Shown here piece by piece: positions 1-64,000 of a stretch of 64,000 nucleotides of DNA (positions are counted from its first letter, which is position 1; each line of letters opens with the position of its first letter). The DNA is taken from assembly GCA_041649675.1 (NCBI GenBank), contig JBAZMQ010000002.1, positions 1,920 to 65,919 of the forward strand. Direction: 5' to 3'. Source of the DNA: Patescibacteria group bacterium (GTDB lineage: Bacteria > Patescibacteriota > Patescibacteriia > Buchananbacterales > UBA6539). Under the pieces are notes generated by a model that ran no database searches, was not told where the DNA came from, and worked only from the letters and a program-made list of their open reading frames with translations. The translations under genes were made by a program, and so were the position numbers.

Positions 1-207
1 AAAATTTTCCATGCCGCCACCGGATAAAATATTCATTATTCCTAAAAGCTGGTTGGAAGCAAAGAAATCTTTAAGGGCGGTAGCGTCAATGCCTGGAATT
101 GGAATGTGGGCAGCAATCCGAGAGATTACCAACATTGCCAAAACAAATAAAATACTGTTTCGTAAATCTTTAATTTTCCAAATTTGAATTATTTTTTTAA
201 ACCACAT
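1..207 (-). CDS. secY: Preprotein translocase SecY, N-terminal fragment (runs off window start)
   Basis: The minus-strand translation from the ATG at 205-207 reads MWFKKIIQIWKIKDLRNSILFVLAMLVISRIAAHIPIPGID, a typical SecY N-terminus. It lies downstream of rplO, as in spc operons. Confidence 0.7.
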   Translation of the reverse strand, partial: MWFKKIIQIWKIKDLRNSILFVLAMLVISRIAAHIPIPGIDATALKDFFASNQLLGIMNILSGGGMENF

Positions 208-232
208 GTAATTTTGTCGCTTTAACAAAATT

Positions 233-736
233 TTATTTAGCTATATTTTTAATTTTCTGTTTGCCTGGTTTTGGTCTTTTCCTTCTAACAATCAGTTGGA
301 CTTTACCGCCGGCTTTAGTTATTGCCGCTTTGGCGGAATCGGAAAATGAGTTGGCCACCACCGTAAATTTTTTGGTTAAATTACCTTCACCCAAAACTTT
401 TAGTCCAGACTTGCTTGGTTTAATTAACTTTTTACTAATCAATTTTTTGGCATAAATCAATTCACCATTTTCAAATATCTCATCAAGCTGTTTGATGTTA
501 ATAATCGCCATTTTTGGTCTTAAACTTCTAAAACCACCAAGCTTTGGTTTATTTCTTAATAGATTAACCAACCCTCGGCGTTTTAAACCACTCTTACCGC
601 CAGAACGAGATCTTTGACCCTTCATACCCCGACCGCTGTAAGTACCCCGGCCAGAAGCATTACCGCGACCGACCCGTCTGGTTTTCTTTTTGGCTTTTTT
701 ATTAATGCGTAAATTGTTTAAAGTTAATTCGGCCAT
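233..736 (-). CDS. rplO: 50S ribosomal protein L15
   Basis: Contains the GRGNASGRGTYSGRGMKGQ motif. Position is after S5 in the spc operon. Confidence 0.92.
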   Translation of the reverse strand: MAELTLNNLRINKKAKKKTRRVGRGNASGRGTYSGRGMKGQRSRSGGKSGLKRRGLVNLLRNKPKLGGFRSLRPKMAIINIKQLDEIFENGELIYAKKLISKKLIKPSKSGLKVLGEGNLTKKFTVVANSFSDSAKAAITKAGGKVQLIVRRKRPKPGKQKIKNIAK

Positions 737-747
737 AAAATTTATTT

Positions 748-1323
748 TTAGCTTTTGCTCTCTAATTTTTCTTTAATAACCTCTTCGGTCTTTTTTGACT
801 CTTTCTGCTTATTAGAAACTTTTGGTTCAATCCGCTTTAATTTTCTTAAACCCTTAAGCGCAGCATTAACATTGTTAAGTTTATTTTTTGAACCTAAAGC
901 TTTAGCTACCACATTAGAAACTCCGGCTAAGTCTAAAACCACCCGAACTGCTCCACCAGCAATAATACCAGTACCTTTAGGCGCTGGTTTCAATAAAATC
1001 CGAGCCGCACCGGATTTAACCAAAACCTGATGAGGAATTGTTTCATTAATCATCGGCACAGTCACCATATTCTTTTTAGCTTTAACTAAAGCTTTATTAA
1101 CAGCTAAGGTAACATCAGCCCCCTTGGCCACGGCCGCGCCAACCTTACCTTTATGGTCACCAATGACTAAGCAAGCCCGAAATCTCATTCTTTTACCGCC
1201 AGCCATTACCCGCGTTACCCGAGAAATATCAACAATTGTTTGATCATACTCTCTTTCTTCTCGAGCATCTCTTCGGTTATTGTCTCTTGGTCTTCTTTGA
1301 TTATTTTGATTATTTGTAACCAT
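748..1323 (-). CDS. rpsE: 30S ribosomal protein S5 (with N- and C-terminal extensions)
   Basis: S5 core RVTRVMAGGKRMRFRACLVIGDHKGKVG. It is directly adjacent to L15, with no L30 gene in between. Confidence 0.92.
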   Translation of the reverse strand: MVTNNQNNQRRPRDNNRRDAREEREYDQTIVDISRVTRVMAGGKRMRFRACLVIGDHKGKVGAAVAKGADVTLAVNKALVKAKKNMVTVPMINETIPHQVLVKSGAARILLKPAPKGTGIIAGGAVRVVLDLAGVSNVVAKALGSKNKLNNVNAALKGLRKLKRIEPKVSNKQKESKKTEEVIKEKLESKS

Positions 1324-1329
1324 ATATTT

Positions 1330-1689
1330 TTAAAATTTTAATCCGCCTTTTCTGGCTCCATCTGCCACGGCCTTAACCCGGCCATGATATAAATAAGACG
1401 ATTTATCAAAAACAACTTCTTTAATTCCGGCTTTCTCTGCTTTAGCCGCAATTAATTCTCCAACCTTAGCGGCTAATTCAATTTTAGTTCCCTTAAAACC
1501 TTTAACCTCTGTGCCTTTGGCGGAAACTAAAGTTTTACTTTTTTGATCATCAATTAATTGAACGTAAATACTTTTTAGGCTGCGAAATACACTCAAGCGG
1601 GGTCTTTTGGTAGTACCAGAAATCTTGGCGCGAACGCGCCCTTTTCTTCTTTGACTTTTTAATCTTTTATTAACTTCTTTTTTTGCCAT
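1330..1689 (-). CDS. rplR: 50S ribosomal protein L18
   Basis: L18-like sequence; operon position between L6 and S5. Confidence 0.9.
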
Positions 1690-1708
1690 ATTATTTAAAA
1701 TTTAAAAA

Positions 1709-2257
1709 CTAGCTTGAACCTTTAGCCGCAGCCTTACCAACCTTGCGAACAATTACTTCTTCTAAATACTTAATACCTTTACCTTTGTAAGGTTCTGGCT
1801 TTCTTAATAATCTAATTTCAGCGGCAATTTGGCCAATCGCCTGCTTATCAATACCCGAAATTGTAATCAAATTTTTCTCAACTTTAATTTCAATGCCTTT
1901 GGGAATATCATAGGCAATCGGATGAGAATAGCCTAAATTTAAATTCAAAACATTGCCAGCCACCGCGGCCTTATAGCCAACACCATTAATCTCTAACTGG
2001 CGGGAAAAACCTTTGGTCGTACCAATAACCATATTGTTGATTAAACGCTGAAACAAGCCCCAAAGAGAATTTTGCTTTTTTTCATCTGAATTTTTAACCG
2101 ATACGATTATTTCGTTATCCTTTTTTTCAACAATAACATCAGGGTGCAAACCTTGAGTTAATTCACCTTTTGGACCCTTAACTTTAATCTGGCCAGCCTG
2201 GATGTTAACTTGTACTCCGTCAGGAATAATAATAGGTTGTTTACCAATTCTGCTCAT
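1709..2257 (-). CDS. rplF: 50S ribosomal protein L6
   Basis: N-terminus MSRIGKQPIIIPDGV; operon order. Confidence 0.92.
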   Translation of the reverse strand: MSRIGKQPIIIPDGVQVNIQAGQIKVKGPKGELTQGLHPDVIVEKKDNEIIVSVKNSDEKKQNSLWGLFQRLINNMVIGTTKGFSRQLEINGVGYKAAVAGNVLNLNLGYSHPIAYDIPKGIEIKVEKNLITISGIDKQAIGQIAAEIRLLRKPEPYKGKGIKYLEEVIVRKVGKAAAKGSS

Positions 2258-2262
2258 AATTT

Positions 2263-2658
2263 TTAATATATTTCACAAATTACTTCACCACCCAAATTTT
2301 TCTTTTTGGCTTCTTTGTTAGTCATCAAACCCTGGGGGGTAGAAATAATCGCAATGCCTAAATTATTTAAAACTATCGGCAATTTATCTTTAGGAACATA
2401 AACCCGCCGGCCTGGTTTAGAAATCCGTTTCAAGTTTTCAATTGCCGGTTCTTTGCTGTTGTACTTTAAAACAATTCTAATTTCATTAAACTTACCACCA
2501 ACACCTTCAATCTTTTCTACTTGTTTAATGTAACCATTCTGTTTTAAAATTTCGGCAATGGCTATTTTAATTTTAGAAAAAGGCAAAACTACCTCTGGCT
2601 TTCTTACAGCCAGGGCATTTCTAATTCTTGTTAACATGTCAGCGATTGGATCAGTCAT
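2263..2658 (-). CDS. rpsH: 30S ribosomal protein S8
   Basis: N-terminus [15 protein letters not shown]. Confidence 0.92.
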
Positions 2659-2740
2659 ATATTTTTAGCTTTTAGCTGTTAGCTTTTAGCTTGTAGAAAA
2701 CTTAGCTACTTCCTACCAGCTACAAGCTACCAGCTAAATA

Positions 2741-2926
2741 CTACCAACTTGATTTCCTAATTCCGGGCAGTTGACCATTGCCGGCTAATTCGCGAAAACA
2801 AATCCGACAAAGATTAAAGTCGCGAATATAGGCCCGTCTTCGGCCACAACGCCAACAGCGCCTCACTATCCTGGAGGAATATTTTGGTTTCTTCTTTGAT
2901 TTTGCAATTTGTGCTTTAGTTGCCAT
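2741..2926 (-). CDS. rpsN: 30S ribosomal protein S14 type Z (zinc-binding, 61 aa)
   Basis: CWRCGRRRAYIRDFNLCRIC zinc motif; lies between L5 and S8. Confidence 0.88.
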   Translation of the reverse strand: MATKAQIAKSKKKPKYSSRIVRRCWRCGRRRAYIRDFNLCRICFRELAGNGQLPGIRKSSW

Positions 2927-2929
2927 ATT

Positions 2930-3469
2930 TTATTTGCTAAAAGGAAAGCCTAAATACTTTAATAATTCTAAGCCCTCTTCCCTGGTCTTAGCGGTTGTTA
3001 CGACCGAAATTTGCAAACCATGAACTTTTTCAATTTCATCGGATTTAATTTCCGGAAAAGAAATATGTTCTCTAAAACCAAGATTCAAATTACCTTTTTG
3101 ATCAACATTCTTTGCGTCTAGCCCTCTAAAGTCTCTAACCCGAGGCAAGGTAACGTTAACCAATTTATCTAAAAAATCATACATTCTTTTGCCCCGCAAA
3201 GTCACCATCATCCCAACAATTAGCCCTTCTCTGATTTTAAAATTAGAAATAGACTTTTTGGCTGCAGTTTTGACTGGCCGCTGACCGGTAATCCTTAACA
3301 AGGTATTTTCCGCTACTTCGTTAAACTTGGCATCCCTTAGCCCTTGGCCAGTACCAATATTAATAACAACCTTCTCAACCCGCGGTACCGCTAAATTATT
3401 TTTATAACTAAACTTTTCCTTAAGGGCAGGAATAATTTTTTTCTGATATTGTTCTTGCAAACGACTCAT
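2930..3469 (-). CDS. rplE: 50S ribosomal protein L5
   Basis: L5-like sequence; operon order. Confidence 0.92.
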   Translation of the reverse strand: MSRLQEQYQKKIIPALKEKFSYKNNLAVPRVEKVVINIGTGQGLRDAKFNEVAENTLLRITGQRPVKTAAKKSISNFKIREGLIVGMMVTLRGKRMYDFLDKLVNVTLPRVRDFRGLDAKNVDQKGNLNLGFREHISFPEIKSDEIEKVHGLQISVVTTAKTREEGLELLKYLGFPFSK

Positions 3470-3480
3470 AATTTTATAAA

Positions 3481-3789
3481 CTAAATTATTTCCTTACATT
3501 TATTACAAATTCTTGATTTCTTTTTATTCTCCAAAAATTTATAGCCAACTTTACCAATACTACCACATTTAGGACAAATTAATGCAACATTACTGACAGC
3601 CATAGCTGCTGGAAATTGAATCCGCTGGCCTTTTTCTCCTTGCTTTTTCGGCCGCATATTTTTATACATTAAATTTATCCCTTCAACTGAAAGTTTATTT
3701 TTTTCAACAAAAATCTGCAACACTTTTCCAGTTTTACCTTTATCTTTGCCAGCTAATATTTTTACTTTATCACCTTTTTTGATCTTCAT
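3481..3789 (-). CDS. rplX: 50S ribosomal protein L24 with C-terminal CxxC...CxxC zinc-ribbon-like tail
   Basis: KOW N-terminus KGDKVKILAGKDKGKTGKV. The C-terminus CPKCGSIGKVGYKFLENKKKSRICNKCKE replaces the usual L24 tail. Confidence 0.88.
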   Translation of the reverse strand: MKIKKGDKVKILAGKDKGKTGKVLQIFVEKNKLSVEGINLMYKNMRPKKQGEKGQRIQFPAAMAVSNVALICPKCGSIGKVGYKFLENKKKSRICNKCKEII

Positions 3790-3793
3790 AAAT

Positions 3794-4165
3794 TTATAAT
3801 ACCTCGGGGGCTAAAGAAATTATTTTTGTAAAACCCTGATTTCTCAATTCACGAGCCACTGGCCCAAAGATACGGGTTCCTTTCGGCTCTTTATTCTTCT
3901 TGTCAATAATAACAGCGGCATTATCATCAAACCGGACATAAGAACCGTCTGACCGCCGAGTTTCTTTCCTGGTTCTAACCACAACCGCGTGCAAAACTTC
4001 ACCTTTTTTAACCATACTATGAGGAACAGCTTCTTTAACCGAAACCGTAATAATATCACCCACACCGGCATATCGTCTTTTATAGCCATTCAAAACCTTA
4101 ATACATTGGATCTTTTTAGCTCCAGTATTATCGGCGACTTTTAACATTGTTCGTAATTGCACCAT
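3794..4165 (-). CDS. rplN: 50S ribosomal protein L14
   Basis: N-terminus [18 protein letters not shown]. Confidence 0.92.
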
Positions 4166-4175
4166 AGGTCAAAAA

Positions 4176-4442
4176 TTATGAATTCTTCTTATTTTTAGAT
4201 AATACTCGCCAACGTTTCTCTTTACTAATCGGCCGGCATTCAATAAAAGACACAACCTCACCGACCTTATATTCATTGGCTTGATCATGAACTTTATATT
4301 TTTTTGAAACAATATAACGCTTTAGATACTTTGGATGAACTTTGGTATTTTTCACTTCAACCACAATAGTTTTGTCGTTTTTATTGGACACAACCGTACC
4401 TTCAAATTTTTTCCTGATTATTTTTTTAGAATTGTTAGTCAT
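4176..4442 (-). CDS. rpsQ: 30S ribosomal protein S17
   Basis: S17-like sequence; operon order. Confidence 0.88.
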   Translation of the reverse strand: MTNNSKKIIRKKFEGTVVSNKNDKTIVVEVKNTKVHPKYLKRYIVSKKYKVHDQANEYKVGEVVSFIECRPISKEKRWRVLSKNKKNS

Positions 4443-4447
4443 AAAAA

Positions 4448-4678
4448 TTATTTGGCTTCTTTAGTATCTTTCTTTTTGGAATTTAATAAAAATAACACTT
4501 CCGCAATTATTTTTCTGGTTTTCTTAATTTCGTGAACATTTTTCAATTGATTAGAAGCAACTTTAAACCTCAACTCACGAATTTTTTCTCTTGAGTCGCT
4601 CAAAATTTTCTGCAGTTCTTTTTCAGTTAAATTTTTTAATTCTTTATATTTCATAATTGCTAAATTATTTGACAACAA
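4448..4678 (-). CDS. rpmC: 50S ribosomal protein L29
   Basis: Small helical protein between L16 and S17. Confidence 0.85.
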
Positions 4679-5069
4679 AACTAGTTTTTACCGGTAATTT
4701 ATGAGCGGCTAATCTCATAGCTTCTTTAGCTGTTTCTTCCGGTACACCATCCATTTCAAATAAAATCCGACCTGGTTTAATAACGGCAACATAATGATCA
4801 ACCGGACCCTTGCCTGAACCCATAGTTGATTGCTCACCTTTTTGGGTCACTGGTTTGTCAGGAAAAATCCGAATCCAAACCTTACCATCTCGGCGAATAA
4901 AACGAGTAATGGCTCGGCGGGAAGCTTCAATCTGCCTGGCCGTTAACCAACAATTACCTAAAGCTTTCAGGGCGTATTTGCCGAAATTAATCTCAGTCCC
5001 GGCAGTGGCATTGCCTCTAAAAACTCCTTTATGCTGTTTTCTATGTTTTATCTTTCTTGGCGACAACAT
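4665..5069 (-). CDS. rplP: 50S ribosomal protein L16
   Basis: N-terminus [15 protein letters not shown]. Confidence 0.92.
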
Positions 5070-5071
5070 AT

Positions 5072-5761
5072 TTATTTACTATTACTTTTTTCTTTAATCT
5101 CTTTAGTATCGACTCTCTCTTTATCTTTTTTAAAAACTTGCCCTTTGTAAATCCAAACTTTTACGCCAATCGCACCATAAGTGGTTCGAGCCACTCCCCG
5201 GGAATAATCAATATCAGCTCTTAAAGTGTGCAAAGGCAAACTGCCGGAAGTTAAAGTTTCAGTTCTGGCAATTTCCGCACCATTCAAGCGACCGGAAATT
5301 ATAACTTTTATCCCTTTAGCATTAGCTTTTTCCACCTTGCCAATCGCCTGTTTCATTGCCCGGCGATAAGGAATACGTTTTTCAATATCAGCAATAATGG
5401 CTTGAACAATCAATTCGGAAACTAAGTTTGGATTACTGACTTCTTTAATGTTGATATTCAAACTACTCTTGGGATCTAAAAATTTAGCTTTGATCTTTTT
5501 CTTTAAATCTTCCACGCCTTGTCCCCCACGACCGATAATAACACCCGGTTTGGCGGAATGAATAATAACAGTTGTAACCGTAGCCGATCTTTCAATATCA
5601 ATTTGCGCTACAGCCGCATCTTTTAATTCTTTTGCCAAAAACTTTTTAATTAAAATATCCTGCCGTAAAAATTTAGAATAATCCTTGCGGGAAAACCATT
5701 TAGAATTCCAACCGTAAAGGGTACCGATACGAAATATTTTTGGATGTACTTTGTGTCCCAT
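5072..5761 (-). CDS. rpsC: 30S ribosomal protein S3
   Basis: KH domain; operon order. Confidence 0.92.
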
Positions 5762-5781
5762 AGTATATAATAATTAATTGA

Positions 5782-6387
5782 CTAACCTGTTTTACGCTGA
5801 AATACGCCCTTCAAAAAGCCCTTACTCTCTTTGCCGGAACCGGCCTTTGGACCCTTGGAAGAATTTTTATTAATATCTTTCTTTATTTCATCGGGATTGA
5901 CTACTTTAATATCTTCGGACTTATTATCTTTCTTGACTACCGCTTTCTTTTTAGCCCCGACCCGAACACCTAAAATTAAATCTAGATGGCAAGTCCGCTT
6001 ATGAATTGGCGCTGACCGACCATGAGCCCTGGGCATAAAACGTTTTAATACCGGACCGGCATTGGCCGTAATGGTTTTAATATACAAATCTTGCTTGTCT
6101 AATTGAAAATTATTTTCAGCGTTAGCAATGGCGGAATTCAAAAGCTTAATTACCGGCTTAGAAGCCGCCTTATTAACAAAACGCAAACTGTCTAAAGCTT
6201 TTAAAACTTCAAAACCGCGCAACTGATTAATCACCAGTCTTACCTTTTTGGCTGACATATGCAAATACCGGGCCGAGGCTTTAACTTCGGTCACTTCTTT
6301 TTTCTTGCTTTTGGCCGGTTTTTCTTTTTTACTGTCAACTTTAGCAACTTCGGCTTTGGCTTCTGATTTTTTAATATCTTTTTCCAT
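5782..6387 (-). CDS. rplV: 50S ribosomal protein L22 (201 aa, Lys-rich N- and C-terminal extensions)
   Basis: Core ASARYLHMSAKKVRLVINQLRG. It is roughly twice the usual L22 length. Confidence 0.9.
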   Translation of the reverse strand: MEKDIKKSEAKAEVAKVDSKKEKPAKSKKKEVTEVKASARYLHMSAKKVRLVINQLRGFEVLKALDSLRFVNKAASKPVIKLLNSAIANAENNFQLDKQDLYIKTITANAGPVLKRFMPRAHGRSAPIHKRTCHLDLILGVRVGAKKKAVVKKDNKSEDIKVVNPDEIKKDINKNSSKGPKAGSGKESKGFLKGVFQRKTG

Positions 6388-6406
6388 AAACTATATAAAT
6401 ATTAAC

Positions 6407-6751
6407 TTACTTCTTAGTCGTAGTCGCGGCGGCTTGGGCTTTTTGCCTTTCAGCTGAGGCTTTATCAGCAGCAGCTTTGGCTTCTTCTTTAGCCATTTTA
6501 CCACCGTGGCCGTGGAAGGTTCGGGTCGGAGAAAATTCACCTAAACGATGGCCAACCATATTCTCAACAATTAAAACCGGGACATGTTTTCGGCCATCAT
6601 GAACGCCGATCGTATAACCAACCATTTCCGGTGTAATTTGACAGGCTCGATCCCAAGTTTTAATTACAACCTTATCACCAATTCTAACCTTAGAAATCTT
6701 TTTTAATAATCTTTCGTTAATGTATGGACCTTTTTTTAAACTTCTAGACAT
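6407..6751 (-). CDS. rpsS: 30S ribosomal protein S19 (C-terminal Ala/Lys-rich extension)
   Basis: N-terminus [12 protein letters not shown]...GHRLGEF. Confidence 0.92.
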
Positions 6752-6767
6752 AACTTTTCAAATTAAA

Positions 6768-7613
6768 TTATTTTCTTCGTTTCTTCTTTCGTCTTTGGAT
6801 AATAAATTTATCTGAATATTTATTATTTTTTCGGGTTAACACGCCTAAAGCTTTTTTGCCCCAAGGCGTTTTTGGCGCTTTCATACCAATTGGATTATGA
6901 CCTTCACCGCCACCATGAGGGTGATCAACCGGGTTCATTACCTTACCTCTGACCGTTGGCCGAATACCTAAATGACGGTTACGACCGGCTTTACCAATCC
7001 GAATATGCATTGCATCAGGGTTAGAAACCTGGCCAATTGTTGCTAAACACTCAGCCGAAATTAATCTGACTTCAGTTGATGGCATTTTAATATTAGCCTG
7101 TCCGCCTTCAACGGCCATTAATTTGGCGGCTGAACCGGCAGTTCTAACTAGTTGGCCACCTTTGCCCGGGGCAATTTCAATTTCGTAAATCATTGAACCT
7201 AAAGGCAAATATTTCAAAGGCATCCGATTGCCGACTTTATATTCAACTTGATTCTTTGAAGAAACAACTTGGTCACCAATTTTTAAATCCACCGGAGCCA
7301 CCATATAGGCTTTTTGACCGTCCTGATATTGAATTAAAGCAATTCTTGCCCGACGGTTTGGATCATATTCAAGAGCCAAAACCGTAGCCGGTATATCAAA
7401 TTTGTATCTTTTGTAATCAATTAAACGATAATATTGTTTAGCGCCGCCACCTTGATGACGAACAGTAATTTTACCGCTAGAATTGCGGCCGCCTTTTTTC
7501 TTTTTGATTCTGATTAACTTTCTCTCTGGCGCCTTTTTAGTGATATCGGCAAAAGTATCAACCGAGGTTTTTCGGCGAGCCGGAGAAGTTGGTTTGTATA
7601 TTCTGATTGGCAT
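6768..7613 (-). CDS. rplB: 50S ribosomal protein L2
   Basis: L2-like sequence; operon order. Confidence 0.93.
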
Positions 7614-7645
7614 GTTAACTGTTAAATATTAATGGTTAATTGTTA

Positions 7646-8086
7646 TTAGACTCCTTCGTAAACTTCAATCTTATCACCTGGTTTTAAAGTTACGATGGCT
7701 TTTTTCCAATTTTTAGTTTTACCTTCAACTTGGCCATAACGAACATATTTACCCGAAAAGTTAGAAATATTAACCGCTACTGGATTAACCTTATAAATTG
7801 TCCTTATTGCCTTTTTTACTTCTACTTTATTCATTTTCGGATTGATAACAAAAACATATTTATTCAAAGCATTTAAAAAAGTGACTTTTTCTGTTACCAA
7901 AGGCTTAACCAAAACCCGATAAGCCTGAGTCGTAGTTCCCTTCAAGGCTTCCGGCTTACCCGCTGGCTTTTGGTCTTTAACAACAGACTTAACTGATTCT
8001 GATTTAACTGAAACTTTAGGCTGAGCTGCAATCTTGGTCTTTGCCTCGTCTTCTTTTTTAGTTTTGGCTTTATTAAAAATTCCCAT
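7646..8086 (-). CDS. rplW: 50S ribosomal protein L23 (N-terminal extension)
   Basis: L23 core in the C-terminal half; operon order. Confidence 0.88.
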   Translation of the reverse strand: MGIFNKAKTKKEDEAKTKIAAQPKVSVKSESVKSVVKDQKPAGKPEALKGTTTQAYRVLVKPLVTEKVTFLNALNKYVFVINPKMNKVEVKKAIRTIYKVNPVAVNISNFSGKYVRYGQVEGKTKNWKKAIVTLKPGDKIEVYEGV

Positions 8087-8091
8087 ATTGA

Positions 8092-8793
8092 TTATTTAAC
8101 AAAAGTTTTTTCAATTACGGCTAACGATTCAACCGGTAACAATAAATAATTAGCATGCAAGACATCTAAAACATTTAGACTGTCGGCTAAAATCATATCC
8201 AATCGATCAATGTTTCTGGCAGCCCGCCAAAGCTTAAGATCTTGTTTTGGTAAAACCACTAAAACTTTCTTGGCCGGTTTTTTCTTTTCTTTTGGCTTTT
8301 TATCAGAACTTTCATCTTTTTTCTTAGCAATTTTCTTTTTGTCCCGCAAATTCAAATTCTTCAGGATTTCAAAAAACTTTTTAGTTTTAACTTGTTCCAA
8401 TTCTAATTTATCTACTAAAACAATTTTTTCATTAAGCGCTTTATCCGACAAAGTCATCAAGATTGCTTTACGTTTAGCTTTCTTATTAATCTTAAGCGAA
8501 AAATTACGATCACTAGTTGGACCAAAGGTAATGCCACCACCACGCCAGAGCGGAGACCTAATTGAACCATGACGAGCACGACCAGTTCCCTTTTGTCGCC
8601 AAGGTTTTCTACCGCCACCAGCCACTTCACTTTTGTCTTTAGTATCGGCTAAAACTTGCCGCTGATTGGCTTGCAAAGTAACGACTGCCTGGGTGATTAA
8701 CTCTGGTTTAATTTTTACTTCAAAAACTGCTGGATTCAATTCCACTTCTTTAATCTTTTCACCAGTTAAGTTGTAAACAGTAGTTTTTATCAT
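8092..8793 (-). CDS. rplD: 50S ribosomal protein L4 (Lys-rich C-terminal extension)
   Basis: L4-like sequence; operon order. Confidence 0.9.
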   Translation of the reverse strand: MIKTTVYNLTGEKIKEVELNPAVFEVKIKPELITQAVVTLQANQRQVLADTKDKSEVAGGGRKPWRQKGTGRARHGSIRSPLWRGGGITFGPTSDRNFSLKINKKAKRKAILMTLSDKALNEKIVLVDKLELEQVKTKKFFEILKNLNLRDKKKIAKKKDESSDKKPKEKKKPAKKVLVVLPKQDLKLWRAARNIDRLDMILADSLNVLDVLHANYLLLPVESLAVIEKTFVK

Positions 8794-8796
8794 AAA

Positions 8797-9546
8797 TTAT
8801 TCAACTTTAGTATTTTCTTGTGGTTTATCTTTAGTTTCTTCAAATCCGGAAACGGCTTTGGCCTCAACTACTTCAGCTTTCGGTGTTAGTTCGGCCTTTT
8901 TGCTTTCGGTTTCTTTTGTTTCAACAATTACATCACCAACTCCTGAAATCAACAGTAAATAACCAATGGCTCCAGGCACTCCGCCTTTAACAAAAATTTC
9001 GTTAGTCTCGGGATTAACTTCAACTACCTCTAGATTTGTAACGGTGACTAACTCATCGCCCATGTGACCAGACATTCTTTTTCCCTTAAAAACATGTTGT
9101 GGACCACCGGCGCCACTTGAACCTGGCATTCGGTGCTGGTCTTTATGACCGTGAGTAGCCGGACTACCATGAAAACCATGGCGTTTAACCACACCCTGAA
9201 AACCTTTACCCTTAGAAGTGCCGCTGACTTTAACAATATCACCAGCAGCAAACGTTTTGGCAGTAATCAAATTGCCCACCGCTAACTTTTTTTCATCTTC
9301 AGCCTGAATTCTAAATTCTTTCAAATATCGGAAATTTCCTAAATTTTTTACATGTCCCTTGAGAGCCTTACCAATTTTCTTTTTTGAACCAAATCCTAAC
9401 TGAACGGCGGTATAACCATCGTTTTTATCAGATTTAACCTGGGTGATAACGCAGGGACCAGCCAATAACCGAGTAACGGCAATAACATCTCCGTTTTCGG
9501 CAAATTTCTGGGTCATTTCTTTTTTTTCAGCTAAGATAAACTTCAT
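8797..9546 (-). CDS. rplC: 50S ribosomal protein L3 (acidic C-terminal extension)
   Basis: L3-like sequence; operon order. Confidence 0.92.
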   Translation of the reverse strand: MKFILAEKKEMTQKFAENGDVIAVTRLLAGPCVITQVKSDKNDGYTAVQLGFGSKKKIGKALKGHVKNLGNFRYLKEFRIQAEDEKKLAVGNLITAKTFAAGDIVKVSGTSKGKGFQGVVKRHGFHGSPATHGHKDQHRMPGSSGAGGPQHVFKGKRMSGHMGDELVTVTNLEVVEVNPETNEIFVKGGVPGAIGYLLLISGVGDVIVETKETESKKAELTPKAEVVEAKAVSGFEETKDKPQENTKVE

Positions 9547-9756
9547 ATTTAATAAAAAATAAAATCTGCCTCAAAAAGCCAGATATAAAAACCCGCTGGC
9601 AAATTGTTTGGCTAATTTTTAGGAAATTTCTAATCTCCTTATTTATACTTTTGAAGCAACAAAGGTTATTTTTCTGGTTTTGGCCAGAAAAAGCTTTCTT
9701 TGTTTCCTCAAACTATAATATTTCAATTTACTGATTCTTAAAATAATTACTTAAGC

Positions 9757-10125
9757 TTAAGCCATTTTAATCTCAACGTCAACACCGGCTGGCAAATTCA
9801 GGTTAGTCAGCGAATCAACTGTTTTGGGGTTAGGGTCTAAAATGTCCAATAAACGCTTATGAATACGCATTTCGTATTGATCCCGGGCATCTTTATGAAC
9901 AAAAGATGATTTTAAGACAGTGTACTTTTTCTTTTCCGTTGGCAAAGGAATGGGACCTAAAACCTTCGCGCCAGTTCTAGCAACTGTCTCCATAATCGTT
10001 TTGGTGGACTGATCAATAATTTTATGATCGTAAGCCCGAATTTTAATTCTAATTTTCTGTTTGCTATCCTCGGCTTCTTCCGGATTAATTCGGGAAGAAA
10101 CAGGAACTTTCTTAATTGCTACCAT
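9757..10125 (-). CDS. rpsJ: 30S ribosomal protein S10
   Basis: N-terminus [18 protein letters not shown]. Confidence 0.92.
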
Positions 10126-10140
10126 GTAGTTTAAAGAACT

Positions 10141-10170
10141 TATCCCTGCCCCCTTTTTGGGGAGGCAGGG
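10141..10170 (-). terminator. Hairpin CCCTGCC...GGCAGGG between tuf and rpsJ (terminator / attenuator of tuf transcript)
   Basis: G+C-rich inverted repeat with a T/A run, in the 57-nt tuf-rpsJ spacer. Confidence 0.5.
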
Positions 10171-10182
10171 TCATTTTATTAG

Positions 10183-11373
10183 TTACTTAAGAATTTTTGC
10201 AACCACACCAGCACCAACAGTTCGACCGCCTTCGCGAATGGCGAATTTCTGTTTTTCTTCTAAAGCGATTGGTTTAATCAAAACAATCTTTAGCTTTAAA
10301 GTATCACCCGGCATCACCATTTCCGTACCTTCTGGTAAAATTACTTCACCGGTAACATCAGTTGTTCCAATATAGAATTGTGGTTTATAACCTTTAAAGA
10401 ATGGACTATGGCGTCCGCCTTCTTCCTTGGTCAAGATGTAGGTTTCGCCTTCAAATTCGGTATGTGGGGTAATGCTGCCTGGTTTAGCTAAAACCTGACC
10501 GCGTTCCACGTCTTCTTTCTTAGTACCGCGAAGCAAGATGCCAGCGTTATCACCAGCGCGACCTTCATCCAAAGACTTGTTAAACATTTCAATACCAGTG
10601 GCAACCGTCTTGGCAATTGGTCGTAAACCGACCAATTCCACTTCGTCGTTTAATTTGATGATACCTCTTTCAATTCTACCAGTAACTACGGTACCACGAC
10701 CTTCAATGGAAAAAATATCTTCAATCGGCATCAAGAAAGGTTTGTCGATTGCCCGAGCCGGTTCCGGAATATAATCATCAACGGCTTTCATCAATTCTTC
10801 CATGCACTTAGTCGCTTCAGGATCATTTGGATTCTCCAAAGCTTTTAAAGCTGAGCCGCGGACAACCGGAATTTGGTCGCCTGGAAATTTATATTTCTTC
10901 AATAAATCTCGGACTTCTTCTTCAACCAAATCAATCAATTCAGGATCTTTAACCTGATCAACTTTATTTAAGAAAACCACAATGGCTGGCACACCAACCT
11001 GATAAGCCAATAAAATATGCTCTCGGGTTTGAGGCATTGGACCATCAGTGGCAGCCACAACCAAAATTGCACCATCCATTTGAGCCGCACCTGTTACCAT
11101 GTTTTTGACATAGTCAGCATGGCCCGGACAGTCAATGTGGGCATAATGTCTTTTAGCGGTTTCGTATTCAACATGAGCGGTAGCAATTGTAATACCACGC
11201 TCTTTTTCTTCTGGAGCGTTATCAATTTGGTCAACTGATTTGTGTTGAGCGGAAAAACCTTTGGCGGCCAAATAATTCAAAATTGCCGCAGTTAAGGTAG
11301 TTTTACCATGGTCAACGTGACCAATTGTACCGATATTAAGGTGAGGCTTTGTACGTTCAAATTTCTCTGCCAT
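10183..11373 (-). CDS. tuf: Elongation factor Tu
   Basis: [22 protein letters not shown] motifs; 396 aa. Confidence 0.97.
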
Positions 11374-11497
11374 AATATTATTTTTCCTTCATAGCGATCT
11401 TTTGTGAGCCAGTTTTACGAAGGATAGTAAAACGGATCGCAATTAGTATTTATTAATTAAAATGTCTTATTTATTAATTTTAATAAAGCACTTTTGA

Positions 11498-11526
11498 GTA
11501 TATAACAATATACCTAAAGTTGTCAA
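11498..11526 (-). promoter_or_regulatory. sigma70-like promoter upstream of tuf (TTGACA ... TATATA)
   Basis: Minus strand TTGACA-N16-TATATA; -35 overlaps an 18-bp inverted repeat at 11524-11545 / 11612-11635. Confidence 0.45.
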
Positions 11527-11637
11527 CCCCGCTCCTATTTTACTGATTATTGTTCAATTTTATTGAATTTTTTTAATTCAACTCAGGAACTTTAAACTGT
11601 AGAAAAATGGATAAGTAAAATAGGAGCAGGGTCAATG

Positions 11638-12015
11638 TTAGTCAATTGGCTCAAAATAATATTTCTGTTCTGATTCCCCGGGATTTTGGCTACTTTTGGC
11701 CTGATTAAGCGTTTTTTCTTCTTGTTTTGCCACTAATTTTGGCTTGATAATTTCCGCCATTGCGCTTTCAAGAGCCTGCCAATTATTCAGTTTCTCTTCT
11801 TGGGCCGTAGCTTTCCAATTAGCCACATCCCGGTTGATCTTTTCCAGCAACTGCTCTTCAGACAAACCCACCACTTCATTCTTGCCTGAAACCAAATTCT
11901 GATAGGCTGAAAACGTAGTCACCACATAAGCCGGCTGCCCGGTTGAATCCAAAACAATACAATTATCACCGGTTTTTTTGATTAAATCAATGATTTTTTC
12001 TAAATTATTGGGCAT
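11638..12015 (-). CDS. Hypothetical 125-aa protein inserted between fusA and tuf
   Basis: ATG-initiated ORF with no recognisable domain. Not part of the canonical str operon. Confidence 0.4.
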   Translation of the reverse strand: MPNNLEKIIDLIKKTGDNCIVLDSTGQPAYVVTTFSAYQNLVSGKNEVVGLSEEQLLEKINRDVANWKATAQEEKLNNWQALESAMAEIIKPKLVAKQEEKTLNQAKSSQNPGESEQKYYFEPID

Positions 12016-12088
12016 AGTCTTTTATCTTACTCCCGTCCGGCCAAACTTGGCAAGAACGACCAATTCTGGCCTGCCCCTCCTAAAAATA

Positions 12089-14194
12089 TTATTTCTTTTT
12101 ATCTTTTCCGGTTTTGATTTGCTCGGCAACATTATTTGGCACCTCAGAATAACTATCAAATTCCATATTGTATGAAGCTCGGCCTTGAGTCATTGACCGC
12201 AGTTCAGTAGCATAACCAAACATTTCCGCTAATGGTACTTTTGCTTCAATCACTTTAATTTGACCGCGATCGCGCATTTCTTCAATTTGACCGCGCTTGG
12301 AATTCAAATTACCAATCACATCACCCATGAAATTTTCCGGAGTAATAACTTCAACTTTCATTAAAGGCTCTAAAATAACCGGATTGGCGCGCCGAATTGC
12401 TTCCTGAACTGCCATTGACCCAGCAATTTTAAAGGCCGCTTCTGAAGAGTCAACTTCATGAAATGACCCATCATAAACCGTAGCGGAAACGTCAATCACT
12501 GGATAACCAGCAATTACACCTTTATCTAAAGCTTCTTTAACGCCTTTTTGAATGGCGGGAATATATTCCCGCGGAATAAGTCCACCCTTGATATCATCAA
12601 CAAATTCAAAACCTTCACCGCGACTTCTCGGCTCAACTCTTAGCCAACAATGACCATACTGACCACGACCGCCTGATTGACGAATATATTTACCTTCAGC
12701 TTCGGCTTTGCCTTTGATTGTTTCTTTATAGGCAACCTGCGGCCGGCCAACGTTAGCTTCAACTTTAAATTCCCGCTTCATGCGGTCAACAATGACTTCC
12801 AAATGTAATTCACCCATACCGCCAATAAGAGTCTGCATCGTTTCTTCATCAGATCTAACCTTGAAAGTTGGATCTTCTTCAGCCAACTTTGATAAAGCAA
12901 TACCCATTTTTTCCTGGTCTTGCTTGGTTTTTGGTTCAATGGCGACGTAAATAACCGGTTCAGGAAATACAATTGATTCCAAAACAATCGGATGCTCAGG
13001 GTCACAAAGAGTATGACTAGTAAAAGTATTTTTTAAACCAACCGCGGCGGCAATTTCTCCAGCAAATACTTCTTTGACTTCCTCACGATTATTAGCATGC
13101 ATTCTCACAATCCGACCTAAGCGTTCTCTTTCGCCAGTCGTTGAATTCATAATATAAGAGCCGGCACCAACCGTACCCGAATAAACCCGGAAAAAACATA
13201 GTTTACCAACAAATGGATCAGCTGCAATTTTAAAAGCTAAACCGCAAAACGGTTCACTGTCATCAGCCTTACGAACTTCTTCAACTTCCGGCTGACGAGG
13301 ATTAAAACCCCTAACCGGTGGAATATCCAAAGGATTTGGCAAATAATCACAAATAGCATCTAGCAATAACTGAACGCCTTTATTTTTTAAAGCCGAGCCA
13401 ACCAAAATCGGCATGATTTCATTGGCAATAACTGCTTTACGTAATGTTTGATTCAATTCTTTTAAGCCAATGGTTTTACCTTCCAAATATTGATTCAATA
13501 AATTTTCATCGTGGGCAACAATCGCTTCAATTAACTCATGACGATATTTTGCCGCTTTCTCTTTCAAGTCAGCTGGAATTTCAGTCTCAGTATAATCTTT
13601 ACCTTGTTCATCATGATAAATCCAAGCTTTTTCAGTCAATAAATTAATTACGCCCAAAAAATTACTTTCGGCGCCAATCGGCAATTGAATCGGATAAGCA
13701 TTTTTAGTTAGCCTTTCGCGAATGCTGTCTAAGTCATTATAAAAATCCGCCCCCGTGCGGTCCATTTTATTAACAAAACCAATTAGCGGCACTTTAAATT
13801 TTTCGGCTTGATGATAAACTGTTTCTGATTGCGGTTCAACTCCGGCCACGCCATCAAAGACTACAACGCCGCCGTCCAAAACGCGAAGCGATCTTTGGAC
13901 TTCAACGGTAAAATCAATATGGCCTGGCGTATCAATCAAGTTAATCCGACATTTTTCGGCTTCATCGCCTCTAGGCGCCCAAAAACAAGTCGTCGCCGCC
14001 GAAGTGATGGTAATGCCTCGTTCTTTTTCTTGTTCCATCCAGTCCATTTCCGCTGCGCCTTCGTGGACCTCACCGATTTTATGTTTTTTTCCGGTGTAAA
14101 ATAAAATACGCTCGGATACTGTTGTTTTACCGGCGTCAATATGGGCAATAATCCCTATATTTCTGGTTTTTTCTAAAGAATATTCTCGGGGCAT
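12089..14194 (-). CDS. fusA: Elongation factor G
   Basis: AHIDAGKTT and DTPGHIDF motifs; 701 aa. Confidence 0.97.
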
Positions 14195-14282
14195 GATTTT
14201 AACAATTAACTATTAACAATTAACTATTAAAATTTAACAACTTCCCTGGATAAGTTAATTGTTAAATGTTAACGGTTAACTG

Positions 14283-14768
14283 TTACCTGATAAAGTGAGC
14301 AAAAGCCCGATTGGCTTCAGCCATCTTGTAAGTATCTTGACGTTTCTTGATTGCCGCACCTTCTTTATTGGCAGCGGCAATTAATTCATCAGCTAATTTT
14401 TCGCTCATTGGAGCGCCTTTTCTAGCTTTAGAAGCGGCAATTAACCAACGATAAGCCAGGGTTACTCGTCTTTCGCCCATTACCGGCACCGGCACTTGAT
14501 AGTTACCGCCGCCAATCCGGCGGGACTTAACTTCAACTTCCGGACCAACATTTCTCATAGCGGTATCAAAAATTTCTAACGGATCTTTTTTAGTTTTTTC
14601 TTTAATAATTTCAAAACAATTATAAACAACTTTTTGAGCGGTGGATTTTTTACCACGCCGCATCATGTGATTGATTAATTTACTAATATTAACACTGTGA
14701 TATTTTACATCGGAATAATTTTTCGTTTTGGAGTTTTTCCGCGCATATCCGGTAGTGATTCCCCCCAC
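14283..14768 (-). CDS. rpsG: 30S ribosomal protein S7
   Basis: S7-like sequence; str operon order. Confidence 0.92.
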
Positions 14769-14887
14769 TATTTCTGCGGTGGGGAAATTAAATTTTTAAT
14801 AATTAATAATATTTAGATTGCCCTGGTAGTATCTCTGGCAAAAACGGGAAAACTGCTACCGGACATAAAAATTTAAAATTTAGTTAA

Positions 14888-15316
14888 CTATTTTTTTGAT
14901 TCAGCAACATATTTAGCACCATAAAGACTGCGGCCTTGTTTTCTGGCAGTGACTCCAGACGCATCATAAACACCGCGAACAATATGATAACGAACACCTG
15001 GCAAATCTTTAACCCGGCCGCCACGTAACAAAACGACGGAGTGTTCTTGCAAATTATGGCCTTCACCAGGAATATAAGCCGTTACTTCCATGCCATTAGA
15101 CAATCTGACCCTAGCGATTTTCCGTAAAGCTGAGTTTGGTTTTTTTGGGGTGGTGGTTGTAACTTTAACACAAACTCCCCGCTTAAAACCAGCCCCTTTG
15201 GGGTTATCTTTCTTGGTTCGTCTTAAGGTATTAGCAACCAACCGCAAAGCTGGAGTTTTGCTCTTTTTTCCTTTAGATTTACGGCTTTTCTTAATTAATT
15301 GGTTGATTGTTGGCAT
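14888..15316 (-). CDS. rpsL: 30S ribosomal protein S12
   Basis: N-terminus PTINQLIKK...KSKTPALR. Confidence 0.93.
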
Positions 15317-15421
15317 AATTCTTGGTTCTTTTTCCTGAAATTAGGTCTTAAAAACCTGCCCTAAAGGCAGATAAACATAAAGCAATATTAACTAATAATT
15401 TTATAGAAGTCAAGGGCCTGG

Positions 15422-16075
15422 CTAAATACCAAAAAATCTGGCAAACAAATTAAAAATAAAATAAAGGATTGATTCAATTAATGGCATGAACAAAAATAAG
15501 ATCAAAATTGACAAAAAAAGGCCATATTGAGCCATAAATAAAGGATTGCCCAAAGGTGACTTGGCAATTAATTCAGTCACTGGCCTAAAGGTGGTTAGAA
15601 AGTTAAAACCATCAAAACCCGGCAATGGCAAAGCATTAAAAATTGCCAAAACCAAATTAATTTGGAATAGGGCGGTAAATAGAATTACCCCCAGATTATT
15701 CACTGTTATCCCTAAATACTGAGTAGTTATCTTTAAAACTAAAACAGAAAATACGGCAATAACAAAATTAGTCATAACACCAGCCAATGATACCCAGCGA
15801 AAAGCCGCCGCTCCGCCCCGTAAGCGATAAGGGTTGACTGGCACTGGTTTTGCCCAACCAAACATAAATCCGGATTGTGATATATACAAAAGCAGTGGCA
15901 CTAAAATTGAGCCGATCGGATCAATATGAACCAATGGATTAAGTGATAATCGGCCCGAAATTCTGGCTGTATCATCACCAAAATGGTTAGCTACCCAGCC
16001 ATGAGCGATCTCATGTAAAATCACCGAATAAAGAAAGGCAACAATAAAAATTAAAATACTAATTCCTTGAAGCAT
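15422..16075 (-). CDS. Peptidase M50 family (site-2-protease-like) membrane metalloprotease
   Basis: HEIAHGW zinc motif plus NALPLPGFDGF second motif; multiple TM segments. Confidence 0.7.
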   Translation of the reverse strand: MLQGISILIFIVAFLYSVILHEIAHGWVANHFGDDTARISGRLSLNPLVHIDPIGSILVPLLLYISQSGFMFGWAKPVPVNPYRLRGGAAAFRWVSLAGVMTNFVIAVFSVLVLKITTQYLGITVNNLGVILFTALFQINLVLAIFNALPLPGFDGFNFLTTFRPVTELIAKSPLGNPLFMAQYGLFLSILILFLFMPLIESILYFIFNLFARFFGI

Positions 16076-16278
16076 ATTGACATAATAGCATAAGGGCTTG
16101 ATTTTTTACAGCCGCTCTGATATACTGGCTACATTGTTAAAATTTAAACTCTAAATACAAAATCCTAAATTTTAAACAAATCTTAAGCCATAAACTACAA
16201 ACTGGTTTGAAAATTGGAATTTAGAATTTGCGATTTGTTTAGAATTTAAATATTAGAATTTATAATTTATTTACTATT

Positions 16279-16470
16279 ATGCCTAGCTGTGCTATTTGTG
16301 CTCGGTTGCCGCTCAAAGGTCATGCCGTCAGTCATTCCAACATCAAAGTAATCAAACGGCAAAAACTGAATCTGCAAACCAAAACAATTTGTGGTAAAAA
16401 ATTGAAAGTTTGTACCAGCTGTTTAAAGACTTTAGCGAAACCCGCCCTCAAAAATAAAAAAACTAAGTAA
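16279..16470 (+). CDS. rpmB: 50S ribosomal protein L28
   Basis: 63 aa with C.IC...GHAVSHSNIKVIKRQKLNLQ pattern typical of bL28; one of only two plus-strand genes. Confidence 0.75.
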   Translation: MPSCAICARLPLKGHAVSHSNIKVIKRQKLNLQTKTICGKKLKVCTSCLKTLAKPALKNKKTK

Positions 16471-16546
16471 CCTTCTGTAAGCTATCAGCTAAAAGCTATA
16501 AGCTAACTTGTTACTTAGTTTTTTTATTAAAAAATTTTTGACATAA

Positions 16547-17497
16547 TTAACGAATGACTGAAATCTCTTCACTGTTTTCCGCATGACAGGCAAAAACTTT
16601 TACTCCCCCGTTGGCCAGCTGCTGGATAGCATAATAGGAATTTTGGACTGTGCCATCCTTAGGATCCATGGGCATTTCTTTAAAATATTGATCAATTAAA
16701 GAAGTGCCCAAATCCAAACAAGCATCGCTGGTTTTTCCCGGCACACCGACTTTTATAAAATAATCGCCATTATCCCTAGTCCAACCAGCATGAGAGCCAT
16801 CTCCATTACTATCAGTCCGAAATTCCGGATAAGGTCCGGCTGGACCGCTTTCATCCATCAAAAACCTGACTGTGCCTGATCCAGTATATTTTAATAGCTG
16901 AACATAAAATGAATTGCCTAAAGTACTTTTGGCAATTGAATAAGTTTGAGTGTACCAACTGTAATTAGTCGTAGTGCCATCAGTCCGAATTTGGGCAGCA
17001 TTAACAAAATCATAATCAGTATATGACAAAGCATTACCAATTCTAACTTTAACTGGGCTATTACAATTGCCATCGCAATCCAAAACTATTGAAACCGTTA
17101 GCGAAGAAAAATCCGCTAAGCCAGAAATATCAAACCAAGAACGGACGGCATAGACATTATTGGAATAATAATTCAAAACTTCATTAGGATTATAATAAAT
17201 AATGTCGGAACTGGAACCACAGTCAGTCGTACAGCCGCTTGAGGCCGTACCAATCATTTGCAAATTCGAAGTTAAACCAGCCGGACTGCTGCCCCGATGG
17301 TCAACTTGATATTGTTTGACCGCTGAACCAATACTACTCGCCTCTAACCAGCGCCGGGCATTGCTGGTTTGAGAAAAATTTTTAACCGGGTTGGTAGCAA
17401 CAAAAACAATAACAGCCAAAATTGCAATAATTCCAACTACTATCATTAGTTCAATTAAAGTCAACCCGGAATTTTTTAAAAATTTTATTCTTTTCAT
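16547..17497 (-). CDS. Type IV prepilin-like protein with large Cys-containing C-terminal domain
   Basis: N-terminal class III signal KNSG|LTLIELMIVVGIIAIL (prepilin peptidase site + hydrophobic helix); 316 aa. Confidence 0.7.
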   Translation of the reverse strand: MKRIKFLKNSGLTLIELMIVVGIIAILAVIVFVATNPVKNFSQTSNARRWLEASSIGSAVKQYQVDHRGSSPAGLTSNLQMIGTASSGCTTDCGSSSDIIYYNPNEVLNYYSNNVYAVRSWFDISGLADFSSLTVSIVLDCDGNCNSPVKVRIGNALSYTDYDFVNAAQIRTDGTTTNYSWYTQTYSIAKSTLGNSFYVQLLKYTGSGTVRFLMDESGPAGPYPEFRTDSNGDGSHAGWTRDNGDYFIKVGVPGKTSDACLDLGTSLIDQYFKEMPMDPKDGTVQNSYYAIQQLANGGVKVFACHAENSEEISVIR

Positions 17498-17672
17498 CGG
17501 ACTGAAATTATTATTTATTTATATTGATATTGTAGTATGATGGTGTCCAGCGCATTGCTTCAAAAAGTGAATTAATTTTCCCACGACTCAATTGATTGGG
17601 CCGAAAAAACCACTGGACTCCAGCGCTTTTTCAGCAATTCATCAATCTTACTTATACTCTGCTGGCGCTGGA

Positions 17673-18026
17673 TTATGAGGGTAACTGATTTTTTTCATAT
17701 TTCTTGAAATAATAATATTGGATCAAAAATAATACCCCGATTACTGCTGGGGGTAAAACTACCGGCCAAGAAATTAGATTAAAATTTACCCAAAAAGCCA
17801 AGGCCACAGCCGCAAAAATAAAAAGCCAACCACCCCAAAACGGTTTTTTCCAAGCCAAGATTGTAATAGCCAACAAAATAAAATCAGGGATTAAATGAAT
17901 CAAAAATGCGACCAATAACCTATACCAAGAATCAGAAATGGAAAAAACATCTAGGGCAAAAAGGCCAAGAAATAAAATAAAACAAATTGCTAACCCTCGC
18001 GGGAACCAAAAAATGAATTTTTTCAT
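17673..18026 (-). CDS. Small polytopic membrane protein, hypothetical
   Basis: Three or four hydrophobic helices; no recognisable domain. Confidence 0.4.
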   Translation of the reverse strand: MKKFIFWFPRGLAICFILFLGLFALDVFSISDSWYRLLVAFLIHLIPDFILLAITILAWKKPFWGGWLFIFAAVALAFWVNFNLISWPVVLPPAVIGVLFLIQYYYFKKYEKNQLPS

Positions 18027-18120
18027 ACCAGTTTTATTTATTATTAATATTTTACCTAATTAAATTATACCAAAAATTACTAAATATAGCGATCAAGCAG
18101 CTTCTGACTAAATATTTGCT

Positions 18121-18160
18121 TACAAAAAAACAGCCCCAATTTTTTGGAGCTGTTTTTCTA
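18121..18160 (-). terminator. Intrinsic terminator downstream of 1097-aa surface protein gene
   Basis: Minus strand CAGCTCC-AAAAAATT-GGGGCTG followed by T7. Confidence 0.55.
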
Positions 18161-18170
18161 TAGAAACTGA

Positions 18171-21100
18171 TTATTGACCCATTTTTTCCAGGTAGGCTCT
18201 GGTAATTTTACCAAAGTAACCAAGAGCCGGTTTTATACCAACACTCTTTTGGAATTCCGCTAAAGCATTTCTAGTGTAGGGACCAAACCAGCCAGTTGAA
18301 CCAATTCTGCCTAGAGCTAAAGCCGCTTTGCCGGCATTATTACTGATCAAGAAATCCTGAAGTGCCTTAACGTCTTCACCGCTGCGACCAAAGAATAAAT
18401 CCCGAGTATAGTTATAAATTTGTACACCTAAAACTTGCGGATTTAATTCATTCAGCCCAGCTGGTGCGGTAATGCCAGTGCCAGTCAAATTGATTGTAGC
18501 GTAAATCATTGGTGAAGGTAATCCATATTGATTGAAGAATTTAACATAAACTACTTTTACCCCATCACCTTCAGTCAATGTCCAGGCTGGATTAGTCACA
18601 TTAGTAACATAATCTATCTGATCAGCGTCAGTAAAATCAGGAATGTTGGAAATTGATACTTTAGTTGCATCATAACCACCGAATAAACTTAGAGTCACTT
18701 CCCTGTTGTCAGTTGAGGCAGCACCATTATTAATTCTGACTGATAAACCTTCACCTGGGATGATAAAATTATGAGTCAGATAAGCCCCACCAGCACCAGT
18801 ACCACCGCCGCCGCCGCCAGCTGGTGGGGTTGGCGGAATAGAAGCAGCACTAACATTAACCGTACGGCTAACTTCCAAAGCTGGATTGCCAACTTTATCA
18901 GAAACATTGTACTTAATCGTGTAAGTTCCAACTGTAGCTGTATCAACTGTACCGGTTGTAACAATGTCTGATGTAATATCGCCGGCAATATCATCGGTTG
19001 CGGTGGCGCCGGCATCAGTATAAGTATCACCGACCGTTAAATTAACAACTGCTGATCCAGCTAAAGTAATGACCGGTGCTGTTAAATCAGGGGTGATACT
19101 AATCCAAGTGGCTGAAGCGTCAAAACCATTACCGGCATTATCCTCAATGGAAACATTTATTCCGACTGAAGCCGAAGTATCAATATCAGTGAAAATACAT
19201 TTTTGACTAATACTATCAAAGGCAGTTGGTACATTTACCCAGCCCATCCCACCGTTAATTGAATAACGGCAGCTACTGGTATTAAGGCCGGAACCGCCGG
19301 TATCAGAAACATCGGCCGAAATTGTTGACTTAGCGCCAACGTATTTAGTGCCACCAATATCATACAATGGCGTAATTACAAAATTAGAAACTACCGGTGG
19401 AATAATATCGGTTGAGACTATAATGGATCTGTTTTCAATCACAGTGCTGCCGTTGGAATCGGTTACAGTATAAGTTACATTATAAAAACCAGCTACTGTC
19501 GTATTAACCGTGGAACTATCAATGACAATACTACTGGTTAAATCGCCATCAACATCATCCAAAGCCGTAGCGCCAGCTTCAACGTAAGCATCATTTAGCA
19601 TAATGGCTTGAGGATTAGAACCAAGCAAAGTAATAACTGGTGGCAGATCTTGAACCTTAACCGTTCTGGTTACTTGAGTGGCAGCGCTGCCATTAGTATC
19701 AGTTACATCATAAGTGATTACATAAGTACCCACTACGGCTGTATTAACCGGATTAACAGTAACAATGGCTGAAGTCAAATCGCCATCAACATCATCCAAA
19801 GCCGTAGCGCCGGCATCAGTATAAGTTTGATTTCTATTAATAGTGACTGGATCAGTGCCCAAGAGCGTAATAACTGGTGGCAAATCCTGAACATTGACTA
19901 TCCGGGCAGCACTGGCCGTATTACCGCTTAAATCAGCTACTTTATAAGTTACAGTGTAAGAACCAGCTACCGCCGTATTAACCGCCGAACTATCAATGGT
20001 AATACTGCTAGTTAAATCGCCATCAACATCATCCAACGCTGTAGCGCCGGCTTCAACGTAAGGTTGGTTTCGGAGAATAGTTTGAGGATTGTCCCCGAGT
20101 AAAGTAATAACTGGAGCAGCAGCGTCGGAAACATTTACCGTCCGTAAAACCTGAACCGCATTATTACCGGCCGCATCAACTGCGTCATAAGTAATTACAT
20201 AAGAACCAACGGCGGCAGTATTAACGCTAACACCACCAATAGTTACGCTGTCAGTGCCATCAACCACATCAATGGCTGTAGCTCCGGCTTCAGTATAAGT
20301 ATCACCAACGTTTAAATTGATAACCGCAGCACCATTAAGAACAATTAATGGCGCGGTAGTATCTTGGACTGTAACAGTAAAGCTGGTTGGGGTGGCGGCA
20401 TTGCCCGCAGCATCGCTGGCATTACAGGTAACTGTGGTTACACCCAAAGGAAAGGTTGAGCCAGAGGCTGGAGCACAAGTGGCAACAAAAATGCCATCAA
20501 CTAAATCAACGGCATTAGGGGTAGTATAGCTGACATCAGTCCCACCAGCGCTGGCGGCTTCCACTAATAAATCAGAATGAGAATCAATAACTGGCACGGT
20601 AGTATCTTGGACTGTAACAGTAAAACTGGTTGGGGTTGCGGCATTGCCCGCAGCATCGCTGGCATTACAGGTAACTGTGGTTACACCCAAAGGAAAGGTT
20701 GAGCCAGAGGCTGGAACACAAGTCACCGGATCAGTGCCATCAATATCATCAGTGGCAGTTGGCGTTAAGTAAGCAACTGCGGCACCAGCAGCGCCGGTTG
20801 CTTCCACTGTCATATCGCTGGGTGTGCCAACAATAATCGGCGGTACAGTATCGGTAATAGTGTAATAAACTGTAATTTGAATATAATCAACTGATGCTGT
20901 TCTGTCTAAAAGAATACTTTGAGCATGGGCGGACAAAGCCACGCCAAAATCAGCAGCATTAATCTCTGCCGGAGTCCAAGTGGTACCCCATAAATCAGCA
21001 GCACCGCCATAGTTGGCTGATGCCATGGTAGTGGGCCAATCAGTTCCAGTCGCCTTATCATTTCCAACAATAACACCGCCTTTAAGTAAATGAAGGTCTT

Positions 21101-21464
21101 CGTCATTTATGCTATTACCAATTAAATTACTTGAGCTTTTTCTCATTATTGAGACTTGAATACCATTAATGGTTGCTCCGCTTGGAATAGCAAAACCATA
21201 ATTAGTGCTTTGTAGATACTCAGAATTGCTACCCGGTGTAAGCTCTACAGTAGCATAGCTAGTGTCATCGGCGATAACATTACCAGCATTTGTCCAAGCC
21301 TTAGTTCCAGGGCCATTGACATTGGCACCGGCTGCGGCATTATTAGGTCCGCTAGTGGCGGCTAAAGCTGGGATAGCTAAAACAAAAAAACCGCCTACCA
21401 AGCAGACCATTATTATGGCCGGCAAAGCAAGCGCTATTTGCTTTTGGCTTAGAATTTTTTTCAT
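18171..21464 (-). CDS. Large secreted surface protein: signal peptide, HYR-like repeats, DUF5011/Ig-like repeats, Gly-rich linker, C-terminal peptidoglycan-binding-like domain
   Basis: N-terminal signal/TM. Repeated CxPASGSTFPLGVTTVTCNASDAAGNAATPTSFTVTV (HYR-like). Four units of LLGxNPxTI...YxEAGATAxDDVDGDLTS (DUF5011-like). C-terminus GEDVKALQDFL...GWFGPYTRNALAEFQK (PG_binding_1-like). Confidence 0.7.
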   Translation of the reverse strand: MKKILSQKQIALALPAIIMVCLVGGFFVLAIPALAATSGPNNAAAGANVNGPGTKAWTNAGNVIADDTSYATVELTPGSNSEYLQSTNYGFAIPSGATINGIQVSIMRKSSSNLIGNSINDEDLHLLKGGVIVGNDKATGTDWPTTMASANYGGAADLWGTTWTPAEINAADFGVALSAHAQSILLDRTASVDYIQITVYYTITDTVPPIIVGTPSDMTVEATGAAGAAVAYLTPTATDDIDGTDPVTCVPASGSTFPLGVTTVTCNASDAAGNAATPTSFTVTVQDTTVPVIDSHSDLLVEAASAGGTDVSYTTPNAVDLVDGIFVATCAPASGSTFPLGVTTVTCNASDAAGNAATPTSFTVTVQDTTAPLIVLNGAAVINLNVGDTYTEAGATAIDVVDGTDSVTIGGVSVNTAAVGSYVITYDAVDAAGNNAVQVLRTVNVSDAAAPVITLLGDNPQTILRNQPYVEAGATALDDVDGDLTSSITIDSSAVNTAVAGSYTVTYKVADLSGNTASAARIVNVQDLPPVITLLGTDPVTINRNQTYTDAGATALDDVDGDLTSAIVTVNPVNTAVVGTYVITYDVTDTNGSAATQVTRTVKVQDLPPVITLLGSNPQAIMLNDAYVEAGATALDDVDGDLTSSIVIDSSTVNTTVAGFYNVTYTVTDSNGSTVIENRSIIVSTDIIPPVVSNFVITPLYDIGGTKYVGAKSTISADVSDTGGSGLNTSSCRYSINGGMGWVNVPTAFDSISQKCIFTDIDTSASVGINVSIEDNAGNGFDASATWISITPDLTAPVITLAGSAVVNLTVGDTYTDAGATATDDIAGDITSDIVTTGTVDTATVGTYTIKYNVSDKVGNPALEVSRTVNVSAASIPPTPPAGGGGGGTGAGGAYLTHNFIIPGEGLSVRINNGAASTDNREVTLSLFGGYDATKVSISNIPDFTDADQIDYVTNVTNPAWTLTEGDGVKVVYVKFFNQYGLPSPMIYATINLTGTGITAPAGLNELNPQVLGVQIYNYTRDLFFGRSGEDVKALQDFLISNNAGKAALALGRIGSTGWFGPYTRNALAEFQKSVGIKPALGYFGKITRAYLEKMGQ

Positions 21465-21789
21465 AAAATTTGATCAATTCATTAATTTTAATAAATATAT
21501 ATAATTCAATTGATTTCCGAGTCTTTAAGCTTAATGTTTTTTTAAAAAAATTGCAAGTCCTAGCCAAAAATAAACTGCTAAAATATTATAACATAGTTAA
21601 AGCCAGCATTAAATTAATTTTTTACCATAATTATCCAAAATTTATCCCCAGGTTATACAAAGACAAAAATAACCTTTCCCCTCTTTTAGCAGCCACTTTT
21701 TAATCTGCCTAAAACCTCTTAATTTTAAAAAAACAAAAACCAGTATCTAACTTATACCAGTCTCTGTTTTTATATAATCAATAAGCAAA

Positions 21790-22161
21790 TTACAAACCTA
21801 ATTTTTTTCTAATCTTATTAACCACATCCGTAACATTCCAACCCACCTTGACTAGATACTCATAGGTGTCACACTCTACCGCTTCGGCAACCTTGTTAGT
21901 ATCATTTAAGTTAGTCAAAATTATTACCTCTGCCTTTTTGCCCCATTCATCTTGCCTTAGCTTGGTTAGCATAGTCATGCCGTCCATTTTAGGCATTACT
22001 AAATCAAGCAAAATTAAATCGGGATGATAATCCAGGGCGATTTTTAAACCTTCTTGCCCGTCATTAGCTGTTAAAACCTCAACCTCATTTTGATCAAATT
22101 GCGATAATAAAGCTTTGCGCACCATTGCTTCATCATCAATAATTAATAAAATTTTTTTCAT
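21790..22161 (-). CDS. Single-domain response regulator (receiver only)
   Basis: DDE...DLILLDLVMPKMDG...K receiver motifs; 123 aa with no output domain. Confidence 0.85.
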   Translation of the reverse strand: MKKILLIIDDEAMVRKALLSQFDQNEVEVLTANDGQEGLKIALDYHPDLILLDLVMPKMDGMTMLTKLRQDEWGKKAEVIILTNLNDTNKVAEAVECDTYEYLVKVGWNVTDVVNKIRKKLGL

Positions 22162-22229
22162 AATTTTCTTTCCTCCATTAATTACTGCTAAAAAATTTAT
22201 GTATTATACAAAAAATAAAAAATTAAAAT

Positions 22230-25211
22230 TTACTTGTTCTGATGATTCTTTTTACTTTTTAACGGCAAAATAAAATAAAAGGTTGTACCTTTGTTTTGTT
22301 TTGATTCAAACCAAATTTTACCGCCATGGGCATCCACGATACTTTTGGCTATATAAAGGCCCAAACCCGTGCCGTCAGTTGATATGGTAGCAATATTATC
22401 GGCTCTAAAAAATTTCTGAAAAACTCTACCTTTTTGATGTTGAGGGATGCCAAAACCAAAATCTTTAACAAAAAATTCTACCTTATCATTCAAACACTTA
22501 AGGCCAATAATAATTTTTTTATTCTGACTAGAATATTTAATTGAATTATTTATTAAATTAGAAAAAACTTGATAAATTTTATCCTGATCAAAACTAAAAA
22601 TTAGTTTGGCCGGACAAGATTTATCTAATTCTATATTTATATTTTTTACCGGTGAATTAATTTTTTGATCTTCTATCACCTTATTTATCAAAGCAATAAT
22701 ATCCTGTCGCTGTTTTTCAATAAAAAACTTTTGGCCGGTTTCAATATGGGAAACGTCAAGCAAATCATTAACCAAACGAATCATTCGTTCATTACTATCA
22801 TAGATCTGCCGGATAAAATCAATTTGTTTTTCGGTCAATTTTCCCACCTTCTGATCAACTAATAATTGACTAAACCACTTAATACCAGTTAAGGGACCGC
22901 GCAACTGATGACTAGCTACAGAAATAAATTCCGATTTCGCTCGGTCAATTTCCCTTGCCTTACTCACATCTCTGATAATTGCCATGTCCGCCGGGCGACC
23001 TTCGTAATCAATTATAGAACTATTAGTTTCCACAAATAGAAGCTGACCGTCTTTTTTGACTATCTGAAATTCATAACGCTTAGGGGCTGGCAATCCCCTC
23101 ATGCGTCGACTGTATTGTTCGGCTACATATTTTTTGTATTTGGGGCCAATAAACTCTAGCATTGACTTATTCAAAAAATCCGCAGGGGAAAAACCAACCA
23201 TATCTTGCATTGTCTTGTTGGCAAATTTAATCAAACCGTCCTGGATCACCAAAACCCCGTCGCTGGATTGTTCAATAAAAGTACTATATTTTTCTTCTGA
23301 CTTTCTAATTGTCTCTTCCCATTGATGGTGCTCAGTAACATCTTCAATAATTGTCAAAAAGTAAAGCGGCTTATGTTCAAAGTCTTTAACTAGGGTAACA
23401 TTGATCCGACCAAAAATAACTGCTTTATCCTTTCTGACATAGCGTTTATCAGCATTGTAAACGTCAATCTCTCCTCTGAGCAATCGTTTAGTTTGTATAA
23501 CATCCCTTTGAACTTCGGCTGGATGGGTAATATCAACGAAAGTCATTTTCTTTAGCTCTGCTTCAGAATACCCCCATAATTTAACAGCGGCAAGATTAGC
23601 ACTAACAAAATAATTATCCAAACCGACTAAAACAATGGCAATCGGACTGTTTTCAAAAATGGCTCGGAAGCGGGCTTCGTTATTTATCACTTTCGTTTCT
23701 GCATCATGGCGCGCGGTGATATCACGGATATTACACTGAATAACTTCTGCGTGATCAATAAGGTAAACATTGCTAACAAATTCTACGCTAATAGGCCGGC
23801 CAGCTTTAGTCCGTAAAGGCAAATTTTCGTAATGGATATATTTCTTTCGTTTTAAAACCTCAAATGCTTTTTTAGAATTAACAATATCTTTGAATAAACC
23901 GATCTGCCATAATTTCTTTTGCAAAAATTCCTTGTGGTTATAACCTAACATCTCAATTAAATACGGGTTAACTTCCCTTATTTCCCCGGTTTTGGCGTCA
24001 AGGATCAAAATACCGTCTTTAGCCGCTTCAAACAAACGACGATATTTTTGTTCGGATAAAACCAACCCGTCTCGTGCTTTTTGATATTCGGTGATATCAC
24101 GGAAACGCCAGACTCGACCGACAATTTTATTATCAATCTTTTGGGGGACAGACAGCCTCTCAAAAACTTGACCGTCTTTAAGATTTATTTGGTCAAAAGA
24201 ACTTAAAGAAGCGTGCTGGTAAAGATAATTAACTTTAGCTAAAAATTCCTTAGGATCGGCCAGCTGGCCAACAACATAAGCCAATAATTTTTTGTCGTCT
24301 TTTAAACGAATTAGTTTATTAGGAATTTTCCACAAATCCAAAAACCGATTATTATAAAAAACGACTTGACCCTGCCGGGCAATCACTAAGATGCCCTCTG
24401 ACGAGGTTGAGGTAATGGAGTTTAGCAACGATGTTTCTTTTTTTATTTCTGCTTCGGCAATATACCTTTCAGAAATATCACGCGACAAACCCATAACGCT
24501 CTGGACTCGGCCTCCCCGATCCTTTATCGGCGTTAATTGGGTTGAAAGCCAGGTAGGTCCAGAAGGAAAAATAGATAAATTTTCAAGATACATTGATTGG
24601 CCGGTCTTAAAAACCTTATTCAAATTTTTCTTTTGACGACTAGCAGTGTTTGACGGAAATAAATTTTTAATATTCTTACCAACCAGCTCTGACGGGTTGG
24701 CTTTGAATTGCTTAGCACCAAATTTATTAACATAAATCACCGTGCCGGTTTTGTCGACAACGTAAATATTATCTTGAGCAAGTTCGGATAGGGTTTTGTA
24801 ATGCAATTCAGCGGCAGTTTGTTGACTAAGATCCCGAAAAAGACCCAGTAAATAGATTTTATCATCTAACTTTATCCTACTGACATTTAGAGAAATTGGT
24901 TTTATTTTTTTATTCCGTGTCATAATTTCGGTTTCAATCGTACCTTTAAGTTTATTTTTTACTAAACACCGAAAAAGATTCATTATTTTTTTGGTTTGAC
25001 TGGCAGGGTGAAGCTGACGGATCGATAATTTTAAAAATTCCTTTTTCGAGTACCCAAAAAAACGACTGGCGGTTTGATTAATATCGGCCACTCGGCCAGA
25101 TAAATCAACCAATACAGCTGAATCAGCAATGTTTTCAAATAAAATCTGATATTTTTTACCATATTTTAATAATGGCTGTTTACCAATATTTTTTGTATTT
25201 TTCCCCTCCAT
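22230..25211 (-). CDS. Cytoplasmic multi-PAS sensor histidine kinase
   Basis: Several PAS-like repeats. H-box SHQLRGPL; HATPase_c with GTGLGLYIAKSIVDAHGG; no TM segments. Confidence 0.85.
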   Translation of the reverse strand: MEGKNTKNIGKQPLLKYGKKYQILFENIADSAVLVDLSGRVADINQTASRFFGYSKKEFLKLSIRQLHPASQTKKIMNLFRCLVKNKLKGTIETEIMTRNKKIKPISLNVSRIKLDDKIYLLGLFRDLSQQTAAELHYKTLSELAQDNIYVVDKTGTVIYVNKFGAKQFKANPSELVGKNIKNLFPSNTASRQKKNLNKVFKTGQSMYLENLSIFPSGPTWLSTQLTPIKDRGGRVQSVMGLSRDISERYIAEAEIKKETSLLNSITSTSSEGILVIARQGQVVFYNNRFLDLWKIPNKLIRLKDDKKLLAYVVGQLADPKEFLAKVNYLYQHASLSSFDQINLKDGQVFERLSVPQKIDNKIVGRVWRFRDITEYQKARDGLVLSEQKYRRLFEAAKDGILILDAKTGEIREVNPYLIEMLGYNHKEFLQKKLWQIGLFKDIVNSKKAFEVLKRKKYIHYENLPLRTKAGRPISVEFVSNVYLIDHAEVIQCNIRDITARHDAETKVINNEARFRAIFENSPIAIVLVGLDNYFVSANLAAVKLWGYSEAELKKMTFVDITHPAEVQRDVIQTKRLLRGEIDVYNADKRYVRKDKAVIFGRINVTLVKDFEHKPLYFLTIIEDVTEHHQWEETIRKSEEKYSTFIEQSSDGVLVIQDGLIKFANKTMQDMVGFSPADFLNKSMLEFIGPKYKKYVAEQYSRRMRGLPAPKRYEFQIVKKDGQLLFVETNSSIIDYEGRPADMAIIRDVSKAREIDRAKSEFISVASHQLRGPLTGIKWFSQLLVDQKVGKLTEKQIDFIRQIYDSNERMIRLVNDLLDVSHIETGQKFFIEKQRQDIIALINKVIEDQKINSPVKNINIELDKSCPAKLIFSFDQDKIYQVFSNLINNSIKYSSQNKKIIIGLKCLNDKVEFFVKDFGFGIPQHQKGRVFQKFFRADNIATISTDGTGLGLYIAKSIVDAHGGKIWFESKQNKGTTFYFILPLKSKKNHQNK

Positions 25212-25218
25212 AAAATTA

Positions 25219-28200
25219 TTATATTACCTTAACGGCTACTGGTTTTCTAATTCGATAAAGCCAAAAGGTGGTTAGCAACAAAACAATTAAAGTTGCTAAT
25301 GTAGTTTGCCAATTCAAATATTTAAAAATCATTGCCCAAACATTTCTTTTAACCACGAAGCTGCTAATGGCACTTGGCTGGCTCTTGACCTTAGCATTGG
25401 TGTTGACAGCAACCGCAAAAATAGTGTGTTGGCCAGGTGCCAATTCTACTGCGGATTGCGAATGATTAATTCGCCAGACACCATTACTGTCAGTACGTGT
25501 ACGATAGATTAAAGCCTGATCAGAATGGACGTACACAATAACATCTTGATTGGGCAAAGCGGTACCGGTAAAACTAAAAACGTCATTTGCCGCTGAAACA
25601 CTGACGCCAGCTACTTTTGGTACCGGAATACCTGGTAATTCTACTGCCTCAATATTTTCACGCACAAGCGAAGATGGCAAAACCGGTGTTGGGGTGGATG
25701 CGGGTGCGGTTTGAGGAACCGTTAATGCCGGGCGTGGAGTAATTTTAGCCAAAACCAAATTTATCTGAGGACTAATATTTCCAGCGGCATCAGTAGCAGT
25801 AAAGGTAAAAGTGTGTGATCCGTCTTTTAAGGCAAAACTATTAGGTAAGCCAAAACGCCAACTACCATTTGAGTCAGCCGTTACAGTAAATTTATTTTTA
25901 TTGTCCAAAACTATTTCCACTTGGAAAAACGGCTCTGATACACCAACTAACACTGGCACAGCCGTAGTAATGCTACTGTTATTTTGGGGACTCAGAACTA
26001 TTGGTGCTAGCGGAACAGAAGTAATAATATTTAAACTAACCGGGTCAGACGACTCACTGGTATTATTGGAAAAATCCACTGCCTTAACCGTTAAAATATG
26101 TTCACCAACAGTAAAAATGAAAACTTGGCTAAATTCCCCATCATTATTGGCCACGCTGTTAAATCGTTTCACTAAAACATTATTATCATACAAATCCACG
26201 CGCGCACCAGGCTCGGCTAAACCAGAAATTAAGACTTCGGTATATTTGGTTGGGCTGAGTGGTTGGGTCAGAATTGGTTTACTGGGAGCGATAATATCAG
26301 GGGGCACCGCCGCACCACCGCCGATAATTGGCAAACTAACTGGCACCGGCGCTGGTTCAATAGGTGTAGTTGATTCAGTGAATACCGCTTTTAAAGTATG
26401 GGTTGCATTCATAGATAAAATCAACGGATTAATACTACCGCTAGCTAATCCGTCCAAAATCCAATGATCAAATAGCCAACTAGCAAAAGCAGTCGCCGTT
26501 ATTTGTACATTCGTTCCTTGATTGTAGGTATGAGTACCAACTGCCGGATCAACTGAGCCGGATCCTTCAGGAGCTTCTATCTCCAAAGGAAAAGTCACTA
26601 AAATAGGCGCGGTAAAAACATTTAAATCAGCCACTGTTGTCTCGTTGCCATAATCATCTACTGCCCAAATTTTTACAAAATAATCAGCAGTTAAATTAAT
26701 ACCGGTAATAACCGTAGAAACGGCATTAGCATTACTTAACAATGCATCCTGATCTACACTCCATTTTGCGGCCGTACCTAAACGGTTAATCACATCATTT
26801 TGCACCGCCCCATGCCATAATTCATAATGTTTAAAATGGGCATCAGTTACACCAGCTGACCAATCCAAAGTAACCGAATCATTAGTGTTGGCAAATTTGT
26901 TTAAAGATAATAATCCTAACGGCGATGCGGTATCAACCGAAAAATCTGCAGATTCATAATAGGGGCTAACAGTGCCGGTGCTATCAATACCGCTTAACCG
27001 AACGCGCATATTAGCTCTTTCTTCGTTGTTAAAATCCGCCGCCGCATCCCAAGTAACGGTTCGGTTATTGCCAGCCAAAACACCGACTCCCACCGCTCCG
27101 GACAAAGTAGTTGTCGCTACATCCCAAGTAATTCCCCCATCAGCCGAAATATCTAAGCTAATGTCAGCCGCCTTATTCAAATCGTAATTTATTGTCACAG
27201 TTTTGGCCAAAGAGTTTTGCTCGGCAGTAATATTAACAATAGACAGTACTTTGGAATTAATGGCAAAATCAGAAGATGCCGAGAAACTACCTAAATTTCC
27301 AAAATAATCAAGAGCTTGAATGCGCACTTGCATCGTTGATAATTCCTGATTCGGAAAATCAGTCGCCACGTTCCAAGCAAATGATTTGGCACCGGTAGTA
27401 ATACCACTGCCAATATCACCACTAGCGGTAGTTGTCGCTACATCCCAAGTCGCACCGCTGTCAGAAGAAATTTCAAACATAACAGCAGAAGAACTTAAAT
27501 CAGATAAATTATAATTAACTGTTACCAATGCCGACCCGCTGGACTGGAAAGCAATAACATCGCTCACTACCGGTTTTTTAGTATCAATTACAAACTCATT
27601 AGATTCAACTCCGGTCCCCTCATTACCATAGCTATCAGTGGCAACAATTTTTACCTTCATAGTATTCTTTTCTTCATCAGGCAAATCAGCGCCAACATTC
27701 CAAGTAATACTGCGGCCAACGCCAGCCGTAACACCATTACCAACATTGCCGCTCACGCTTGGAGCGGAAACACTATAAGTCGCGCCGCTGTTGTCGGAAA
27801 CTGAAAGTACAACAACATTATTGGCACCGGCGCCATCGGCTAAATCATAAGTAATTACAACGCTATTTGTTAAAGGAGTCTGCCCAACTTGCAAATTGGA
27901 AATCAGTGGACCAGCGGTATTCACAATAAAAGCCGAGGAAACAGCAATATTACTGTTAGTAACAGAGTCATTTGATTGTAAACGCACGTAAACTGATGAA
28001 TCCTCAACACCCGGCAAATCGGCTCCCACATCCCAAGTAAAAACTAAACTGGCGCCGCCATTAGAAAATGCTAAAGCAGCTACGCCATCACCACCCTTTC
28101 CGAGTTTTTCAGTCATGATTTGCCAATCTGTACCATTAGTAGAATATTCATATTTGACCAGATTATTAGGTTGATTCCGATAATCAACCCCCGTATAATT

Positions 28201-31095
28201 AATCGTTACGTACTTTGTGCCGTTGGTAGTCTGGGCGGCAGAATTAATGGTAATACTTGGTGATTGATAATCAGATGAAGCACTGCTGCTGAATTCGCTT
28301 TCACTTGTAGCCGCGTAGTTAGTATCACTGGTATTCCTTGATTTGACTTGAAAAATATATTGATTAAGCGGTTGAGACAAACCGGTCACTACTACCGTAC
28401 CCACGGGTTGCCAATACGGGCTATCATTAAGAGTGCCATTACCTTGCACATATTTACCTTGAGTACTTTCAAAAAGTACATACTCTAAACCATCGGCTTC
28501 TTCCGGATGCTTATCAATTGTCACGCTTAAAGAAGTTTCTGCCGGCTCGCCAACAGTTGGCGCTGGCGGCGTATACGGCTTAACATATTTGTAAGATACA
28601 GTTGGTGATAAATTTTCATTAACCGTTAAATGACCAAAATCATCAGTATGTTCTATCTTTACTGCCGAAATATAATCATTACCTCTGAGAGTCAAGTCAA
28701 GTGGCACACTCAGATCGGAAGGAGTAGCCGTATCAGTATCCCCTAGCCCGGCCGAACCATAACTCCCGCCGTTAATGGCTACATAAAAATTGTTAGTGTT
28801 GGGGTTATTTTCGGTAAAACTGCCGCCCACCAACACTGCCGTAGCGCCAGCGTTGGGCTGAGCTAATAAATCAGCTTGCGTAGCAACTATCGGCGCTTTG
28901 TTATCTAAACTAAAATTAACTGAACTGCTATATTCGCTTTGATTTTGATATTTATCTTTAGCTCGGATTTTTACTCTCATGCCATTCTCTTCATGATTAG
29001 AAAAATCCACATCGGAATGCCAAGTAATTGTTTTGCCATTGCCACTTGTCACTGAAACACCAATGTCCCCTACAACCGAAGCAGTTAGTACGTCCCAAGT
29101 GGCTCCTCCGTCAGCCGAAATTTGTAATTCCACCAAAATGTTATCCGCCGTATTATCAAATAAATCATAACTAATTTGCACATCAGCACTGCCGGGAGTT
29201 TGCCCGGCCGTTAAATTGGAAACTGCAGGTAAAGCATAATCTAAGGTAAGCGCCGTAGAAGTTGTATAACCGCTATCAGCTATACCATCACTAGCCCGTA
29301 AACGGACATAAACATTACTAGCATAAACATTACCAAGATCAGTTTTAGCATCCCATACAAACGCATGAGCCGTACCGCCGGCCGAGCTGCTTAGCCCTGT
29401 TACCCCGCTGTGAGCCGGATCACTGGCCGCTGTCATAAACGCCTGTTCGCCATTAAATTCACCAGTCAAAGAATATTCATAATTTACTAAACTGCACGGA
29501 TCATTATTACTGTCTTGTAAATTATAATTTATCTGGACATAACCGGAAGAAGTATTTTGTGTCGCACTTAAATTTTGCACGATAGGTACAAAATTTTGAG
29601 TGTAGCCAATAGCCACATTATCTAAAATAACCTGCTGCGAACTACTACCAGCTAAAAACGCTTTCCATTTTATTTTGCCCGTACTGACGGGGAATGAAGT
29701 GATGTTAGCATTAATTACAGAAGCAATATTTGAGTCAGTGGAAGTGGCAGCATTCGCCCAGACCAAACCGTTCCAATATTGCCAAGTTACGCCATCGTCA
29801 GCGGAAAGCTGATAATAAATTTGTCCACCATTTTTAGTTGCAATTTCGGTAAATGAATTCCAACCAGTAACACCGGTAGGAGCAAGAGCACTAACAGGAA
29901 AAATGGCTGGCCAATCTGTTGGATAAACCGGCACGGTATTCCAAGTACAACCGCCTTGTGCAGCACAGGTTGGCGAGCTAATAAAAGTATTACAAGCCGT
30001 AGCCGTACCCGAGCAGGAATTTGATTTAGACCAATTTAAAGACACATTATCCCAACCAACAGTATTATTCTTATTGGGAGGATTACCGGCAGTTTTAATA
30101 CGTCTGGCGACTAATTTTATATAATAAGGGCCGGCAACGGTTAATTTAGAAGCGACATTTATGTTAGAAACAGTAGCCCAAGCGGTAGTGCCAGAAATTG
30201 TTTGAGACCAAACCTCATCACCAATAACCGGCGCACCGGAAAAATTATCTACAAAAACATAAATAATATAGCTGGTTAAAAATGTACCCTCATAACTTTT
30301 GATACTCCAATCAAAACTAATTGTCGCTGTCTGAGGATTGGCCGCGGTGGTGGTAAAACTTTGTTGCCAATAGCCAGAGGCCGCACCAGCGGCATTAACA
30401 CGGCTAAGCGCAATACTCTTATAATTTGTCGGGTTACCGCCGGTAGTTGGGCTACTGCCGCTAGCCCTAGCTCCATCCTCCCAGTCAGCATAGGTGCCCC
30501 AGGTAGTTGACCAAGCAGGAGAAGAGCCTGACGCCGCTCCGCCCCAGGTACAACCAGCCTGCGCCGCACAAGTTGGCGAAGTAACAAAAGTGTTACAAAC
30601 TGTCGCTGTGCCACTGCAAGAGCCACCCGTACCCTGATCTTTTAACTTTGCCACCCCGCTAGTGACTTCAATTTTACTGCTATCATAGCTGTAATCAGTC
30701 GGCGTGCTAAAAGTCCAATCTTGAGTAGCGGCCAAAAGTGGCTGCACCCCAAGTAAATAAAGGGAAACAATGCCAATAAACAAAGCCTTAAATAAAAAAA
30801 TCCCCCCGGCCGTAAAAAAAGTGGTCAAACTGATTTTTCTTCTCACTATGTAGCTTTGGAATTGGGGTTTATCTTTGATTGCTTTAGGAAAAATAAAACC
30901 TTCTTCTTGGACTTTTGCCGGCGGTACCAAAATATAGATTGGCAAAGACACAATAATAAATCCTAATTCTGAAACGATTAATAAAGCCGCATAAGGTATA
31001 GCAATCAACCAATTATTGGCCAAAACTATCTTTTGTTTTAAGGTAAAAGTATAGCCAGAGAAACGAAAAAATAAATTTAACCAGTTAGCTGACAT
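25219..31095 (-). CDS. Giant (~1958 aa) membrane-anchored surface protein; likely start MSANWLNL at 31095 (ORF track extends to a TTG at 31158)
   Basis: N-terminal TM pair. Duplicated Cys module CSGTATxCNTFxSSPTCAAQxGCTW. Many ~100-aa repeats ending VYVRLxxxD. C-terminal Ig-like domains and a C-terminal TM anchor. Confidence 0.7.
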   Translation of the reverse strand: MSANWLNLFFRFSGYTFTLKQKIVLANNWLIAIPYAALLIVSELGFIIVSLPIYILVPPAKVQEEGFIFPKAIKDKPQFQSYIVRRKISLTTFFTAGGIFLFKALFIGIVSLYLLGVQPLLAATQDWTFSTPTDYSYDSSKIEVTSGVAKLKDQGTGGSCSGTATVCNTFVTSPTCAAQAGCTWGGAASGSSPAWSTTWGTYADWEDGARASGSSPTTGGNPTNYKSIALSRVNAAGAASGYWQQSFTTTAANPQTATISFDWSIKSYEGTFLTSYIIYVFVDNFSGAPVIGDEVWSQTISGTTAWATVSNINVASKLTVAGPYYIKLVARRIKTAGNPPNKNNTVGWDNVSLNWSKSNSCSGTATACNTFISSPTCAAQGGCTWNTVPVYPTDWPAIFPVSALAPTGVTGWNSFTEIATKNGGQIYYQLSADDGVTWQYWNGLVWANAATSTDSNIASVINANITSFPVSTGKIKWKAFLAGSSSQQVILDNVAIGYTQNFVPIVQNLSATQNTSSGYVQINYNLQDSNNDPCSLVNYEYSLTGEFNGEQAFMTAASDPAHSGVTGLSSSAGGTAHAFVWDAKTDLGNVYASNVYVRLRASDGIADSGYTTSTALTLDYALPAVSNLTAGQTPGSADVQISYDLFDNTADNILVELQISADGGATWDVLTASVVGDIGVSVTSGNGKTITWHSDVDFSNHEENGMRVKIRAKDKYQNQSEYSSSVNFSLDNKAPIVATQADLLAQPNAGATAVLVGGSFTENNPNTNNFYVAINGGSYGSAGLGDTDTATPSDLSVPLDLTLRGNDYISAVKIEHTDDFGHLTVNENLSPTVSYKYVKPYTPPAPTVGEPAETSLSVTIDKHPEEADGLEYVLFESTQGKYVQGNGTLNDSPYWQPVGTVVVTGLSQPLNQYIFQVKSRNTSDTNYAATSESEFSSSASSDYQSPSITINSAAQTTNGTKYVTINYTGVDYRNQPNNLVKYEYSTNGTDWQIMTEKLGKGGDGVAALAFSNGGASLVFTWDVGADLPGVEDSSVYVRLQSNDSVTNSNIAVSSAFIVNTAGPLISNLQVGQTPLTNSVVITYDLADGAGANNVVVLSVSDNSGATYSVSAPSVSGNVGNGVTAGVGRSITWNVGADLPDEEKNTMKVKIVATDSYGNEGTGVESNEFVIDTKKPVVSDVIAFQSSGSALVTVNYNLSDLSSSAVMFEISSDSGATWDVATTTASGDIGSGITTGAKSFAWNVATDFPNQELSTMQVRIQALDYFGNLGSFSASSDFAINSKVLSIVNITAEQNSLAKTVTINYDLNKAADISLDISADGGITWDVATTTLSGAVGVGVLAGNNRTVTWDAAADFNNEERANMRVRLSGIDSTGTVSPYYESADFSVDTASPLGLLSLNKFANTNDSVTLDWSAGVTDAHFKHYELWHGAVQNDVINRLGTAAKWSVDQDALLSNANAVSTVITGINLTADYFVKIWAVDDYGNETTVADLNVFTAPILVTFPLEIEAPEGSGSVDPAVGTHTYNQGTNVQITATAFASWLFDHWILDGLASGSINPLILSMNATHTLKAVFTESTTPIEPAPVPVSLPIIGGGAAVPPDIIAPSKPILTQPLSPTKYTEVLISGLAEPGARVDLYDNNVLVKRFNSVANNDGEFSQVFIFTVGEHILTVKAVDFSNNTSESSDPVSLNIITSVPLAPIVLSPQNNSSITTAVPVLVGVSEPFFQVEIVLDNKNKFTVTADSNGSWRFGLPNSFALKDGSHTFTFTATDAAGNISPQINLVLAKITPRPALTVPQTAPASTPTPVLPSSLVRENIEAVELPGIPVPKVAGVSVSAANDVFSFTGTALPNQDVIVYVHSDQALIYRTRTDSNGVWRINHSQSAVELAPGQHTIFAVAVNTNAKVKSQPSAISSFVVKRNVWAMIFKYLNWQTTLATLIVLLLTTFWLYRIRKPVAVKVI

Positions 31096-31100
31096 ATAGT

Positions 31101-31922
31101 TTAGATTACTAAAAATATTAAAAATACTCCAAAGAAAATAATAATTACCACTGCCCAATTGGCCAAAGAATCAATATTTTTTATTAAGTAGTCAAACCAA
31201 GAAGAAGTAACTTTAAAAAATTGTTCCGGTGCGGGCTCACTTCTAACACCTAATTTTGGGTCATAACCAAAAATTACAACCGAATGATTGCCCTCACTTA
31301 ATTTAAAATTATTCTGTTGATGGTTAACTTGCCAATCACCGTTCTTGTCAACGTCAGCGGTATAAATCGCCGTGGAAATATCAGACAACAATAAAACAAC
31401 CTGAGAATTAGGTTGTCCTTTACCTAAAAAAATATAATCTCCTCCCTTAACTTTCCGGACTTCAAAAAGTCCAGGCTTTAGCATTGTGCTAACAACACGG
31501 GCAGTTTGAATACCAGTTTCAGCCGCCACCAAATTTTTGCTTAAAATATCAACCGGTTGCAAATCCGAAACCGAATAAAGCTGTAATGGTCCATAGACTA
31601 CTGGAAAAAATAAAATTAATAATAATTTAACTGCCCAAATCAAAGCAATCACTCCGACTCCAGATACCGTCAAAATTCGGCGTAAATTATAATCAAAATT
31701 AACCTTGGCATAGCTGCCTTTCTCAGTAAAATAAGCAACAACTTTCTCCGGTTTCAGGGTCAAATAAAGAGGCAAAGAAACAAACCCCAAAGCTATCTCC
31801 AAAGCAATTAAAGCAATGACATTAGTTATTGCCGCTAGCCCAATTTGCCCAATAACGAGCTGCTTTCGGCTATAGACACGGTTAGTCAAAAGCAAAACCA
31901 AGTTTAGCCATTTATTTTTCAT
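31101..31922 (-). CDS. Membrane protein paralogous to the N-terminal domain and C-terminal Ig-like domain of the giant protein
   Basis: MKNKWLNL... versus MSANWLNL... N-termini. The Ig-like segment DKNGDWQVNHQQ resembles the giant protein's C-terminal DSNGVWRINHSQ. C-terminal TM. Confidence 0.6.
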   Translation of the reverse strand: MKNKWLNLVLLLTNRVYSRKQLVIGQIGLAAITNVIALIALEIALGFVSLPLYLTLKPEKVVAYFTEKGSYAKVNFDYNLRRILTVSGVGVIALIWAVKLLLILFFPVVYGPLQLYSVSDLQPVDILSKNLVAAETGIQTARVVSTMLKPGLFEVRKVKGGDYIFLGKGQPNSQVVLLLSDISTAIYTADVDKNGDWQVNHQQNNFKLSEGNHSVVIFGYDPKLGVRSEPAPEQFFKVTSSWFDYLIKNIDSLANWAVVIIIFFGVFLIFLVI

Positions 31923-31968
31923 TTGATTTTAATTAAAAATTATAAAATCAAAATGCCAATAAGTTATA

Positions 31969-32352
31969 TCAAATTTTTAATGTTTTAGCAATTATGTCTC
32001 TTAATTTCACTAAATCAGTATTGGATTTAACAAAATAATCAAGAGCGCCCAACCCTTTGGCTTTGGCAATATTATCAGAATCACCTAGGTTTGATAAAAC
32101 AATGACCGGAATACTTTTAAGAGCAGGATTGGCTTTAATATACTTTAAAAAATCAAAACCATTCATCTTGGGCAACAACAGATCCAAAAGGATAATGTCT
32201 GGTTTTATTCTTTCAGCCATTTTAAGGGCAGTATCACCGTCCGAAGCAGTAGCGATTGTATAATCACTCTTATGAAAAGCTAAATATAGAGCCCGAAGTA
32301 ACACTTCATCATCTTCGACAATCAATATGATTATTTTTTTGGTTGCCGTCAT
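31969..32352 (-). CDS. Single-domain response regulator (receiver only)
   Basis: Receiver motifs EDD...DIILLDLLLPKMNG; 127 aa. Confidence 0.85.
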   Translation of the reverse strand: MTATKKIIILIVEDDEVLLRALYLAFHKSDYTIATASDGDTALKMAERIKPDIILLDLLLPKMNGFDFLKYIKANPALKSIPVIVLSNLGDSDNIAKAKGLGALDYFVKSNTDLVKLRDIIAKTLKI

Positions 32353-32353
32353 G

Positions 32354-32755
32354 CTATTGCTTTAATTTATCTTTAACATACTGAACAATAACATCCATTT
32401 TAGTATTGGCTTTTAAAAAATATTGATCAGCTCCTAAAGCCCTAACCGACTTGATATCGCTGGCCTGATCTAAATTAGAAATAACGGCAACTGGTATATT
32501 TTTGGTTTTTGCTTCTTCTTTAAGTTGTTTAAGCACTGTAAAACCATCAATACCGGGCAAAACCAAATCCAATAAAATAATATTGGGTAAAAATCGGACC
32601 GCTTCGTCTAAAACTTTTGAACCATCACCAACTACCGAAACTTCAAATTTTGTCACTTTTAACCTTTCAGCCAAAACTCTTGCCAACATTGCATCATCTT
32701 CCACGACCAAAACTTTATTAGCCACCTTTTTTTTGTTAAATAAACCTTTTAACAT
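32354..32755 (-). CDS. Single-domain response regulator (receiver only)
   Basis: Receiver motifs EDD...NIILLDLVLPGIDG; 133 aa; 1-nt gap to the next receiver gene. Confidence 0.85.
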   Translation of the reverse strand: MLKGLFNKKKVANKVLVVEDDAMLARVLAERLKVTKFEVSVVGDGSKVLDEAVRFLPNIILLDLVLPGIDGFTVLKQLKEEAKTKNIPVAVISNLDQASDIKSVRALGADQYFLKANTKMDVIVQYVKDKLKQ

Positions 32756-33039
32756 AAATTTATTACATTTTATCTAAAGATCTTATATCTTAATCTACCA
32801 ATAATTAGATTTTACAATTATATCATAATTTAGCAAAAAAACACAAAAACAGAAATAAAATAAAAATTGCTGGTTTAAGGCATTTTTTTTAGTAATAATG
32901 ACAAAATTTGCCTTAAATAAGTAACATTTATATTATACCACAAAAAAACACCTTTTAAAAAGATGTTTTAGTCGTCCCCCCATCTTTGCTTAGAATACAG
33001 CTAGCAAAAACACACCAATCCCTTTAGAGAATTCAGTCG

Positions 33040-33125
33040 GGCCGGCGGGATTTGTTCCGATGTAAAATCGGAATCCCGACTTCACGTCGGGAAACTCCCG
33101 CCTTCGCTGTGCGCTACGGCGGGCA
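33040..33125. repeat. Cluster of three G+C-rich hairpins immediately 3' of tRNA-Pro
   Basis: Hairpins: TTCCGATGTAAAATCGGAA, CCCGAC-TTCAC-GTCGGG, CCCGCC-N15-GGCGGG. Related cores occur at 50360 and in the hairpins at 33262 and 63676. Confidence 0.6.
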
Positions 33126-33148
33126 AGCCTGCACTATAATAAAAAATT

Positions 33149-33224
33149 TGGTCGGGGTAGTGGGATTTGAACCCACGGCCTCACGCACCCCATGCGTGCA
33201 CGCTACCAACTGCGCTATACCCCG
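33149..33224 (-). tRNA. tRNA-Pro (anticodon GGG)
   Basis: Manual fold of 76 nt: 7-bp acceptor stem with C1:G72 and A73 (the bacterial tRNA-Pro identity); D arm GCGC/GCGT; anticodon loop AT-GGG-GT; T arm GTGGG-TTCAAAT-CCCAC; CCA encoded. Confidence 0.8.
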
Positions 33225-33261
33225 ACCAAATTTTCTAAGATTTTTTATAGTACACCTTTAC

Positions 33262-33298
33262 CCGCCAAAGCTTTAGCGGAGCGAGAGCGTAGGCGGGC
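33262..33298. repeat. G+C-rich hairpin CCCGCC...AGCGAGAGCGTAGGCGGG (same family as 63676)
   Basis: Shares AGCGAGAGCGTAGGCGGG with the hairpin at 63676-63716; sits 5' of tRNA-Pro. Confidence 0.55.
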
Positions 33299-33607
33299 CC
33301 GTATATTCTATCTTATCGTTAAAAAAACAAACCTGCAAGATCTCAGGTTTCCAGAAAAATTACGGAACTTCACAAGACTGGTCAAAGGTTTTGGCTTAAG
33401 TTCAGCCGGCCGTGTCAGTAATCCGGGCGGGAAAGACATAAAAGAAATACATCTTATCGCCCAATTAACTGCTTTTGACCTTTTTGGGCTCGCAGATTAT
33501 AGCTTAAAGCTAAAATCAATTTAGATACCCTACTAAAATAGTTTGTCCCAAAACTTTAACCATCGGTGAAGTTCATTTTTATTTTAACATTTAACCAATT
33601 TTTGGTC

Positions 33608-33640
33608 AAAAAAAGAAGCCCAAAAGGAAACCTTTTGGGC
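33608..33640 (-). terminator. Intrinsic terminator after the DAHP synthase gene
   Basis: GCCCAAAAGG-AAA-CCTTTTGGGC flanked by A/T runs (bidirectional design). Confidence 0.7.
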
Positions 33641-33672
33641 TGATTAAAAACGACTGAATCAAAGATCAAGAT

Positions 33673-34794
33673 CTAGGCCTGTTGGCCTCTGTGAGCATTG
33701 TGCTCAGTAATCATGGTAATCAGTTCCGGCACTCGCTCAAGCGGGATTGCCTGATCCTTGTCGCACAAAGCCTCTGCCGGCTTAACGTGAGTTTCAACCA
33801 TGACCACGTCGGGCGAATGCTTTAAGCCGTTCTGTAAATCCTCAAAGACCAGGTCTACCCGACCGGCCATATGAGAAGGGTCAAGACAAACCGGTGCCCA
33901 AGAACGACTGTGCAGCTCGTTGATCCAGGAAAAATTCGGATAGAACCGATGCGGATCATGAGTGTCGACCTTTCTTAAACCGCGAACACAAAAGATGATC
34001 TTTTGGTTGCCCGAAGGAGCACTCTTCTCGGGATCCAATCTCCCATCCTCGTCCCAAAACATCGGACCGTACAAAACCCACCCGGCCAAATCCATGAGTT
34101 CGTCAATTCGCGTCATCGTGAGGCCATGCTTGATCATAACGACAAACTCTTTCTGAAGACCAAGAGCCTCCAGCAAGCAATAGTTCTGGGTTCGGGCTCC
34201 AACCCAAAGGACTATGTCGCCTCTGTAGCTTGTACGATCACGGCACCGGCGGACAATTTCGATATCCGGACTTTCCATCACCTCCATCCAAACTGATCTC
34301 ACGTCATTGGCCGCTGCCGCCCGTAAAAAGTTTTCCAAGCCGGCCTCACCAAAACCCCGAAAACCTTCGGCCTTAGAACGCGGCTTTTTCCAGCCACCCC
34401 GAAGATCTTGGACTCCCAATTTGACCAAACCTTGAACTGTTAAACCAATGTGCTTATCAATGGCACATTGACCGGCAACCAAACGACACGGCTGGCCGGG
34501 ACCAATTAATGACCCACCAACCTCAATGAGATGATGATCACCGCCATTACGCAAGGGACTGACCTGAGACGGCGAAACCCGCAGCACCCGTTCCACGCCA
34601 TCCATCTGGAAAACGTGTTCGGGAATACTGTTGGCCTGCGCCTTACCATCTTTGAGATGGATTAAAACGGCGATAAAATGGACACCAGCCTCAGCTTGAA
34701 CTTGTGGACTAAGGCCGTAGAGAATAGCCTTTTGAACAATGGCTTCGACCCGCGAATCAGTTGCCTGAACGCCGGTAATCATTTGGATAATCAT
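33673..34794 (-). CDS. 3-deoxy-7-phosphoheptulonate (DAHP) synthase, type I-beta with N-terminal regulatory domain
   Basis: RGGWKKPRS...F.G.G, LDPSHMAGR, VMVETH motifs. ~90-aa N-terminal extension before the TIM barrel. RBS GGAGGAAG. Confidence 0.75.
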   Translation of the reverse strand: MIIQMITGVQATDSRVEAIVQKAILYGLSPQVQAEAGVHFIAVLIHLKDGKAQANSIPEHVFQMDGVERVLRVSPSQVSPLRNGGDHHLIEVGGSLIGPGQPCRLVAGQCAIDKHIGLTVQGLVKLGVQDLRGGWKKPRSKAEGFRGFGEAGLENFLRAAAANDVRSVWMEVMESPDIEIVRRCRDRTSYRGDIVLWVGARTQNYCLLEALGLQKEFVVMIKHGLTMTRIDELMDLAGWVLYGPMFWDEDGRLDPEKSAPSGNQKIIFCVRGLRKVDTHDPHRFYPNFSWINELHSRSWAPVCLDPSHMAGRVDLVFEDLQNGLKHSPDVVMVETHVKPAEALCDKDQAIPLERVPELITMITEHNAHRGQQA

Positions 34795-34843
34795 GATACT
34801 CTTCCTCCATTACTTCGTTTCTGCCTTTTGTTTATTCTTCGCA

Positions 34844-36052
34844 CTAGTCCCTGTTCCGAATAATCGGGTAGGAACCAATCACAACAACATTAATCGCAAT
34901 CTTCTTTAGCGCCCAAATCGCTAAGCGTAGCCGCCGACTTTTTTTAATGTGTCCGGCCGCATCGATAAAGAAGACATAGTCACCGAGTTGCTTCTTGGCT
35001 GTCCAAGAAACAATCATTCCCAGGTTCACACCTAAAAGCCAAAAGGGCAATAGCGACCACATCAAACCGCCCGGCTTGTTTGGCGCTTTGAAAAAAATCG
35101 TGGTTTGATCATTACCATTGGGTTTAGGTGCATCTGCACCCAGAATTAAAAACCGTGTGACATTTGTACTGGCTGGCAAATCACCGATATCGGCTAGAAT
35201 GACTTCAAGTCTATCATACTCAGTTGCGGCTTCAGGTGAAGCAATGGCCGCAAGATCATTTTGATCAGATTCGGCAACCATTTTAGCCGCTGCCGCCGTA
35301 CTGGGTGCGTCAATAATTTCCCACTCAGGATGTTGAGCCAAAATTCTTTCGCACTGCCCGCGAGGCTGATGGTGAGTAACTACCGACTTGATATCTTCTA
35401 AGCACGCGCCGGCTTTGCCAAGCAACATGTGCTTAATTGGAATTTCAACTTGGCAAACAATTCGCAATCGTAAATTAGTCGCGGCATTGACAACAAAGAA
35501 ATTCACAGTCGGATAGACAAAAGCGCCGGCGGCATTTTCAAACGGTGCCACAATCATCTCGATTAAACCTTGACCAAAGGCTTCAAGCAATTCCGGAATC
35601 GATGTGTATAGCACCAATTCATAATCATTCGGCTCCAGACCTTTGTAAGCGAAATAGCGCCTAGCGGCACTAACTGAAAAGGTACCAGCCGGCCCTAAGC
35701 AACCAAGCTTTATTTTTTGCGTTTGCATTACTGTTTCTCCCGTAAATTCCTGTTTTGACTTATCGTCAACCGAAGGTAATGGTACTTCCGGCCTTAACTT
35801 ACAAACAATTCCTAAGACCACCTGGCCCCAAAAATCAAAGGGACACTCCCCTTTGCCGCGTGGATGAACATAGACGCAACCGACGTCAACGCAACCGCCC
35901 TTCAACCGAGACTTACTTCGTAACTGACAGTGAGTCAGGTAAGGTACCAAGCCAATCCATACAAATTCAATCACTTGTACGGTTTGACGAGGACAGACTA
36001 TCTCTTGCGTCGAGCCAGGCCTTATTTCGTCAATACTGACTACTCTTGCCAT
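34844..36052 (-). CDS. pheA: Prephenate dehydratase (PDT + ACT). The PDT domain begins at MQTQKIKLGCLGP (start 35728); the ORF is open for a further 108 Cys-rich codons upstream to an ATG at 36052
   Basis: PDT motifs LGPAGTFS and ACT-like C-terminus. A tiny uORF (MRFITT) with a strong SD ends 13 nt before 36052; GGGAG lies 9 nt before 35728. Start is uncertain. Confidence 0.75.
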   Translation of the reverse strand: MARVVSIDEIRPGSTQEIVCPRQTVQVIEFVWIGLVPYLTHCQLRSKSRLKGGCVDVGCVYVHPRGKGECPFDFWGQVVLGIVCKLRPEVPLPSVDDKSKQEFTGETVMQTQKIKLGCLGPAGTFSVSAARRYFAYKGLEPNDYELVLYTSIPELLEAFGQGLIEMIVAPFENAAGAFVYPTVNFFVVNAATNLRLRIVCQVEIPIKHMLLGKAGACLEDIKSVVTHHQPRGQCERILAQHPEWEIIDAPSTAAAAKMVAESDQNDLAAIASPEAATEYDRLEVILADIGDLPASTNVTRFLILGADAPKPNGNDQTTIFFKAPNKPGGLMWSLLPFWLLGVNLGMIVSWTAKKQLGDYVFFIDAAGHIKKSRRLRLAIWALKKIAINVVVIGSYPIIRNRD

Positions 36053-36154
36053 AACCGTATCCTTTTTTAAGTTGTAATGAACCTCATGAGCAATCCTCCT
36101 TACTACCCAATTTCTAACCCCAAAATAATCAGGGACAAATATTGAGTAATAAAC

Positions 36155-36185
36155 AAAAAAACTGACCCTTAATTGGTAATCAGTT
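36155..36185 (-). terminator. Attenuator terminator of the aromatic leader (ACUGAUU-loop-GGUCAGU + U7)
   Basis: Stem plus U7 ~50 nt after the leader-peptide stop. Its 5' arm can instead pair with GUCAGUUGG at the leader's end (antiterminator). Confidence 0.6.
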
Positions 36186-36240
36186 GATTGCTTGTTTTGA
36201 GTTTTTTGCCCTATTTTTTTGCTATACCCAAACCAACTGA

Positions 36241-36300
36241 CTACCGGTCAGTAAAATAGAAACCGAAATAATACCAGTTGTTGGTTTGCAATCTTGTCAT
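36241..36300 (-). CDS. Leader peptide MTRLQTNNWYYFGFYFTDR (aromatic-rich) for pheA-DAHPS
   Basis: 7 of 8 consecutive codons are Trp/Tyr/Phe. The stop codon sits in the loop of hairpin ACUGAC-CGGUA-GUCAGU (36236-36252). Confidence 0.65.
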   Translation of the reverse strand: MTRLQTNNWYYFGFYFTDR

Positions 36301-36311
36301 AGGATATTTGT

Positions 36312-36340
36312 AGATTAACGTAATTCTTCAAATTTGTCAA
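36312..36340 (-). promoter_or_regulatory. Promoter TTGACA-N17-TAATCT driving the aromatic leader (near-leaderless)
   Basis: Same architecture as the other four modules: -35 TTGACA, -10 TAAnnT-like, ~10 nt to the ATG. Confidence 0.5.
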
Positions 36341-36349
36341 ATATCCAAT

Positions 36350-36383
36350 AAAAAGAAGCCCTAAATCATTTGACTTAGGGCTT
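36350..36383 (-). terminator. Intrinsic terminator after proB
   Basis: AAGCCCTAA-N-TTAGGGCTT + T run; abuts the -35 of the next module. Confidence 0.65.
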
Positions 36384-37127
36384 TTGGGCTAGAAAAGTGG
36401 TTCCGGGAGTACGGCCAGGGCCAAGGATCTTAGTGATGACATTTGGCTTACTGCCTTTGGCCAGATGAACGGTAATACCGGCCCTGGTAGCTTTTTCAGC
36501 GGCGATAAGCTTACTACCCATACCATTACGGTTAGAAACTTTCACACCTTCCACGCCGGCTAAGGCCTTGATGGCATCGTCAATTACCGGAACAATCGAA
36601 ATTACTTTGAGCTTACGGTTCTGAAGTCCATCAACGTCGGAAAGTAAAATCAACTTACTGGCGCCAATACCAATGGCAACAATCGCGGCCAAAGCATCGT
36701 TATCTCCCTGATGCTCCATCGCCTTAATTTCCAAAGCGGAAACCGAATCATTCTCGTTAAGAACCGGAACAATTCCGATTTCCAGTTCCCGCCGAATTAA
36801 AGCAATTGTCTTTGGGTGTTTGAAGTCTTGATGTGTCCCCTGTATCTGACTGGCAATCAACCCCCGTTTGCGAAAAGCTTCAATCCAATAAGCCATCAGC
36901 TTTGGTTGGCCAACAGATGCTGCCACCTGTTTATCAATGATTTTTTCTCCGCCCGCGACACCATTACCACAGGCAACCGCGCCTGAAGTCACAATAACGG
37001 GCCAATAGCCTTGCTGACGCAAACTGGCAATCTGTCTGGCTAACGCCCTCAAAATTCTCCTTTTGATCTTGCCGTTTTCGTCCACCAACACATTGGTTCC
37101 AATTTTAATGACCACTATCTTTTCCAA
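36375..37127 (-). CDS. proB: Glutamate 5-kinase (no PUA domain); probable TTG start at 37127 after GGAGGA
   Basis: IVPVLNENDSVSALEIKAMEHQGDNDALAAIVAIGIGASKLILLSDVDGL matches the ProB core. The ORF-track extension to 37208 runs through the attenuator terminator. Confidence 0.75.
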   Translation of the reverse strand: MEKIVVIKIGTNVLVDENGKIKRRILRALARQIASLRQQGYWPVIVTSGAVACGNGVAGGEKIIDKQVAASVGQPKLMAYWIEAFRKRGLIASQIQGTHQDFKHPKTIALIRRELEIGIVPVLNENDSVSALEIKAMEHQGDNDALAAIVAIGIGASKLILLSDVDGLQNRKLKVISIVPVIDDAIKALAGVEGVKVSNRNGMGSKLIAAEKATRAGITVHLAKGSKPNVITKILGPGRTPGTTFLAQKP

Positions 37128-37156
37128 AAGAGCATCCTCCTTTCGTTTGGTTAAAC

Positions 37157-37181
37157 AAAAAACAGCCCGGAAGTTGGGGCT
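37157..37181 (-). terminator. Attenuator terminator of the proline leader (AGCCC-loop-GGGCU + U6)
   Basis: The loop and 5' arm CCCCAACUUCC are perfectly complementary (11 nt) to GGAAGUUGGGG at 37212-37221, just after the leader stop (antiterminator). Confidence 0.6.
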
Positions 37182-37220
37182 ATTCTCTATCTTTTTATTA
37201 CAGCGCAAAAACCCAACTTC

Positions 37221-37271
37221 CTAAGGCAAAGTTGGTGGGACTGGTAAAGTTGAGTTAAAGCGTTTGTTCAT
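37221..37271 (-). CDS. Leader peptide MNKRFNSTLPVPPTLP (Pro-rich) for proB
   Basis: 4 Pro in the last 8 codons; the ATG is 6 nt after the -10. Confidence 0.6.
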   Translation of the reverse strand: MNKRFNSTLPVPPTLP

Positions 37272-37277
37272 ATCAAT

Positions 37278-37305
37278 ATCTTAGCAGATTTAAAAAATTT
37301 GTCAA
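37278..37305 (-). promoter_or_regulatory. Promoter TTGACA-N16-TAAGAT for the proline leader
   Basis: Sequence match; the -35 directly abuts the upstream terminator. Confidence 0.5.
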
Positions 37306-37335
37306 AAAGAAAAGGATTAAGCAAAGCTTAATCCT
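37306..37335 (-). terminator. Intrinsic terminator after leuA-like gene 1
   Basis: AGGATTAAGC-AAA-GCTTAATCCT + U-rich run. Confidence 0.65.
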
Positions 37336-37360
37336 TAAAATACAAAGAACACGAACAATC

Positions 37361-38929
37361 TTACTCGGCTTTAACCGTTGGGATCGGCGCATGCGCCAAA
37401 TGGTTTAGAGCGGCTACCATGGCCTGAACGCAAGCCTCAATAATGTCAGTATTAGCACCGCGACCAAAAGCAACCTGGCCATCATGAGCGATTTTGATCA
37501 TCGCCAACCCCAAAGCTTCCACGCCACCAGTGCTTTTACCAACATCAAAGTCTTCCAAAACAACTTCACCGGGCCAGAGATCACCGCGGACTAATGCTGT
37601 CTTAACCGCCTGCCAAACCGATGAGACTGGTCCGTTACCGCTACCACTGGCTTCATATTCAAAACCGTTTCTGCCTAGTAGCACTGTTACCGACCGTACA
37701 TTATCCAACCGATGATACTGGACTCGCTTGACTGTCAACAAATGCTGACTCTGAGCCGATGTGGCCACACAAGCTTCCTGCATCAACATATGTAAGTCAG
37801 CATTGTGAACTAAGGCCTTGGTTTCGGCCAACTGCAGAAAAAGCCGGTAAACTTCGTTTAACAAGTCGCCTTCAGCCTGATAACCAAGTTGATCCAAACG
37901 AGTCTGCAAGCCTTTGCGACCGGAACTGGTGCTAAGCGGAAAAGACTCACCAACCCAACCAACGCTTTGAGGCGGCATGATCTCGTAGGTATTGGCATGC
38001 TTGATCATACCATCCTGGTGAATACCCGAAGAATGGGCAAAAACGTTGCCACCAACCACCGGGGTTGTGGGTGGAATCGGCCGTTTAATAATGGCTGCCA
38101 ACAAGCGTGCCGCTGGCCCAAACTGGGTGCTGTCAATTGGACAATCCAACCGATAATACTCAGCCTGGAGCTGCAACGCCTTTACGAATGGCTCAAAACC
38201 AGTATTACCCGCTCGTTCACCAATACCGCAAATCGTGGTCTCGGCTTGCCGGGCACCATTCATGACCGCTGCCAACGAATTGGCAACAGCTAACGCTAAA
38301 TCATTATGGCAGTGACAAGATAGGATAATCCTCTTTTCTACCACTTCACGTAGCGCTGCGATTTGGGCAAACATCGAACCATACTGTTGAGGTTGAGCAA
38401 ACCCAACGGTATCAGGCAAGTTGATTATACCGGCGCCAGCCTCAATTACTGCTAAAACGATTTCCTTCAAGAAACCAATATCACTGCGGCTGGCGTCTTC
38501 AGCGGAAAACTGCACCTGACCAACATGGGCAAAGCTGCAGGCAAACTTGACCGCCTCAACTGCCCTAGTGATTACCTCGGCCGGCTTCATCTTCAGCTTG
38601 AATTCCATATGCTGCGGACTGGTAGCAATGAAGGTGTGGATGCGACCCGGCTGAATAGCATTCTGCAGCGCTTCAGCCGCACGCGCAATATCTTTTTCAT
38701 TGGCCCGGGCTAATGCTGAAATGCGAGCGCCCTGAACCTGGCCAGCCGCCAGACGCACAGCAGCAAAATCAACGTCCGAAGCAATCGGAAACCCGGCTTC
38801 AATAGTGCAAACTCCCATCTTGGCGAGTTGTATTGCCAAAGTGAGCCGGTCTTCGGCTGACTGGCTGCAACCCGGTGATTGGGCTCCATCTCTACAAGTC
38901 GTATCATGAATCTCAATAACCTTAACCAT
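37361..38929 (-). CDS. leuA: 2-isopropylmalate synthase (LeuA family, with C-terminal regulatory/dimerisation domain)
   Basis: N-terminus TTCRDGAQSPG; HxH metal site SCHCHNDLALAVANSLAAV; LeuA_dimer-like C-terminus; RBS AAGGAG. Confidence 0.8.
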   Translation of the reverse strand: MVKVIEIHDTTCRDGAQSPGCSQSAEDRLTLAIQLAKMGVCTIEAGFPIASDVDFAAVRLAAGQVQGARISALARANEKDIARAAEALQNAIQPGRIHTFIATSPQHMEFKLKMKPAEVITRAVEAVKFACSFAHVGQVQFSAEDASRSDIGFLKEIVLAVIEAGAGIINLPDTVGFAQPQQYGSMFAQIAALREVVEKRIILSCHCHNDLALAVANSLAAVMNGARQAETTICGIGERAGNTGFEPFVKALQLQAEYYRLDCPIDSTQFGPAARLLAAIIKRPIPPTTPVVGGNVFAHSSGIHQDGMIKHANTYEIMPPQSVGWVGESFPLSTSSGRKGLQTRLDQLGYQAEGDLLNEVYRLFLQLAETKALVHNADLHMLMQEACVATSAQSQHLLTVKRVQYHRLDNVRSVTVLLGRNGFEYEASGSGNGPVSSVWQAVKTALVRGDLWPGEVVLEDFDVGKSTGGVEALGLAMIKIAHDGQVAFGRGANTDIIEACVQAMVAALNHLAHAPIPTVKAE

Positions 38930-39043
38930 GGCGTTTACTCCTTAATGTTTCTGCCTTTTACCTCTGCCAACCGTGGCAAAAGTTTTCTTAACTAACCTAA
39001 ATTGGAAAGGACATGTCTATCCCACAAACAGCGCGAGATAAAC

Positions 39044-39068
39044 AAAAAAGCCTTCCTGAGTGGAAGAC
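39044..39068 (-). terminator. Attenuator terminator of the leucine leader (GUCUUCC-ACUCA-GGAAGGC + U6)
   Basis: Its 5' arm CUUCCAC is complementary to GGGUGGAAGG (39113-39122) inside the leader-ORF tail (antiterminator). Confidence 0.6.
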
Positions 39069-39097
39069 TGACTGGTATTTATCTAATGCTATTTTAG

Positions 39098-39184
39098 CTA
39101 GACACTAGTAAACCTTCCACCCTGGGGCTGGCTTAACAACAACAAACCTAGCAAGAGATTAGATTGGGGAAGGTTATATTTCAT
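39098..39184 (-). CDS. Leader peptide MKYNLPQSNLLLGLLLLSQPQGGRFTSV (Leu-rich) for leuA
   Basis: 7 Leu in 8 consecutive codons. The start of the ORF (ACCUUCCCC) can pair with GGGUGGAAGGU (1:2 pairing). Confidence 0.65.
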   Translation of the reverse strand: MKYNLPQSNLLLGLLLLSQPQGGRFTSV

Positions 39185-39194
39185 AGATAATAAT

Positions 39195-39223
39195 AACTTA
39201 CACTACCGGTTTAATTTTGTCAA
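39195..39223 (-). promoter_or_regulatory. Promoter TTGACA-N17-TAAGTT for the leucine leader
   Basis: Sequence match; 10 nt to the ATG. Confidence 0.5.
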
Positions 39224-39240
39224 TAATTATAGCTATTTAG

Positions 39241-39276
39241 AAAAAACCTATAGCTTCGCTTGGGCAAAGCTATAGG
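39241..39276 (-). terminator. Intrinsic terminator after the 90-aa gene
   Basis: CCTATAGCTT-N10-AAGCTATAGG + U6. Confidence 0.65.
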
Positions 39277-39305
39277 TTAGCAATTAAGGTACAATTCCTC
39301 TTTGG

Positions 39306-39578
39306 TTAGGCTAGGCCGTAGGACTCTAACACCATCTGCCGGTTAATCATCGATGGACCAACAACCGAACCGGTAAAAATCAAAACCTCTGGTCCTTGCA
39401 ATAAGGCCACAACGCGGCAAGAACCGCCAACGCCTCGGTTAAACTCAAGACAATGCTGGTCAGTAGAGCCGTTAACCCTTAACCCACCGCCTGGCCTAAC
39501 TTCAATTCTGACTCCTTCATAGATAGTAGAACTGCCCGGCCCTACCGGCACTCGTTTGGTTGGTAATGGCTTTTCCAT
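39306..39578 (-). CDS. Hypothetical 90-aa Gly-rich protein under the Val-rich leader
   Basis: Strong RBS AAGGAG; no recognisable domain; high G+C like its neighbours. Confidence 0.5.
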   Translation of the reverse strand: MEKPLPTKRVPVGPGSSTIYEGVRIEVRPGGGLRVNGSTDQHCLEFNRGVGGSCRVVALLQGPEVLIFTGSVVGPSMINRQMVLESYGLA

Positions 39579-39626
39579 AGTAATACTCCTTAGTTTGTTC
39601 TGCCTTGTTAATTTGCGGAAATAAAC

Positions 39627-39650
39627 AAAAAACTAGTCCTTTTAGACTAG
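39627..39650 (-). terminator. Attenuator terminator of the valine leader (CUAGUC-UAAAAG-GACUAG + U6)
   Basis: Regions 1-4 are CUAGUC/GACUAG/CUAGUC/GACUAG. The 1:2 hairpin (39694-39710) lies within the leader-ORF tail. Confidence 0.6.
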
Positions 39651-39677
39651 CTGGCTGTTTTGCTTTCTTGCTACTGC

Positions 39678-39755
39678 TTAAATACCAAACCACCTAGTCT
39701 TATGACTAGTTACGACTACGACAACGCTCAAGATTTGGCAAGCAATAGATTTCAT
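39678..39755 (-). CDS. Leader peptide MKSIACQILSVVVVVTSHKTRWFGI (Val-rich)
   Basis: Five consecutive Val codons (GTT GTC GTA GTC GTA). Confidence 0.6.
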   Translation of the reverse strand: MKSIACQILSVVVVVTSHKTRWFGI

Positions 39756-39761
39756 AAACTC

Positions 39762-39791
39762 AGCTTAGCAAATTCCAAAAAGACTTGTCAA
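39762..39791 (-). promoter_or_regulatory. Promoter TTGACA-N18-TAAGCT for the valine leader
   Basis: Sequence match; 6 nt to the ATG. Confidence 0.45.
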
Positions 39792-39837
39792 ATATTAGCA
39801 ATTCGTATGTGCGTATTCGTAACGCTATTTGCATACT

Positions 39838-39873
39838 AAAAAAAGACCGACTACTGAGAAACTCAATAGTCGG
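39838..39873 (-). terminator. Intrinsic terminator after LeuA/CimA-like gene 2
   Basis: GACCGACTA-N-TAGTCGGT + U6. Confidence 0.65.
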
Positions 39874-39890
39874 TTTGAAATCAAAGGACA

Positions 39891-41438
39891 TTACTGGTGG
39901 TGGTTTTGGTTGCAGATGTTAATGGCTGCTTCAGCCGCATAAATTGCCGCCATCACCTGGTCAGTATCCAAGCCAACGGTTTGGAATTCGCCCTCACCAT
40001 TTGGCCCTTTCCAGCGGATATTGGCTTGCACAATAGCCGCATAAGTTCCGCCAGGCGGAATCTTGAGATCGTAGTCAATTAGCTTGGGTACTGAAATCTT
40101 ATGCTGCTTGGCCCACTTGACCAAGGCGTTCATAAAAGCATCAAATCCGCCATCACCATGAGCGGAAATCTCATATTGCCGCTTATAATAAACGATAGTA
40201 GCTGCAGCGGTTGCCCGGCGACCAATCGTTGACTGGGTCGTGGCATGCTCGACTCGAAAAACAATCACGTCAGGCCGATTCAAGACTTCAGCAATAATGT
40301 AAGGCAGGTCAGCAATGGTTACCGGCTTACCTTCATCGCCCAGTTTGGTGACTCTAGTAGAGACAGCATTGATTTCTTCGTCATTCAGAGTCAGGCCAAA
40401 ACGGGCAGCGTTACTGCGAATACTAGCCTTACCGGAAAGTTTGCCAAGAGAATGCTCAACTCTAATGCCTAAACGGCCAGCCGTCAGACATGGATGAACA
40501 TAGAGCCCGGCCTTAAGATCACCATCAACATGGACACCGGCGGTGGTAACGAAAACATTGCCAGCGATTGGTTTGCTCGGCGACACTCGTCGACCAGACA
40601 TCATGGCAACCACTTGGCTAGCCGGGCGAAGGTGAGCTTCTTGCACTCCGGTGCAAAAACCGCGCAGATGATCGGTAATACCCACTACCACCTCATCCAA
40701 AGCCGCGTTGCCGGCTCTTTCGCCTAAGCCATTAACGGTTAAGTGAACACCAGAGATAGCCCCAGTTTTAACCGCCGCCAACGAATTGGCAACAGCCAAA
40801 CCGTAGTCATTGTGACCGTGAAAGTCATAGCGAAGCTTAGGCTGCCAGCGACTAGTTTGAGTGATAAAGTCAGCAACCTGCCAAGGACTTAAAACGCCCA
40901 TGGTGTCACAAAGCATTGCTCGGCTAATCGGCAACTTAGCCAATCCGGCCAAAAGTTTTTTAACATACTGAGGCGAATTAAGCATGCCTTGAGACCAATC
41001 CTCCAGATACACATTAACCATCAAGCCGTGAGAAATAGCATACTTAACCGTTATTTCAATGTCTGCCAGATGCTGCTCTAAACTCTTGCGTAACTGGCCT
41101 TCGCAGTGCTTAAGCGAACCTTTGCACAGCAAGTTCATCACTTTGCCGCCACCACTCCTGATCCAGTCAACCGACTTTTTGCCGTCAACAAAACCAAGCA
41201 CTTCAATTCGATCGGCAAAGCCATGTTTGGTGGCCCACTCCATAACCGTAGCCAGCATCTGCTTTTCACCTTCAGAAACCAAAGCCGATGTCACTTCAAT
41301 ACGATCAACCATTAGTTGGGTTAAGGCATTGATGACATAAGCCAATTTCTGCTTGGGCCGAAAACTGACACCCGGCGTTTGTTCTCCATCACGCAAAGTG
41401 ACGTCAGCAACTTCAATTTGTTTCTCTTTCCTTGACAT
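39891..41438 (-). CDS. LeuA-family synthase paralog, likely (R)-citramalate synthase CimA (isoleucine branch) given its Ile-rich leader
   Basis: N-terminus DVTLRDGEQTPG; HGHNDYGLAVANSLAAV; LeuA-type C-terminal domain. The CimA-versus-IPMS assignment is inferred from the leader. Confidence 0.7.
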   Translation of the reverse strand: MSRKEKQIEVADVTLRDGEQTPGVSFRPKQKLAYVINALTQLMVDRIEVTSALVSEGEKQMLATVMEWATKHGFADRIEVLGFVDGKKSVDWIRSGGGKVMNLLCKGSLKHCEGQLRKSLEQHLADIEITVKYAISHGLMVNVYLEDWSQGMLNSPQYVKKLLAGLAKLPISRAMLCDTMGVLSPWQVADFITQTSRWQPKLRYDFHGHNDYGLAVANSLAAVKTGAISGVHLTVNGLGERAGNAALDEVVVGITDHLRGFCTGVQEAHLRPASQVVAMMSGRRVSPSKPIAGNVFVTTAGVHVDGDLKAGLYVHPCLTAGRLGIRVEHSLGKLSGKASIRSNAARFGLTLNDEEINAVSTRVTKLGDEGKPVTIADLPYIIAEVLNRPDVIVFRVEHATTQSTIGRRATAAATIVYYKRQYEISAHGDGGFDAFMNALVKWAKQHKISVPKLIDYDLKIPPGGTYAAIVQANIRWKGPNGEGEFQTVGLDTDQVMAAIYAAEAAINICNQNHHQ

Positions 41439-41545
41439 AGACTGCTATCCTCCATGACGCCCTAGCGTCTTGTTTCTGCCTTTTTCCAAATCAATGAATT
41501 GCTAAAGAGCGTCTTACTAAAACTACTGGTTCAAGCAAGACAATC

Positions 41546-41574
41546 AAAAAAGCCTTCCGAGTGGAAGGCTTTTT
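41546..41574 (-). terminator. Attenuator terminator of the isoleucine leader (GCCUUCC-ACUC-GGAAGGC + U6)
   Basis: Perfect 7-bp stem. The antiterminator partner GGGUGGAAGC is at 41608-41617, and the 5' end of the leader ORF CUUUCCACC gives 1:2 pairing. Confidence 0.65.
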
Positions 41575-41592
41575 GTATCGTCTAACTTGATG

Positions 41593-41673
41593 TTATCTCA
41601 TAAGAAAGCTTCCACCCTGAGGCTGGCTAATAATGATAATGCTGATAATAATGTTTTTTCTGGTGGAAAGCAT
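41593..41673 (-). CDS. Leader peptide MLSTRKNIIISIIIISQPQGGSFLMR (Ile-rich)
   Basis: 7 Ile in 8 consecutive codons. The tail SQPQGG is shared with the Leu leader. Confidence 0.65.
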   Translation of the reverse strand: MLSTRKNIIISIIIISQPQGGSFLMR

Positions 41674-41687
41674 AATTGTATTTTTCT

Positions 41688-41716
41688 ATCTTAAAGGATT
41701 ACCCAAAAAAAGTCAA
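41688..41716 (-). promoter_or_regulatory. Promoter TTGACT-N17-TAAGAT for the isoleucine leader
   Basis: Sequence match; ~14 nt to the ATG. Confidence 0.5.
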
Positions 41717-41942
41717 GCCAAACAAAAGATTTATCTATCTTTAACAAAAATTAACCTCCAAGCTATATTTGCGCTGCCCAGGCAAAAACATAGCCTAAAA
41801 TTGAGAGGGTTAACATAATAGCAAAAATGGATAAACCCAAAAACGTACCGGCTTCAGTCAAACTTTTTAACCGCGGCTTTGGCTTACAGCGATAATTGTG
41901 GCTTAAATATGGCATTAATAAAAAAAATAAAAACCCAATTAA

Positions 41943-42119
41943 TTAGCTGATATGATCATCAACGAATTTAATCAGGTCTTTTTCTAAAACACGATAAGTT
42001 TTGTGGCCAATTTTGGCTGCTCGTAATTTTTTCGAACTAACCCAACGGTAAACCGTCTTTTGGCTTACCTTCATAATCTTGGCGACTTCCTCAAGCGTTA
42101 AAATTCCGTAATTAGACAC
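41943..42119 (-). CDS. Small excisionase-family helix-turn-helix DNA-binding protein (58 aa, GTG start)
   Basis: LTLEEVAKIMKVSQKTVYRWVSSKKLRAAKIGHKTYRVLEKDLIKFVDD matches the excisionase/MerR-type HTH pattern. Not in the ORF track because it is under 60 aa. Confidence 0.55.
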   Translation of the reverse strand: MSNYGILTLEEVAKIMKVSQKTVYRWVSSKKLRAAKIGHKTYRVLEKDLIKFVDDHIS

Positions 42120-42321
42120 AAAAATAAATTTGGTGACCTAATGGTCAACTTATTTAAATTGTACAAGATTGTGTCCACCATTGTCAAGCATAAGTAAACT
42201 ATAATAGCAATATAATATACTATTGTCCTGCATTGTCCAATACCAAAATATTCAAAATAACTAAAAAATGGCTTTTTAAGGCCATTTTTTAAAAATATAC
42301 TAAATTTTAATTCCCTACCTT

Positions 42322-42921
42322 TTAGGACTCAAACATCACGTCTTCATCAGTCCTTTTGTAGTTATCCACAATATCATTTTTCTTAAACCAAAGCTGCTCC
42401 TCATACTTAGCTTCTTCAGGGTTACCGGAAGCATGCACGATATTTCTGACCGCTCGTTTTTTAGTATTAGCCAAAGCCGGCGAATCAATTGAATAATCTC
42501 CCCGAATGGTCCCTGGCGTAGCAAAAACTGGCAAAGTATTTCCGGCAATTGACCGAACATTATCAATTGCATGAACACCTTCCAAAAGAATGGCAATAAC
42601 CGGGCCGGAAGTAATAAAATCAATATTCCATTTGTTTACCATCTGGCCAATTTCTTCAGCTGACATCTTACCAAAATCTTCTCCCGGATCCATACCGTAT
42701 TTTTCATAAGTCTGCAAAGTTTTTTCCCCAATCCCTTTTAGCAATTCCTTTCGCGAATCGGGATAATGTTTATTGGCTAAATCTTTATCAGCCCAAACCA
42801 TTTTTAAACCTAAGATCTTTAAACCCATTTTTTCAAAACGGGTAATAACCTCCCCTATCAAACCACGTTTAACACCGTCAGGTTTGACTAGGACTACTGT
42901 TCTTTCTTTTCTTAATTCCAT
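42322..42921 (-). CDS. ndk: Nucleoside diphosphate kinase (long form with insertion); start at MELRKE
   Basis: VVLVKPDGV; NIVHASGNPEEA (active-site His). The ORF-track start at 42975 would overlap the upstream receiver gene. Confidence 0.7.
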   Translation of the reverse strand: MELRKERTVVLVKPDGVKRGLIGEVITRFEKMGLKILGLKMVWADKDLANKHYPDSRKELLKGIGEKTLQTYEKYGMDPGEDFGKMSAEEIGQMVNKWNIDFITSGPVIAILLEGVHAIDNVRSIAGNTLPVFATPGTIRGDYSIDSPALANTKKRAVRNIVHASGNPEEAKYEEQLWFKKNDIVDNYKRTDEDVMFES

Positions 42922-42943
42922 AAATTTATTTTTAACCTGTCTG

Positions 42944-43324
42944 CTAGGCAGGCAGGAATGATTTAATTTTTTCAACCACCTGACTTGGCGTCATTGAAGC
43001 TTTTACTATGTAATCAGTTGCACCCAAACTTTGACCTTTTTCAATATCTGCCTTTTGGCCTAAGTTAGACAACAACAGAACCGGAATGTCTTTAGTTTTT
43101 GCATCTTTTTTTAACTCAATCAAAACGGCAAAGCCATCCATTTTCGGCATCATGATATCCAAGAGGATCATGCTTGGTGATTCCTTTTGAGCCAGATCTA
43201 AACCACTGAGTCCATCCTCAGCATTAATGATGTTGTAACCCGAATCTTTAAATTTCAAAGTGTACATTTCAAGAAGTGATTTGTCGTCTTCAATAAGTAA
43301 AATTTTGTATTTTGTATTTTCCAT
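42944..43324 (-). CDS. Single-domain response regulator (receiver only)
   Basis: EDD...MILLDIMMPKMDG...K motifs; 126 aa. Confidence 0.85.
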   Translation of the reverse strand: MENTKYKILLIEDDKSLLEMYTLKFKDSGYNIINAEDGLSGLDLAQKESPSMILLDIMMPKMDGFAVLIELKKDAKTKDIPVLLLSNLGQKADIEKGQSLGATDYIVKASMTPSQVVEKIKSFLPA

Positions 43325-43375
43325 ATAAAAACATTATAGCAAAATATCAAATATTTTTCAAGTGAAATAATATTT

Positions 43376-44230
43376 TTAGCGCCAAAATTTTTGACCATCG
43401 GAATGAATTATTATGTCACCAGCGGCAAAAGTGCTTAACCAAGAGATTTTTAACTGTTCCAGGCGCTGTAGAACTTGCGGACTCGGATGGCCAAATTTAT
43501 TAACCCCAAAAGAAATTATTGCCAAGTCTGGCTTAGCTTTGATTAAAAAATTTTGGCTTGAGCAAGTATTGCTGCCATGATGTCCAAGCTTTAAAACATC
43601 GGTTGAAATTGGTATTTTACTAGCCAATAAGTAATCCTCTATCTTAATTGGTGCATCCCCCGTAAATAACGAGGAAAAATGATTATAATTTAATTTTACA
43701 ACAATCGATGAATCGTTTTTTTCTTTAAAATTTTTGCCAGCCAGTGATTGCTGCGGATAAAGAATTGATAAACTAACCTCCTGACCCAAATTTATTCCCT
43801 TAACATCACCAGCGACCAAAACCGACAAATTTTTATCTTTAATCGTTTGCCAAAAACTTTTATAAACAGCAGAGTCATCAGAAATTTTAGTCAACAAAAT
43901 ATTTTTAACTTGGTAGCGTTTTAAAACTTCAATCAAACCGACCAAATGATCACTGTCGGGATGAGTTAAAATTACTAAATCAATTGTTCGGTCGTAAAAA
44001 GGCAAATATTTTCCTAATTTATACAAAACTAAATTATTCACTCCCCCATCAATTAAAATATTGTAACGGTTTGGGGTTTTGATAAAAATACTGTCACCCT
44101 GGCCGACATCAAAAAAATAAATCTGTAAATTAGCCGGTTGAAGTTGAAAAAATAAAACTGCGGCGGTCAAAAGTAAAACAATGGTTAAGGTGGCATAAAA
44201 GCTTAAAATAATTTTCTTGGATTTTTTCAT
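43376..44230 (-). CDS. ComEC C-terminal metallo-beta-lactamase-domain protein with N-terminal TM anchor (ATG start 44230; TTG-extended ORF reaches 44281)
   Basis: DVGQGDS, HPDSDH, GHHGS MBL motifs. Confidence 0.7.
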   Translation of the reverse strand: MKKSKKIILSFYATLTIVLLLTAAVLFFQLQPANLQIYFFDVGQGDSIFIKTPNRYNILIDGGVNNLVLYKLGKYLPFYDRTIDLVILTHPDSDHLVGLIEVLKRYQVKNILLTKISDDSAVYKSFWQTIKDKNLSVLVAGDVKGINLGQEVSLSILYPQQSLAGKNFKEKNDSSIVVKLNYNHFSSLFTGDAPIKIEDYLLASKIPISTDVLKLGHHGSNTCSSQNFLIKAKPDLAIISFGVNKFGHPSPQVLQRLEQLKISWLSTFAAGDIIIHSDGQKFWR

Positions 44231-44237
44231 ACTTAAA

Positions 44238-45641
44238 TCAGAAATTAAGAGCAGCCAAAGGCAAGCTGCTAAAAAAAGCAATTGTTTTTATTAAATAAGT
44301 CATTATTAACCAAACTGGCCAAAAGAAATATAACGAGGCAAAAGGAAATAAAAAACTAAGCATTAATGAACCAAAACCAATTATGGTTAAAGGCAATATC
44401 ATTGGCACCACTAATAAATTAACTATTGGGCCACTCAAAGACAGGCGGCCAAAATTAAAAACAATTACTGGCATCGTTGCCACTTGCGCTGCTAAAGTCA
44501 TGGCTAAAGCTTCAGTTAAGCCAAAGCGTGAAGGCAGCTTGGCCAGTTTAGCCTCAAAAAAAGGATAAAAATAAATCAACCCAATAACGGCTAAAAAAGA
44601 AAGCTGAAAACCAACATCATCGCGTAAAATTTTTGGACTTAAAAAAATCATTACCGAAGCCGAAAGCAGTAAAGCGTTGGTTGAACGATTCAATCGGCCA
44701 ACATAAATTGCTAACATTGAAATCCAGCCCATAATCGCTGCCCGAACAGCTGAAGCCGGAAAACCAATCATAGTAATAAAAAAAATTAAAATCAAAGTGA
44801 TTAACCAAAATGATTTTTTTCTAGAAATATAGCAAGCTAAACACACTTCCAATAAAATTGCCGAGATGATGGTAATGTTCATACCTGAAATGGCAACCAA
44901 ATGGCTGGTACCGGTAGTTGAAAAATTATCAGATACTTCCTGAGGAATGCCGCCGCGCGAACCAAAGTTCATGGCAAAAAATAAACTGGCCTGCGGTTCG
45001 GGTAAATTCGCATTAACAATTTGCAAGACTTCATTTTTAAAAACAAAAATTTGCTGCAAGAAATAATTACCCTGACTTGATTTAATTAAACTAACTTTGG
45101 GATAAGAACAAATAACATAAATATCATCTTTAGCTAAAAAGCGATCATAAGCAAAACCGGAAAAAGGTTCAGGCTTTTTTAGTAGACAAGAAACCGAAAG
45201 TAAATCACCGTATTGATACTGCGGATATAAACTAACATTAAGTAAAACTTTACCACTCACAGGAAACGGTCGACCATTGACTATTAACTGCTTGGCTTGC
45301 ACGATTAACTTTATTTTATCAATTCGCACGTCGGGTTCTTTAATAACCAAACCTTCAAAGCTAACTTTTTGATTATTATAAAACCAAATTTTTGTTTCTG
45401 AACTTACAGGCAGACTTAATTGATATCGCAATATACCTAAAGCCAAAAATATTATACCGAGGCAAAAGTAACGCCAAGTCGGTTTTGACCAAAACGATGC
45501 CACTAAAACCAAACTAAATAAGATAATTAAAAAAACAAAAAAATAATCAACCAAAACAAAGGACGCCAGGCCAATGCCAGCAATAAATAATAGCAGAAAA
45601 TAGCGAAAAATTTTAGATTTGGTGGATAACATATTTGACAA
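44238..45641 (-). CDS. ComEC/Rec2 N-terminal part (DUF4131 + competence channel domain), ends 7 nt before the MBL-domain gene in another frame
   Basis: Polytopic; OB-like N-terminal region; ComEC-type TM core. Confidence 0.65.
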   Translation of the reverse strand: MSNMLSTKSKIFRYFLLLFIAGIGLASFVLVDYFFVFLIILFSLVLVASFWSKPTWRYFCLGIIFLALGILRYQLSLPVSSETKIWFYNNQKVSFEGLVIKEPDVRIDKIKLIVQAKQLIVNGRPFPVSGKVLLNVSLYPQYQYGDLLSVSCLLKKPEPFSGFAYDRFLAKDDIYVICSYPKVSLIKSSQGNYFLQQIFVFKNEVLQIVNANLPEPQASLFFAMNFGSRGGIPQEVSDNFSTTGTSHLVAISGMNITIISAILLEVCLACYISRKKSFWLITLILIFFITMIGFPASAVRAAIMGWISMLAIYVGRLNRSTNALLLSASVMIFLSPKILRDDVGFQLSFLAVIGLIYFYPFFEAKLAKLPSRFGLTEALAMTLAAQVATMPVIVFNFGRLSLSGPIVNLLVVPMILPLTIIGFGSLMLSFLFPFASLYFFWPVWLIMTYLIKTIAFFSSLPLAALNF

Positions 45642-45708
45642 ATAGATTAAAAAAGAGGGTAATGAAATTAGGAATTATCACGGTGTTTCCGTAGAAAGGA
45701 GGCGAGCC

Positions 45709-46038
45709 ATGCCTTCCACCATTGCTTCAGAAAGAATTAGCCTTGCTGAATACCTGCAAATGCAAAAGGAAGAAGTTTACAGCGATCTGAATCGTTTAGG
45801 CGCTTGCCAAGAATTTGGTCCAAATCCAACCGATAATCAACTGTGGCAGCACTATATCCACTCTCGCCGAGCCGAAGAAATGGCTGGCATTCACAGCGAT
45901 CTCAATATTCTCGGTTCCAGCGAAGTTATTGGTTGCGATGTTATGTCTTTGTCCTTTGAGCTGCGTGAAGCCGTTCTGACGGCCACCTATCAATTCTGGC
46001 AAATCATCTGCGCCAACCAAGCGGCTAAAAACAATTAG
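45709..46038 (+). CDS. Hypothetical 109-aa protein (plus strand, own RBS AGGAGG and terminator)
   Basis: ATG 8 nt after AGGAGG. Hairpin + T7 at 46040-46075. G+C higher than the neighbours. No recognisable domain. Confidence 0.5.
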   Translation: MPSTIASERISLAEYLQMQKEEVYSDLNRLGACQEFGPNPTDNQLWQHYIHSRRAEEMAGIHSDLNILGSSEVIGCDVMSLSFELREAVLTATYQFWQIICANQAAKNN

Positions 46039-46164
46039 CGCCCGAGGACTCTCTAATTTGAGCCCTCATTTTTTTAAAAAAACAAAAACGCCCAAACCGG
46101 GCGCTATGTTGATTGTGTGTTGATTTATCTTGCCTATCTTGCTAAAAACTTATCTTGTGCCTTG

Positions 46165-47424
46165 TTACGTCCCAATCTCCCAGCTAGCCAAATATTTCTT
46201 CTGCTCTGCGGTTAAAGTATCAATACCCACTGCCATTGATTTCATTTTTGTCTTGGCAATCCAATTCTCAATTTCGGTTGGAATATAATAAACTTTATTC
46301 TGCATTTTTTTATAATTTTTAACCACGTATTCAGTGGCTAAAGCTTGGGTAGCAAAACTCATATCCATCACTGAAGCCGGATGACCTTCGGCCGCAGCTA
46401 AATTAATCAGTCTCCCCTCGCCCAACAAATAAATTCGGCGGTTATTTTTCAAAGTATACTCGTCAACAAAATTTCTGACATTCTTAGTTAATTTTTTAGC
46501 CAATTTTTTTAGAGCAATAATATCAATTTCAACGTCAAAATGTCCGGAGTTACAAACCACGGCACCATCTTTCATTTTCTTAAAATGCTCAGCGCGCAAA
46601 ACATGAATATCACCGGTCAGAGTACAAAATAAATCACCAATGGCTGCCGCTTTGGCCATGGGCATAACCCGAAAACCATCCATCACCGCCTCAATGGCTT
46701 TGATCGGATCAACTTCAGTCACAATCACGTTAGCGCCCATACCACGGGCTCGCATGGAAAAACCCTTGCCACACCAACCATAACCAGCTACCACCACATT
46801 TTTACCGGCTAACAAAATATCGGTCGCCCGAATAATACCATCCAAAGTTGATTGGCCAGTGCCGTAACGATTATCAAACATATTCTTAGTCTTGGCATCA
46901 TTGACCGCAATAATCGGTACTAACAACTTACCTTCTTTTTCCAAAGCTTTTAAACGAATCACACCAGTAGTGGTTTCTTCCATTGAACCTTTGACCTTAA
47001 AAGCCTGATCTTTATATTTGGTATGAAGTAATGATAATAAATCAGCGCCATCATCCATGGTAATTTCCGGCTGATGTTTGATCGCGGCAACTAAATTACT
47101 ATAATAACTTTTTTTATCTTCGCCGCACTTGGCAAACACTTTAATCCCATAATTTTTAACTAAAGCGGCTGCCACATCGTCTTGAGTCGAAAGCGGATTA
47201 GAAGCACAAAGCAAAACATCAGCCCCGCCAGCCTTTAAAGTCCGAACCAAGTTAGCGGTTTCGCAAGTAACATGCAAGCAGCAAGAAATTTTTAAACCTT
47301 TCAAAGTTTTAGCTTTAGCAAATCGTTTTTTAATTTCACCCAAAACCGGCATATCGCGCTCAGCCCATTCAATTCTTTTTTTACCCTCGGCCGCTAATTT
47401 GATATTTTTGACGTCGTATTTCAT
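46165..47424 (-). CDS. ahcY: Adenosylhomocysteinase
   Basis: [12 protein letters not shown]-terminal motif; NAD Rossmann [12 protein letters not shown]; 419 aa. Confidence 0.9.
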
Positions 47425-47458
47425 TATTTTTTTAATTAATCTTAACTAAAATATTCTA

Positions 47459-48508
47459 TCATTTATTTAATTTTCTGACAATCCCCTGATTCGCATCCAC
47501 TTCCACTAAGTCACCATCTTTAAAAACTTGAGTGGCAATTTTGGTACCAATAACGCATGGTATCTTTAATTCCCTAGATATTATAGCGGCGTGACAAGCG
47601 ATTCCGCCTTCATCAGTGACTATTGCCTTTACCTTACCTAAAAAAGGAAAAAACCGAACTGAAGTCATTGGCGTTATAATTACTTTGTTTTTAACATTTT
47701 CCAAATCATCTAAGCTAAAAACTTTTTTAATACGACCTTTCGCCATGCCCCGATAAGCCACTTTACCCTGGATGATTGATGTAGCCTGATTTTCTAATTT
47801 TATCTCTTTCTTCTCCTGCATCACCGCTTTCTTACTGGAAAAAATTTGCACTCGGTTTTTGCCAACCAAGATAAGACAATGCCTATTTCTTTCTTGAAGA
47901 ATTTTATTATTTGTTTTCACTTTCTTTTCTGAAAAAAGGCTTAGCAGTTCGTTGGGAAAAGCGGCAAACAATAATTTAGCCTTAATATTTTTCCTTTGGC
48001 CAATTTCTTTAAAAAGTAACGGCAAAAATTGATCTTGAATCTGCTCATAATAAGCTGTACCTCTTAATTTTCTAAGTTTATTTTTTGTTTCCTTAGATAG
48101 GTCTGATTCTTTAAAGACCATGCCATAATATTTGGGTATGGTAAACAAAGGAAAATAATCAAGATAAACTGCCAAAAAACTTTTAAATAAATTTAGAAGC
48201 TCTAAGTCGGTCAAAGAGCTCATTTTTTTAATTTTCAAAAAAATTTTTAATTTCTTATTTTGCCGGTCTAATTTGCTTAGAATGATTAAAAATTTAGCTT
48301 TTTTATTTTTTAAAAAATTTAGAAAAAACTCATACTCTTTGGTATCCCTATAAGAATATACTATTCCTTTTTTGTAGATCAACAAAAAATTTTTAAAACT
48401 AAAACCAATCTGCTTATTAAAAAATTTAGTATAACCTAAAAGAATACAATAAGCGGTAAACAAATCAATTTTTCTCTCCGTAAATTTTGTCCATCTCTTA
48501 TCTTTCAT
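47459..48508 (-). CDS. Protein with C-terminal PEP-utilising-enzyme mobile domain
   Basis: C-terminus VTDEGGIACHAAIISRELKIPCVIG (phospho-His swivel domain); N-terminal region unknown. Confidence 0.55.
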   Translation of the reverse strand: MKDKRWTKFTERKIDLFTAYCILLGYTKFFNKQIGFSFKNFLLIYKKGIVYSYRDTKEYEFFLNFLKNKKAKFLIILSKLDRQNKKLKIFLKIKKMSSLTDLELLNLFKSFLAVYLDYFPLFTIPKYYGMVFKESDLSKETKNKLRKLRGTAYYEQIQDQFLPLLFKEIGQRKNIKAKLLFAAFPNELLSLFSEKKVKTNNKILQERNRHCLILVGKNRVQIFSSKKAVMQEKKEIKLENQATSIIQGKVAYRGMAKGRIKKVFSLDDLENVKNKVIITPMTSVRFFPFLGKVKAIVTDEGGIACHAAIISRELKIPCVIGTKIATQVFKDGDLVEVDANQGIVRKLNK

Positions 48509-49292
48509 ATCTTCCTACTAATTTTCTAAGTTTGCTTAAGTCAATATCGTATTCTTTGTCTCGCAAAATCAAAGTGGCCTTCACCTCGTTATCAACTTTC
48601 TCTAGGTTCAAAGAGAAACCTTCGGTTTCCTTAATCGGGCCACCAATTTTTTCTATAAAACTGTCGCCTAAAGCATCTTTGTCGGTTTCAACATTTTCAC
48701 CAATACTATAATACAAGAAAGGATGCATCATTACGTCATGACTCACTATAGTTTTTGGAATTTTACTGACCCTGGCTTTTTGCTGTGAATTGTTTAATTG
48801 ATCCACTAGACCTAAAATGACTACTGAATAATGAGCTGCTGCTTCCTGAGGCGATATCGTCTCCTCAAAAGGTTTTTTATCTTTAAAATCTAAATACCAC
48901 TGTTCAGCCGCCGCCTTTCCTTTCTCTCTCATAATTTCACGATACTGATTTAAAAATCTCCCCTCGTCTCCACCCCAAAAATCATCAGCCCCAAGATGCC
49001 GGCTCTGAATTATTCTACCTTTACCTAAACCTAAAACTTCATCGCCTTCTTGCCAAATTGTTTCTTGCATTTTTTGGGCCGTATCGTCAGTCCTTATCAC
49101 TTCGCTAACGTAACAATCGCCCGGATTATAAGGTGGCTTCAATAAAGTTACTGCTTTTGCTTTTTTCTCTCCATTTTCTGTTAAAGGATTAATATTTTCT
49201 CTATCCCTTTCACTATGACGACGACAATCAATAGTATAAGCAGTAACTAATTGCTCATTTTGCTCAGGAGAATAAAATATTTCTTTTTCCAT
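48498..49292 (-). CDS. Hypothetical protein, possible histidine-phosphatase fold
   Basis: RRHSERD (RHG-like) near the N-terminus and SHD later; weak. Confidence 0.35.
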   Translation of the reverse strand: MEKEIFYSPEQNEQLVTAYTIDCRRHSERDRENINPLTENGEKKAKAVTLLKPPYNPGDCYVSEVIRTDDTAQKMQETIWQEGDEVLGLGKGRIIQSRHLGADDFWGGDEGRFLNQYREIMREKGKAAAEQWYLDFKDKKPFEETISPQEAAAHYSVVILGLVDQLNNSQQKARVSKIPKTIVSHDVMMHPFLYYSIGENVETDKDALGDSFIEKIGGPIKETEGFSLNLEKVDNEVKATLILRDKEYDIDLSKLRKLVGRYER

Positions 49293-49314
49293 AATAATAC
49301 AACAATATTTCTAT

Positions 49315-50289
49315 TTAAAGTTTTTCTTGAAAATTTTGCCAATACCTTTTCTCCAATTCTTTCCTGGCAAATTTATGCGTCTGGGTGCCATACTTCTCCA
49401 CGGTGTAAACCGAAACTAGGCCAGCTAACCGACCAACTTTAGGCAATGGCCAGTTATTCAACAAACCATGAATCAAACCAGCGCGATAAGCATCGCCCGC
49501 CCCGGTCGGGTCGGAAGTGTTGCGTGGCTTAGCTGACGGTATGCGCAACATCCTGAGGCCGCTTGAGGCGGCCAAAGGATCTCTGTATTGGATAATTGAT
49601 CCCTTTGCCCCCAAGGTAGTAACTAAAATTTGAGTTCGCTTAACTAAATCACCATTTTGCCAACCGGTCTTTTTAGAAATTAAATTGATTTCGTAATCAT
49701 TGCCAATTAAAACTTTACTGCCTAAAATCGCTTGCTTAAGCTGGTTGCCGGAAAGCGAAGTAGTTTGTTGGCCCGGATCAAAAATATAAGCAATCTTTTT
49801 TTGTTTAAAAAGTTTTGGCAATTTAATCATATCAACGGGATTTTGCGGCGAAACAATGGCCAAGTCGGCTTTGGGATTTAAGCTTTGGGATTTAAGCTTT
49901 TGAGTGACTGGCGTATTGATCGCGCCCGGATAAAAGCCAGAGATTTGATTATCGGCCTGATCGGTAATAATATAGGCCGAAGCGGTGTGTTGATTAGGTA
50001 TTATTTTAATTTGGCTTAAATCAATTTTGTTTTTCTTAAGCCAAGCCTCGTATAAAATAAAATCCTTAGACCCAACGTGGGCTAAAATTGTCGGTCTTTG
50101 ACCAAGCAAGGAAAGATTATAAGCAATGTTGCCAGCCGTGCCGCCAAAACTTTCCTTTAAGTCCTGAACTAAAAAAGAAACATTCAAAATATGCAGTTTA
50201 TCCGGCAAAATCTGATCCTTAAAATAACCGGGGAAATCCATGATCCGGTCATAAGCAACCGAACCGGTGACTAAAATTTTTTGATTCAT
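49315..50289 (-). CDS. PfkB-family sugar/nucleoside kinase (adenosine-kinase-like given context)
   Basis: C-terminal DPTGAGDAYRAG PfkB signature; GG dipeptide motif near the N-terminus. Confidence 0.7.
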   Translation of the reverse strand: MNQKILVTGSVAYDRIMDFPGYFKDQILPDKLHILNVSFLVQDLKESFGGTAGNIAYNLSLLGQRPTILAHVGSKDFILYEAWLKKNKIDLSQIKIIPNQHTASAYIITDQADNQISGFYPGAINTPVTQKLKSQSLNPKADLAIVSPQNPVDMIKLPKLFKQKKIAYIFDPGQQTTSLSGNQLKQAILGSKVLIGNDYEINLISKKTGWQNGDLVKRTQILVTTLGAKGSIIQYRDPLAASSGLRMLRIPSAKPRNTSDPTGAGDAYRAGLIHGLLNNWPLPKVGRLAGLVSVYTVEKYGTQTHKFARKELEKRYWQNFQEKL

Positions 50290-50313
50290 AATTTTAGGTT
50301 TTTTTGTTTTTAT

Positions 50314-50389
50314 CCCCTCACCCCCAGCCCCTCTCCCCGCTTGAAGCGGGGAGAGGGTGTCCCGATGTTAAATCGGGACGGGTGAGGGG
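50314..50389. repeat. G+C-rich nested-palindrome element (outer CCCCTCACCC/GGGTGAGGGG enclosing two hairpins)
   Basis: Inner hairpins CCCTCTCCCCGC-TTGAAG-GCGGGGAGAGGG and TCCCGATGTTAAATCGGGA. A second copy with the same architecture is at 54336-54432. Confidence 0.75.
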
Positions 50390-50405
50390 TCCAAAAAATT
50401 AAATA

Positions 50406-51248
50406 TTAACTTAAGTCACTATCTTTATTACCTGGTAAAAATTCCTTTTGTTTATATAAATAACTTAGTTCATCTTCATTGGCATATTTCAAAATCGTTG
50501 TTTTCCAAAAATCATAAGGAAAATAACCGGCGTCAAATTTTATTGAATCTTTACTGTGCGGTTTTGATTTTTCAGCGATTGATTTATAATCAATTATTTC
50601 AAGGGGCTGAAAAATTGGATGGTTTTGTTTAATTAATTTTTCGGCACTCGGATAACGGCTGGCAAAATCGGAAAATAATTTAGTGTAAGATTCAAAGGGA
50701 TTTGGCAAACGCCCGTATTCACTATCAACATTTTCAAACAAGGTATGATTACCGCCAAACGCTTCGTGCAAAGCTTCGCCAAAGGCATCAAATTTGTCAG
50801 CGAATTTTACCAACTGAGCCTCTGCACCTTTGAGATCTAAAAAATCGGAAAGCAGCTTTTGGTAGTTATAATCAGCAATCATTTCAGGAAATAACTCAGC
50901 CACTTTGGCAATCGCTAATCGCTCTCTTTGGTTTAACTCAATTTTTTGCTCGGCCGAAAGCTTTTGTTTATGACCAAATTCAAAATCACCCATAATAATT
51001 TCGTGATCATCGTGAACCAAAGCCATAATTTTGGCCTTGTTGCGATCTAGTGAATCACCAAAGGCCGCTTGAGCATACGGCAATAGTTCGCTTACCAACC
51101 AACAAACTTTTTTTGAATGGATTAATAAATCCGGCCGATAAAAAACAATTTGATAACTATCAAACCGCGTAATTTTTTGCAGCTGTTCTTGTCGATTTTT
51201 GAAATCAGAAAACAAAAAATCTAAATTTATATCACCGTCAGCCGTCAT
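50406..51248 (-). CDS. HD-domain phosphohydrolase (YfbR-like 5'-deoxynucleotidase family, putative)
   Basis: ALVHDDHEIIMGD (H..HD..E..GD) motif. Confidence 0.5.
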   Translation of the reverse strand: MTADGDINLDFLFSDFKNRQEQLQKITRFDSYQIVFYRPDLLIHSKKVCWLVSELLPYAQAAFGDSLDRNKAKIMALVHDDHEIIMGDFEFGHKQKLSAEQKIELNQRERLAIAKVAELFPEMIADYNYQKLLSDFLDLKGAEAQLVKFADKFDAFGEALHEAFGGNHTLFENVDSEYGRLPNPFESYTKLFSDFASRYPSAEKLIKQNHPIFQPLEIIDYKSIAEKSKPHSKDSIKFDAGYFPYDFWKTTILKYANEDELSYLYKQKEFLPGNKDSDLS

Positions 51249-51279
51249 AAATATTATTCAATTGATTACTTTTAGTAAA

Positions 51280-52053
51280 TTAACCTTTGCCGATCTTGGA
51301 AATAGTTTCAATCAAAACTCTCTTTACATTATTTACATTTTTTTCAAATATCTCTAAAATTTCTTCCCAAGTCACTGGCTTTTCATCTTTTTTCCAACAA
51401 TCATAATCAGTTGACATAGCAATGGCCGCATAAGGAATACCGGCTTCATTAGCCAAAATCGCCTCGGGGGCAATACTCATATTAATTATATCACCGCCCC
51501 AGCTACGAAACATGTGTGATTCGGCTCGGGTGGAAAATCTAGGACCCTCAATTGTAACAACAGTCCCCTTGTCGTGATGGGCAATATTCAGCTTCTTGCA
51601 AGATTCAATTAATAATTTTCTTAAATCTTTGGAAAACGGATCAGCCATGGGTGTATGTTTGGCATTACCAGCCCCGCCGGGAAATTCTTCAAAAAAAGTC
51701 ACAGCCCGATGCCGAGTAAAATCAATAAACTGGTCTGGAATTACTACGTGACCCCTGTTAATCTCTTGCCTTAAGCTACCACAGGCCGTAGTTGCGATAA
51801 TATAATTGCAACCCTGATCTTTTAAGGCTTGAATATTGGCCCGAAAATTAACGGCCGTTGGCGGAATTTTGTGTTCTTTGCCGTGCCGGGCAATAATACA
51901 AACATCAATACCGTTTAACTTGCCACAAGTCAAAAGTGAAGTTGGCTTACCAAAGGGAGTATCAATTTCCAAATCTTTAAAATCACTTAAAAGTTTTGGA
52001 TCATCTAGACCCGAACCGCCGATGATACCGATTTTTATTGCTTGATTTGACAT
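51280..52053 (-). CDS. mtnP: S-methyl-5'-thioadenosine phosphorylase (PNP/MTAP family)
   Basis: IGIIGGSGL, TPFGKPT, IARHGKEH, ATTACGSL; closely follows the MTAP pattern. Confidence 0.8.
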   Translation of the reverse strand: MSNQAIKIGIIGGSGLDDPKLLSDFKDLEIDTPFGKPTSLLTCGKLNGIDVCIIARHGKEHKIPPTAVNFRANIQALKDQGCNYIIATTACGSLRQEINRGHVVIPDQFIDFTRHRAVTFFEEFPGGAGNAKHTPMADPFSKDLRKLLIESCKKLNIAHHDKGTVVTIEGPRFSTRAESHMFRSWGGDIINMSIAPEAILANEAGIPYAAIAMSTDYDCWKKDEKPVTWEEILEIFEKNVNNVKRVLIETISKIGKG

Positions 52054-52057
52054 ATTT

Positions 52058-52140
52058 TAGAATTAGGAATATTGAATTATGAATTAGGAATAGTTTACCT
52101 TAATTCATGATTCTTAATTCATGATTCAATATTTTCGTTA
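52058..52140. repeat. Long A+T-rich imperfect palindrome (~35-bp arms) between apt and mtnP
   Basis: GAATTAGGAATATTGAATTATGAATTAGGAATA faces its reverse complement AATATTGAATCATGAATTAAGAATCATGAATTAAGG. Confidence 0.55.
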
Positions 52141-52667
52141 TCATAATCTATTAAAAAATGTACTGGATAATTCAACTCTGCCAATTTCTTAAGTCCGGGT
52201 AGAAACGACAAATTAATAATTACATCAATACCCACAATTTCTCCACCCATTTGTTTGACTAAATCAACGGTGGCCAATATCGTTCCACCAGTAGCTAATA
52301 AATCATCAATGATAATTACTTTTTCACCGGGTTTAATCGTATCTTGGTGCATTTCAATCGTATCAGGCTCATATTCTTTTTCATAACTTGCCTGCTTGGT
52401 CGCATAAGGTAATTTTCCTTTTTTACGAACCACTGATAAACCAGCGCCCAATTTATAAGCCACAACCGAAGCCAATAGAAAACCTCTGGCATCAATACCA
52501 ACCACCTTTTCAATCCCCTTGCCTTCGTAGGGCTGGCACAATTCATCAATAATTTTTTTGAATGCCTCCTTGTCTTCAAAAAGCGTTGTTATGTCAAAAA
52601 ATAAAATTCCGGGTTTGGGAAAATTGGGCACTTTGCGAATTTTTGAGTCCAAATATGCACGATCCAT
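52119..52667 (-). CDS. apt: Adenine phosphoribosyltransferase
   Basis: FPKPGILFFDIT; PRPP motif VIIIDDLLATGGT. Confidence 0.9.
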   Translation of the reverse strand: MDRAYLDSKIRKVPNFPKPGILFFDITTLFEDKEAFKKIIDELCQPYEGKGIEKVVGIDARGFLLASVVAYKLGAGLSVVRKKGKLPYATKQASYEKEYEPDTIEMHQDTIKPGEKVIIIDDLLATGGTILATVDLVKQMGGEIVGIDVIINLSFLPGLKKLAELNYPVHFLIDYDNENIES

Positions 52668-52845
52668 AACCTTAAATTAAGCTTTAAATTATAACTTAAT
52701 TGTAGCCAAAAAAACCAATAAAAACAAGGCGAGAATTTTAACTTCGCCTTGTTAAATCTTATTAATTTTATAACCTGCCAATCTACTTCCTACCTTTCTG
52801 CTACCCTGGTATTAACAGTCATGATAAAGTAAAAAATCAGCCGGC

Positions 52846-54171
52846 CTATAAATCTAAGTACCTTTTCAATTCCCTTGGCGTGACTTCAGTTTTCTGTTCA
52901 TCAATTTCTATGTTTTTAGCATCAATGAATCTATCTAAAGTATGTTTAGTAATTGAATTGATGATTATTTCATCTTTATTTAATTCATCAATCGCTTCTT
53001 GAAGCGAGCCTGGCAGGCTAGATATTTTTAACTCTTGCTTTCTGGTGCTGTCTAAATGATAGATATCTTCTTCAACTGCCTTAGACAACGGGATGTTATT
53101 TTCAATTCCGTCTAAACCGGCCTCTAAAATGGCGGCAAAAGCCAAATAAGGATTACACGACGGATCAGGCGATCGAAGTTCAACTCTGGTGGATTGCTCA
53201 CGGCCGGGCGTAAACCGCGGGATTCGGATAAGGGCCGAACGATTCATTTGGGCCCAGCAAATATTAACCGGGGCTTCATAACCCGGAATCAATCTTTTGA
53301 ACGAATTGGTAGTTGGGTTGGTTAAGGCCGTAAAACTTCGGCTATGTTTGAGTAATCCAGCAATAAACTGATAGGCAATCTTTGACAACTTGTAACCATT
53401 ATTATCTTCGTAAAACAAATTATTACCTTTTTGGTCAAATAAGCTTAAGTGAACATGCATACCTGATCCATTAATGCCGGCAAATGGTTTTGGCATAAAG
53501 GTCGCATTAACACCATAGCTTTGCGCAATCGCCTTGATAGTAGTTTTCAAAGTAATAATATTGTCAGCAGTATTTAAGGCATCAGCATAACGAAAATCTA
53601 TTTCATGCTGACCAACGGCTACCTCATGATGTCCAGCTTCAATTTTTATGTTTAACTCAGATGAAGCCTTTATTACATCTTCCCTAATTTTTGAAGCAAC
53701 ATCAAAAGGCGAGAAATCAAAATAGCCACCGTAATCATGAGGTACCGGAGCTAAATTACTGTCTTTCTGCAAAAGAAAAAATTCTAGTTCAGCGCCAACA
53801 TTTAAAACATACCCTTTTTCTTCTGCCTTTTTCATGGCTTGGCGTAAAATGTAACGCGGGTCGCCGCTAAAGGGTTTTAAATCCGGCCCATAGACATCAC
53901 AGATAATTCTCGCCGCCTTATTATCTTTTGTACTCCAAGGTAAAGTGCAATAAGTTTTTGCATCCGGCATTAGCAGCTGATCACTCTCGGCGATTCTAGC
54001 AAATCCTTCAATTGACGAACCATCAAACCAGATCCCTTTTTCCAAAGCCCCGGGCAACTGCTCGGTCGGAATAACGACATCTTTGGGTACGCCCAAAATA
54101 TCGGTAAACTGCAAATGAATGTACTTAACATTGTCTTTTTCTACTTTTTCTAAAAGTGTTTCTTTGCTCAT
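52846..54171 (-). CDS. glnA: Glutamine synthetase type I; start at MSKETLLEKV (54171); ORF track over-extends to 54276 through the promoter
   Basis: GS beta-grasp and catalytic domains; FDGSSIEGF and other GS-I motifs. Confidence 0.9.
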   Translation of the reverse strand: MSKETLLEKVEKDNVKYIHLQFTDILGVPKDVVIPTEQLPGALEKGIWFDGSSIEGFARIAESDQLLMPDAKTYCTLPWSTKDNKAARIICDVYGPDLKPFSGDPRYILRQAMKKAEEKGYVLNVGAELEFFLLQKDSNLAPVPHDYGGYFDFSPFDVASKIREDVIKASSELNIKIEAGHHEVAVGQHEIDFRYADALNTADNIITLKTTIKAIAQSYGVNATFMPKPFAGINGSGMHVHLSLFDQKGNNLFYEDNNGYKLSKIAYQFIAGLLKHSRSFTALTNPTTNSFKRLIPGYEAPVNICWAQMNRSALIRIPRFTPGREQSTRVELRSPDPSCNPYLAFAAILEAGLDGIENNIPLSKAVEEDIYHLDSTRKQELKISSLPGSLQEAIDELNKDEIIINSITKHTLDRFIDAKNIEIDEQKTEVTPRELKRYLDL

Positions 54172-54216
54172 AGTTAATTGTTTCCGCCATAGGCGGAAAT
54201 TGTTAATTGTTAAACT

Positions 54217-54274
54217 AAAAAAAGGCGTCAAATTAGAGGACGTCTTCGTCAAACTTCTGACACGCCGTTGTGTC
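54217..54274 (-). promoter_or_regulatory. glnA 5' leader: hexaloop hairpin GACAC-AACGGC-GUGUC overlapping a candidate terminator GGCGU...ACGCC + U7
   Basis: The loop has A1/G4 as in ANTAR-bound hairpins. The hairpin's 3' arm doubles as the 5' arm of the terminator. A GAF-ANTAR gene is immediately upstream. Confidence 0.45.
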
Positions 54275-54280
54275 ATCTAT

Positions 54281-54307
54281 ATATTAGCATAACTGGAAAA
54301 TTTTGCA
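54281..54307 (-). promoter_or_regulatory. glnA promoter TTGCAA-N16-(TGc)TAATAT
   Basis: Extended -10 TGnTAATAT and -35 TTGCAA on the minus strand. Confidence 0.5.
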
Positions 54308-54335
54308 AGGTTGAGATGTGGATATCTTAACCAAA

Positions 54336-54432
54336 ACCCCTCACCCACTCAGTAAAACTTAAGTCCCTCTCCCCGCTTGAGGCGGGGAGAGGGTGGTCGC
54401 CTCGAGCTTGTCGAGAGGCGACCGGGTGAGGG
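54336..54432. repeat. Second copy of the G+C-rich nested-palindrome element. On the minus strand it ends GGGTGAGGGGTTTTGGTT and so also acts as the terminator after the ANTAR gene
   Basis: Outer IR CCCCTCACCC/GGGTGAGGGG. Inner hairpins CCCTCTCCCCGC-TTGAGG-GCGGGGAGAGGG and GGTCGCCTC...GAGGCGACC. Confidence 0.75.
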
Positions 54433-54435
54433 GCC

Positions 54436-55140
54436 CTACTTGATCACTTCTTGGGCTAAAATAATCGCCTCAGCCACTTCTTTTAGCGACCGACGCTTAT
54501 CCATACTTTTTTTAACTAAAAGCCGATGAGCCTCCTCTTCAGTCAAACCGCCGTTTTTCATCAAAATCGCCTTGGCCTTGTTAATCAATTTTTGGGTCTC
54601 CAAAGCTTCTTTTAAAACATTAGTTTCGGAAATCAATCTTGAGACTTCCAAAATTCCGCCGATTTGTTTAGCAATGGTTTCTAAAAAGCTGATTTCTTTT
54701 TTCTGATATTTTTTGGATTTTTTGTGCTGAACGTTAATGACGCCAATCACGCTGTTTTTAAAAATAATGGGTACGGATAAAAAACCTTCAAATTTATCTT
54801 CGGGTAAACTGGAAAACAATTTGAACCGCTTATCTTCATAAGCTTTGCTAAAAATTGCTACTGATTTTTTGGTTTCCGCTACCCAGCCGGTAATACCTTC
54901 ACCAACTTTCATTTTAATCTTAGCTAAATTGGAATGATGCGGATTTTGTGAGGCTTTTAAAATTACTTCATCGCCAGAAATTAAATAAATAAAACAAGAA
55001 TCAGCTTTGGTGATTTTACCAATAATTTTTGCAATATTATTCAAAATTTCTTTCAAATCAAAACCGTTGCCGATGGTATCAATAATCTCCTGCAAAATCG
55101 CTAAATTGTTTTTTACGTCTGAATTTTGATCCTTAGACAT
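54436..55140 (-). CDS. GAF-ANTAR RNA-binding antitermination regulator
   Basis: N-terminal GAF-like domain. C-terminus EALETQKLINKAKAILMKNGGLTEEEAHRLLVKKSMDKRRSLKEVAEAII is an ANTAR motif. Confidence 0.75.
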   Translation of the reverse strand: MSKDQNSDVKNNLAILQEIIDTIGNGFDLKEILNNIAKIIGKITKADSCFIYLISGDEVILKASQNPHHSNLAKIKMKVGEGITGWVAETKKSVAIFSKAYEDKRFKLFSSLPEDKFEGFLSVPIIFKNSVIGVINVQHKKSKKYQKKEISFLETIAKQIGGILEVSRLISETNVLKEALETQKLINKAKAILMKNGGLTEEEAHRLLVKKSMDKRRSLKEVAEAIILAQEVIK

Positions 55141-55143
55141 ATC

Positions 55144-55662
55144 CTATTTTACTTTATTATATTGTTCAATCGCTTCATCGATAATTTTTATATCCTTAAT
55201 TATTTTACTGGCTGGCTGCTGCTGATACCCCTTAATCCAGACGACGGCTTGACTGATATCATTAACAATGCAATCTGAGGTTGAATAAATAAACGGATTA
55301 ACCCAATCTTTTATCAATTCACCCTCAAAAATAACATTTGATTTCCTATGGTGCGAATTTTTGGGTAAAACCACGACCACCGGCCTGGAAAAATACTTGG
55401 CAATTAATATTTCCTGTGCGGTTCCTACTCCTAATTTCTCTTCAGCATAAACTACCACCAAATCGGAATTCTTGATTATATCTGAATCATGGCCAAAAGT
55501 TATAAATGGCCTTGTCTCGTCCAGCCATTGATCGCCGTAAAAAAATTCGGCATTCTTAATCTTAGCCAATTCAGTTTTATACTTGACTTTCCAATCCTGC
55601 CAATTTTTTCTAGCCTTATCACCTTTTGGGATAGGGCCAATTAGACAAATCTTGAAAGACAT
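55144..55662 (-). CDS. Nucleoside 2-deoxyribosyltransferase-like protein (putative)
   Basis: ICLIGPI N-terminus and GVGTAQEILIA (resembles the DSGTAFEIGYA catalytic region); weak. Confidence 0.35.
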   Translation of the reverse strand: MSFKICLIGPIPKGDKARKNWQDWKVKYKTELAKIKNAEFFYGDQWLDETRPFITFGHDSDIIKNSDLVVVYAEEKLGVGTAQEILIAKYFSRPVVVVLPKNSHHRKSNVIFEGELIKDWVNPFIYSTSDCIVNDISQAVVWIKGYQQQPASKIIKDIKIIDEAIEQYNKVK

Positions 55663-55720
55663 ATTTAATTACTGTTTACTATCAACCATAAACTACAAAC
55701 TATTTACTATAAGCTAACAG

Positions 55721-56638
55721 CTAAAAGCTCTTAAACCACGCCACCGTTTCTTTAATTCCCTCTTCTAGTTTCACTTGTGGCTGCCAACCCAACTCGGTTT
55801 TAACTTTGCTGTAATCCAAACAACTTCTTTGCTGCTCGCCGGGTTTGGCCGGTCCGTGAGTGATTTCAATGTTATCTTTGATATTATTTTTAATTAATTC
55901 AGCCAGCTGATTAACATCAGTTTCAACACTGGTACCAATGTTATAAGTATCAATCTTGGCCGATTCCAAGGCCAACATATTAGCCAAAACCACATCACCA
56001 ACATATACGTAATCCCGCGTTTGCTTACCATCTCCCCAAATTGTTGGCGACTTTTTCTTCAATAGCTGGTCGCAAAAAATCGCTACCACACCAGCTTCAC
56101 CTTTGGCATTTTGGCGCGGACCATAAACATTGGCATAGCGCAAGATAACATAAGGTAAGCCAAAAATTTGATGATAATAATACAAATATTTCTCAATTGC
56201 TAGCTTGGCAATCCCGTAGGGTGAGATTGGTTTTTCCAAATAAGTTTCGGGCGTGGGAATCGTTTCGGCTTCGCCATAAATCGCGCCACCAGTTGAAGAA
56301 AAAATTATTTTTTTTACCCCAAAATTTTTACAATTTTCTAAAAGATTAATTGAACCTAAAATGTTTTGTTCAGCGTCCCAAACCGGATCAGCGACTGACT
56401 TTCTGACATCAATTTGCGCCGCTAGGTGAAAAACTATTTCGGGTTTTTGTTCATTAAAAATATCAGCCAATTTTTTATCGGTTAAATCAAGCTTAAAAAA
56501 TTTGGCTTTTGGGTTTAAATTATTCTTGTTGCCAGTTGATAGATTATCAACGACCAAGACTTCGTGATCTTTGGCAATCAAAGCGTCAACTATATGGCTG
56601 CCGATAAAACCTGCGCCGCCGGTGACTAGAGTTTTCAT
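55721..56638 (-). CDS. NAD-dependent epimerase/dehydratase (UDP-glucose 4-epimerase-like)
   Basis: [10 protein letters not shown] Rossmann; YxxxK SDR pattern. Confidence 0.8.
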   Translation of the reverse strand: MKTLVTGGAGFIGSHIVDALIAKDHEVLVVDNLSTGNKNNLNPKAKFFKLDLTDKKLADIFNEQKPEIVFHLAAQIDVRKSVADPVWDAEQNILGSINLLENCKNFGVKKIIFSSTGGAIYGEAETIPTPETYLEKPISPYGIAKLAIEKYLYYYHQIFGLPYVILRYANVYGPRQNAKGEAGVVAIFCDQLLKKKSPTIWGDGKQTRDYVYVGDVVLANMLALESAKIDTYNIGTSVETDVNQLAELIKNNIKDNIEITHGPAKPGEQQRSCLDYSKVKTELGWQPQVKLEEGIKETVAWFKSF

Positions 56639-56715
56639 ATTTTAGCTTCTTAGCTTATTAGCTTCTTAGCTTATTAGGGAACTAAAAAGCTAAAAAGCTA
56701 CCACCTAAAAAGCGG

Positions 56716-57654
56716 CTACAAAACTTTTCTAAAATATTCTATCGTCTTTCCCAGCCCTTCTTGCAGCTGCACTGTCGGCTCCCAGCCCAACTTCTCTTTT
56801 GCCAAACTGATATCCGGCTTTCTCTGCTTTGGATCATCTTGTGGTAATTCTTTATAAATAATTTTATTTTTACTACCAGCCAAACTAATTACCATTTCTG
56901 CCAATTGTTTAATCGTAAATTCACCCGGATTACCTAAATTAACCGGTCCGGTCCAACCGTCAGACTCCATCATGGTGTATAAGCCCAAAACTAAATCGGA
57001 AACAAAACAAAACGACCGGGTTTGGCTACCATCACCATAAATTGTAATATCCTGGCCCTTTAAAGCTTGAACGATAAAATTAGACACTACTCGGCCATCA
57101 TCCCAAGACATATTCGGACCGTAAGTGTTAAAAATACGAGCGACTTTAACTGGAATCTTATCTTGCCGATGATAATCAAAAAATAAAGTTTCAGCGCAGC
57201 GCTTGCCTTCATCATAACAAGCCCGCGGGCCGATTGGATTAACATTACCATTATAACTTTCGGGCTGAGGGTGAACATTGGGATCACCATAAACTTCAGA
57301 AGTTGAGGCTTGTAAAACCTTTATACCGCCACCAAGTTCTTTGGAAAGCTCCAAACAATTAATCGCTCCCAAAACATTGGTTTTGACCGTTTCCACCGGC
57401 GTTCTCTGATAGTGCACGGGTGAAGCCGGGCAGGCGAGGTTGTAAATTTGATCAACGGCAACATTAAAAGGTTTGGTCACGTCATGCTCCAAAAGTTCAA
57501 AATTAAGATTATTCAATAAGCCCTCAATATTACGTTTTTGACCAGTAAAAAAATTATCCAGACAGACAACCTGGTTTCCTTTAGCTATTAAGAATTGACA
57601 GAGATGCGAACCAATAAACCCCGCACCACCAGTGACTAGAATTTTCATAATCAA
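56716..57654 (-). CDS. UDP-glucuronate decarboxylase (UDP-xylose synthase)-like SDR
   Basis: [16 protein letters not shown]...[13 protein letters not shown]...STSEVYGDP closely follows the UXS pattern. Confidence 0.75.
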
Positions 57655-57693
57655 TAGAAATCAGAGAGCAGATGTTAGAAATCAGACCAAAAC

Positions 57694-58819
57694 CTATCGC
57701 TGATTTCTATTCTCTGTTTTCTGTTCTCTGTTTATGTATTTTAAATACGATTTAACGAATTCGTCAAGCCCCCCGTCTAAAACCGAATCCGGATCAGTAG
57801 TCTCAAAGTCAGTCCGATGGTCTTTAACTAGCTTGTAGGGCTGTAAGACGTATGAACGAATTTGATTGCCCCATTCAGCGGACAACACCTCTCCCCTAAT
57901 TTCAGCCAGCTCCTTGCCCTTAGCGGCCTCCAATAGCTTCACCAACTTAGCTTGCAATAGCTTCATGGCAATCTTTTTGTTCTGAACCTGTGAACGCTCA
58001 CTTTGTGATTTAACCACTACCCCGCTTGGCAAATGAGTAATCCTTACAGCCGAATCAGTGGTATTAACACTTTGACCGCCGTGGCCGCCGGAACGAAAAA
58101 CATCAATTTTTAAATCTTCAGACTTAATTGCTAACTCTTCGGCATCGGCCAAAACCGGCATTACTTCAACCAAGGCAAAAGAGGTGTGACGCATTTTTTC
58201 CGCGTCAAAGGGCGAAATTCTTACCAAACGATGAACCCCGGCTTCTGATTTCAAATTACCATAAGCGTAATAACCAGAAATTTCTGCTGTCACGCTTTTA
58301 ATACCGGCTTCCTGGCCCTTGGTTTCATCAACAATTTTTACCGAAAAATTTTTATTTTCACAAAAGCGTAAATACATGCGCAAAAGCATTTGCGCCCAAT
58401 CTTGAGCTTCGGTGCCACCAGTACCAGCATGAATGGATAAAATCGCATCATGGCTGTCGTACTTAGCAGAAAACAAAACAAAAAACTCTAATTTTTCAAA
58501 AGTTTTAGTTAAATTATCAACTTCCTTGGTCAATTCTTTTTCTAGCGTTACCTCATTTTCTTTTTGGGCTTCTTTAGCCAATTCTAAGTTGTCATCAATT
58601 CTTTTGGTAATACTTTCCCATTGTTCAACCACCGACTTTAAATTTTCGCACTTCTGGCTGACCGTCTTGGCTTGCTGTTGATTTTGCCAAAAATCTGGCT
58701 GGTTGATTTCTGATTCTAATTTTTTGATTTCACGTTTCAGACCAGCCAGGTCAAAGTAACCTCCGAACGGCTGCCACTTTAGTTTTCAGCTCACTTAAAT
58801 TTTGAATAATTTCTTTCAT
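57694..58819 (-). CDS. prfB: Peptide chain release factor 2 with programmed +1 frameshift (frame 0 from 58819 to CUU at ~58754, then +1 frame to 57694)
   Basis: Frame-0 MKEIIQNLSELKTKVAAVRRLL then UGA. Site CGG AGG UUA CUU UGA C (SD-like GGAGG + CUU UGA C). Downstream frame has the SPF and GGQ motifs. Confidence 0.85.
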
Positions 58820-58849
58820 CTTGTTAATTCAAATATAAACTATAATATT

Positions 58850-59248
58850 TTAGCGACTAACACACCCAGAGCTACGATCAAAGGTCATGGCTGTACCAGC
58901 ATTATCACAAAGACAAAAATTGCCTAATTGATTACGGTACCACTGCCCGCCAGTATTTTGGCACAAACCTTTTTGCTGAGTAAGTGAAGCAGCAGTTTGA
59001 CGTGAAACCCGGTGGCAACTCTTAAAAACCATTTCTTTACAGTCTATACAGGCCGGCTGATAAATTCCTTCACAAAAATCATTCAAAAAACACTCCTTCT
59101 CGTCCAAAATATTACCACAAATGGCCAAACTGGCTGAATAATGATTAACCAAAGCATCAACTTGCTGGCGGTAAAGAACTGCAAAAGTAACTCCAATCAT
59201 AGCAACAATGACAAAGATGGAAAAAATAATAATGGTTCTTTTTGACAT
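58850..59248 (-). CDS. Small secreted/anchored Cys-rich protein (12 Cys), hypothetical
   Basis: N-terminal TM/signal, then multiple CxxC-spaced cysteines. Confidence 0.45.
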   Translation of the reverse strand: MSKRTIIIFSIFVIVAMIGVTFAVLYRQQVDALVNHYSASLAICGNILDEKECFLNDFCEGIYQPACIDCKEMVFKSCHRVSRQTAASLTQQKGLCQNTGGQWYRNQLGNFCLCDNAGTAMTFDRSSGCVSR

Positions 59249-59273
59249 ATTATTAAAATTATTAACTAACGTT

Positions 59274-59597
59274 TCAAAATTGATACAAAAATCTTTTTAA
59301 ATTTATTTTGTTTCCAGATTCAATTTCAATCCCCTCTTTTTTTAAAAGTGATAACTTCTTTTTGCTCCCCGCGACATAACCCCCGACTTGGCCGCTTGAT
59401 TTAACTACGCGATGACAAGGAATTTTTACCAGACAGGTATTCTTATTTAAGGCATTGCCAACCGCCCTGGCCGCCTTGGGTCGATTTAAAACTTCGGCCA
59501 ACAATTTATAAGTTACAACCTTACCTTGAGGAATTAATTTTACCTTATTTAATACCTGATTTTGAAAAGACTCTAATTTTTTAGCTTTGATCGGCAT
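59274..59597 (-). CDS. ogt: Methylated-DNA-protein-cysteine methyltransferase (MGMT DNA-binding domain only); start MPIKAKK
   Basis: IPCHRVV active-site motif. The ORF-track start at 59681 overlaps the upstream gene. Confidence 0.75.
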   Translation of the reverse strand: MPIKAKKLESFQNQVLNKVKLIPQGKVVTYKLLAEVLNRPKAARAVGNALNKNTCLVKIPCHRVVKSSGQVGGYVAGSKKKLSLLKKEGIEIESGNKINLKRFLYQF

Positions 59598-59598
59598 A

Positions 59599-59901
59599 CT
59601 ACCTTTTAAGTTGCTGTTGCAGTTGTTCAAGACTATTGATACCGGCTGACTGCGAACCCAAAAGCTGCTGATACGAATCAATTGTCTGTTTTAATAAGGG
59701 CGGCAAAAAATAAATTCCCAAAATTGTTGGCACGACAATAATTAAAATTTTTACTACTGTCCAAACTCGTTGCCAGGCAATCCAGCGCCGCAAAGCCAAA
59801 ACTGCCTCCTTAGTCTCTAAAGAAACTTTTAAATTTTGCTGCAAAAGCTGCTCTAGCTCATCAATTCTTGGTTGGTTGGACTGATTATTTTCTTCTGCCA
59901 T
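59599..59901 (-). CDS. Hypothetical coiled-coil protein with one TM helix
   Basis: Gln/Leu-rich ends, central hydrophobic helix. Confidence 0.35.
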   Translation of the reverse strand: MAEENNQSNQPRIDELEQLLQQNLKVSLETKEAVLALRRWIAWQRVWTVVKILIIVVPTILGIYFLPPLLKQTIDSYQQLLGSQSAGINSLEQLQQQLKR

Positions 59902-60002
59902 ATTAATTTTTCATTCCTTGTACTCTAATAATTATACAATATTTTACCAAATTTAGCCAAACAAAAAAGAACTTAAATTTAAGTCCTCTTTTGTTTATAA
60001 AT

Positions 60003-60542
60003 TCATTGATTGATTATAGTTTTTACAGCTATCTGTCGTCTAGTGGCTAAAAATAAAACCGCTTCATATGCGCCAAACAAGGCTCCGGTGTAAACTAAAT
60101 CGCTTAGCAAAGTGGCCCTAAAAAACGGCAAAGCCGCAATAAAACAATGACTCAAGCCGGCTAAATTTTTGGCATACCAAGGAGAAAATTGCCAAACCGC
60201 TAAGTTAGTAACGGCAAAAAACAAAACTGAGGCAAAAACACTGGCGGCAAATATTGTCTCAAAACTCTTATATTTTTTCAACTGGCTGGCCAAAAGACCA
60301 ATTATCAAATAACTGCCATAGACTGCTGCCATTAACGGCCAAGAATAAAAACCAATAAAAAAATCGCCAATTAGCATTGTCAGAGCCAAAACTGGCAAAA
60401 CATACTTTCGACCCAAATAAAACCCAGCAAACAAAGAAATGGCCGCAATCGGCGCAAAATTGCCAACGTGAGGCAATAACCGGCAAACAATTCCCAAAGC
60501 CACCAAAAAAATAGCGGCAATAATTTTAGTTCTTGTGTCCAT
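60003..60542 (-). CDS. ECF-transporter S-component-like membrane protein (candidate cobalamin permease)
   Basis: ~180 aa, 5-6 TM helices, typical S-component size. In the riboswitch-controlled locus. Confidence 0.45.
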   Translation of the reverse strand: MDTRTKIIAAIFLVALGIVCRLLPHVGNFAPIAAISLFAGFYLGRKYVLPVLALTMLIGDFFIGFYSWPLMAAVYGSYLIIGLLASQLKKYKSFETIFAASVFASVLFFAVTNLAVWQFSPWYAKNLAGLSHCFIAALPFFRATLLSDLVYTGALFGAYEAVLFLATRRQIAVKTIINQ

Positions 60543-60549
60543 ATAATTT

Positions 60550-61011
60550 TTAATGCTTTATTAAATTAAATTGGTTAGAAACATATTTCCACTCAACAAT
60601 ATCACCGTTCTTTAAACTATAATTGCTGGCCCCGGTTTCAGCGTAGATGTTGTCAACCCAATAATGCCAAAACTGGTTGGTCTTGTCGCTATTGGTATAT
60701 TTGTTGATTGATTCAACCAAGACTCCTAATTCCTTGCCATAATCTTTGGTTTTAAATTCTAAGTTACTGTCCGTTGTCACCTTCTTTAGTAAATCTAAAA
60801 CCGTTGCCTGGTTGGTCAAAGCCACATTGTTAAAAGTTTGCACCTGGCCATCGCCAAAATCAAGCATTAAATTAACCTTGATCTCCTGCTCTAATTGAGC
60901 TTGATTAACCGACGGTAAATTGATTGGCGGTGTCCAAAGGCCTTTTTGGCCGACATAAACCCCACCACAAAAAATCGCAGCTAAAATGATGATTTTGATT
61001 AATAATTTCAT
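60550..61011 (-). CDS. Secreted DUF4430-like (transcobalamin beta-domain-like) protein
   Basis: Signal peptide; ATVLDLLKK...GVLVESINKY...FWHYWVDN...GASNYSLKNGDIVEWKY fits the DUF4430 pattern. Confidence 0.5.
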   Translation of the reverse strand: MKLLIKIIILAAIFCGGVYVGQKGLWTPPINLPSVNQAQLEQEIKVNLMLDFGDGQVQTFNNVALTNQATVLDLLKKVTTDSNLEFKTKDYGKELGVLVESINKYTNSDKTNQFWHYWVDNIYAETGASNYSLKNGDIVEWKYVSNQFNLIKH

Positions 61012-61536
61012 TTAAACTTTGGGGTTATTTTTTAAATCCTTAATTTTTCTATTCTTTAATAATTTTACTCCAAAAATAGCAACCAGACAAGCTACAACTA
61101 ATACTCCAACCAAGTACCAAATCCACCAACCACAGCTAACAATTGTGATTGGAATTTTTACGCCCGAAGCAGCAGCCAATCCCGCGTTAGCCAAAGGGTG
61201 GGCCACCACTGAAATATTAGTATTAAATCGGCCTGGATTTTTTAGATTAACTTTTACTTTAACAATTTGGCTGCCATCGGGCTCAAGCCGAAAATCAGTT
61301 GGTTCCAATTTGAGCTCTCGCTGCAAGCCGTCAGGATAAATCTCATAGCGAGCGGGCTCTTGGGAAATATTGACCACTAAAAATTCGCTTATCACTTCCC
61401 GGCCAGTAATGGCTAAGATATTAATTTCTTTAGGTTTTACGCCAACGCCAATAGCTTGAGCTTGGTTGGCTAAAAATAGACAGACTAAAGTCATTGTTAC
61501 CCAACCAAGCTTTTTAATGGGATTATATCTTACCAT
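61012..61536 (-). CDS. Signal-peptide protein with Ig-like domain and C-terminal TM anchor, hypothetical
   Basis: N-terminal signal peptide; C-terminal TM segment WWIWYLVGVLVVACLVAIFGV. Confidence 0.4.
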   Translation of the reverse strand: MVRYNPIKKLGWVTMTLVCLFLANQAQAIGVGVKPKEINILAITGREVISEFLVVNISQEPARYEIYPDGLQRELKLEPTDFRLEPDGSQIVKVKVNLKNPGRFNTNISVVAHPLANAGLAAASGVKIPITIVSCGWWIWYLVGVLVVACLVAIFGVKLLKNRKIKDLKNNPKV

Positions 61537-61542
61537 AAATGA

Positions 61543-63366
61543 TTATTGCGCTTGGGCCCAAAAAATTAATTCACCAGTCTTAATCCCCGAACCAATGTAA
61601 TTACTAGGAATGGTTAAGCTGACAGTCTCGGCTTGATTAGTCAGGCTGGCCAAATCCAAGCTATAGCTTGACCAAATTTTACTACCAACCTGCAAACCAG
61701 AAAGAAATACTGAATCACCGCTGACCGATGAGGTAATCTTTAGATTAACCGTTCCGGCATTATTTAAAGTTACAGTCTGGCTAGCTGATTTGCCTGGCTG
61801 TAATTTACCGAAGCTAAGCTGACTGGGAGTAACTTCAAATATAATTGAATCACCGGCAATTTGGCCACGGCCGCCCTGATCAACTTCCACCTGCAGACCG
61901 ATATTTTGTGAAACTCCGCTGCCAACTGCCACGACCTGCTGGTTACTGCGAATATAATTAGATTTTTGCGCATACAAAGTATAATAGCCATCCGGTAAAG
62001 TTAAGGTAATCTGGCCTTGGGCATCAGTCTGATACTCCTGGTCTGCACCAAAAACTGTTGCTTGAGCCAATGGCTGCCAGCCTTGGTTATAATACTCAAC
62101 TGTTGCCGTTACGGTCTGGCCGGATTCCGGTTGATTATCATTAACAGTAATTCTTGTTGCTCGGTCAAAATCAGGATAAGCTGGTGAGCTGGTATCCGGG
62201 TCATAATAAATCAAAATTTCATCACCAATTTTTAGCTGGTACTGTTCCAGGCCATCATTGGTTGTTTGGTTGTTAATCAAATACATCCAATAAGCCGGAT
62301 TATTATTGCCAATCCCGGCGATTGAATCAAGAAAAAATGTCCCCCAGTCGCGATTACCAGTGAAAGTATAGTTACAAACACTTTGACCAGACACTAATAA
62401 ATCATAAGCCGTAGCCCCACTGGAAAAATATTTATCACAAATCGCACCCTGGGGGCCTTCAATCCTCAATAAATAATCACCGGTTTCAGTTTGCTGATTT
62501 TCTTGACCACTGCCCGAAAAATGGCTTAAAGGCAAAGTCTTTTCTGACAAAGCAATAACTGCGTCTTGCGTGGCCATTAAATTAGCAGTCTTGTTTGCCG
62601 CGGTTCGGCCAAACGAACCATCATTATTTTTTAATGACTGAATATAAGCAATCGGATTGTTTCCACCTTTCTGCCATAAAGCTGGGCTTTGACCGACTTT
62701 TCTAATGGCCCAAACCACCCAGCTGGTAGAATCAACATCGGATTCATTACCCGCAGCCCAACCCCAGCCGCCATCACCATTTTGAGCTAAGGCCAAATAA
62801 GCCAAAGCTTTGCTAATCGCGGCATTATCAGAACTGACTCCAGCTTCAATTAACGAAATAGTAATTATAGCTGTACTATTAGTATCGCTGATAACACCAA
62901 CATTATAACCCCAGCCACCATCAGTATTTTGTTTGGTTAATAAATAACTCTTGGTTTGAGAAATCTCTTGACTGCTAGCGGCTAAACCCGCGGCTGATAA
63001 TCCTAGAATGCCGAAGCTGTCATCCATTAACATTTGAGCATCACCAATTTGACCATCGGCGTAAAAATTCTTAAGTTGGCTGACGTAATCAACATTACCA
63101 AAAGTGTAAGGATTTTGGTTCAAAGCGGTTACGGCCAAAATGGTTTTAGCGTAATCCAGTGGCGTATTATTGCTGGATTTCAAATGGTTGCTAGCAATAT
63201 CACTAGCCGAAGCGGCAGCCAAAGCCATAGTTACCCAAGGCGTTTGGCCAGAGGCCTTTAAATAAGTGACTGAATCTGAACTGACGTCGGCAGCCACTAG
63301 CACTGGCTGAATTAAAATCGCCAGACTGCAAGCCACCAACAAAAAAGTTTTGATTTTGCTTTTCAT
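61543..63366 (-). CDS. Secreted protein: prenyltransferase/squalene-oxidase-type alpha-toroid repeats + DUF4430-like domain + CarboxypepD_reg-like domain (transcobalamin/intrinsic-factor-like architecture); ATG at 63366 (track uses TTG 63372)
   Basis: QxxDGGWG repeats (KQNTDGGWGY, AQNGDGGWGW, LKNNDGSFGR). Later GATAYDLL...GTFFLDSIAGI...YWMYLIN...YQLKIGDEILIYY is DUF4430-like. Confidence 0.55.
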   Translation of the reverse strand: MKSKIKTFLLVACSLAILIQPVLVAADVSSDSVTYLKASGQTPWVTMALAAASASDIASNHLKSSNNTPLDYAKTILAVTALNQNPYTFGNVDYVSQLKNFYADGQIGDAQMLMDDSFGILGLSAAGLAASSQEISQTKSYLLTKQNTDGGWGYNVGVISDTNSTAIITISLIEAGVSSDNAAISKALAYLALAQNGDGGWGWAAGNESDVDSTSWVVWAIRKVGQSPALWQKGGNNPIAYIQSLKNNDGSFGRTAANKTANLMATQDAVIALSEKTLPLSHFSGSGQENQQTETGDYLLRIEGPQGAICDKYFSSGATAYDLLVSGQSVCNYTFTGNRDWGTFFLDSIAGIGNNNPAYWMYLINNQTTNDGLEQYQLKIGDEILIYYDPDTSSPAYPDFDRATRITVNDNQPESGQTVTATVEYYNQGWQPLAQATVFGADQEYQTDAQGQITLTLPDGYYTLYAQKSNYIRSNQQVVAVGSGVSQNIGLQVEVDQGGRGQIAGDSIIFEVTPSQLSFGKLQPGKSASQTVTLNNAGTVNLKITSSVSGDSVFLSGLQVGSKIWSSYSLDLASLTNQAETVSLTIPSNYIGSGIKTGELIFWAQAQ

Positions 63367-63600
63367 AAACAAAAATCTCCCTTTTCGAGGGAGCGGTTAG
63401 ATCATCCATTTTAAAAACGGACGGCCACCGACTCTTAATCTCGAAGAGTTTAGTGAATTAATTAAGCTTTGATTTTAGCGACCTGACTTAGTTGAGTGCA
63501 GCATCACCCCTCGATAACTCGGGGTAATTTTTCGTTGCACTCAAAATCACAGTTGCGGACCAGTGGAGGGTTTACACCTCACTTCGTAAAACTAAAGCTT
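63367..63600 (-). promoter_or_regulatory. Cobalamin riboswitch (candidate) with terminator/RBS-sequestering hairpin CUCCCU-CGAAA-AGGGAG + U5 just before the start codon
   Basis: Core GAAGUGAGGUGUAAACCCUCCACUGGUCCGCAACUGUGA (revcomp of 63547-63585) follows the B12-element consensus ...GGUGnAAAnCC...GCnGnCCCGCnACUGUnA. Confidence 0.55.
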
Positions 63601-63675
63601 TTTGTCAACGCTATCGTATAGGCTAATTAGAATATTAGAACTTTTTAATTACCCATATCGCAATAGCACTTCATC

Positions 63676-63716
63676 CCGACCGCCGAAGCTCGAGCATAGC
63701 GAGAGCGTAGGCGGGT
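63676..63716. repeat. G+C-rich hairpin CCCGACCGCC...AGCGAGAGCGTAGGCGGG (same family as 33262)
   Basis: Shares an 18-nt core with 33262-33298. Sits between the adenosyltransferase stop and the riboswitch. Confidence 0.55.
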
Positions 63717-63843
63717 TAAGGTAATACCATTTTAAACCTCTAAATTTTTACTGTCAAACTTTTCTGTGGATAAAAACAGAAAATGGAAATCAGTGATCAG
63801 AAATCAGGCGCATAGCCAATGACTGATGACTGTTCTCTAGTTT

Positions 63844-64000
63844 CTAGTCCTCTATCCCCCTTCTGGCCACCAACCCCTGCTGATATGGGTGCTTAATTTC
63901 TTTCATTTCCGTCACATAATCAGCCAATTTAATTATTTCTGATGCTGCCTTGCGGCCAGTCAAAACTAATTCCACTGACTTAGGTTTGTTTTTGATCAAC
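63844..64000 (-). CDS. ATP:cob(I)alamin adenosyltransferase (CobA/BtuR/CobO family), C-terminal fragment running off the window
   Basis: VLTGRKAASEIIKLADYVTEMKEIKHPYQQGLVARRGIED matches the family's C-terminus (TGRG...LAD.VTEM.E.KHP...G..A..GI). Confidence 0.6.
   Translation of the reverse strand, partial: LIKNKPKSVELVLTGRKAASEIIKLADYVTEMKEIKHPYQQGLVARRGIED

What the first reader, a model, noticed from the sequence alone, without database searches (positions are those of the whole stretch)
39306..39791. Unknown 90-aa protein is the only non-enzyme cargo and sits behind the valine-run leader
The four other modules control recognisable, end-product-inhibited enzymes. The VVVVV leader (39678-39755) instead controls a Gly-rich 90-aa protein with a strong RBS and no domain I can recognise. 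By analogy, an AHAS regulatory-subunit-like or other Val/BCAA-related function is predicted. The attenuator is the cleanest of the five: regions 1-4 are literally CUAGUC / GACUAG / CUAGUC / GACUAG.
Basis: inference. Interest (0 to 1): 0.7.

Follow-up and report, generated by a model that had tools for sequence, protein, structure and literature searches.

The report
Valine-sensing leader controls unknown small protein
A short valine-rich leader and its RNA switch, conserved in at least 13 uncultured Patescibacteria lineages, control a real 90-residue protein of a new family whose predicted structure matches nothing solved, so its role in valine shortage is open and testable.

Summary
On the minus strand there is a complete transcription unit: promoter, 25-codon leader ORF with five consecutive Val codons, four 6-nt boxes (CUAGUC/GACUAG/CUAGUC/GACUAG plus a U-tract), Shine-Dalgarno site, 90-aa ORF and its own terminator.

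The box pattern occurs only here in the window; none is expected by chance. The same Val leader and attenuator occur in 13 lineages. In 11 of them it precedes a homologue of the 90-aa protein, always in the slot between the Ile and Leu modules. In 2 it precedes an unrelated 214-aa protein. Compensatory changes support the antiterminator and the 1:2 hairpin.

The protein is real: 22 homologues of 86-120 aa, dN/dS about 0.2, and an AlphaFold model at pLDDT 92.9. It matches no Pfam, NCBIfam, PADLOC or PHROG family, and no PDB or BFVD fold. It is not ACT-like, so the AHAS small-subunit idea is not supported. No polar residue is invariant, which argues for a binding protein rather than an enzyme.

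The best reading is a classical ribosome-mediated Val attenuator driving a new non-enzymatic valine-starvation protein. Its target is unknown.

The parts
39846..39874 (-). Intrinsic terminator of the upstream CimA-like gene; marks the upstream boundary of the Val unit
   Evidence: 13-bp stem followed by a T-run
39786..39791 (-). -35 hexamer TTGACA of the Val-unit promoter
   Evidence: Read from the sequence. The geometry TTGACA-N16-18-TAnnnT-N6-ATG was found at the Val leaders of 11 of the 13 loci; L081 and L093 were not picked up by the pattern and L094 was not in that scan
39762..39767 (-). -10 hexamer TAAGCT, exactly 6 nt before the leader ATG; implies a leaderless leader mRNA
   Evidence: the gap between the -10 hexamer and the ATG is 6 nt in every Val and Pro leader detected
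39678..39755 (-). Leader peptide ORF MKSIACQILSVVVVVTSHKTRWFGI (25 codons)
   Evidence: Homologous MKSIA...VVV..LV leaders occur in 12 other loci
39711..39725 (-). Run of five Val codons (GUU GUC GUA GUC GUA); the sensing codons
   Evidence: Sequence. The run ends 1 nt before box 1, so a ribosome stalled here would cover box 1
39704..39709 (-). Box 1, CUAGUC
   Evidence: 100% paired with box 2 in 13 sequences, including a UA to CG double change in L093
39694..39699 (-). Box 2, GACUAG; pairs with box 1 or with box 3
39644..39700 (-). Span of the antiterminator helix (2:3), AGACUAG-G-UGG... with ...CCA-G-CUAGUCU; -19.3 kcal/mol
   Evidence: 13 pairs are 92.9% paired across 13 lineages, against 27-54% for slid controls, and 2 pairs carry compensatory changes
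39645..39650 (-). Box 3, CUAGUC
39627..39638 (-). Box 4, GACUAG, plus U6 tract. With box 3 it forms the attenuator terminator (9-bp stem, -10.3 kcal/mol)
   Evidence: The boxes are invariant in 13 lineages
39586..39591 (-). Shine-Dalgarno AAGGAG, 7 nt before the ATG of the 90-aa ORF
   Evidence: Sequence
39306..39578 (-). 90-aa protein (NCBI WC508_01100, 'hypothetical protein'); founding member of a new family of about 90 aa
   Evidence: 22 homologues; dN/dS about 0.2; AF2 pLDDT 92.9
39245..39278 (-). Strong intrinsic terminator ending the Val unit (15-bp stem); the Leu-module promoter follows

Best explanation
The region is a self-contained, valine-responsive transcription unit in a Patescibacteria genome.

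Supported by sequence, folding and comparison across lineages:
- A sigma-70-type promoter sits 6 nt before a 25-codon leader ORF, so the leader mRNA is probably leaderless.
- When Val-tRNA is plentiful, the ribosome runs to the leader stop codon and covers box 2. Boxes 3 and 4 then form the terminator and transcription stops before the gene.
- When Val-tRNA is scarce, the ribosome stalls on the five Val codons and covers box 1. Box 2 is left free to pair with box 3 in a longer helix (-19.3 against -10.3 kcal/mol) that forms before box 4 is transcribed. RNA polymerase then reads through into the 90-aa gene.
- The 90-aa ORF is a real protein of a new, lineage-restricted family with a confident all-beta plus one helix model.

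Inferred:
- The protein is a non-catalytic binding or regulatory protein made only under valine shortage.
- It fills the 'valine slot' of a conserved five-module island. In the other slots sits the first committed, feedback-controlled enzyme of a pathway. Valine has no committed enzyme of its own.
- My preferred guess for its action, held at low confidence, is that it binds another protein at the shared branched-chain branch point and diverts pyruvate and 2-ketoisovalerate towards valine. Candidate targets are a CimA/LeuA-type synthase or acetolactate synthase.
For: Attenuator:
- All elements are present, and none of the box pattern is expected by chance.
- Folding with the ribosome footprint masked gives the antiterminator when the ribosome is stalled at Val codons in 9 of 10 homologues. 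In the window itself the two states are iso-energetic: -19.7 kcal/mol with the terminator and -19.3 with the antiterminator. With the ribosome at the stop codon, the terminator forms in 10 of 10.
- The unit is conserved in 13 lineages.
- Compensatory changes occur at two antiterminator pairs and in the 1:2 hairpin.

Gene:
- 22 homologues of 86-120 aa.
- dN/dS of 0.19-0.35.
- It has its own SD site and terminator.
- AF2 with the alignment gives pLDDT 92.9 and pTM 0.83.

Link to valine:
- In 11 of 13 loci the Val leader is followed by this family.
- An HMM of the family finds it only behind Val leaders among the 94 loci fetched by then and the window.

Non-enzyme:
- Only G70 and G74 are invariant. 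G15, G31, F46 and M77 are nearly so. No polar residue is invariant.

Slot logic:
- The module order Ile, Val, Leu, Pro, aromatic is fixed across the loci.
Against: - No experiment exists. Valine responsiveness is inferred from codon content and RNA structure.
- In several homologues the leader also carries Ile and Leu codons (for example IILVVVIVLV), so specificity may be broader than valine.
- The molecular function is not shown by anything. There is no family, fold or motif match.
- The protein persists in loci where LeuA and/or the CimA-like enzyme are replaced by unknown proteins (L081, L089, L091). This weakens the idea that it acts on those neighbours.
- It is not depleted in Val (13% here, family mean 9.3% against 7.7% background). 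That is not what is often seen for proteins made under shortage of an amino acid.
- AlphaFold-database fold libraries were unavailable, so a structural relative may exist outside the PDB.
Confidence: 0.55

Rival explanations
1. The 90-aa protein is an analogue of the small regulatory subunit of acetolactate synthase (IlvN/IlvM/IlvH). It would activate or de-sensitise the catalytic subunit when valine is low.
For: Its size is similar to what I recall for IlvN (96 aa) and IlvM (87 aa). It sits behind a Val-rich leader, as ilvBN does behind ivbL in E. coli (established knowledge). It lies between two branched-chain genes.
Confidence: 0.05
2. The protein is a starvation-triggered effector aimed at the host cell or a partner organism. 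When the symbiont runs short of valine, the protein raises valine supply from outside, for example by interfering with host feedback control or by promoting uptake. It would not act on the bacterium's own metabolism.
For: The organism is a Patescibacterium, a group generally held to depend on hosts for amino acids (background knowledge). The protein evolves faster than its neighbours: 39% identity where the CimA-like enzyme keeps 62%. Its surface is variable and only glycines are fixed. The Val slot can be taken by a completely different protein (214 aa in L085 and L094), and other slots by other unknown proteins. A lone CimA-like gene with an Ile leader stands among unrelated genes in a Parcubacterium.
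Against: There is no signal peptide or recognisable secretion signal in the sequence. No secretion genes lie in the island. The rest of the genome was not inspected, so complete pathways may exist.
Confidence: 0.15
3. The protein is a valine-binding or 2-ketoisovalerate-binding small protein: a buffer, sensor or carrier. It may oligomerise from propeller-blade-like units.
For: Residues 24-57 resemble one blade of DUF346-type beta-propeller repeats: hhalign 78% probability, E 1.8e-5, with controls at 0.1-0.2%. DUF346 marks PLL-type small-ligand (fucose) lectins (PMC10481521). The Gly-rich loops are conserved.
Confidence: 0.1
4. The ORF is not a functional gene and the hairpins are ordinary terminators. 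The valine run would be a chance feature.
For: The window protein has only itself as a hit in the word-indexed protein search, and it has no annotated family.
Against: There are 22 homologues under purifying selection. Leader, boxes and gene are conserved together in 11 lineages. The box pattern is not expected by chance. Compensatory changes are present. The structure model is confident.
Confidence: 0.02

Closest known systems
E. coli ivbL (ilvBN) and ilvL (ilvGMEDA) leader-peptide attenuators, and the trpL/hisL/leuL/pheL class generally
   Same: A short leader ORF carries a run of codons for the sensed amino acid. Mutually exclusive 1:2, 2:3 and 3:4 hairpins are present, and an intrinsic terminator with a U-tract lies before the structural gene. 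The antiterminator is the most stable helix.
   Different: There is no sequence or Rfam relationship: nothing reaches E <= 1 at the Val leader. The four boxes are one palindrome-derived hexamer and its complement. The leader ORF appears leaderless, with the -10 hexamer 6 nt before the ATG. The phylum is Patescibacteria. The cargo is a single unknown small protein rather than acetolactate synthase or an operon.
Leaderless polycysteine short ORFs acting as Cys-responsive attenuators in mycobacteria (bioRxiv 10.1101/834739, abstract seen)
   Same: A leaderless short ORF enriched in one amino acid controls downstream genes according to the supply of that amino acid.
   Different: The phylum and the amino acid differ. 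Here a clear intrinsic terminator and antiterminator are present. I did not read the mechanism described in that paper beyond the abstract.
Conserved uORF in ilvBNC mRNA of Corynebacterium (PMC10272879, abstract seen)
   Same: A branched-chain-amino-acid-responsive upstream ORF with RNA structure lies ahead of a gene.
   Different: It controls acetolactate synthase genes, and its sequence and phylum are unrelated.
Acetolactate synthase small subunits IlvN/IlvM/IlvH (ACT domain)
   Same: Similar length; association with valine control.
   Different: The fold and sequence are different, and no adjacent catalytic subunit was seen.
DUF346 (PF03984) beta-propeller blades of PLL-type lectins
   Same: There is local profile similarity over 33 columns covering strands 3-7 of the protein.
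   Different: The similarity covers a single blade-sized segment only, and the probability is 78%. No significant structural match was found, no tandem repeat is present, and the window protein has no Trp.

Membership tests
Ribosome-mediated (leader-peptide) transcription attenuators | Short ORF upstream of the regulated gene, with clustered codons for the sensed amino acid | tested here: met
   A 25-codon ORF with 5 consecutive Val codons. Homologous leaders carry 4-7 Val in 12 other loci.
Ribosome-mediated (leader-peptide) transcription attenuators | Mutually exclusive terminator and antiterminator hairpins, placed so that a ribosome stalled at the regulatory codons frees segment 2 | tested here: met
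   Energies are 1:2 -7.6, 2:3 -19.3 and 3:4 -10.3 kcal/mol. Footprint-masked folds give the antiterminator in 9 of 10 homologues; in the window the two states are iso-energetic. The Val run ends 1 nt before box 1.
Ribosome-mediated (leader-peptide) transcription attenuators | Intrinsic terminator (G+C-containing stem plus U-tract) between the leader and the gene | tested here: met
   A 9-bp stem plus U6 at 39627-39652.
Ribosome-mediated (leader-peptide) transcription attenuators | Evolutionary support for the helices (conservation and covariation) | tested here: met
   The 2:3 helix is 92.9% paired in 13 sequences against 27-54% for slid controls. Two of its pairs carry double changes. The 1:2 helix is 100% paired, with a UA to CG change in L093. 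Covariation is modest because the boxes are invariant.
Ribosome-mediated (leader-peptide) transcription attenuators | Read-through increases when the cognate charged tRNA is limiting | not testable with these tools
   Needs reporter, Term-seq or in vitro coupled transcription-translation assays.
Rfam leader families (Leu, His, Thr, Trp, Phe leaders and others) | Covariance-model match at or above the gathering score | tested here: not met
   No hit with E <= 1 over 39620-39760. Only weak sub-threshold hits appear at the neighbouring Ile leader (Phe_leader, 34.8 against 55 bits) and Pro leader (Thr_leader, 23.4 against 55 bits).
AHAS small subunit / ACT domain (IlvN, IlvM, IlvH) | Beta-alpha-beta-beta-alpha-beta ACT fold | tested here: not met
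AHAS small subunit / ACT domain (IlvN, IlvM, IlvH) | Sequence or profile similarity to IlvN-type proteins | tested here: not met
   hhalign of the family profile against E. coli IlvN gives 0.3% probability. There is no Pfam or NCBIfam ACT/ALS_ss hit.
AHAS small subunit / ACT domain (IlvN, IlvM, IlvH) | Gene adjacent to or co-occurring with the AHAS catalytic subunit | tested here: not met
   No TPP-enzyme family is listed in the gene tables of L001, L077, L079, L092, L093 and L094. Whole genomes were not inspected.
LeuA_dimer (PF08502) allosteric domain of IPMS/citramalate synthase | Profile similarity to the regulatory domain | tested here: not met
   hhalign against regulatory domains of the window CimA-like and LeuA proteins gives 0.2% probability. 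There is no Pfam hit.
DUF346 / PLL-type beta-propeller lectin repeats | Profile similarity to the blade repeat | tested here: inconclusive
   hhalign gives 78% probability and E 1.8e-5 over 33 columns. Pfam DUF346 does not hit the family directly.
DUF346 / PLL-type beta-propeller lectin repeats | Tandem blades forming a closed propeller | tested here: not met

The most novel reading that the evidence does not exclude
The five-module island may be a starvation-triggered toolkit by which a host-dependent Patescibacterium reads its own charged-tRNA levels, one amino acid at a time. For each amino acid it would then deploy either the feedback-controlled first enzyme of that pathway or a small non-enzymatic protein. 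The 90-aa protein would serve for valine, with the 214-, 146- and 167/201-aa proteins in sister lineages. The aim would be to force supply of that amino acid from its host or from a shared metabolic pool. On this reading the 90-aa protein is the first member of a class of amino-acid-specific 'demand' effectors with a new fold.
Probability: 0.12. Interest if true: 0.9.

Novelty: new variant of a known kind. Interest (0 to 1): 0.62.

Why it matters
Leader-peptide attenuation is textbook biology, but I found no description of it for Patescibacteria (CPR) in the literature I could search. These organisms are thought to make few or no amino acids.

Here each of five amino-acid signals drives its own single-gene module. 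The valine module never carries an enzyme, transporter or tRNA synthetase. It carries a conserved small protein with no known relatives. That gives a clean, specific handle, 'made only when valine runs out', on a protein of unknown function.

It also bears on a wider question: how ultra-small, host-dependent bacteria sense and respond to amino-acid shortage. The attenuator is compact and built from one hexamer and its complement. That makes it easy to test, and possibly to reuse as a valine sensor.

Tried and rejected
**Family and fold assignments**
- AHAS small subunit / ACT fold: rejected on both fold and profile.
- Relationship to the LeuA/CimA allosteric domain, suggested by a G-x-G-P-helix look-alike motif: rejected (hhalign 0.2%).
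- Relationship to the Cys-rich N-terminal extension of PheA: none (BLASTP E 0.36).
- Phage, plasmid, defence-system or viral origin: no hits in phage or plasmid records, PADLOC, PHROGs, IMG/VR or BFVD.
- Relationship between the 90-aa family and the alternative 214-aa Val cargo: none. The 214-aa protein also has no PDB or Pfam relative.

**Misleading search hits**
- Top long hits of the exhaustive HMMER search are repeat-inflated and unrelated to one another (Sushi control 0.2%). They are P0002 (Sushi repeats), P0003 (repeat junk by eye) and P0007 (PATR repeats). Only the DUF346-like P0004 and P0009 kept a moderate signal.
- Four of the nine metagenome pattern hits (L084, L086-L088) are unrelated ACTAGTCTAAT repeats with no leader ORF.

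**Other ideas that did not hold**
- My impression by eye that the 146-aa Ile-leader cargo of L081 is a free LeuA_dimer domain: not supported.
- Valine depletion of the protein as a signature of starvation proteins: not seen.

**Searches that could not be run**
- Back-translated protein search of the viral collection with the family alignment: not possible because conservation is too low.
- AlphaFold-database fold libraries: not available.

Full report
**1. What is in the sequence**

Every gene in the window is on the minus strand. Between a 515-aa CimA-like synthase (39891-41438) and a 522-aa LeuA (37361-38929) lies a complete, separate transcription unit:

| Element | Coordinates | Note |
|---|---|---|
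| Terminator of the upstream gene | 39846-39874 | |
| -35 TTGACA | 39786-39791 | |
| -10 TAAGCT | 39762-39767 | |
| Leader ORF | 39678-39755 | starts 6 nt after the -10; MKSIACQILSVVVVVTSHKTRWFGI |
| Box 1, CUAGUC | 39704-39709 | |
| Box 2, GACUAG | 39694-39699 | |
| Box 3, CUAGUC | 39645-39650 | |
| Box 4, GACUAG + U6 | 39627-39638 | |
| Shine-Dalgarno AAGGAG | 39586-39591 | |
| 90-aa ORF | 39306-39578 | |
| Terminator | 39245-39278 | 15-bp stem |

The pattern CTAGTC-N2-8-GACTAG occurs only at these two places in 64 kb, and never in 100 shuffles. The leader RNA folds better than all 200 shuffles (z = -3.54).

**2. The switch**

In the window the three helices have energies of -7.6 (1:2), -19.3 (2:3, extended beyond the boxes by GGUGG/CCAGC and inner pairs) and -10.3 kcal/mol (3:4).

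The five Val codons end 1 nt before box 1, so a ribosome stalled there hides box 1 and leaves box 2 free. The leader stop codon lies 13 nt after box 2, so a ribosome that reaches it covers box 2.

I folded ten homologous leaders with the ribosome footprint masked.
- Stalled at the Val codons: the 2:3 antiterminator forms in nine.
- In the window itself the two states are iso-energetic, -19.7 with the terminator against -19.3 with the antiterminator. The antiterminator is complete before box 4 is transcribed.
- Ribosome at the stop codon: the terminator forms in all ten.

These steps follow the classical attenuation model. They are shown here only by sequence and folding, not by experiment.

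**3. Conservation of the switch**

The same unit was found through three routes:
- relatives of the CimA-like protein;
- look-ups of homologues;
- one exact-pattern scan of the metagenome collection.

It occurs in 13 lineages: the window, L003 (a Patescibacteria MAG), L077, L079, L081, L083, L085, L089, L090, L091, L092, L093 and L094.

Leaders read MKSIA...VV(V)..VVVLV.

On an alignment of the 13 attenuators:
- The antiterminator is 92.9% paired, against 27-54% when the partner is slid. Two of its pairs show changes on both sides (GC, AU and UA at one position).
- The 1:2 hairpin is 100% paired. In L093 box 1 is CUAGCC and box 2 is GGCUAG, a double change.
- The terminator boxes never vary.

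No Rfam family matches the Val leader, even at E <= 1.

**4. The protein is real and belongs to a new family**

The word-indexed search found only the protein itself, annotated by NCBI as a hypothetical protein of a 'Patescibacteria group bacterium'.

The exhaustive HMMER scan of 1.84 billion representatives found 16 further proteins of 86-120 aa. The loci added more, giving a 22-sequence alignment.

- The closest pairs give dN/dS of 0.19-0.20, with synonymous sites saturated.
- AlphaFold2 without an alignment was poor (pLDDT 64.6).
- With the family alignment it gave pLDDT 92.9 and pTM 0.83: eight beta strands and one C-terminal helix.

Searches that found nothing significant:
- Foldseek against the PDB: best E 0.27.
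- Foldseek against BFVD: best E 0.29.
- Pfam, NCBIfam, PADLOC and PHROGs: none.
- PDB sequences: nothing below E 0.05.
- Phage and plasmid records: none.

The AlphaFold-database libraries could not be searched. 'No known fold relative' therefore holds for solved and viral structures only.

**5. What the family's sequences say**

Only G70 and G74 are invariant. G15, G31, F46 and M77 are nearly so. No polar or charged residue is fixed. That is not the pattern of an enzyme or a metal site. It fits a small scaffold whose surface changes.

The protein is Gly-rich and Cys-enriched, and it is not depleted in Val.

The one sequence lead is a profile match of residues 24-57 to single blades of DUF346-type propeller repeats. 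hhalign gives 78% probability, with two controls at 0.1-0.2%. DUF346 marks PLL-type fucose lectins (PMC10481521). I treat this as a lead only.

**6. Context: a conserved five-module island**

The window island spans roughly 33.65-41.72 kb. Its GC is 0.466 against 0.382 elsewhere. It lies between a small HTH_17 ORF and tRNA-Pro.

It has five units, each with its own promoter, leader, attenuator and terminator:

| Module | Leader motif | Cargo in the window |
|---|---|---|
| Ile | IIISIIIISQPQGG | CimA-like synthase |
| Val | VVVVV | the 90-aa protein |
| Leu | LLLGLLLLSQPQGG | LeuA |
| Pro | TLPVPPTLP | kinase-only ProB |
| Aromatic | NNWYYFGFYFTDR | PheA plus DAHP synthase |

The order is the same in the related loci.

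An HMM of the 90-aa family hits only ORFs that follow a Val leader, in the 94 loci fetched by then and in the window.

The cargo of the slots can change:
- In L085 and L094 the Val leader drives an unrelated 214-aa protein.
- In L089 and L091 the Leu leader drives unknown 167/201-aa proteins.
- In L081 the Ile leader drives an unknown 146-aa protein.

In six loci a 68-109-aa coiled-coil-like 'partner' ORF follows the Val cargo. Four of them carry the 90-aa family (L003, L089, L090, L091), L092 has a weaker match, and in L085 it follows the 214-aa protein. The window lacks it.

The first 108 residues of the window's PheA ORF match a Cys-rich protein that is a separate ORF in L090, and they also match an ORF in L093. 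So the 90-aa protein is not quite the only non-enzyme cargo.

**7. Interpretation**

- *Established by comparison:* a valine-codon attenuator and a new protein family form a conserved pair.
- *Inferred:* the protein is made when Val-tRNA is short and is non-catalytic.

Every other slot holds the first committed, feedback-controlled enzyme of a pathway, and valine has no such private enzyme. I therefore favour a role in raising valine supply by binding another protein. The target is not identified.

A branch-point role (sparing pyruvate and 2-ketoisovalerate) is attractive. It is weakened by the loci where the neighbouring synthases are replaced.

A host-directed role is attractive because the organisms are Patescibacteria and because a lone CimA-like gene with an Ile leader sits among unrelated genes in a Parcubacterium. 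But there is no secretion signal, and I could not inspect whole genomes.

The AHAS small-subunit idea fails the fold, profile and neighbourhood tests (and the gene tables).

**8. Comparison with what is known, and novelty**

The device works like the ivbL, ilvL, trpL and hisL attenuators, but it is not a member of any curated RNA family.

It differs in four ways:
- the single-hexamer design of the boxes;
- the apparently leaderless leader ORF, with a 6-nt gap after the -10 in every Val and Pro leader detected;
- the phylum;
- the cargo.

I found no paper linking leader-peptide attenuation to Patescibacteria.

I rate the finding as a new variant of a known kind. The regulatory logic is familiar. 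The cargo family and the modular island are not.

Noticed in passing
window 33650-41720 (minus strand); also L003, L077, L079, L085, L089-L094: The whole five-module island (Ile, Val, Leu, Pro, aromatic) recurs in the same order in at least 13 lineages. Each module has its own promoter, leader, attenuator and terminator. The island is 5-8 GC points richer than its flanks in 6 of 7 loci tested (window 0.466 against 0.382). It carries only first-committed, feedback-type enzymes.
   Followed up: partly
window 39756-39767, 37270-37281 and equivalents in 12 loci: Every Val and Pro leader ORF detected starts exactly 6 nt after a TAnnnT -10 hexamer and has no Shine-Dalgarno site. This suggests leaderless leader mRNAs. 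Aromatic leaders always have an 11-nt gap, which ends in ATATCCT in nearly all of them.
   Followed up: partly
window 35729-36052 (N-terminal 108 codons of the 402-aa PheA ORF): This Cys-rich segment has no Pfam match. It matches a separate ORF of 114 aa in L090 (phmmer E 5.9e-9), and that L090 ORF also matches one in L093. It is either a fusion or a second non-enzyme cargo in this window.
   Followed up: partly
L085 (reverse strand, 2423-3067) and L094 4710-5354: In two lineages the same Val leader and attenuator drive an unrelated 214-aa protein with no known family, followed by a 69-aa ORF that resembles the 68-aa ORF following the 90-aa family member in L091.
   Followed up: partly
L003 4136-4465; L089 2215-2544; L090 (reverse) 7817-8125; L091 (reverse) 4599-4805; L092 8341-8634: A 68-109-aa, probably coiled-coil 'partner' ORF is co-transcribed after the Val cargo in about half of the loci. 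It is absent in the window. Its only match is a weak one to a PHROG of unknown function (E 8.5e-4).
   Followed up: partly
L089 3147-3650; L091 (reverse) 5359-5964; L081 445-885: Leu leaders drive unknown 167/201-aa proteins instead of LeuA, and an Ile leader drives an unknown 146-aa protein instead of CimA. None has a Pfam match.
   Followed up: partly
L011 2447; L019 3422; L050 9699; L048 9801: Ile-rich leaders also precede cimA-like genes in Uhrbacteria (L011, L019) and a Parcubacterium (L050); these share the QPxGG tail. L048 has only a weaker Ile-containing short ORF, and its cimA-like gene stands among unrelated genes with no leu or ilv neighbours.
   Followed up: partly
window 36375-37127: The ProB here is the amino-acid-kinase domain only (250 aa). 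Pfam finds only the kinase domain and no PUA domain. It sits just below the NCBIfam cutoff (179.8 against 186 bits).
   Followed up: no
window 63422-63613 (minus strand): An AdoCbl riboswitch scores above Rfam's gathering score (56.2 bits). It lies upstream of a 609-aa protein with DUF4430 and prenyltransferase-like domains.
   Followed up: no
window 52846-55140: Glutamine synthetase lies next to a GAF-ANTAR RNA-binding antiterminator protein. This is another sign that the genome relies on RNA-level control.
   Followed up: no
L003 4851-5047; L079 5561-5773; L091 (reverse) 5107-5304; L092 9022-9171: A small membrane-anchored zinc-ribbon ORF (49-70 aa) lies between the Leu attenuator and its downstream cargo (leuA, or the unknown protein in L091) in several relatives. 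No such ORF is present in the window.
   Followed up: no
window 41945-42100 and 33149-33224: The island is bracketed by a 58-aa HTH_17 (excisionase-like) ORF and tRNA-Pro(GGG). No integrase was seen within 10 kb, and mobility was not tested.
   Followed up: no

Follow-up and report, generated by a model that had tools for sequence, protein, structure and literature searches.

A predicted GAF-ANTAR antitermination switch at the glutamine synthetase gene of a Patescibacteria bacterium

The stretch of DNA analysed here (the window) is 64 kb long and comes from a small-genome groundwater bacterium of the Patescibacteria. On its minus strand, a gene encoding a GAF-ANTAR one-component regulator is followed by glnA, the gene of a type I glutamine synthetase (Table 1). 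The glnA product matches Pfam Gln-synt_C (3e-129) and Gln-synt_N (3.5e-28) and scores 527.8 bits with the TIGR00653 equivalog model, for which the cut-off is 429.15; its N-terminus aligns with homologues starting at residue 1. A promoter specific to glnA, TTGCAA-N16-TGcTAATAT, had been pointed out in an earlier reading made from the sequence only. It is indeed present and keeps its place in most related loci, where the first leader hairpin follows a sigma-70-like promoter at a distance of 5-16 nt. The window's promoter reached 8 of 12 in a promoter scan, under the threshold, and was read from the sequence, while the homologous promoter of one related locus (L001) was called by the scan and has the TG. 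The element TATCCACA was considered as a glnA-specific operator and rejected. The window holds 3 copies against 1.6 expected, which is no enrichment, and the element also precedes the -35 of an unrelated promoter; it is treated here as a general promoter-upstream element.

Table 1. Features of the GAF-ANTAR and glnA locus (positions in the window; domain rows in residues of the regulator)
Feature	Position	Strand	Details
glnA, type I glutamine synthetase	52846..54171	minus	441 aa from ATG at 54171
Pre-ATG hairpin UUUCCGCC-UAU-GGCGGAAA	54181..54199	minus	8 bp, triloop, -11.3 kcal/mol
U7 tract	54223-54217	minus	ends terminator region
Terminator region	54217..54247	minus	GAAGaCGUC 54247-54239 (L2 and P2 3' arm) pairs with GACGcCUUU 54229-54221
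P2 hairpin	54239..54250	minus	GAC / loop GAAGAC (G1, G4) / GUC; covariance model alignment
P1 hairpin	54259..54274	minus	GACAC / loop AACGGC (A1, G4) / GUGUC; covariance model matches
glnA promoter	54281..54308	minus	-35 TTGCAA 54308-54303, 16-nt spacer, TG 54289-54288, -10 TAATAT 54286-54281
GC-rich nested-hairpin repeat, then UUUUGG	54331..54435 (about)	minus	directly after regulator stop codon
GAF-ANTAR one-component regulator gene	54436..55140	minus	234 aa; Pfam ANTAR and GAF_2
GAF domain	residues ~3-146		AlphaFold model
Long helix, 51 residues	residues 147-197		AlphaFold model
ANTAR helices	residues 201-214 and 219-233		AlphaFold model

Two conspicuous structures near the genes turned out to be insertions. 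The hairpin before the glnA start codon had been read earlier as a possible block to ribosome loading. The hairpin exists, but it has a UAU triloop and sits 9 nt rather than 11 nt from the ATG. It is a 22-nt insertion that is missing in L001, L002 and L004, and no other copy was found in the window; we therefore rejected it as a conserved translational or regulatory element. The nested GC-rich structure after the regulator stop codon folds at -74.3 kcal/mol (z = -7.5) and is probably the regulator gene's terminator, the role it had been given before. It is, however, a dispersed, lineage-specific repeat outside the switch: a second copy lies at 50391-50313 and the homologous site is empty in L001, L002 and L004, and we rejected a gene-specific terminator or riboregulator on these grounds. 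A 172-aa ORF just upstream of the regulator gene (55144-55662) was likewise discarded as a partner of the regulator. It has no Pfam or NCBIfam match, and among the related loci it recurs only in L003, there apart from the regulator gene.

Both domain assignments of the regulator exceed the Pfam gathering score. The ANTAR match (PF03861) has an E-value of 7.1e-21 and 74.2 bits against a cut-off of 27.3, spanning profile positions 3-54 of 54, and the GAF_2 match has an E-value of 2.1e-18 and 67.3 bits against 28.6. In the AlphaFold model (mean pLDDT 83.8), the GAF domain is followed by the 51-residue helix and a helical ANTAR bundle. No gaps are needed to align the ANTAR region with EutV (6wsh) and Rv1626 (1s8n). 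Based on the EutV-RNA structure, K143, K147, Y164, R168, M172, N173, R175 and R177 of EutV contact the RNA (PMC8934654). In the ungapped alignment, four of these are identical in the regulator (K143, K147, M172 and R175, equivalent to K184, K188, M213 and R216), two are conservative changes (Y164 to H205 and N173 to D214) and two differ (R168 to V209 and R177 to S218).

The glnA leader holds two short hairpins, P1 and P2, separated by an 8-nt linker, each with a hexanucleotide loop (L1, AACGGC; L2, GAAGAC). The -10 element stops 6 nt short of P1. The sequence-only reading had recognised the A1/G4 hexaloop of P1 and had taken it as the only canonical one; the second hairpin, GAC-GAAGAC-GUC, was overlooked. 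With two hexaloop hairpins at the site, the one-hairpin weakness stated in that reading vanishes. Across the 21 loci used for motif statistics (the window and 20 related loci), the tandem layout is kept, and L1 carries A1 and G4 and L2 carries G4 without exception. The first position of L2 is A in 18 of the 21; the three with G are the window, L003 and L016, and the metagenomic relatives L105, L131 and L142 have G as well. The A1 that characterises loop 2 of ANTAR targets (Ramesh et al. 2012) is thus replaced by G in the window. In the EutV-RNA structure, G4 is the sole base-specific contact (PMC8934654), while mutations of A1 lowered EutV-dependent induction (PMC3369931). P2 has an alternative fold, a 4-bp tetraloop hairpin (GACG-AAGA-CGUC); computed together with P1, the energy is -10.0 kcal/mol with the tetraloop versus -8.2 kcal/mol with the 3-bp hexaloop. 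By its predicted structure, the leader is a canonical ANTAR dual-hexaloop antiterminator/terminator of the kind modelled in PMC3369931.

The helices that can form before the U7 tract are mutually exclusive with the P1 plus P2 form. One is built from L2 and the 3' arm of P2 (Table 1). The other competes with P1: GGCGU (54266-54262) is complementary to ACGCC (54228-54224), which runs into T7 (54223-54217), and the full helix pairs 54266-54256, comprising the P1 loop, its 3' arm and the linker, with 54232-54223, ending at the same U7. The second helix is the one in which the loop and 3' arm of P1 had been read as the 5' arm of the terminator. That helix exists, but the family-wide terminator overlaps L2 and the P2 3' arm. 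For most of the 21 loci, the leader is predicted to take, at minimum energy, a fold of P1 and a hairpin that extends from L2 or the P2 3' arm to the U run. The equilibrium fold of the window departs from this norm and favours the P1-competing helix, with a P1 pair probability of 0.06; only in the window and L002 is that helix slightly favoured thermodynamically.

From the domain architecture, the synteny, the dual hairpins with their covariation and the overlapping U-tract terminator, all computed here, we infer a scheme of protein-RNA binding, termination and ligand control. The glnA transcript would start from its own promoter a few nucleotides before P1. When the regulator is not active, a leader helix ending at U7 would form and transcription would stop before glnA. 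In that helix, GACGCCUUU could pair with L2 and the P2 3' arm; in the window sequence, the partners could instead be UUUGACGCC and the P1 3' arm with the linker. The active and presumably dimeric GAF-ANTAR protein would bind both hexaloops, with G4 in both and A1 in L1, and would keep P1 and P2 closed; both terminator helices would then be blocked and RNA polymerase would read into glnA. The GAF domain most likely ties RNA binding to nitrogen status, such that low glutamine and/or high 2-oxoglutarate would turn glnA on.

The least secure part of this scheme is the signal. The same RNA mechanism could operate with a GAF domain that senses something other than nitrogen, such as a cyclic nucleotide, redox state or another metabolite, and the link to nitrogen would then come from the targets only. 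GAF domains bind many ligands. Besides its top matches, the fold search with the GAF domain also yields cAMP- and cGMP-binding GAFs, free methionine sulfoxide reductases and phytochromes at E-values around 1e-8. The regulator GAF is only about 24% identical to those of PtsP, and our literature search found no experimentally characterised GAF-ANTAR protein. Against this stand the best matches themselves. PtsP, also known as EI-Ntr, ranks at the top by fold (3ci6 and 3trc, TM 0.87-0.88) and in NCBIfam (PRK11061, N-terminal region, 1e-23), where NifA comes second at 1e-11. The same two structures are the closest named sequence matches in the PDB; only a Geobacter GAF domain without a name (3e0y) ranks above them. 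Glutamine is a ligand of the EI-Ntr GAF, which relays nitrogen status (PMC4848567). Judged by sequence and modelled fold, the regulator GAF is most similar to the glutamine-binding EI-Ntr/PtsP GAF and the NifA GAF, and this resemblance provides a concrete, testable ligand hypothesis. The targets, glnA and amtB, are the genes expected to answer glutamine and 2-oxoglutarate levels. We consider a non-nitrogen signal rather unlikely. A more far-reaching version of the nitrogen-responsive scheme can be offered tentatively, as a possibility. It holds that the GAF-ANTAR protein is a direct sensor of glutamine and/or 2-oxoglutarate built on an EI-Ntr-type GAF and is a main nitrogen regulator of Patescibacteria, acting on glnA and amtB through RNA antitermination alone, without a DNA-binding nitrogen regulator. 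If true, a ligand and a regulon would for the first time be assigned to a GAF-ANTAR protein.

The leader might also be a genuine ANTAR site at which no termination takes place, so that binding near the 5' end alters mRNA stability or translation and U7 is a weak or non-functional remnant. The P2-overlapping terminator of the window reaches only -5.3 kcal/mol by RNAfold energy evaluation, has a 9-nt loop and an A-C mismatch, and was not called by a simple terminator scan. P1 lies at the very 5' end of the transcript. A preprint on mycobacteria (bioRxiv 10.1101/660928) describes ANTAR sites that act on translation. However, most of the 21 loci combine a U run with the P2-overlapping helix, mostly at -10 to -22 kcal/mol, and the homologous terminator of L001, which overlaps the P2 3' arm, was called by the scan. 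In the window, the P1-competing helix adds stability to the same U7 end. The motif also keeps a distance of 45-100 nt from the start codon and never overlaps it. These observations make a site that does not terminate improbable.

The pairing of this regulator with this leader is suggested by the gene order in other genomes. In 16 Patescibacteria-type loci, with regulator identities of 41-95%, the GAF-ANTAR gene has glnA directly downstream. The motif was found in 20 related loci, 18 times before glnA, once before amtB and once before the regulator gene, and was kept down to 41% regulator identity. When the gene order changes, the RNA motif stays with the target gene. The order in L007 is motif-glnA-ANTAR. 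L010 keeps the motif directly before glnA, with 2.3 kb separating motif and regulator. In L011 the motif is upstream of the ammonium transporter gene amtB (Pfam 2e-127). Across 504 kb of these loci, all model matches with E < 0.03 were on the strand of the regulator. It could be argued that a different ANTAR protein, for example one of the response-regulator type, binds the leader and that the GAF-ANTAR protein regulates other transcripts. The genome is covered here by the 64-kb window, beyond which other ANTAR proteins or targets may lie. In addition, ANTAR domains recognise a generic hexaloop signature, and the same sequence signature precedes Glu_synthase-family genes in other metagenomic contigs. 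(The DNA-pattern scan of metagenomes gave many false positives within GC-rich coding regions, and we kept only those matches that showed both P1 pairing and a U run.) This explanation is set against the fact that the motif adjoins the GAF-ANTAR gene in the 20 related loci, in three gene orders. Furthermore, covariance models run with filters off found no other site above 9.3 bits in the window. We regard it as very unlikely. With no further site above that score, the regulon cannot be defined from the window.

The specificity of the motif was assessed with covariance models. Rfam 15 gave no relevant family on 53900-55400 at E <= 10, only spurious eukaryotic and sRNA matches; at the gathering score, the whole window yielded a tRNA and an AdoCbl riboswitch and nothing else. 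Since no ANTAR-target family was among the matches, we built our own models. Model R2, built only from distant loci with the window and its close relatives excluded, gave a single match in a search of both strands of the 64-kb window (54274-54238, 23.6 bits, E 0.003), the next best being 7.5 bits. Over the 21 loci, 100% of P1 cells are paired and four of the five pairs change on both sides. The P1 covariation score of 0.44 compares with 0.11 in shuffled alignments (0 of 500 reached 0.44) and at most 0.11 for slid partners. The GAC/GUC stem of P2 is invariant in these loci and hence has no covariation. Both stems are short, at 5 bp and 3 bp, and the z-score of the whole-leader fold is modest (-2.9), but the notion that the hairpins are chance structures of an AT-rich leader with no regulatory role is effectively refuted by the P1 covariation and the R2 search, in addition to the conservation at 41% regulator identity. 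The leader motif goes beyond chance.

The proposal of antitermination control of glnA by the neighbouring GAF-ANTAR protein, already made in the sequence-only reading, is supported by the synteny, by the motif following its target, by the P1 covariation and by the family-wide terminator. We therefore favour, with considerable confidence, a one-component ANTAR switch that controls nitrogen assimilation by antitermination and whose GAF is coupled to nitrogen status. It would extend the ANTAR dual-hexaloop mechanism to Patescibacteria, where regulation is almost unstudied, and would give the GAF-ANTAR architecture a defined predicted RNA target, namely glnA, plus amtB in a related lineage. A protein of this size and an RNA of about 60 nt are small enough to lend themselves to in vitro work and to use as a compact metabolite-responsive RNA switch.

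The prototype of ANTAR dual-hexaloop antiterminators is found in the eut leaders of Enterococcus faecalis, which are controlled by EutV/EutW (Ramesh et al. 2012, PMC3369931; Walshe et al. 2022, PMC8934654). The glnA leader shares with them the tandem short stem-loops, the hexanucleotide loops with G4, the A1 in L1 and an intrinsic terminator whose 5' arm overlaps P2. The regulator shares with EutV a long coiled-coil helix before the ANTAR domain and the equivalents of the essential Met172 and Arg175, whereas EutV R168 and R177 are not conserved. The sensors differ, as the window has a GAF domain in a one-component protein and EutV has a receiver domain phosphorylated by a kinase. On the RNA side, the window differs from eut in its target, in the G at L2 position 1 and in the invariant 3-bp P2 stem. 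A second relative is the NIT-ANTAR protein NasR acting on the nasF leader of Klebsiella oxytoca (PMC7496416, PMC3369931). It is also a one-component ANTAR protein in which a small-molecule sensor controls RNA binding, and a hexaloop and a terminator likewise lie upstream of nitrogen-assimilation genes. In contrast to the GAF protein of the window, NasR senses nitrate and nitrite through its NIT domain, and the target operons are different. The sensor half has its closest named-function solved counterpart, in sequence and fold, in the GAF of EI-Ntr (PtsP) from the nitrogen phosphotransferase system. As its output, however, the regulator has an RNA-binding ANTAR domain where EI-Ntr has a PEP-dependent phosphotransferase; the identity is low, as noted above, and glutamine binding is a prediction. 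A further parallel comes from the Firmicutes. ANTAR motifs at genes for glutamine synthetase and for ammonium transporters appear in Table S2 of PMC3369931, among them the predicted site at Amet_3386 (glnA) of Alkaliphilus metalliredigens, with the ANTAR gene Amet_3385. As in the window, a dual-hexaloop and terminator stand immediately before glnA and the ANTAR gene is adjacent. The gene order of A. metalliredigens is that of L007; in the window, which belongs to another phylum, the regulator gene precedes glnA. The mechanism and its link to nitrogen genes, glutamine synthetase included, were already predicted in 2012 (PMC3369931), and because ANTAR motifs before glutamine synthetase genes were catalogued then, the switch in the window would be a new example of a known mechanism.

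Every gene in this part of the window lies on the minus strand, and the GAF-ANTAR regulator is followed directly by glnA. Both domain matches of the regulator exceed the Pfam gathering thresholds, and the glnA product reaches 527.8 bits against TIGR00653 (cut-off 429); a longer 476-aa glnA frame from the ORF finder is an artefact, the homologue alignments beginning at the Met at 54171. The regulator is 100% identical to a protein of a Patescibacteria MAG, with its nearest relatives in Candidatus Buchananbacteria. For a 172-aa ORF 5' of the regulator, no family was matched; its only recurrence is in L003, one of the loci with regulator homologues, where it lies away from the regulator gene. Genes of this genome often miss a Shine-Dalgarno sequence.

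The regulator and glnA are separated by a 264-nt spacer, and all the leader features described in the sequence-only reading were found in it. That reading had recognized a single hexaloop hairpin, however, and overlooked a second, P2, which follows the first, P1; their loops are termed L1 and L2.

Features of the regulator-glnA region and of the wider window (spacer elements in 5' to 3' order)
Feature	Coordinates	Strand	Details
GAF-ANTAR regulator ORF	54436-55140	-	234 aa; GAF_2 2e-18, C-terminal ANTAR 7e-21
GC-rich nested structure	~54435-54331	-	-74.3 kcal/mol, z = -7.5
TATCCACA box	54324-54317	-	upstream of promoter
Promoter	TTGCAA 54308-54303; TAATAT 54286-54281	-	16-nt spacer including TG
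P1	54274-54259	-	GACAC-AACGGC-GUGUC
Linker, P1 to P2		-	8 nt
P2	54250-54239	-	GAC-GAAGAC-GUC
Segment 3' of P2	GACGCC 54229-54224; U7 54223-54217	-	CUCUAAUUU, GACGCC, U7
Pre-ATG hairpin	54199-54181	-	UUUCCGCC-UAU-GGCGGAAA; 9 nt, then ATG
glnA, type I glutamine synthetase	ATG 54171 to 52846	-	Gln-synt_C 3e-129
Insertion 1	54331-54435	-	GC-rich nested-hairpin element
GC-rich element, second copy	50313-50391	-
Insertion 2	54181-54202	-	22 nt; 8-bp triloop hairpin, -11.3 kcal/mol
AdoCbl (cobalamin) riboswitch	63422-63613	-	Rfam RF01482, 56.2 bits, above gathering score
609-aa ORF	61543-63372		downstream of the riboswitch

Regulator homologues were found at 80 loci in a scan that took a single genome for each species. 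A same-strand glnA lies directly 3' of the regulator in 16 of them (regulator identity 41-95%), nearly all Patescibacteria-type, and the dual-hairpin element is common to all 16 spacers; in the loci from Acidobacteriota and Nitrospira, no glnA flanks the regulator. R1, a covariance model trained on 15 of the 16 leaders, matched the window with filters off only at 54274-54238 (40.1 bits; runner-up 9.3 bits). R2, built from distant loci only (regulator identity <= 61%) to avoid circularity, likewise matched only the leader (23.6 bits, E 0.003; second best 7.5 bits). On 504 kb of loci, all R1 matches with E < 0.03 fell on the regulator's strand, five of them outside the training set. The gene order is motif-glnA-regulator in L007, while the motif stands ahead of glnA in L008, immediately 5' of a glnA 2.3 kb away from the regulator in L010, and ahead of an ammonium transporter (Pfam 2e-127) in L011. 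In L014, with no glnA within 3 kb, the motif (2634-2669) and a U-tract terminator stand before a small ORF and the regulator's own gene, a placement that suggests autoregulation. When metagenomes were scanned by pattern, this signature also turned up ahead of additional glnA genes, an amtB (L131) and, on other metagenomic contigs, Glu_synthase-family genes.

The glnA leaders of the Paceibacterota loci L008 (3830-3920) and L009 (3839-3922) carry three successive hexaloop hairpins, not two, before the terminator, with loops including AAUGGC, AAAGCA and AUUGAU. In L017 (Patescibacteria), the motif and glnA come after two tandem GAF-ANTAR paralogues (2297-2944 and 3001-3651), which share 43% and 49% identity with the window protein. 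A double-GAF ANTAR gene in a Nitrospiraceae MAG (L067) has a possible dual-hexaloop site 2.5 kb 3' of it (6191-6244; 20.4 bits, E about 0.01-0.03; AUGGAC-AACGAC-GUCCAU ... GGAC-AAUGGC-GUCC).

Structural conservation was counted over 21 sequences. The P1 cells are 100% paired, with both-sided changes in 4 of the 5 pairs; the covariation score was 0.44, as compared with 0.11 for shuffled alignments (observed value reached by 0/500 shuffles) and at most 0.11 when the partners were slid. P2 yields no covariation evidence because its GAC/GUC core is invariant. L1 has A1 and G4 in 21/21, and L2 has G4 in 21/21 and A1 in 18/21, the exceptions, all with G, being the window, L003 and L016; the metagenomic relatives L105, L131 and L142 also carry this G1 variant. 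Since the flipped-out G4 is the sole base-specific contact in the EutV-RNA crystal structure (PMC8934654), G at position 1 of L2 is plausibly tolerated, although in E. faecalis A1 mutations lowered induction (PMC3369931).

When the segment spanning P1 through the U run is folded, the minimum-energy structure in the majority of the 21 loci combines P1 with a second hairpin, which opens within L2 or the 3' arm of P2 and closes at the U run; the energy of this hairpin is mostly -10 to -22 kcal/mol. In L001 a pattern scan calls the terminator hairpin and a homologous promoter. The window counterpart (GAAGaCGUC/GACGcCUUU) is weak at -5.3 kcal/mol, and a simple terminator scan made no call for it. 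Here P1 with P2 gives -8.2 kcal/mol and P1 with the P2-overlapping terminator -12.0 kcal/mol. The idea that P1 itself doubles as a terminator arm is thermodynamically reasonable in this sequence: the proposed GGCGU/ACGCC register gives -11.6 kcal/mol, and the minimum-energy fold (-12.8 kcal/mol) pairs 54266-54256 (P1 loop, 3' arm and linker) with 54232-54223 around a nested GACG tetraloop. It is not the conserved architecture: L002 also prefers the P1-competing fold, and L001, L003, L004 and L005 do not. P1 forms first when the growing transcript is folded. The antitermination logic stands with either helix, because closed P1 and P2 exclude both.

Alignment of the spacer to L001, L002 and L004 revealed two insertions particular to the window lineage. 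Close relatives lack the GC-rich element at the corresponding site, and none of the 80 related loci has it. Its two copies in this 37% GC genome, both directly 3' of minus-strand stop codons, have one outer stem in common (CCCCTCACCC/GGGTGAGGGG); of their two inner hairpins, CCCTCTCCCCGC-YTCAA-GCGGGGAGAGGG is conserved and the other is variable in sequence. As a dispersed repeat missing from relatives' spacers, it is ruled out as a switch part. So is the lineage-specific pre-ATG hairpin, whose 22-nt insertion is bordered by ACAAT direct repeats and has no further copy in the window.

(T)TATCCACA, a motif resembling the DnaA box, is located 0-9 nt 5' of the glnA -35 hexamer in the window and in L001, L002, L004, L005, L006 and L018. 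It also stands ahead of an unrelated promoter (TTTATCCACAGAAAAGTTTGACA; 63765-63772, minus strand), with no enrichment across the window as a whole, and may be an element that these bacteria place upstream of promoters in general. Repeats of short AT-rich words, TTAACAATTAAC and AGCTTCTTAGCTTATT, make up leaders such as 54172-54216, 55663-55720, 56639-56715 and 14199-14279 (TTAACAATTAAC-like words: 9 in the window vs 1.7 expected).

In the AlphaFold model of the regulator (mean pLDDT 83.8), the GAF domain is followed by a helix of 51 residues (147-197) and two more helices, the predicted structure being the ANTAR layout with a coiled-coil. By three measures, the GAF domain is nearest to those of PtsP/EI-Ntr: NCBIfam PRK11061 (1e-23), the closest named matches of a PDB sequence search (3ci6, 4e-16; 3trc, 4e-14) and the fold search, in which the same two entries were best (TM 0.87-0.88). 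The top PDB sequence match is an unnamed Geobacter GAF domain (3e0y, 6.5e-24), and the next NCBIfam match is the GAF domain of NifA (1e-11), which binds 2-oxoglutarate. In EI-Ntr, the GAF domain is glutamine-binding (PMC4848567). In an ungapped alignment read against the EutV RNA contacts (PMC8934654), K143/K184, K147/K188, M172/M213 and R175/R216 (EutV/window protein) are identical, Y164/H205 and N173/D214 conservative, and R168/V209 and R177/S218 different.

In the proposed mechanism, transcription would by default stop at a terminator in the leader of glnA, and the active GAF-ANTAR protein would override this terminator by holding P1 and P2 closed. The RNA side is supported by computation over about 20 loci, and the predicted protein-RNA pairing by adjacency conserved across three different gene orders; the ligand of the GAF domain is putative, by homology only. 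The observation made in the sequence-only reading is confirmed, and its interpretation is supported, with corrections on P2, the terminator register and the two lineage-specific insertions.

The dual-hexaloop motif with A1, G4 and a P2-overlapping terminator was defined by Ramesh et al. 2012, whose Table S2 contains glutamine synthetase 25 times, for example Amet_3386 (glnA) adjoining the ANTAR gene Amet_3385; PAS- and GAF-ANTAR proteins were then without any characterised member (PMC3369931). A 2020 paper gives PAL and NasR as the only characterised one-component ANTAR proteins, and a 2025 review names GAF-ANTAR only as a domain architecture. New here are the phylum and the pairing of a GAF sensor with a defined target, along with two minor variants, G1 in L2 and the P1-competing terminator.
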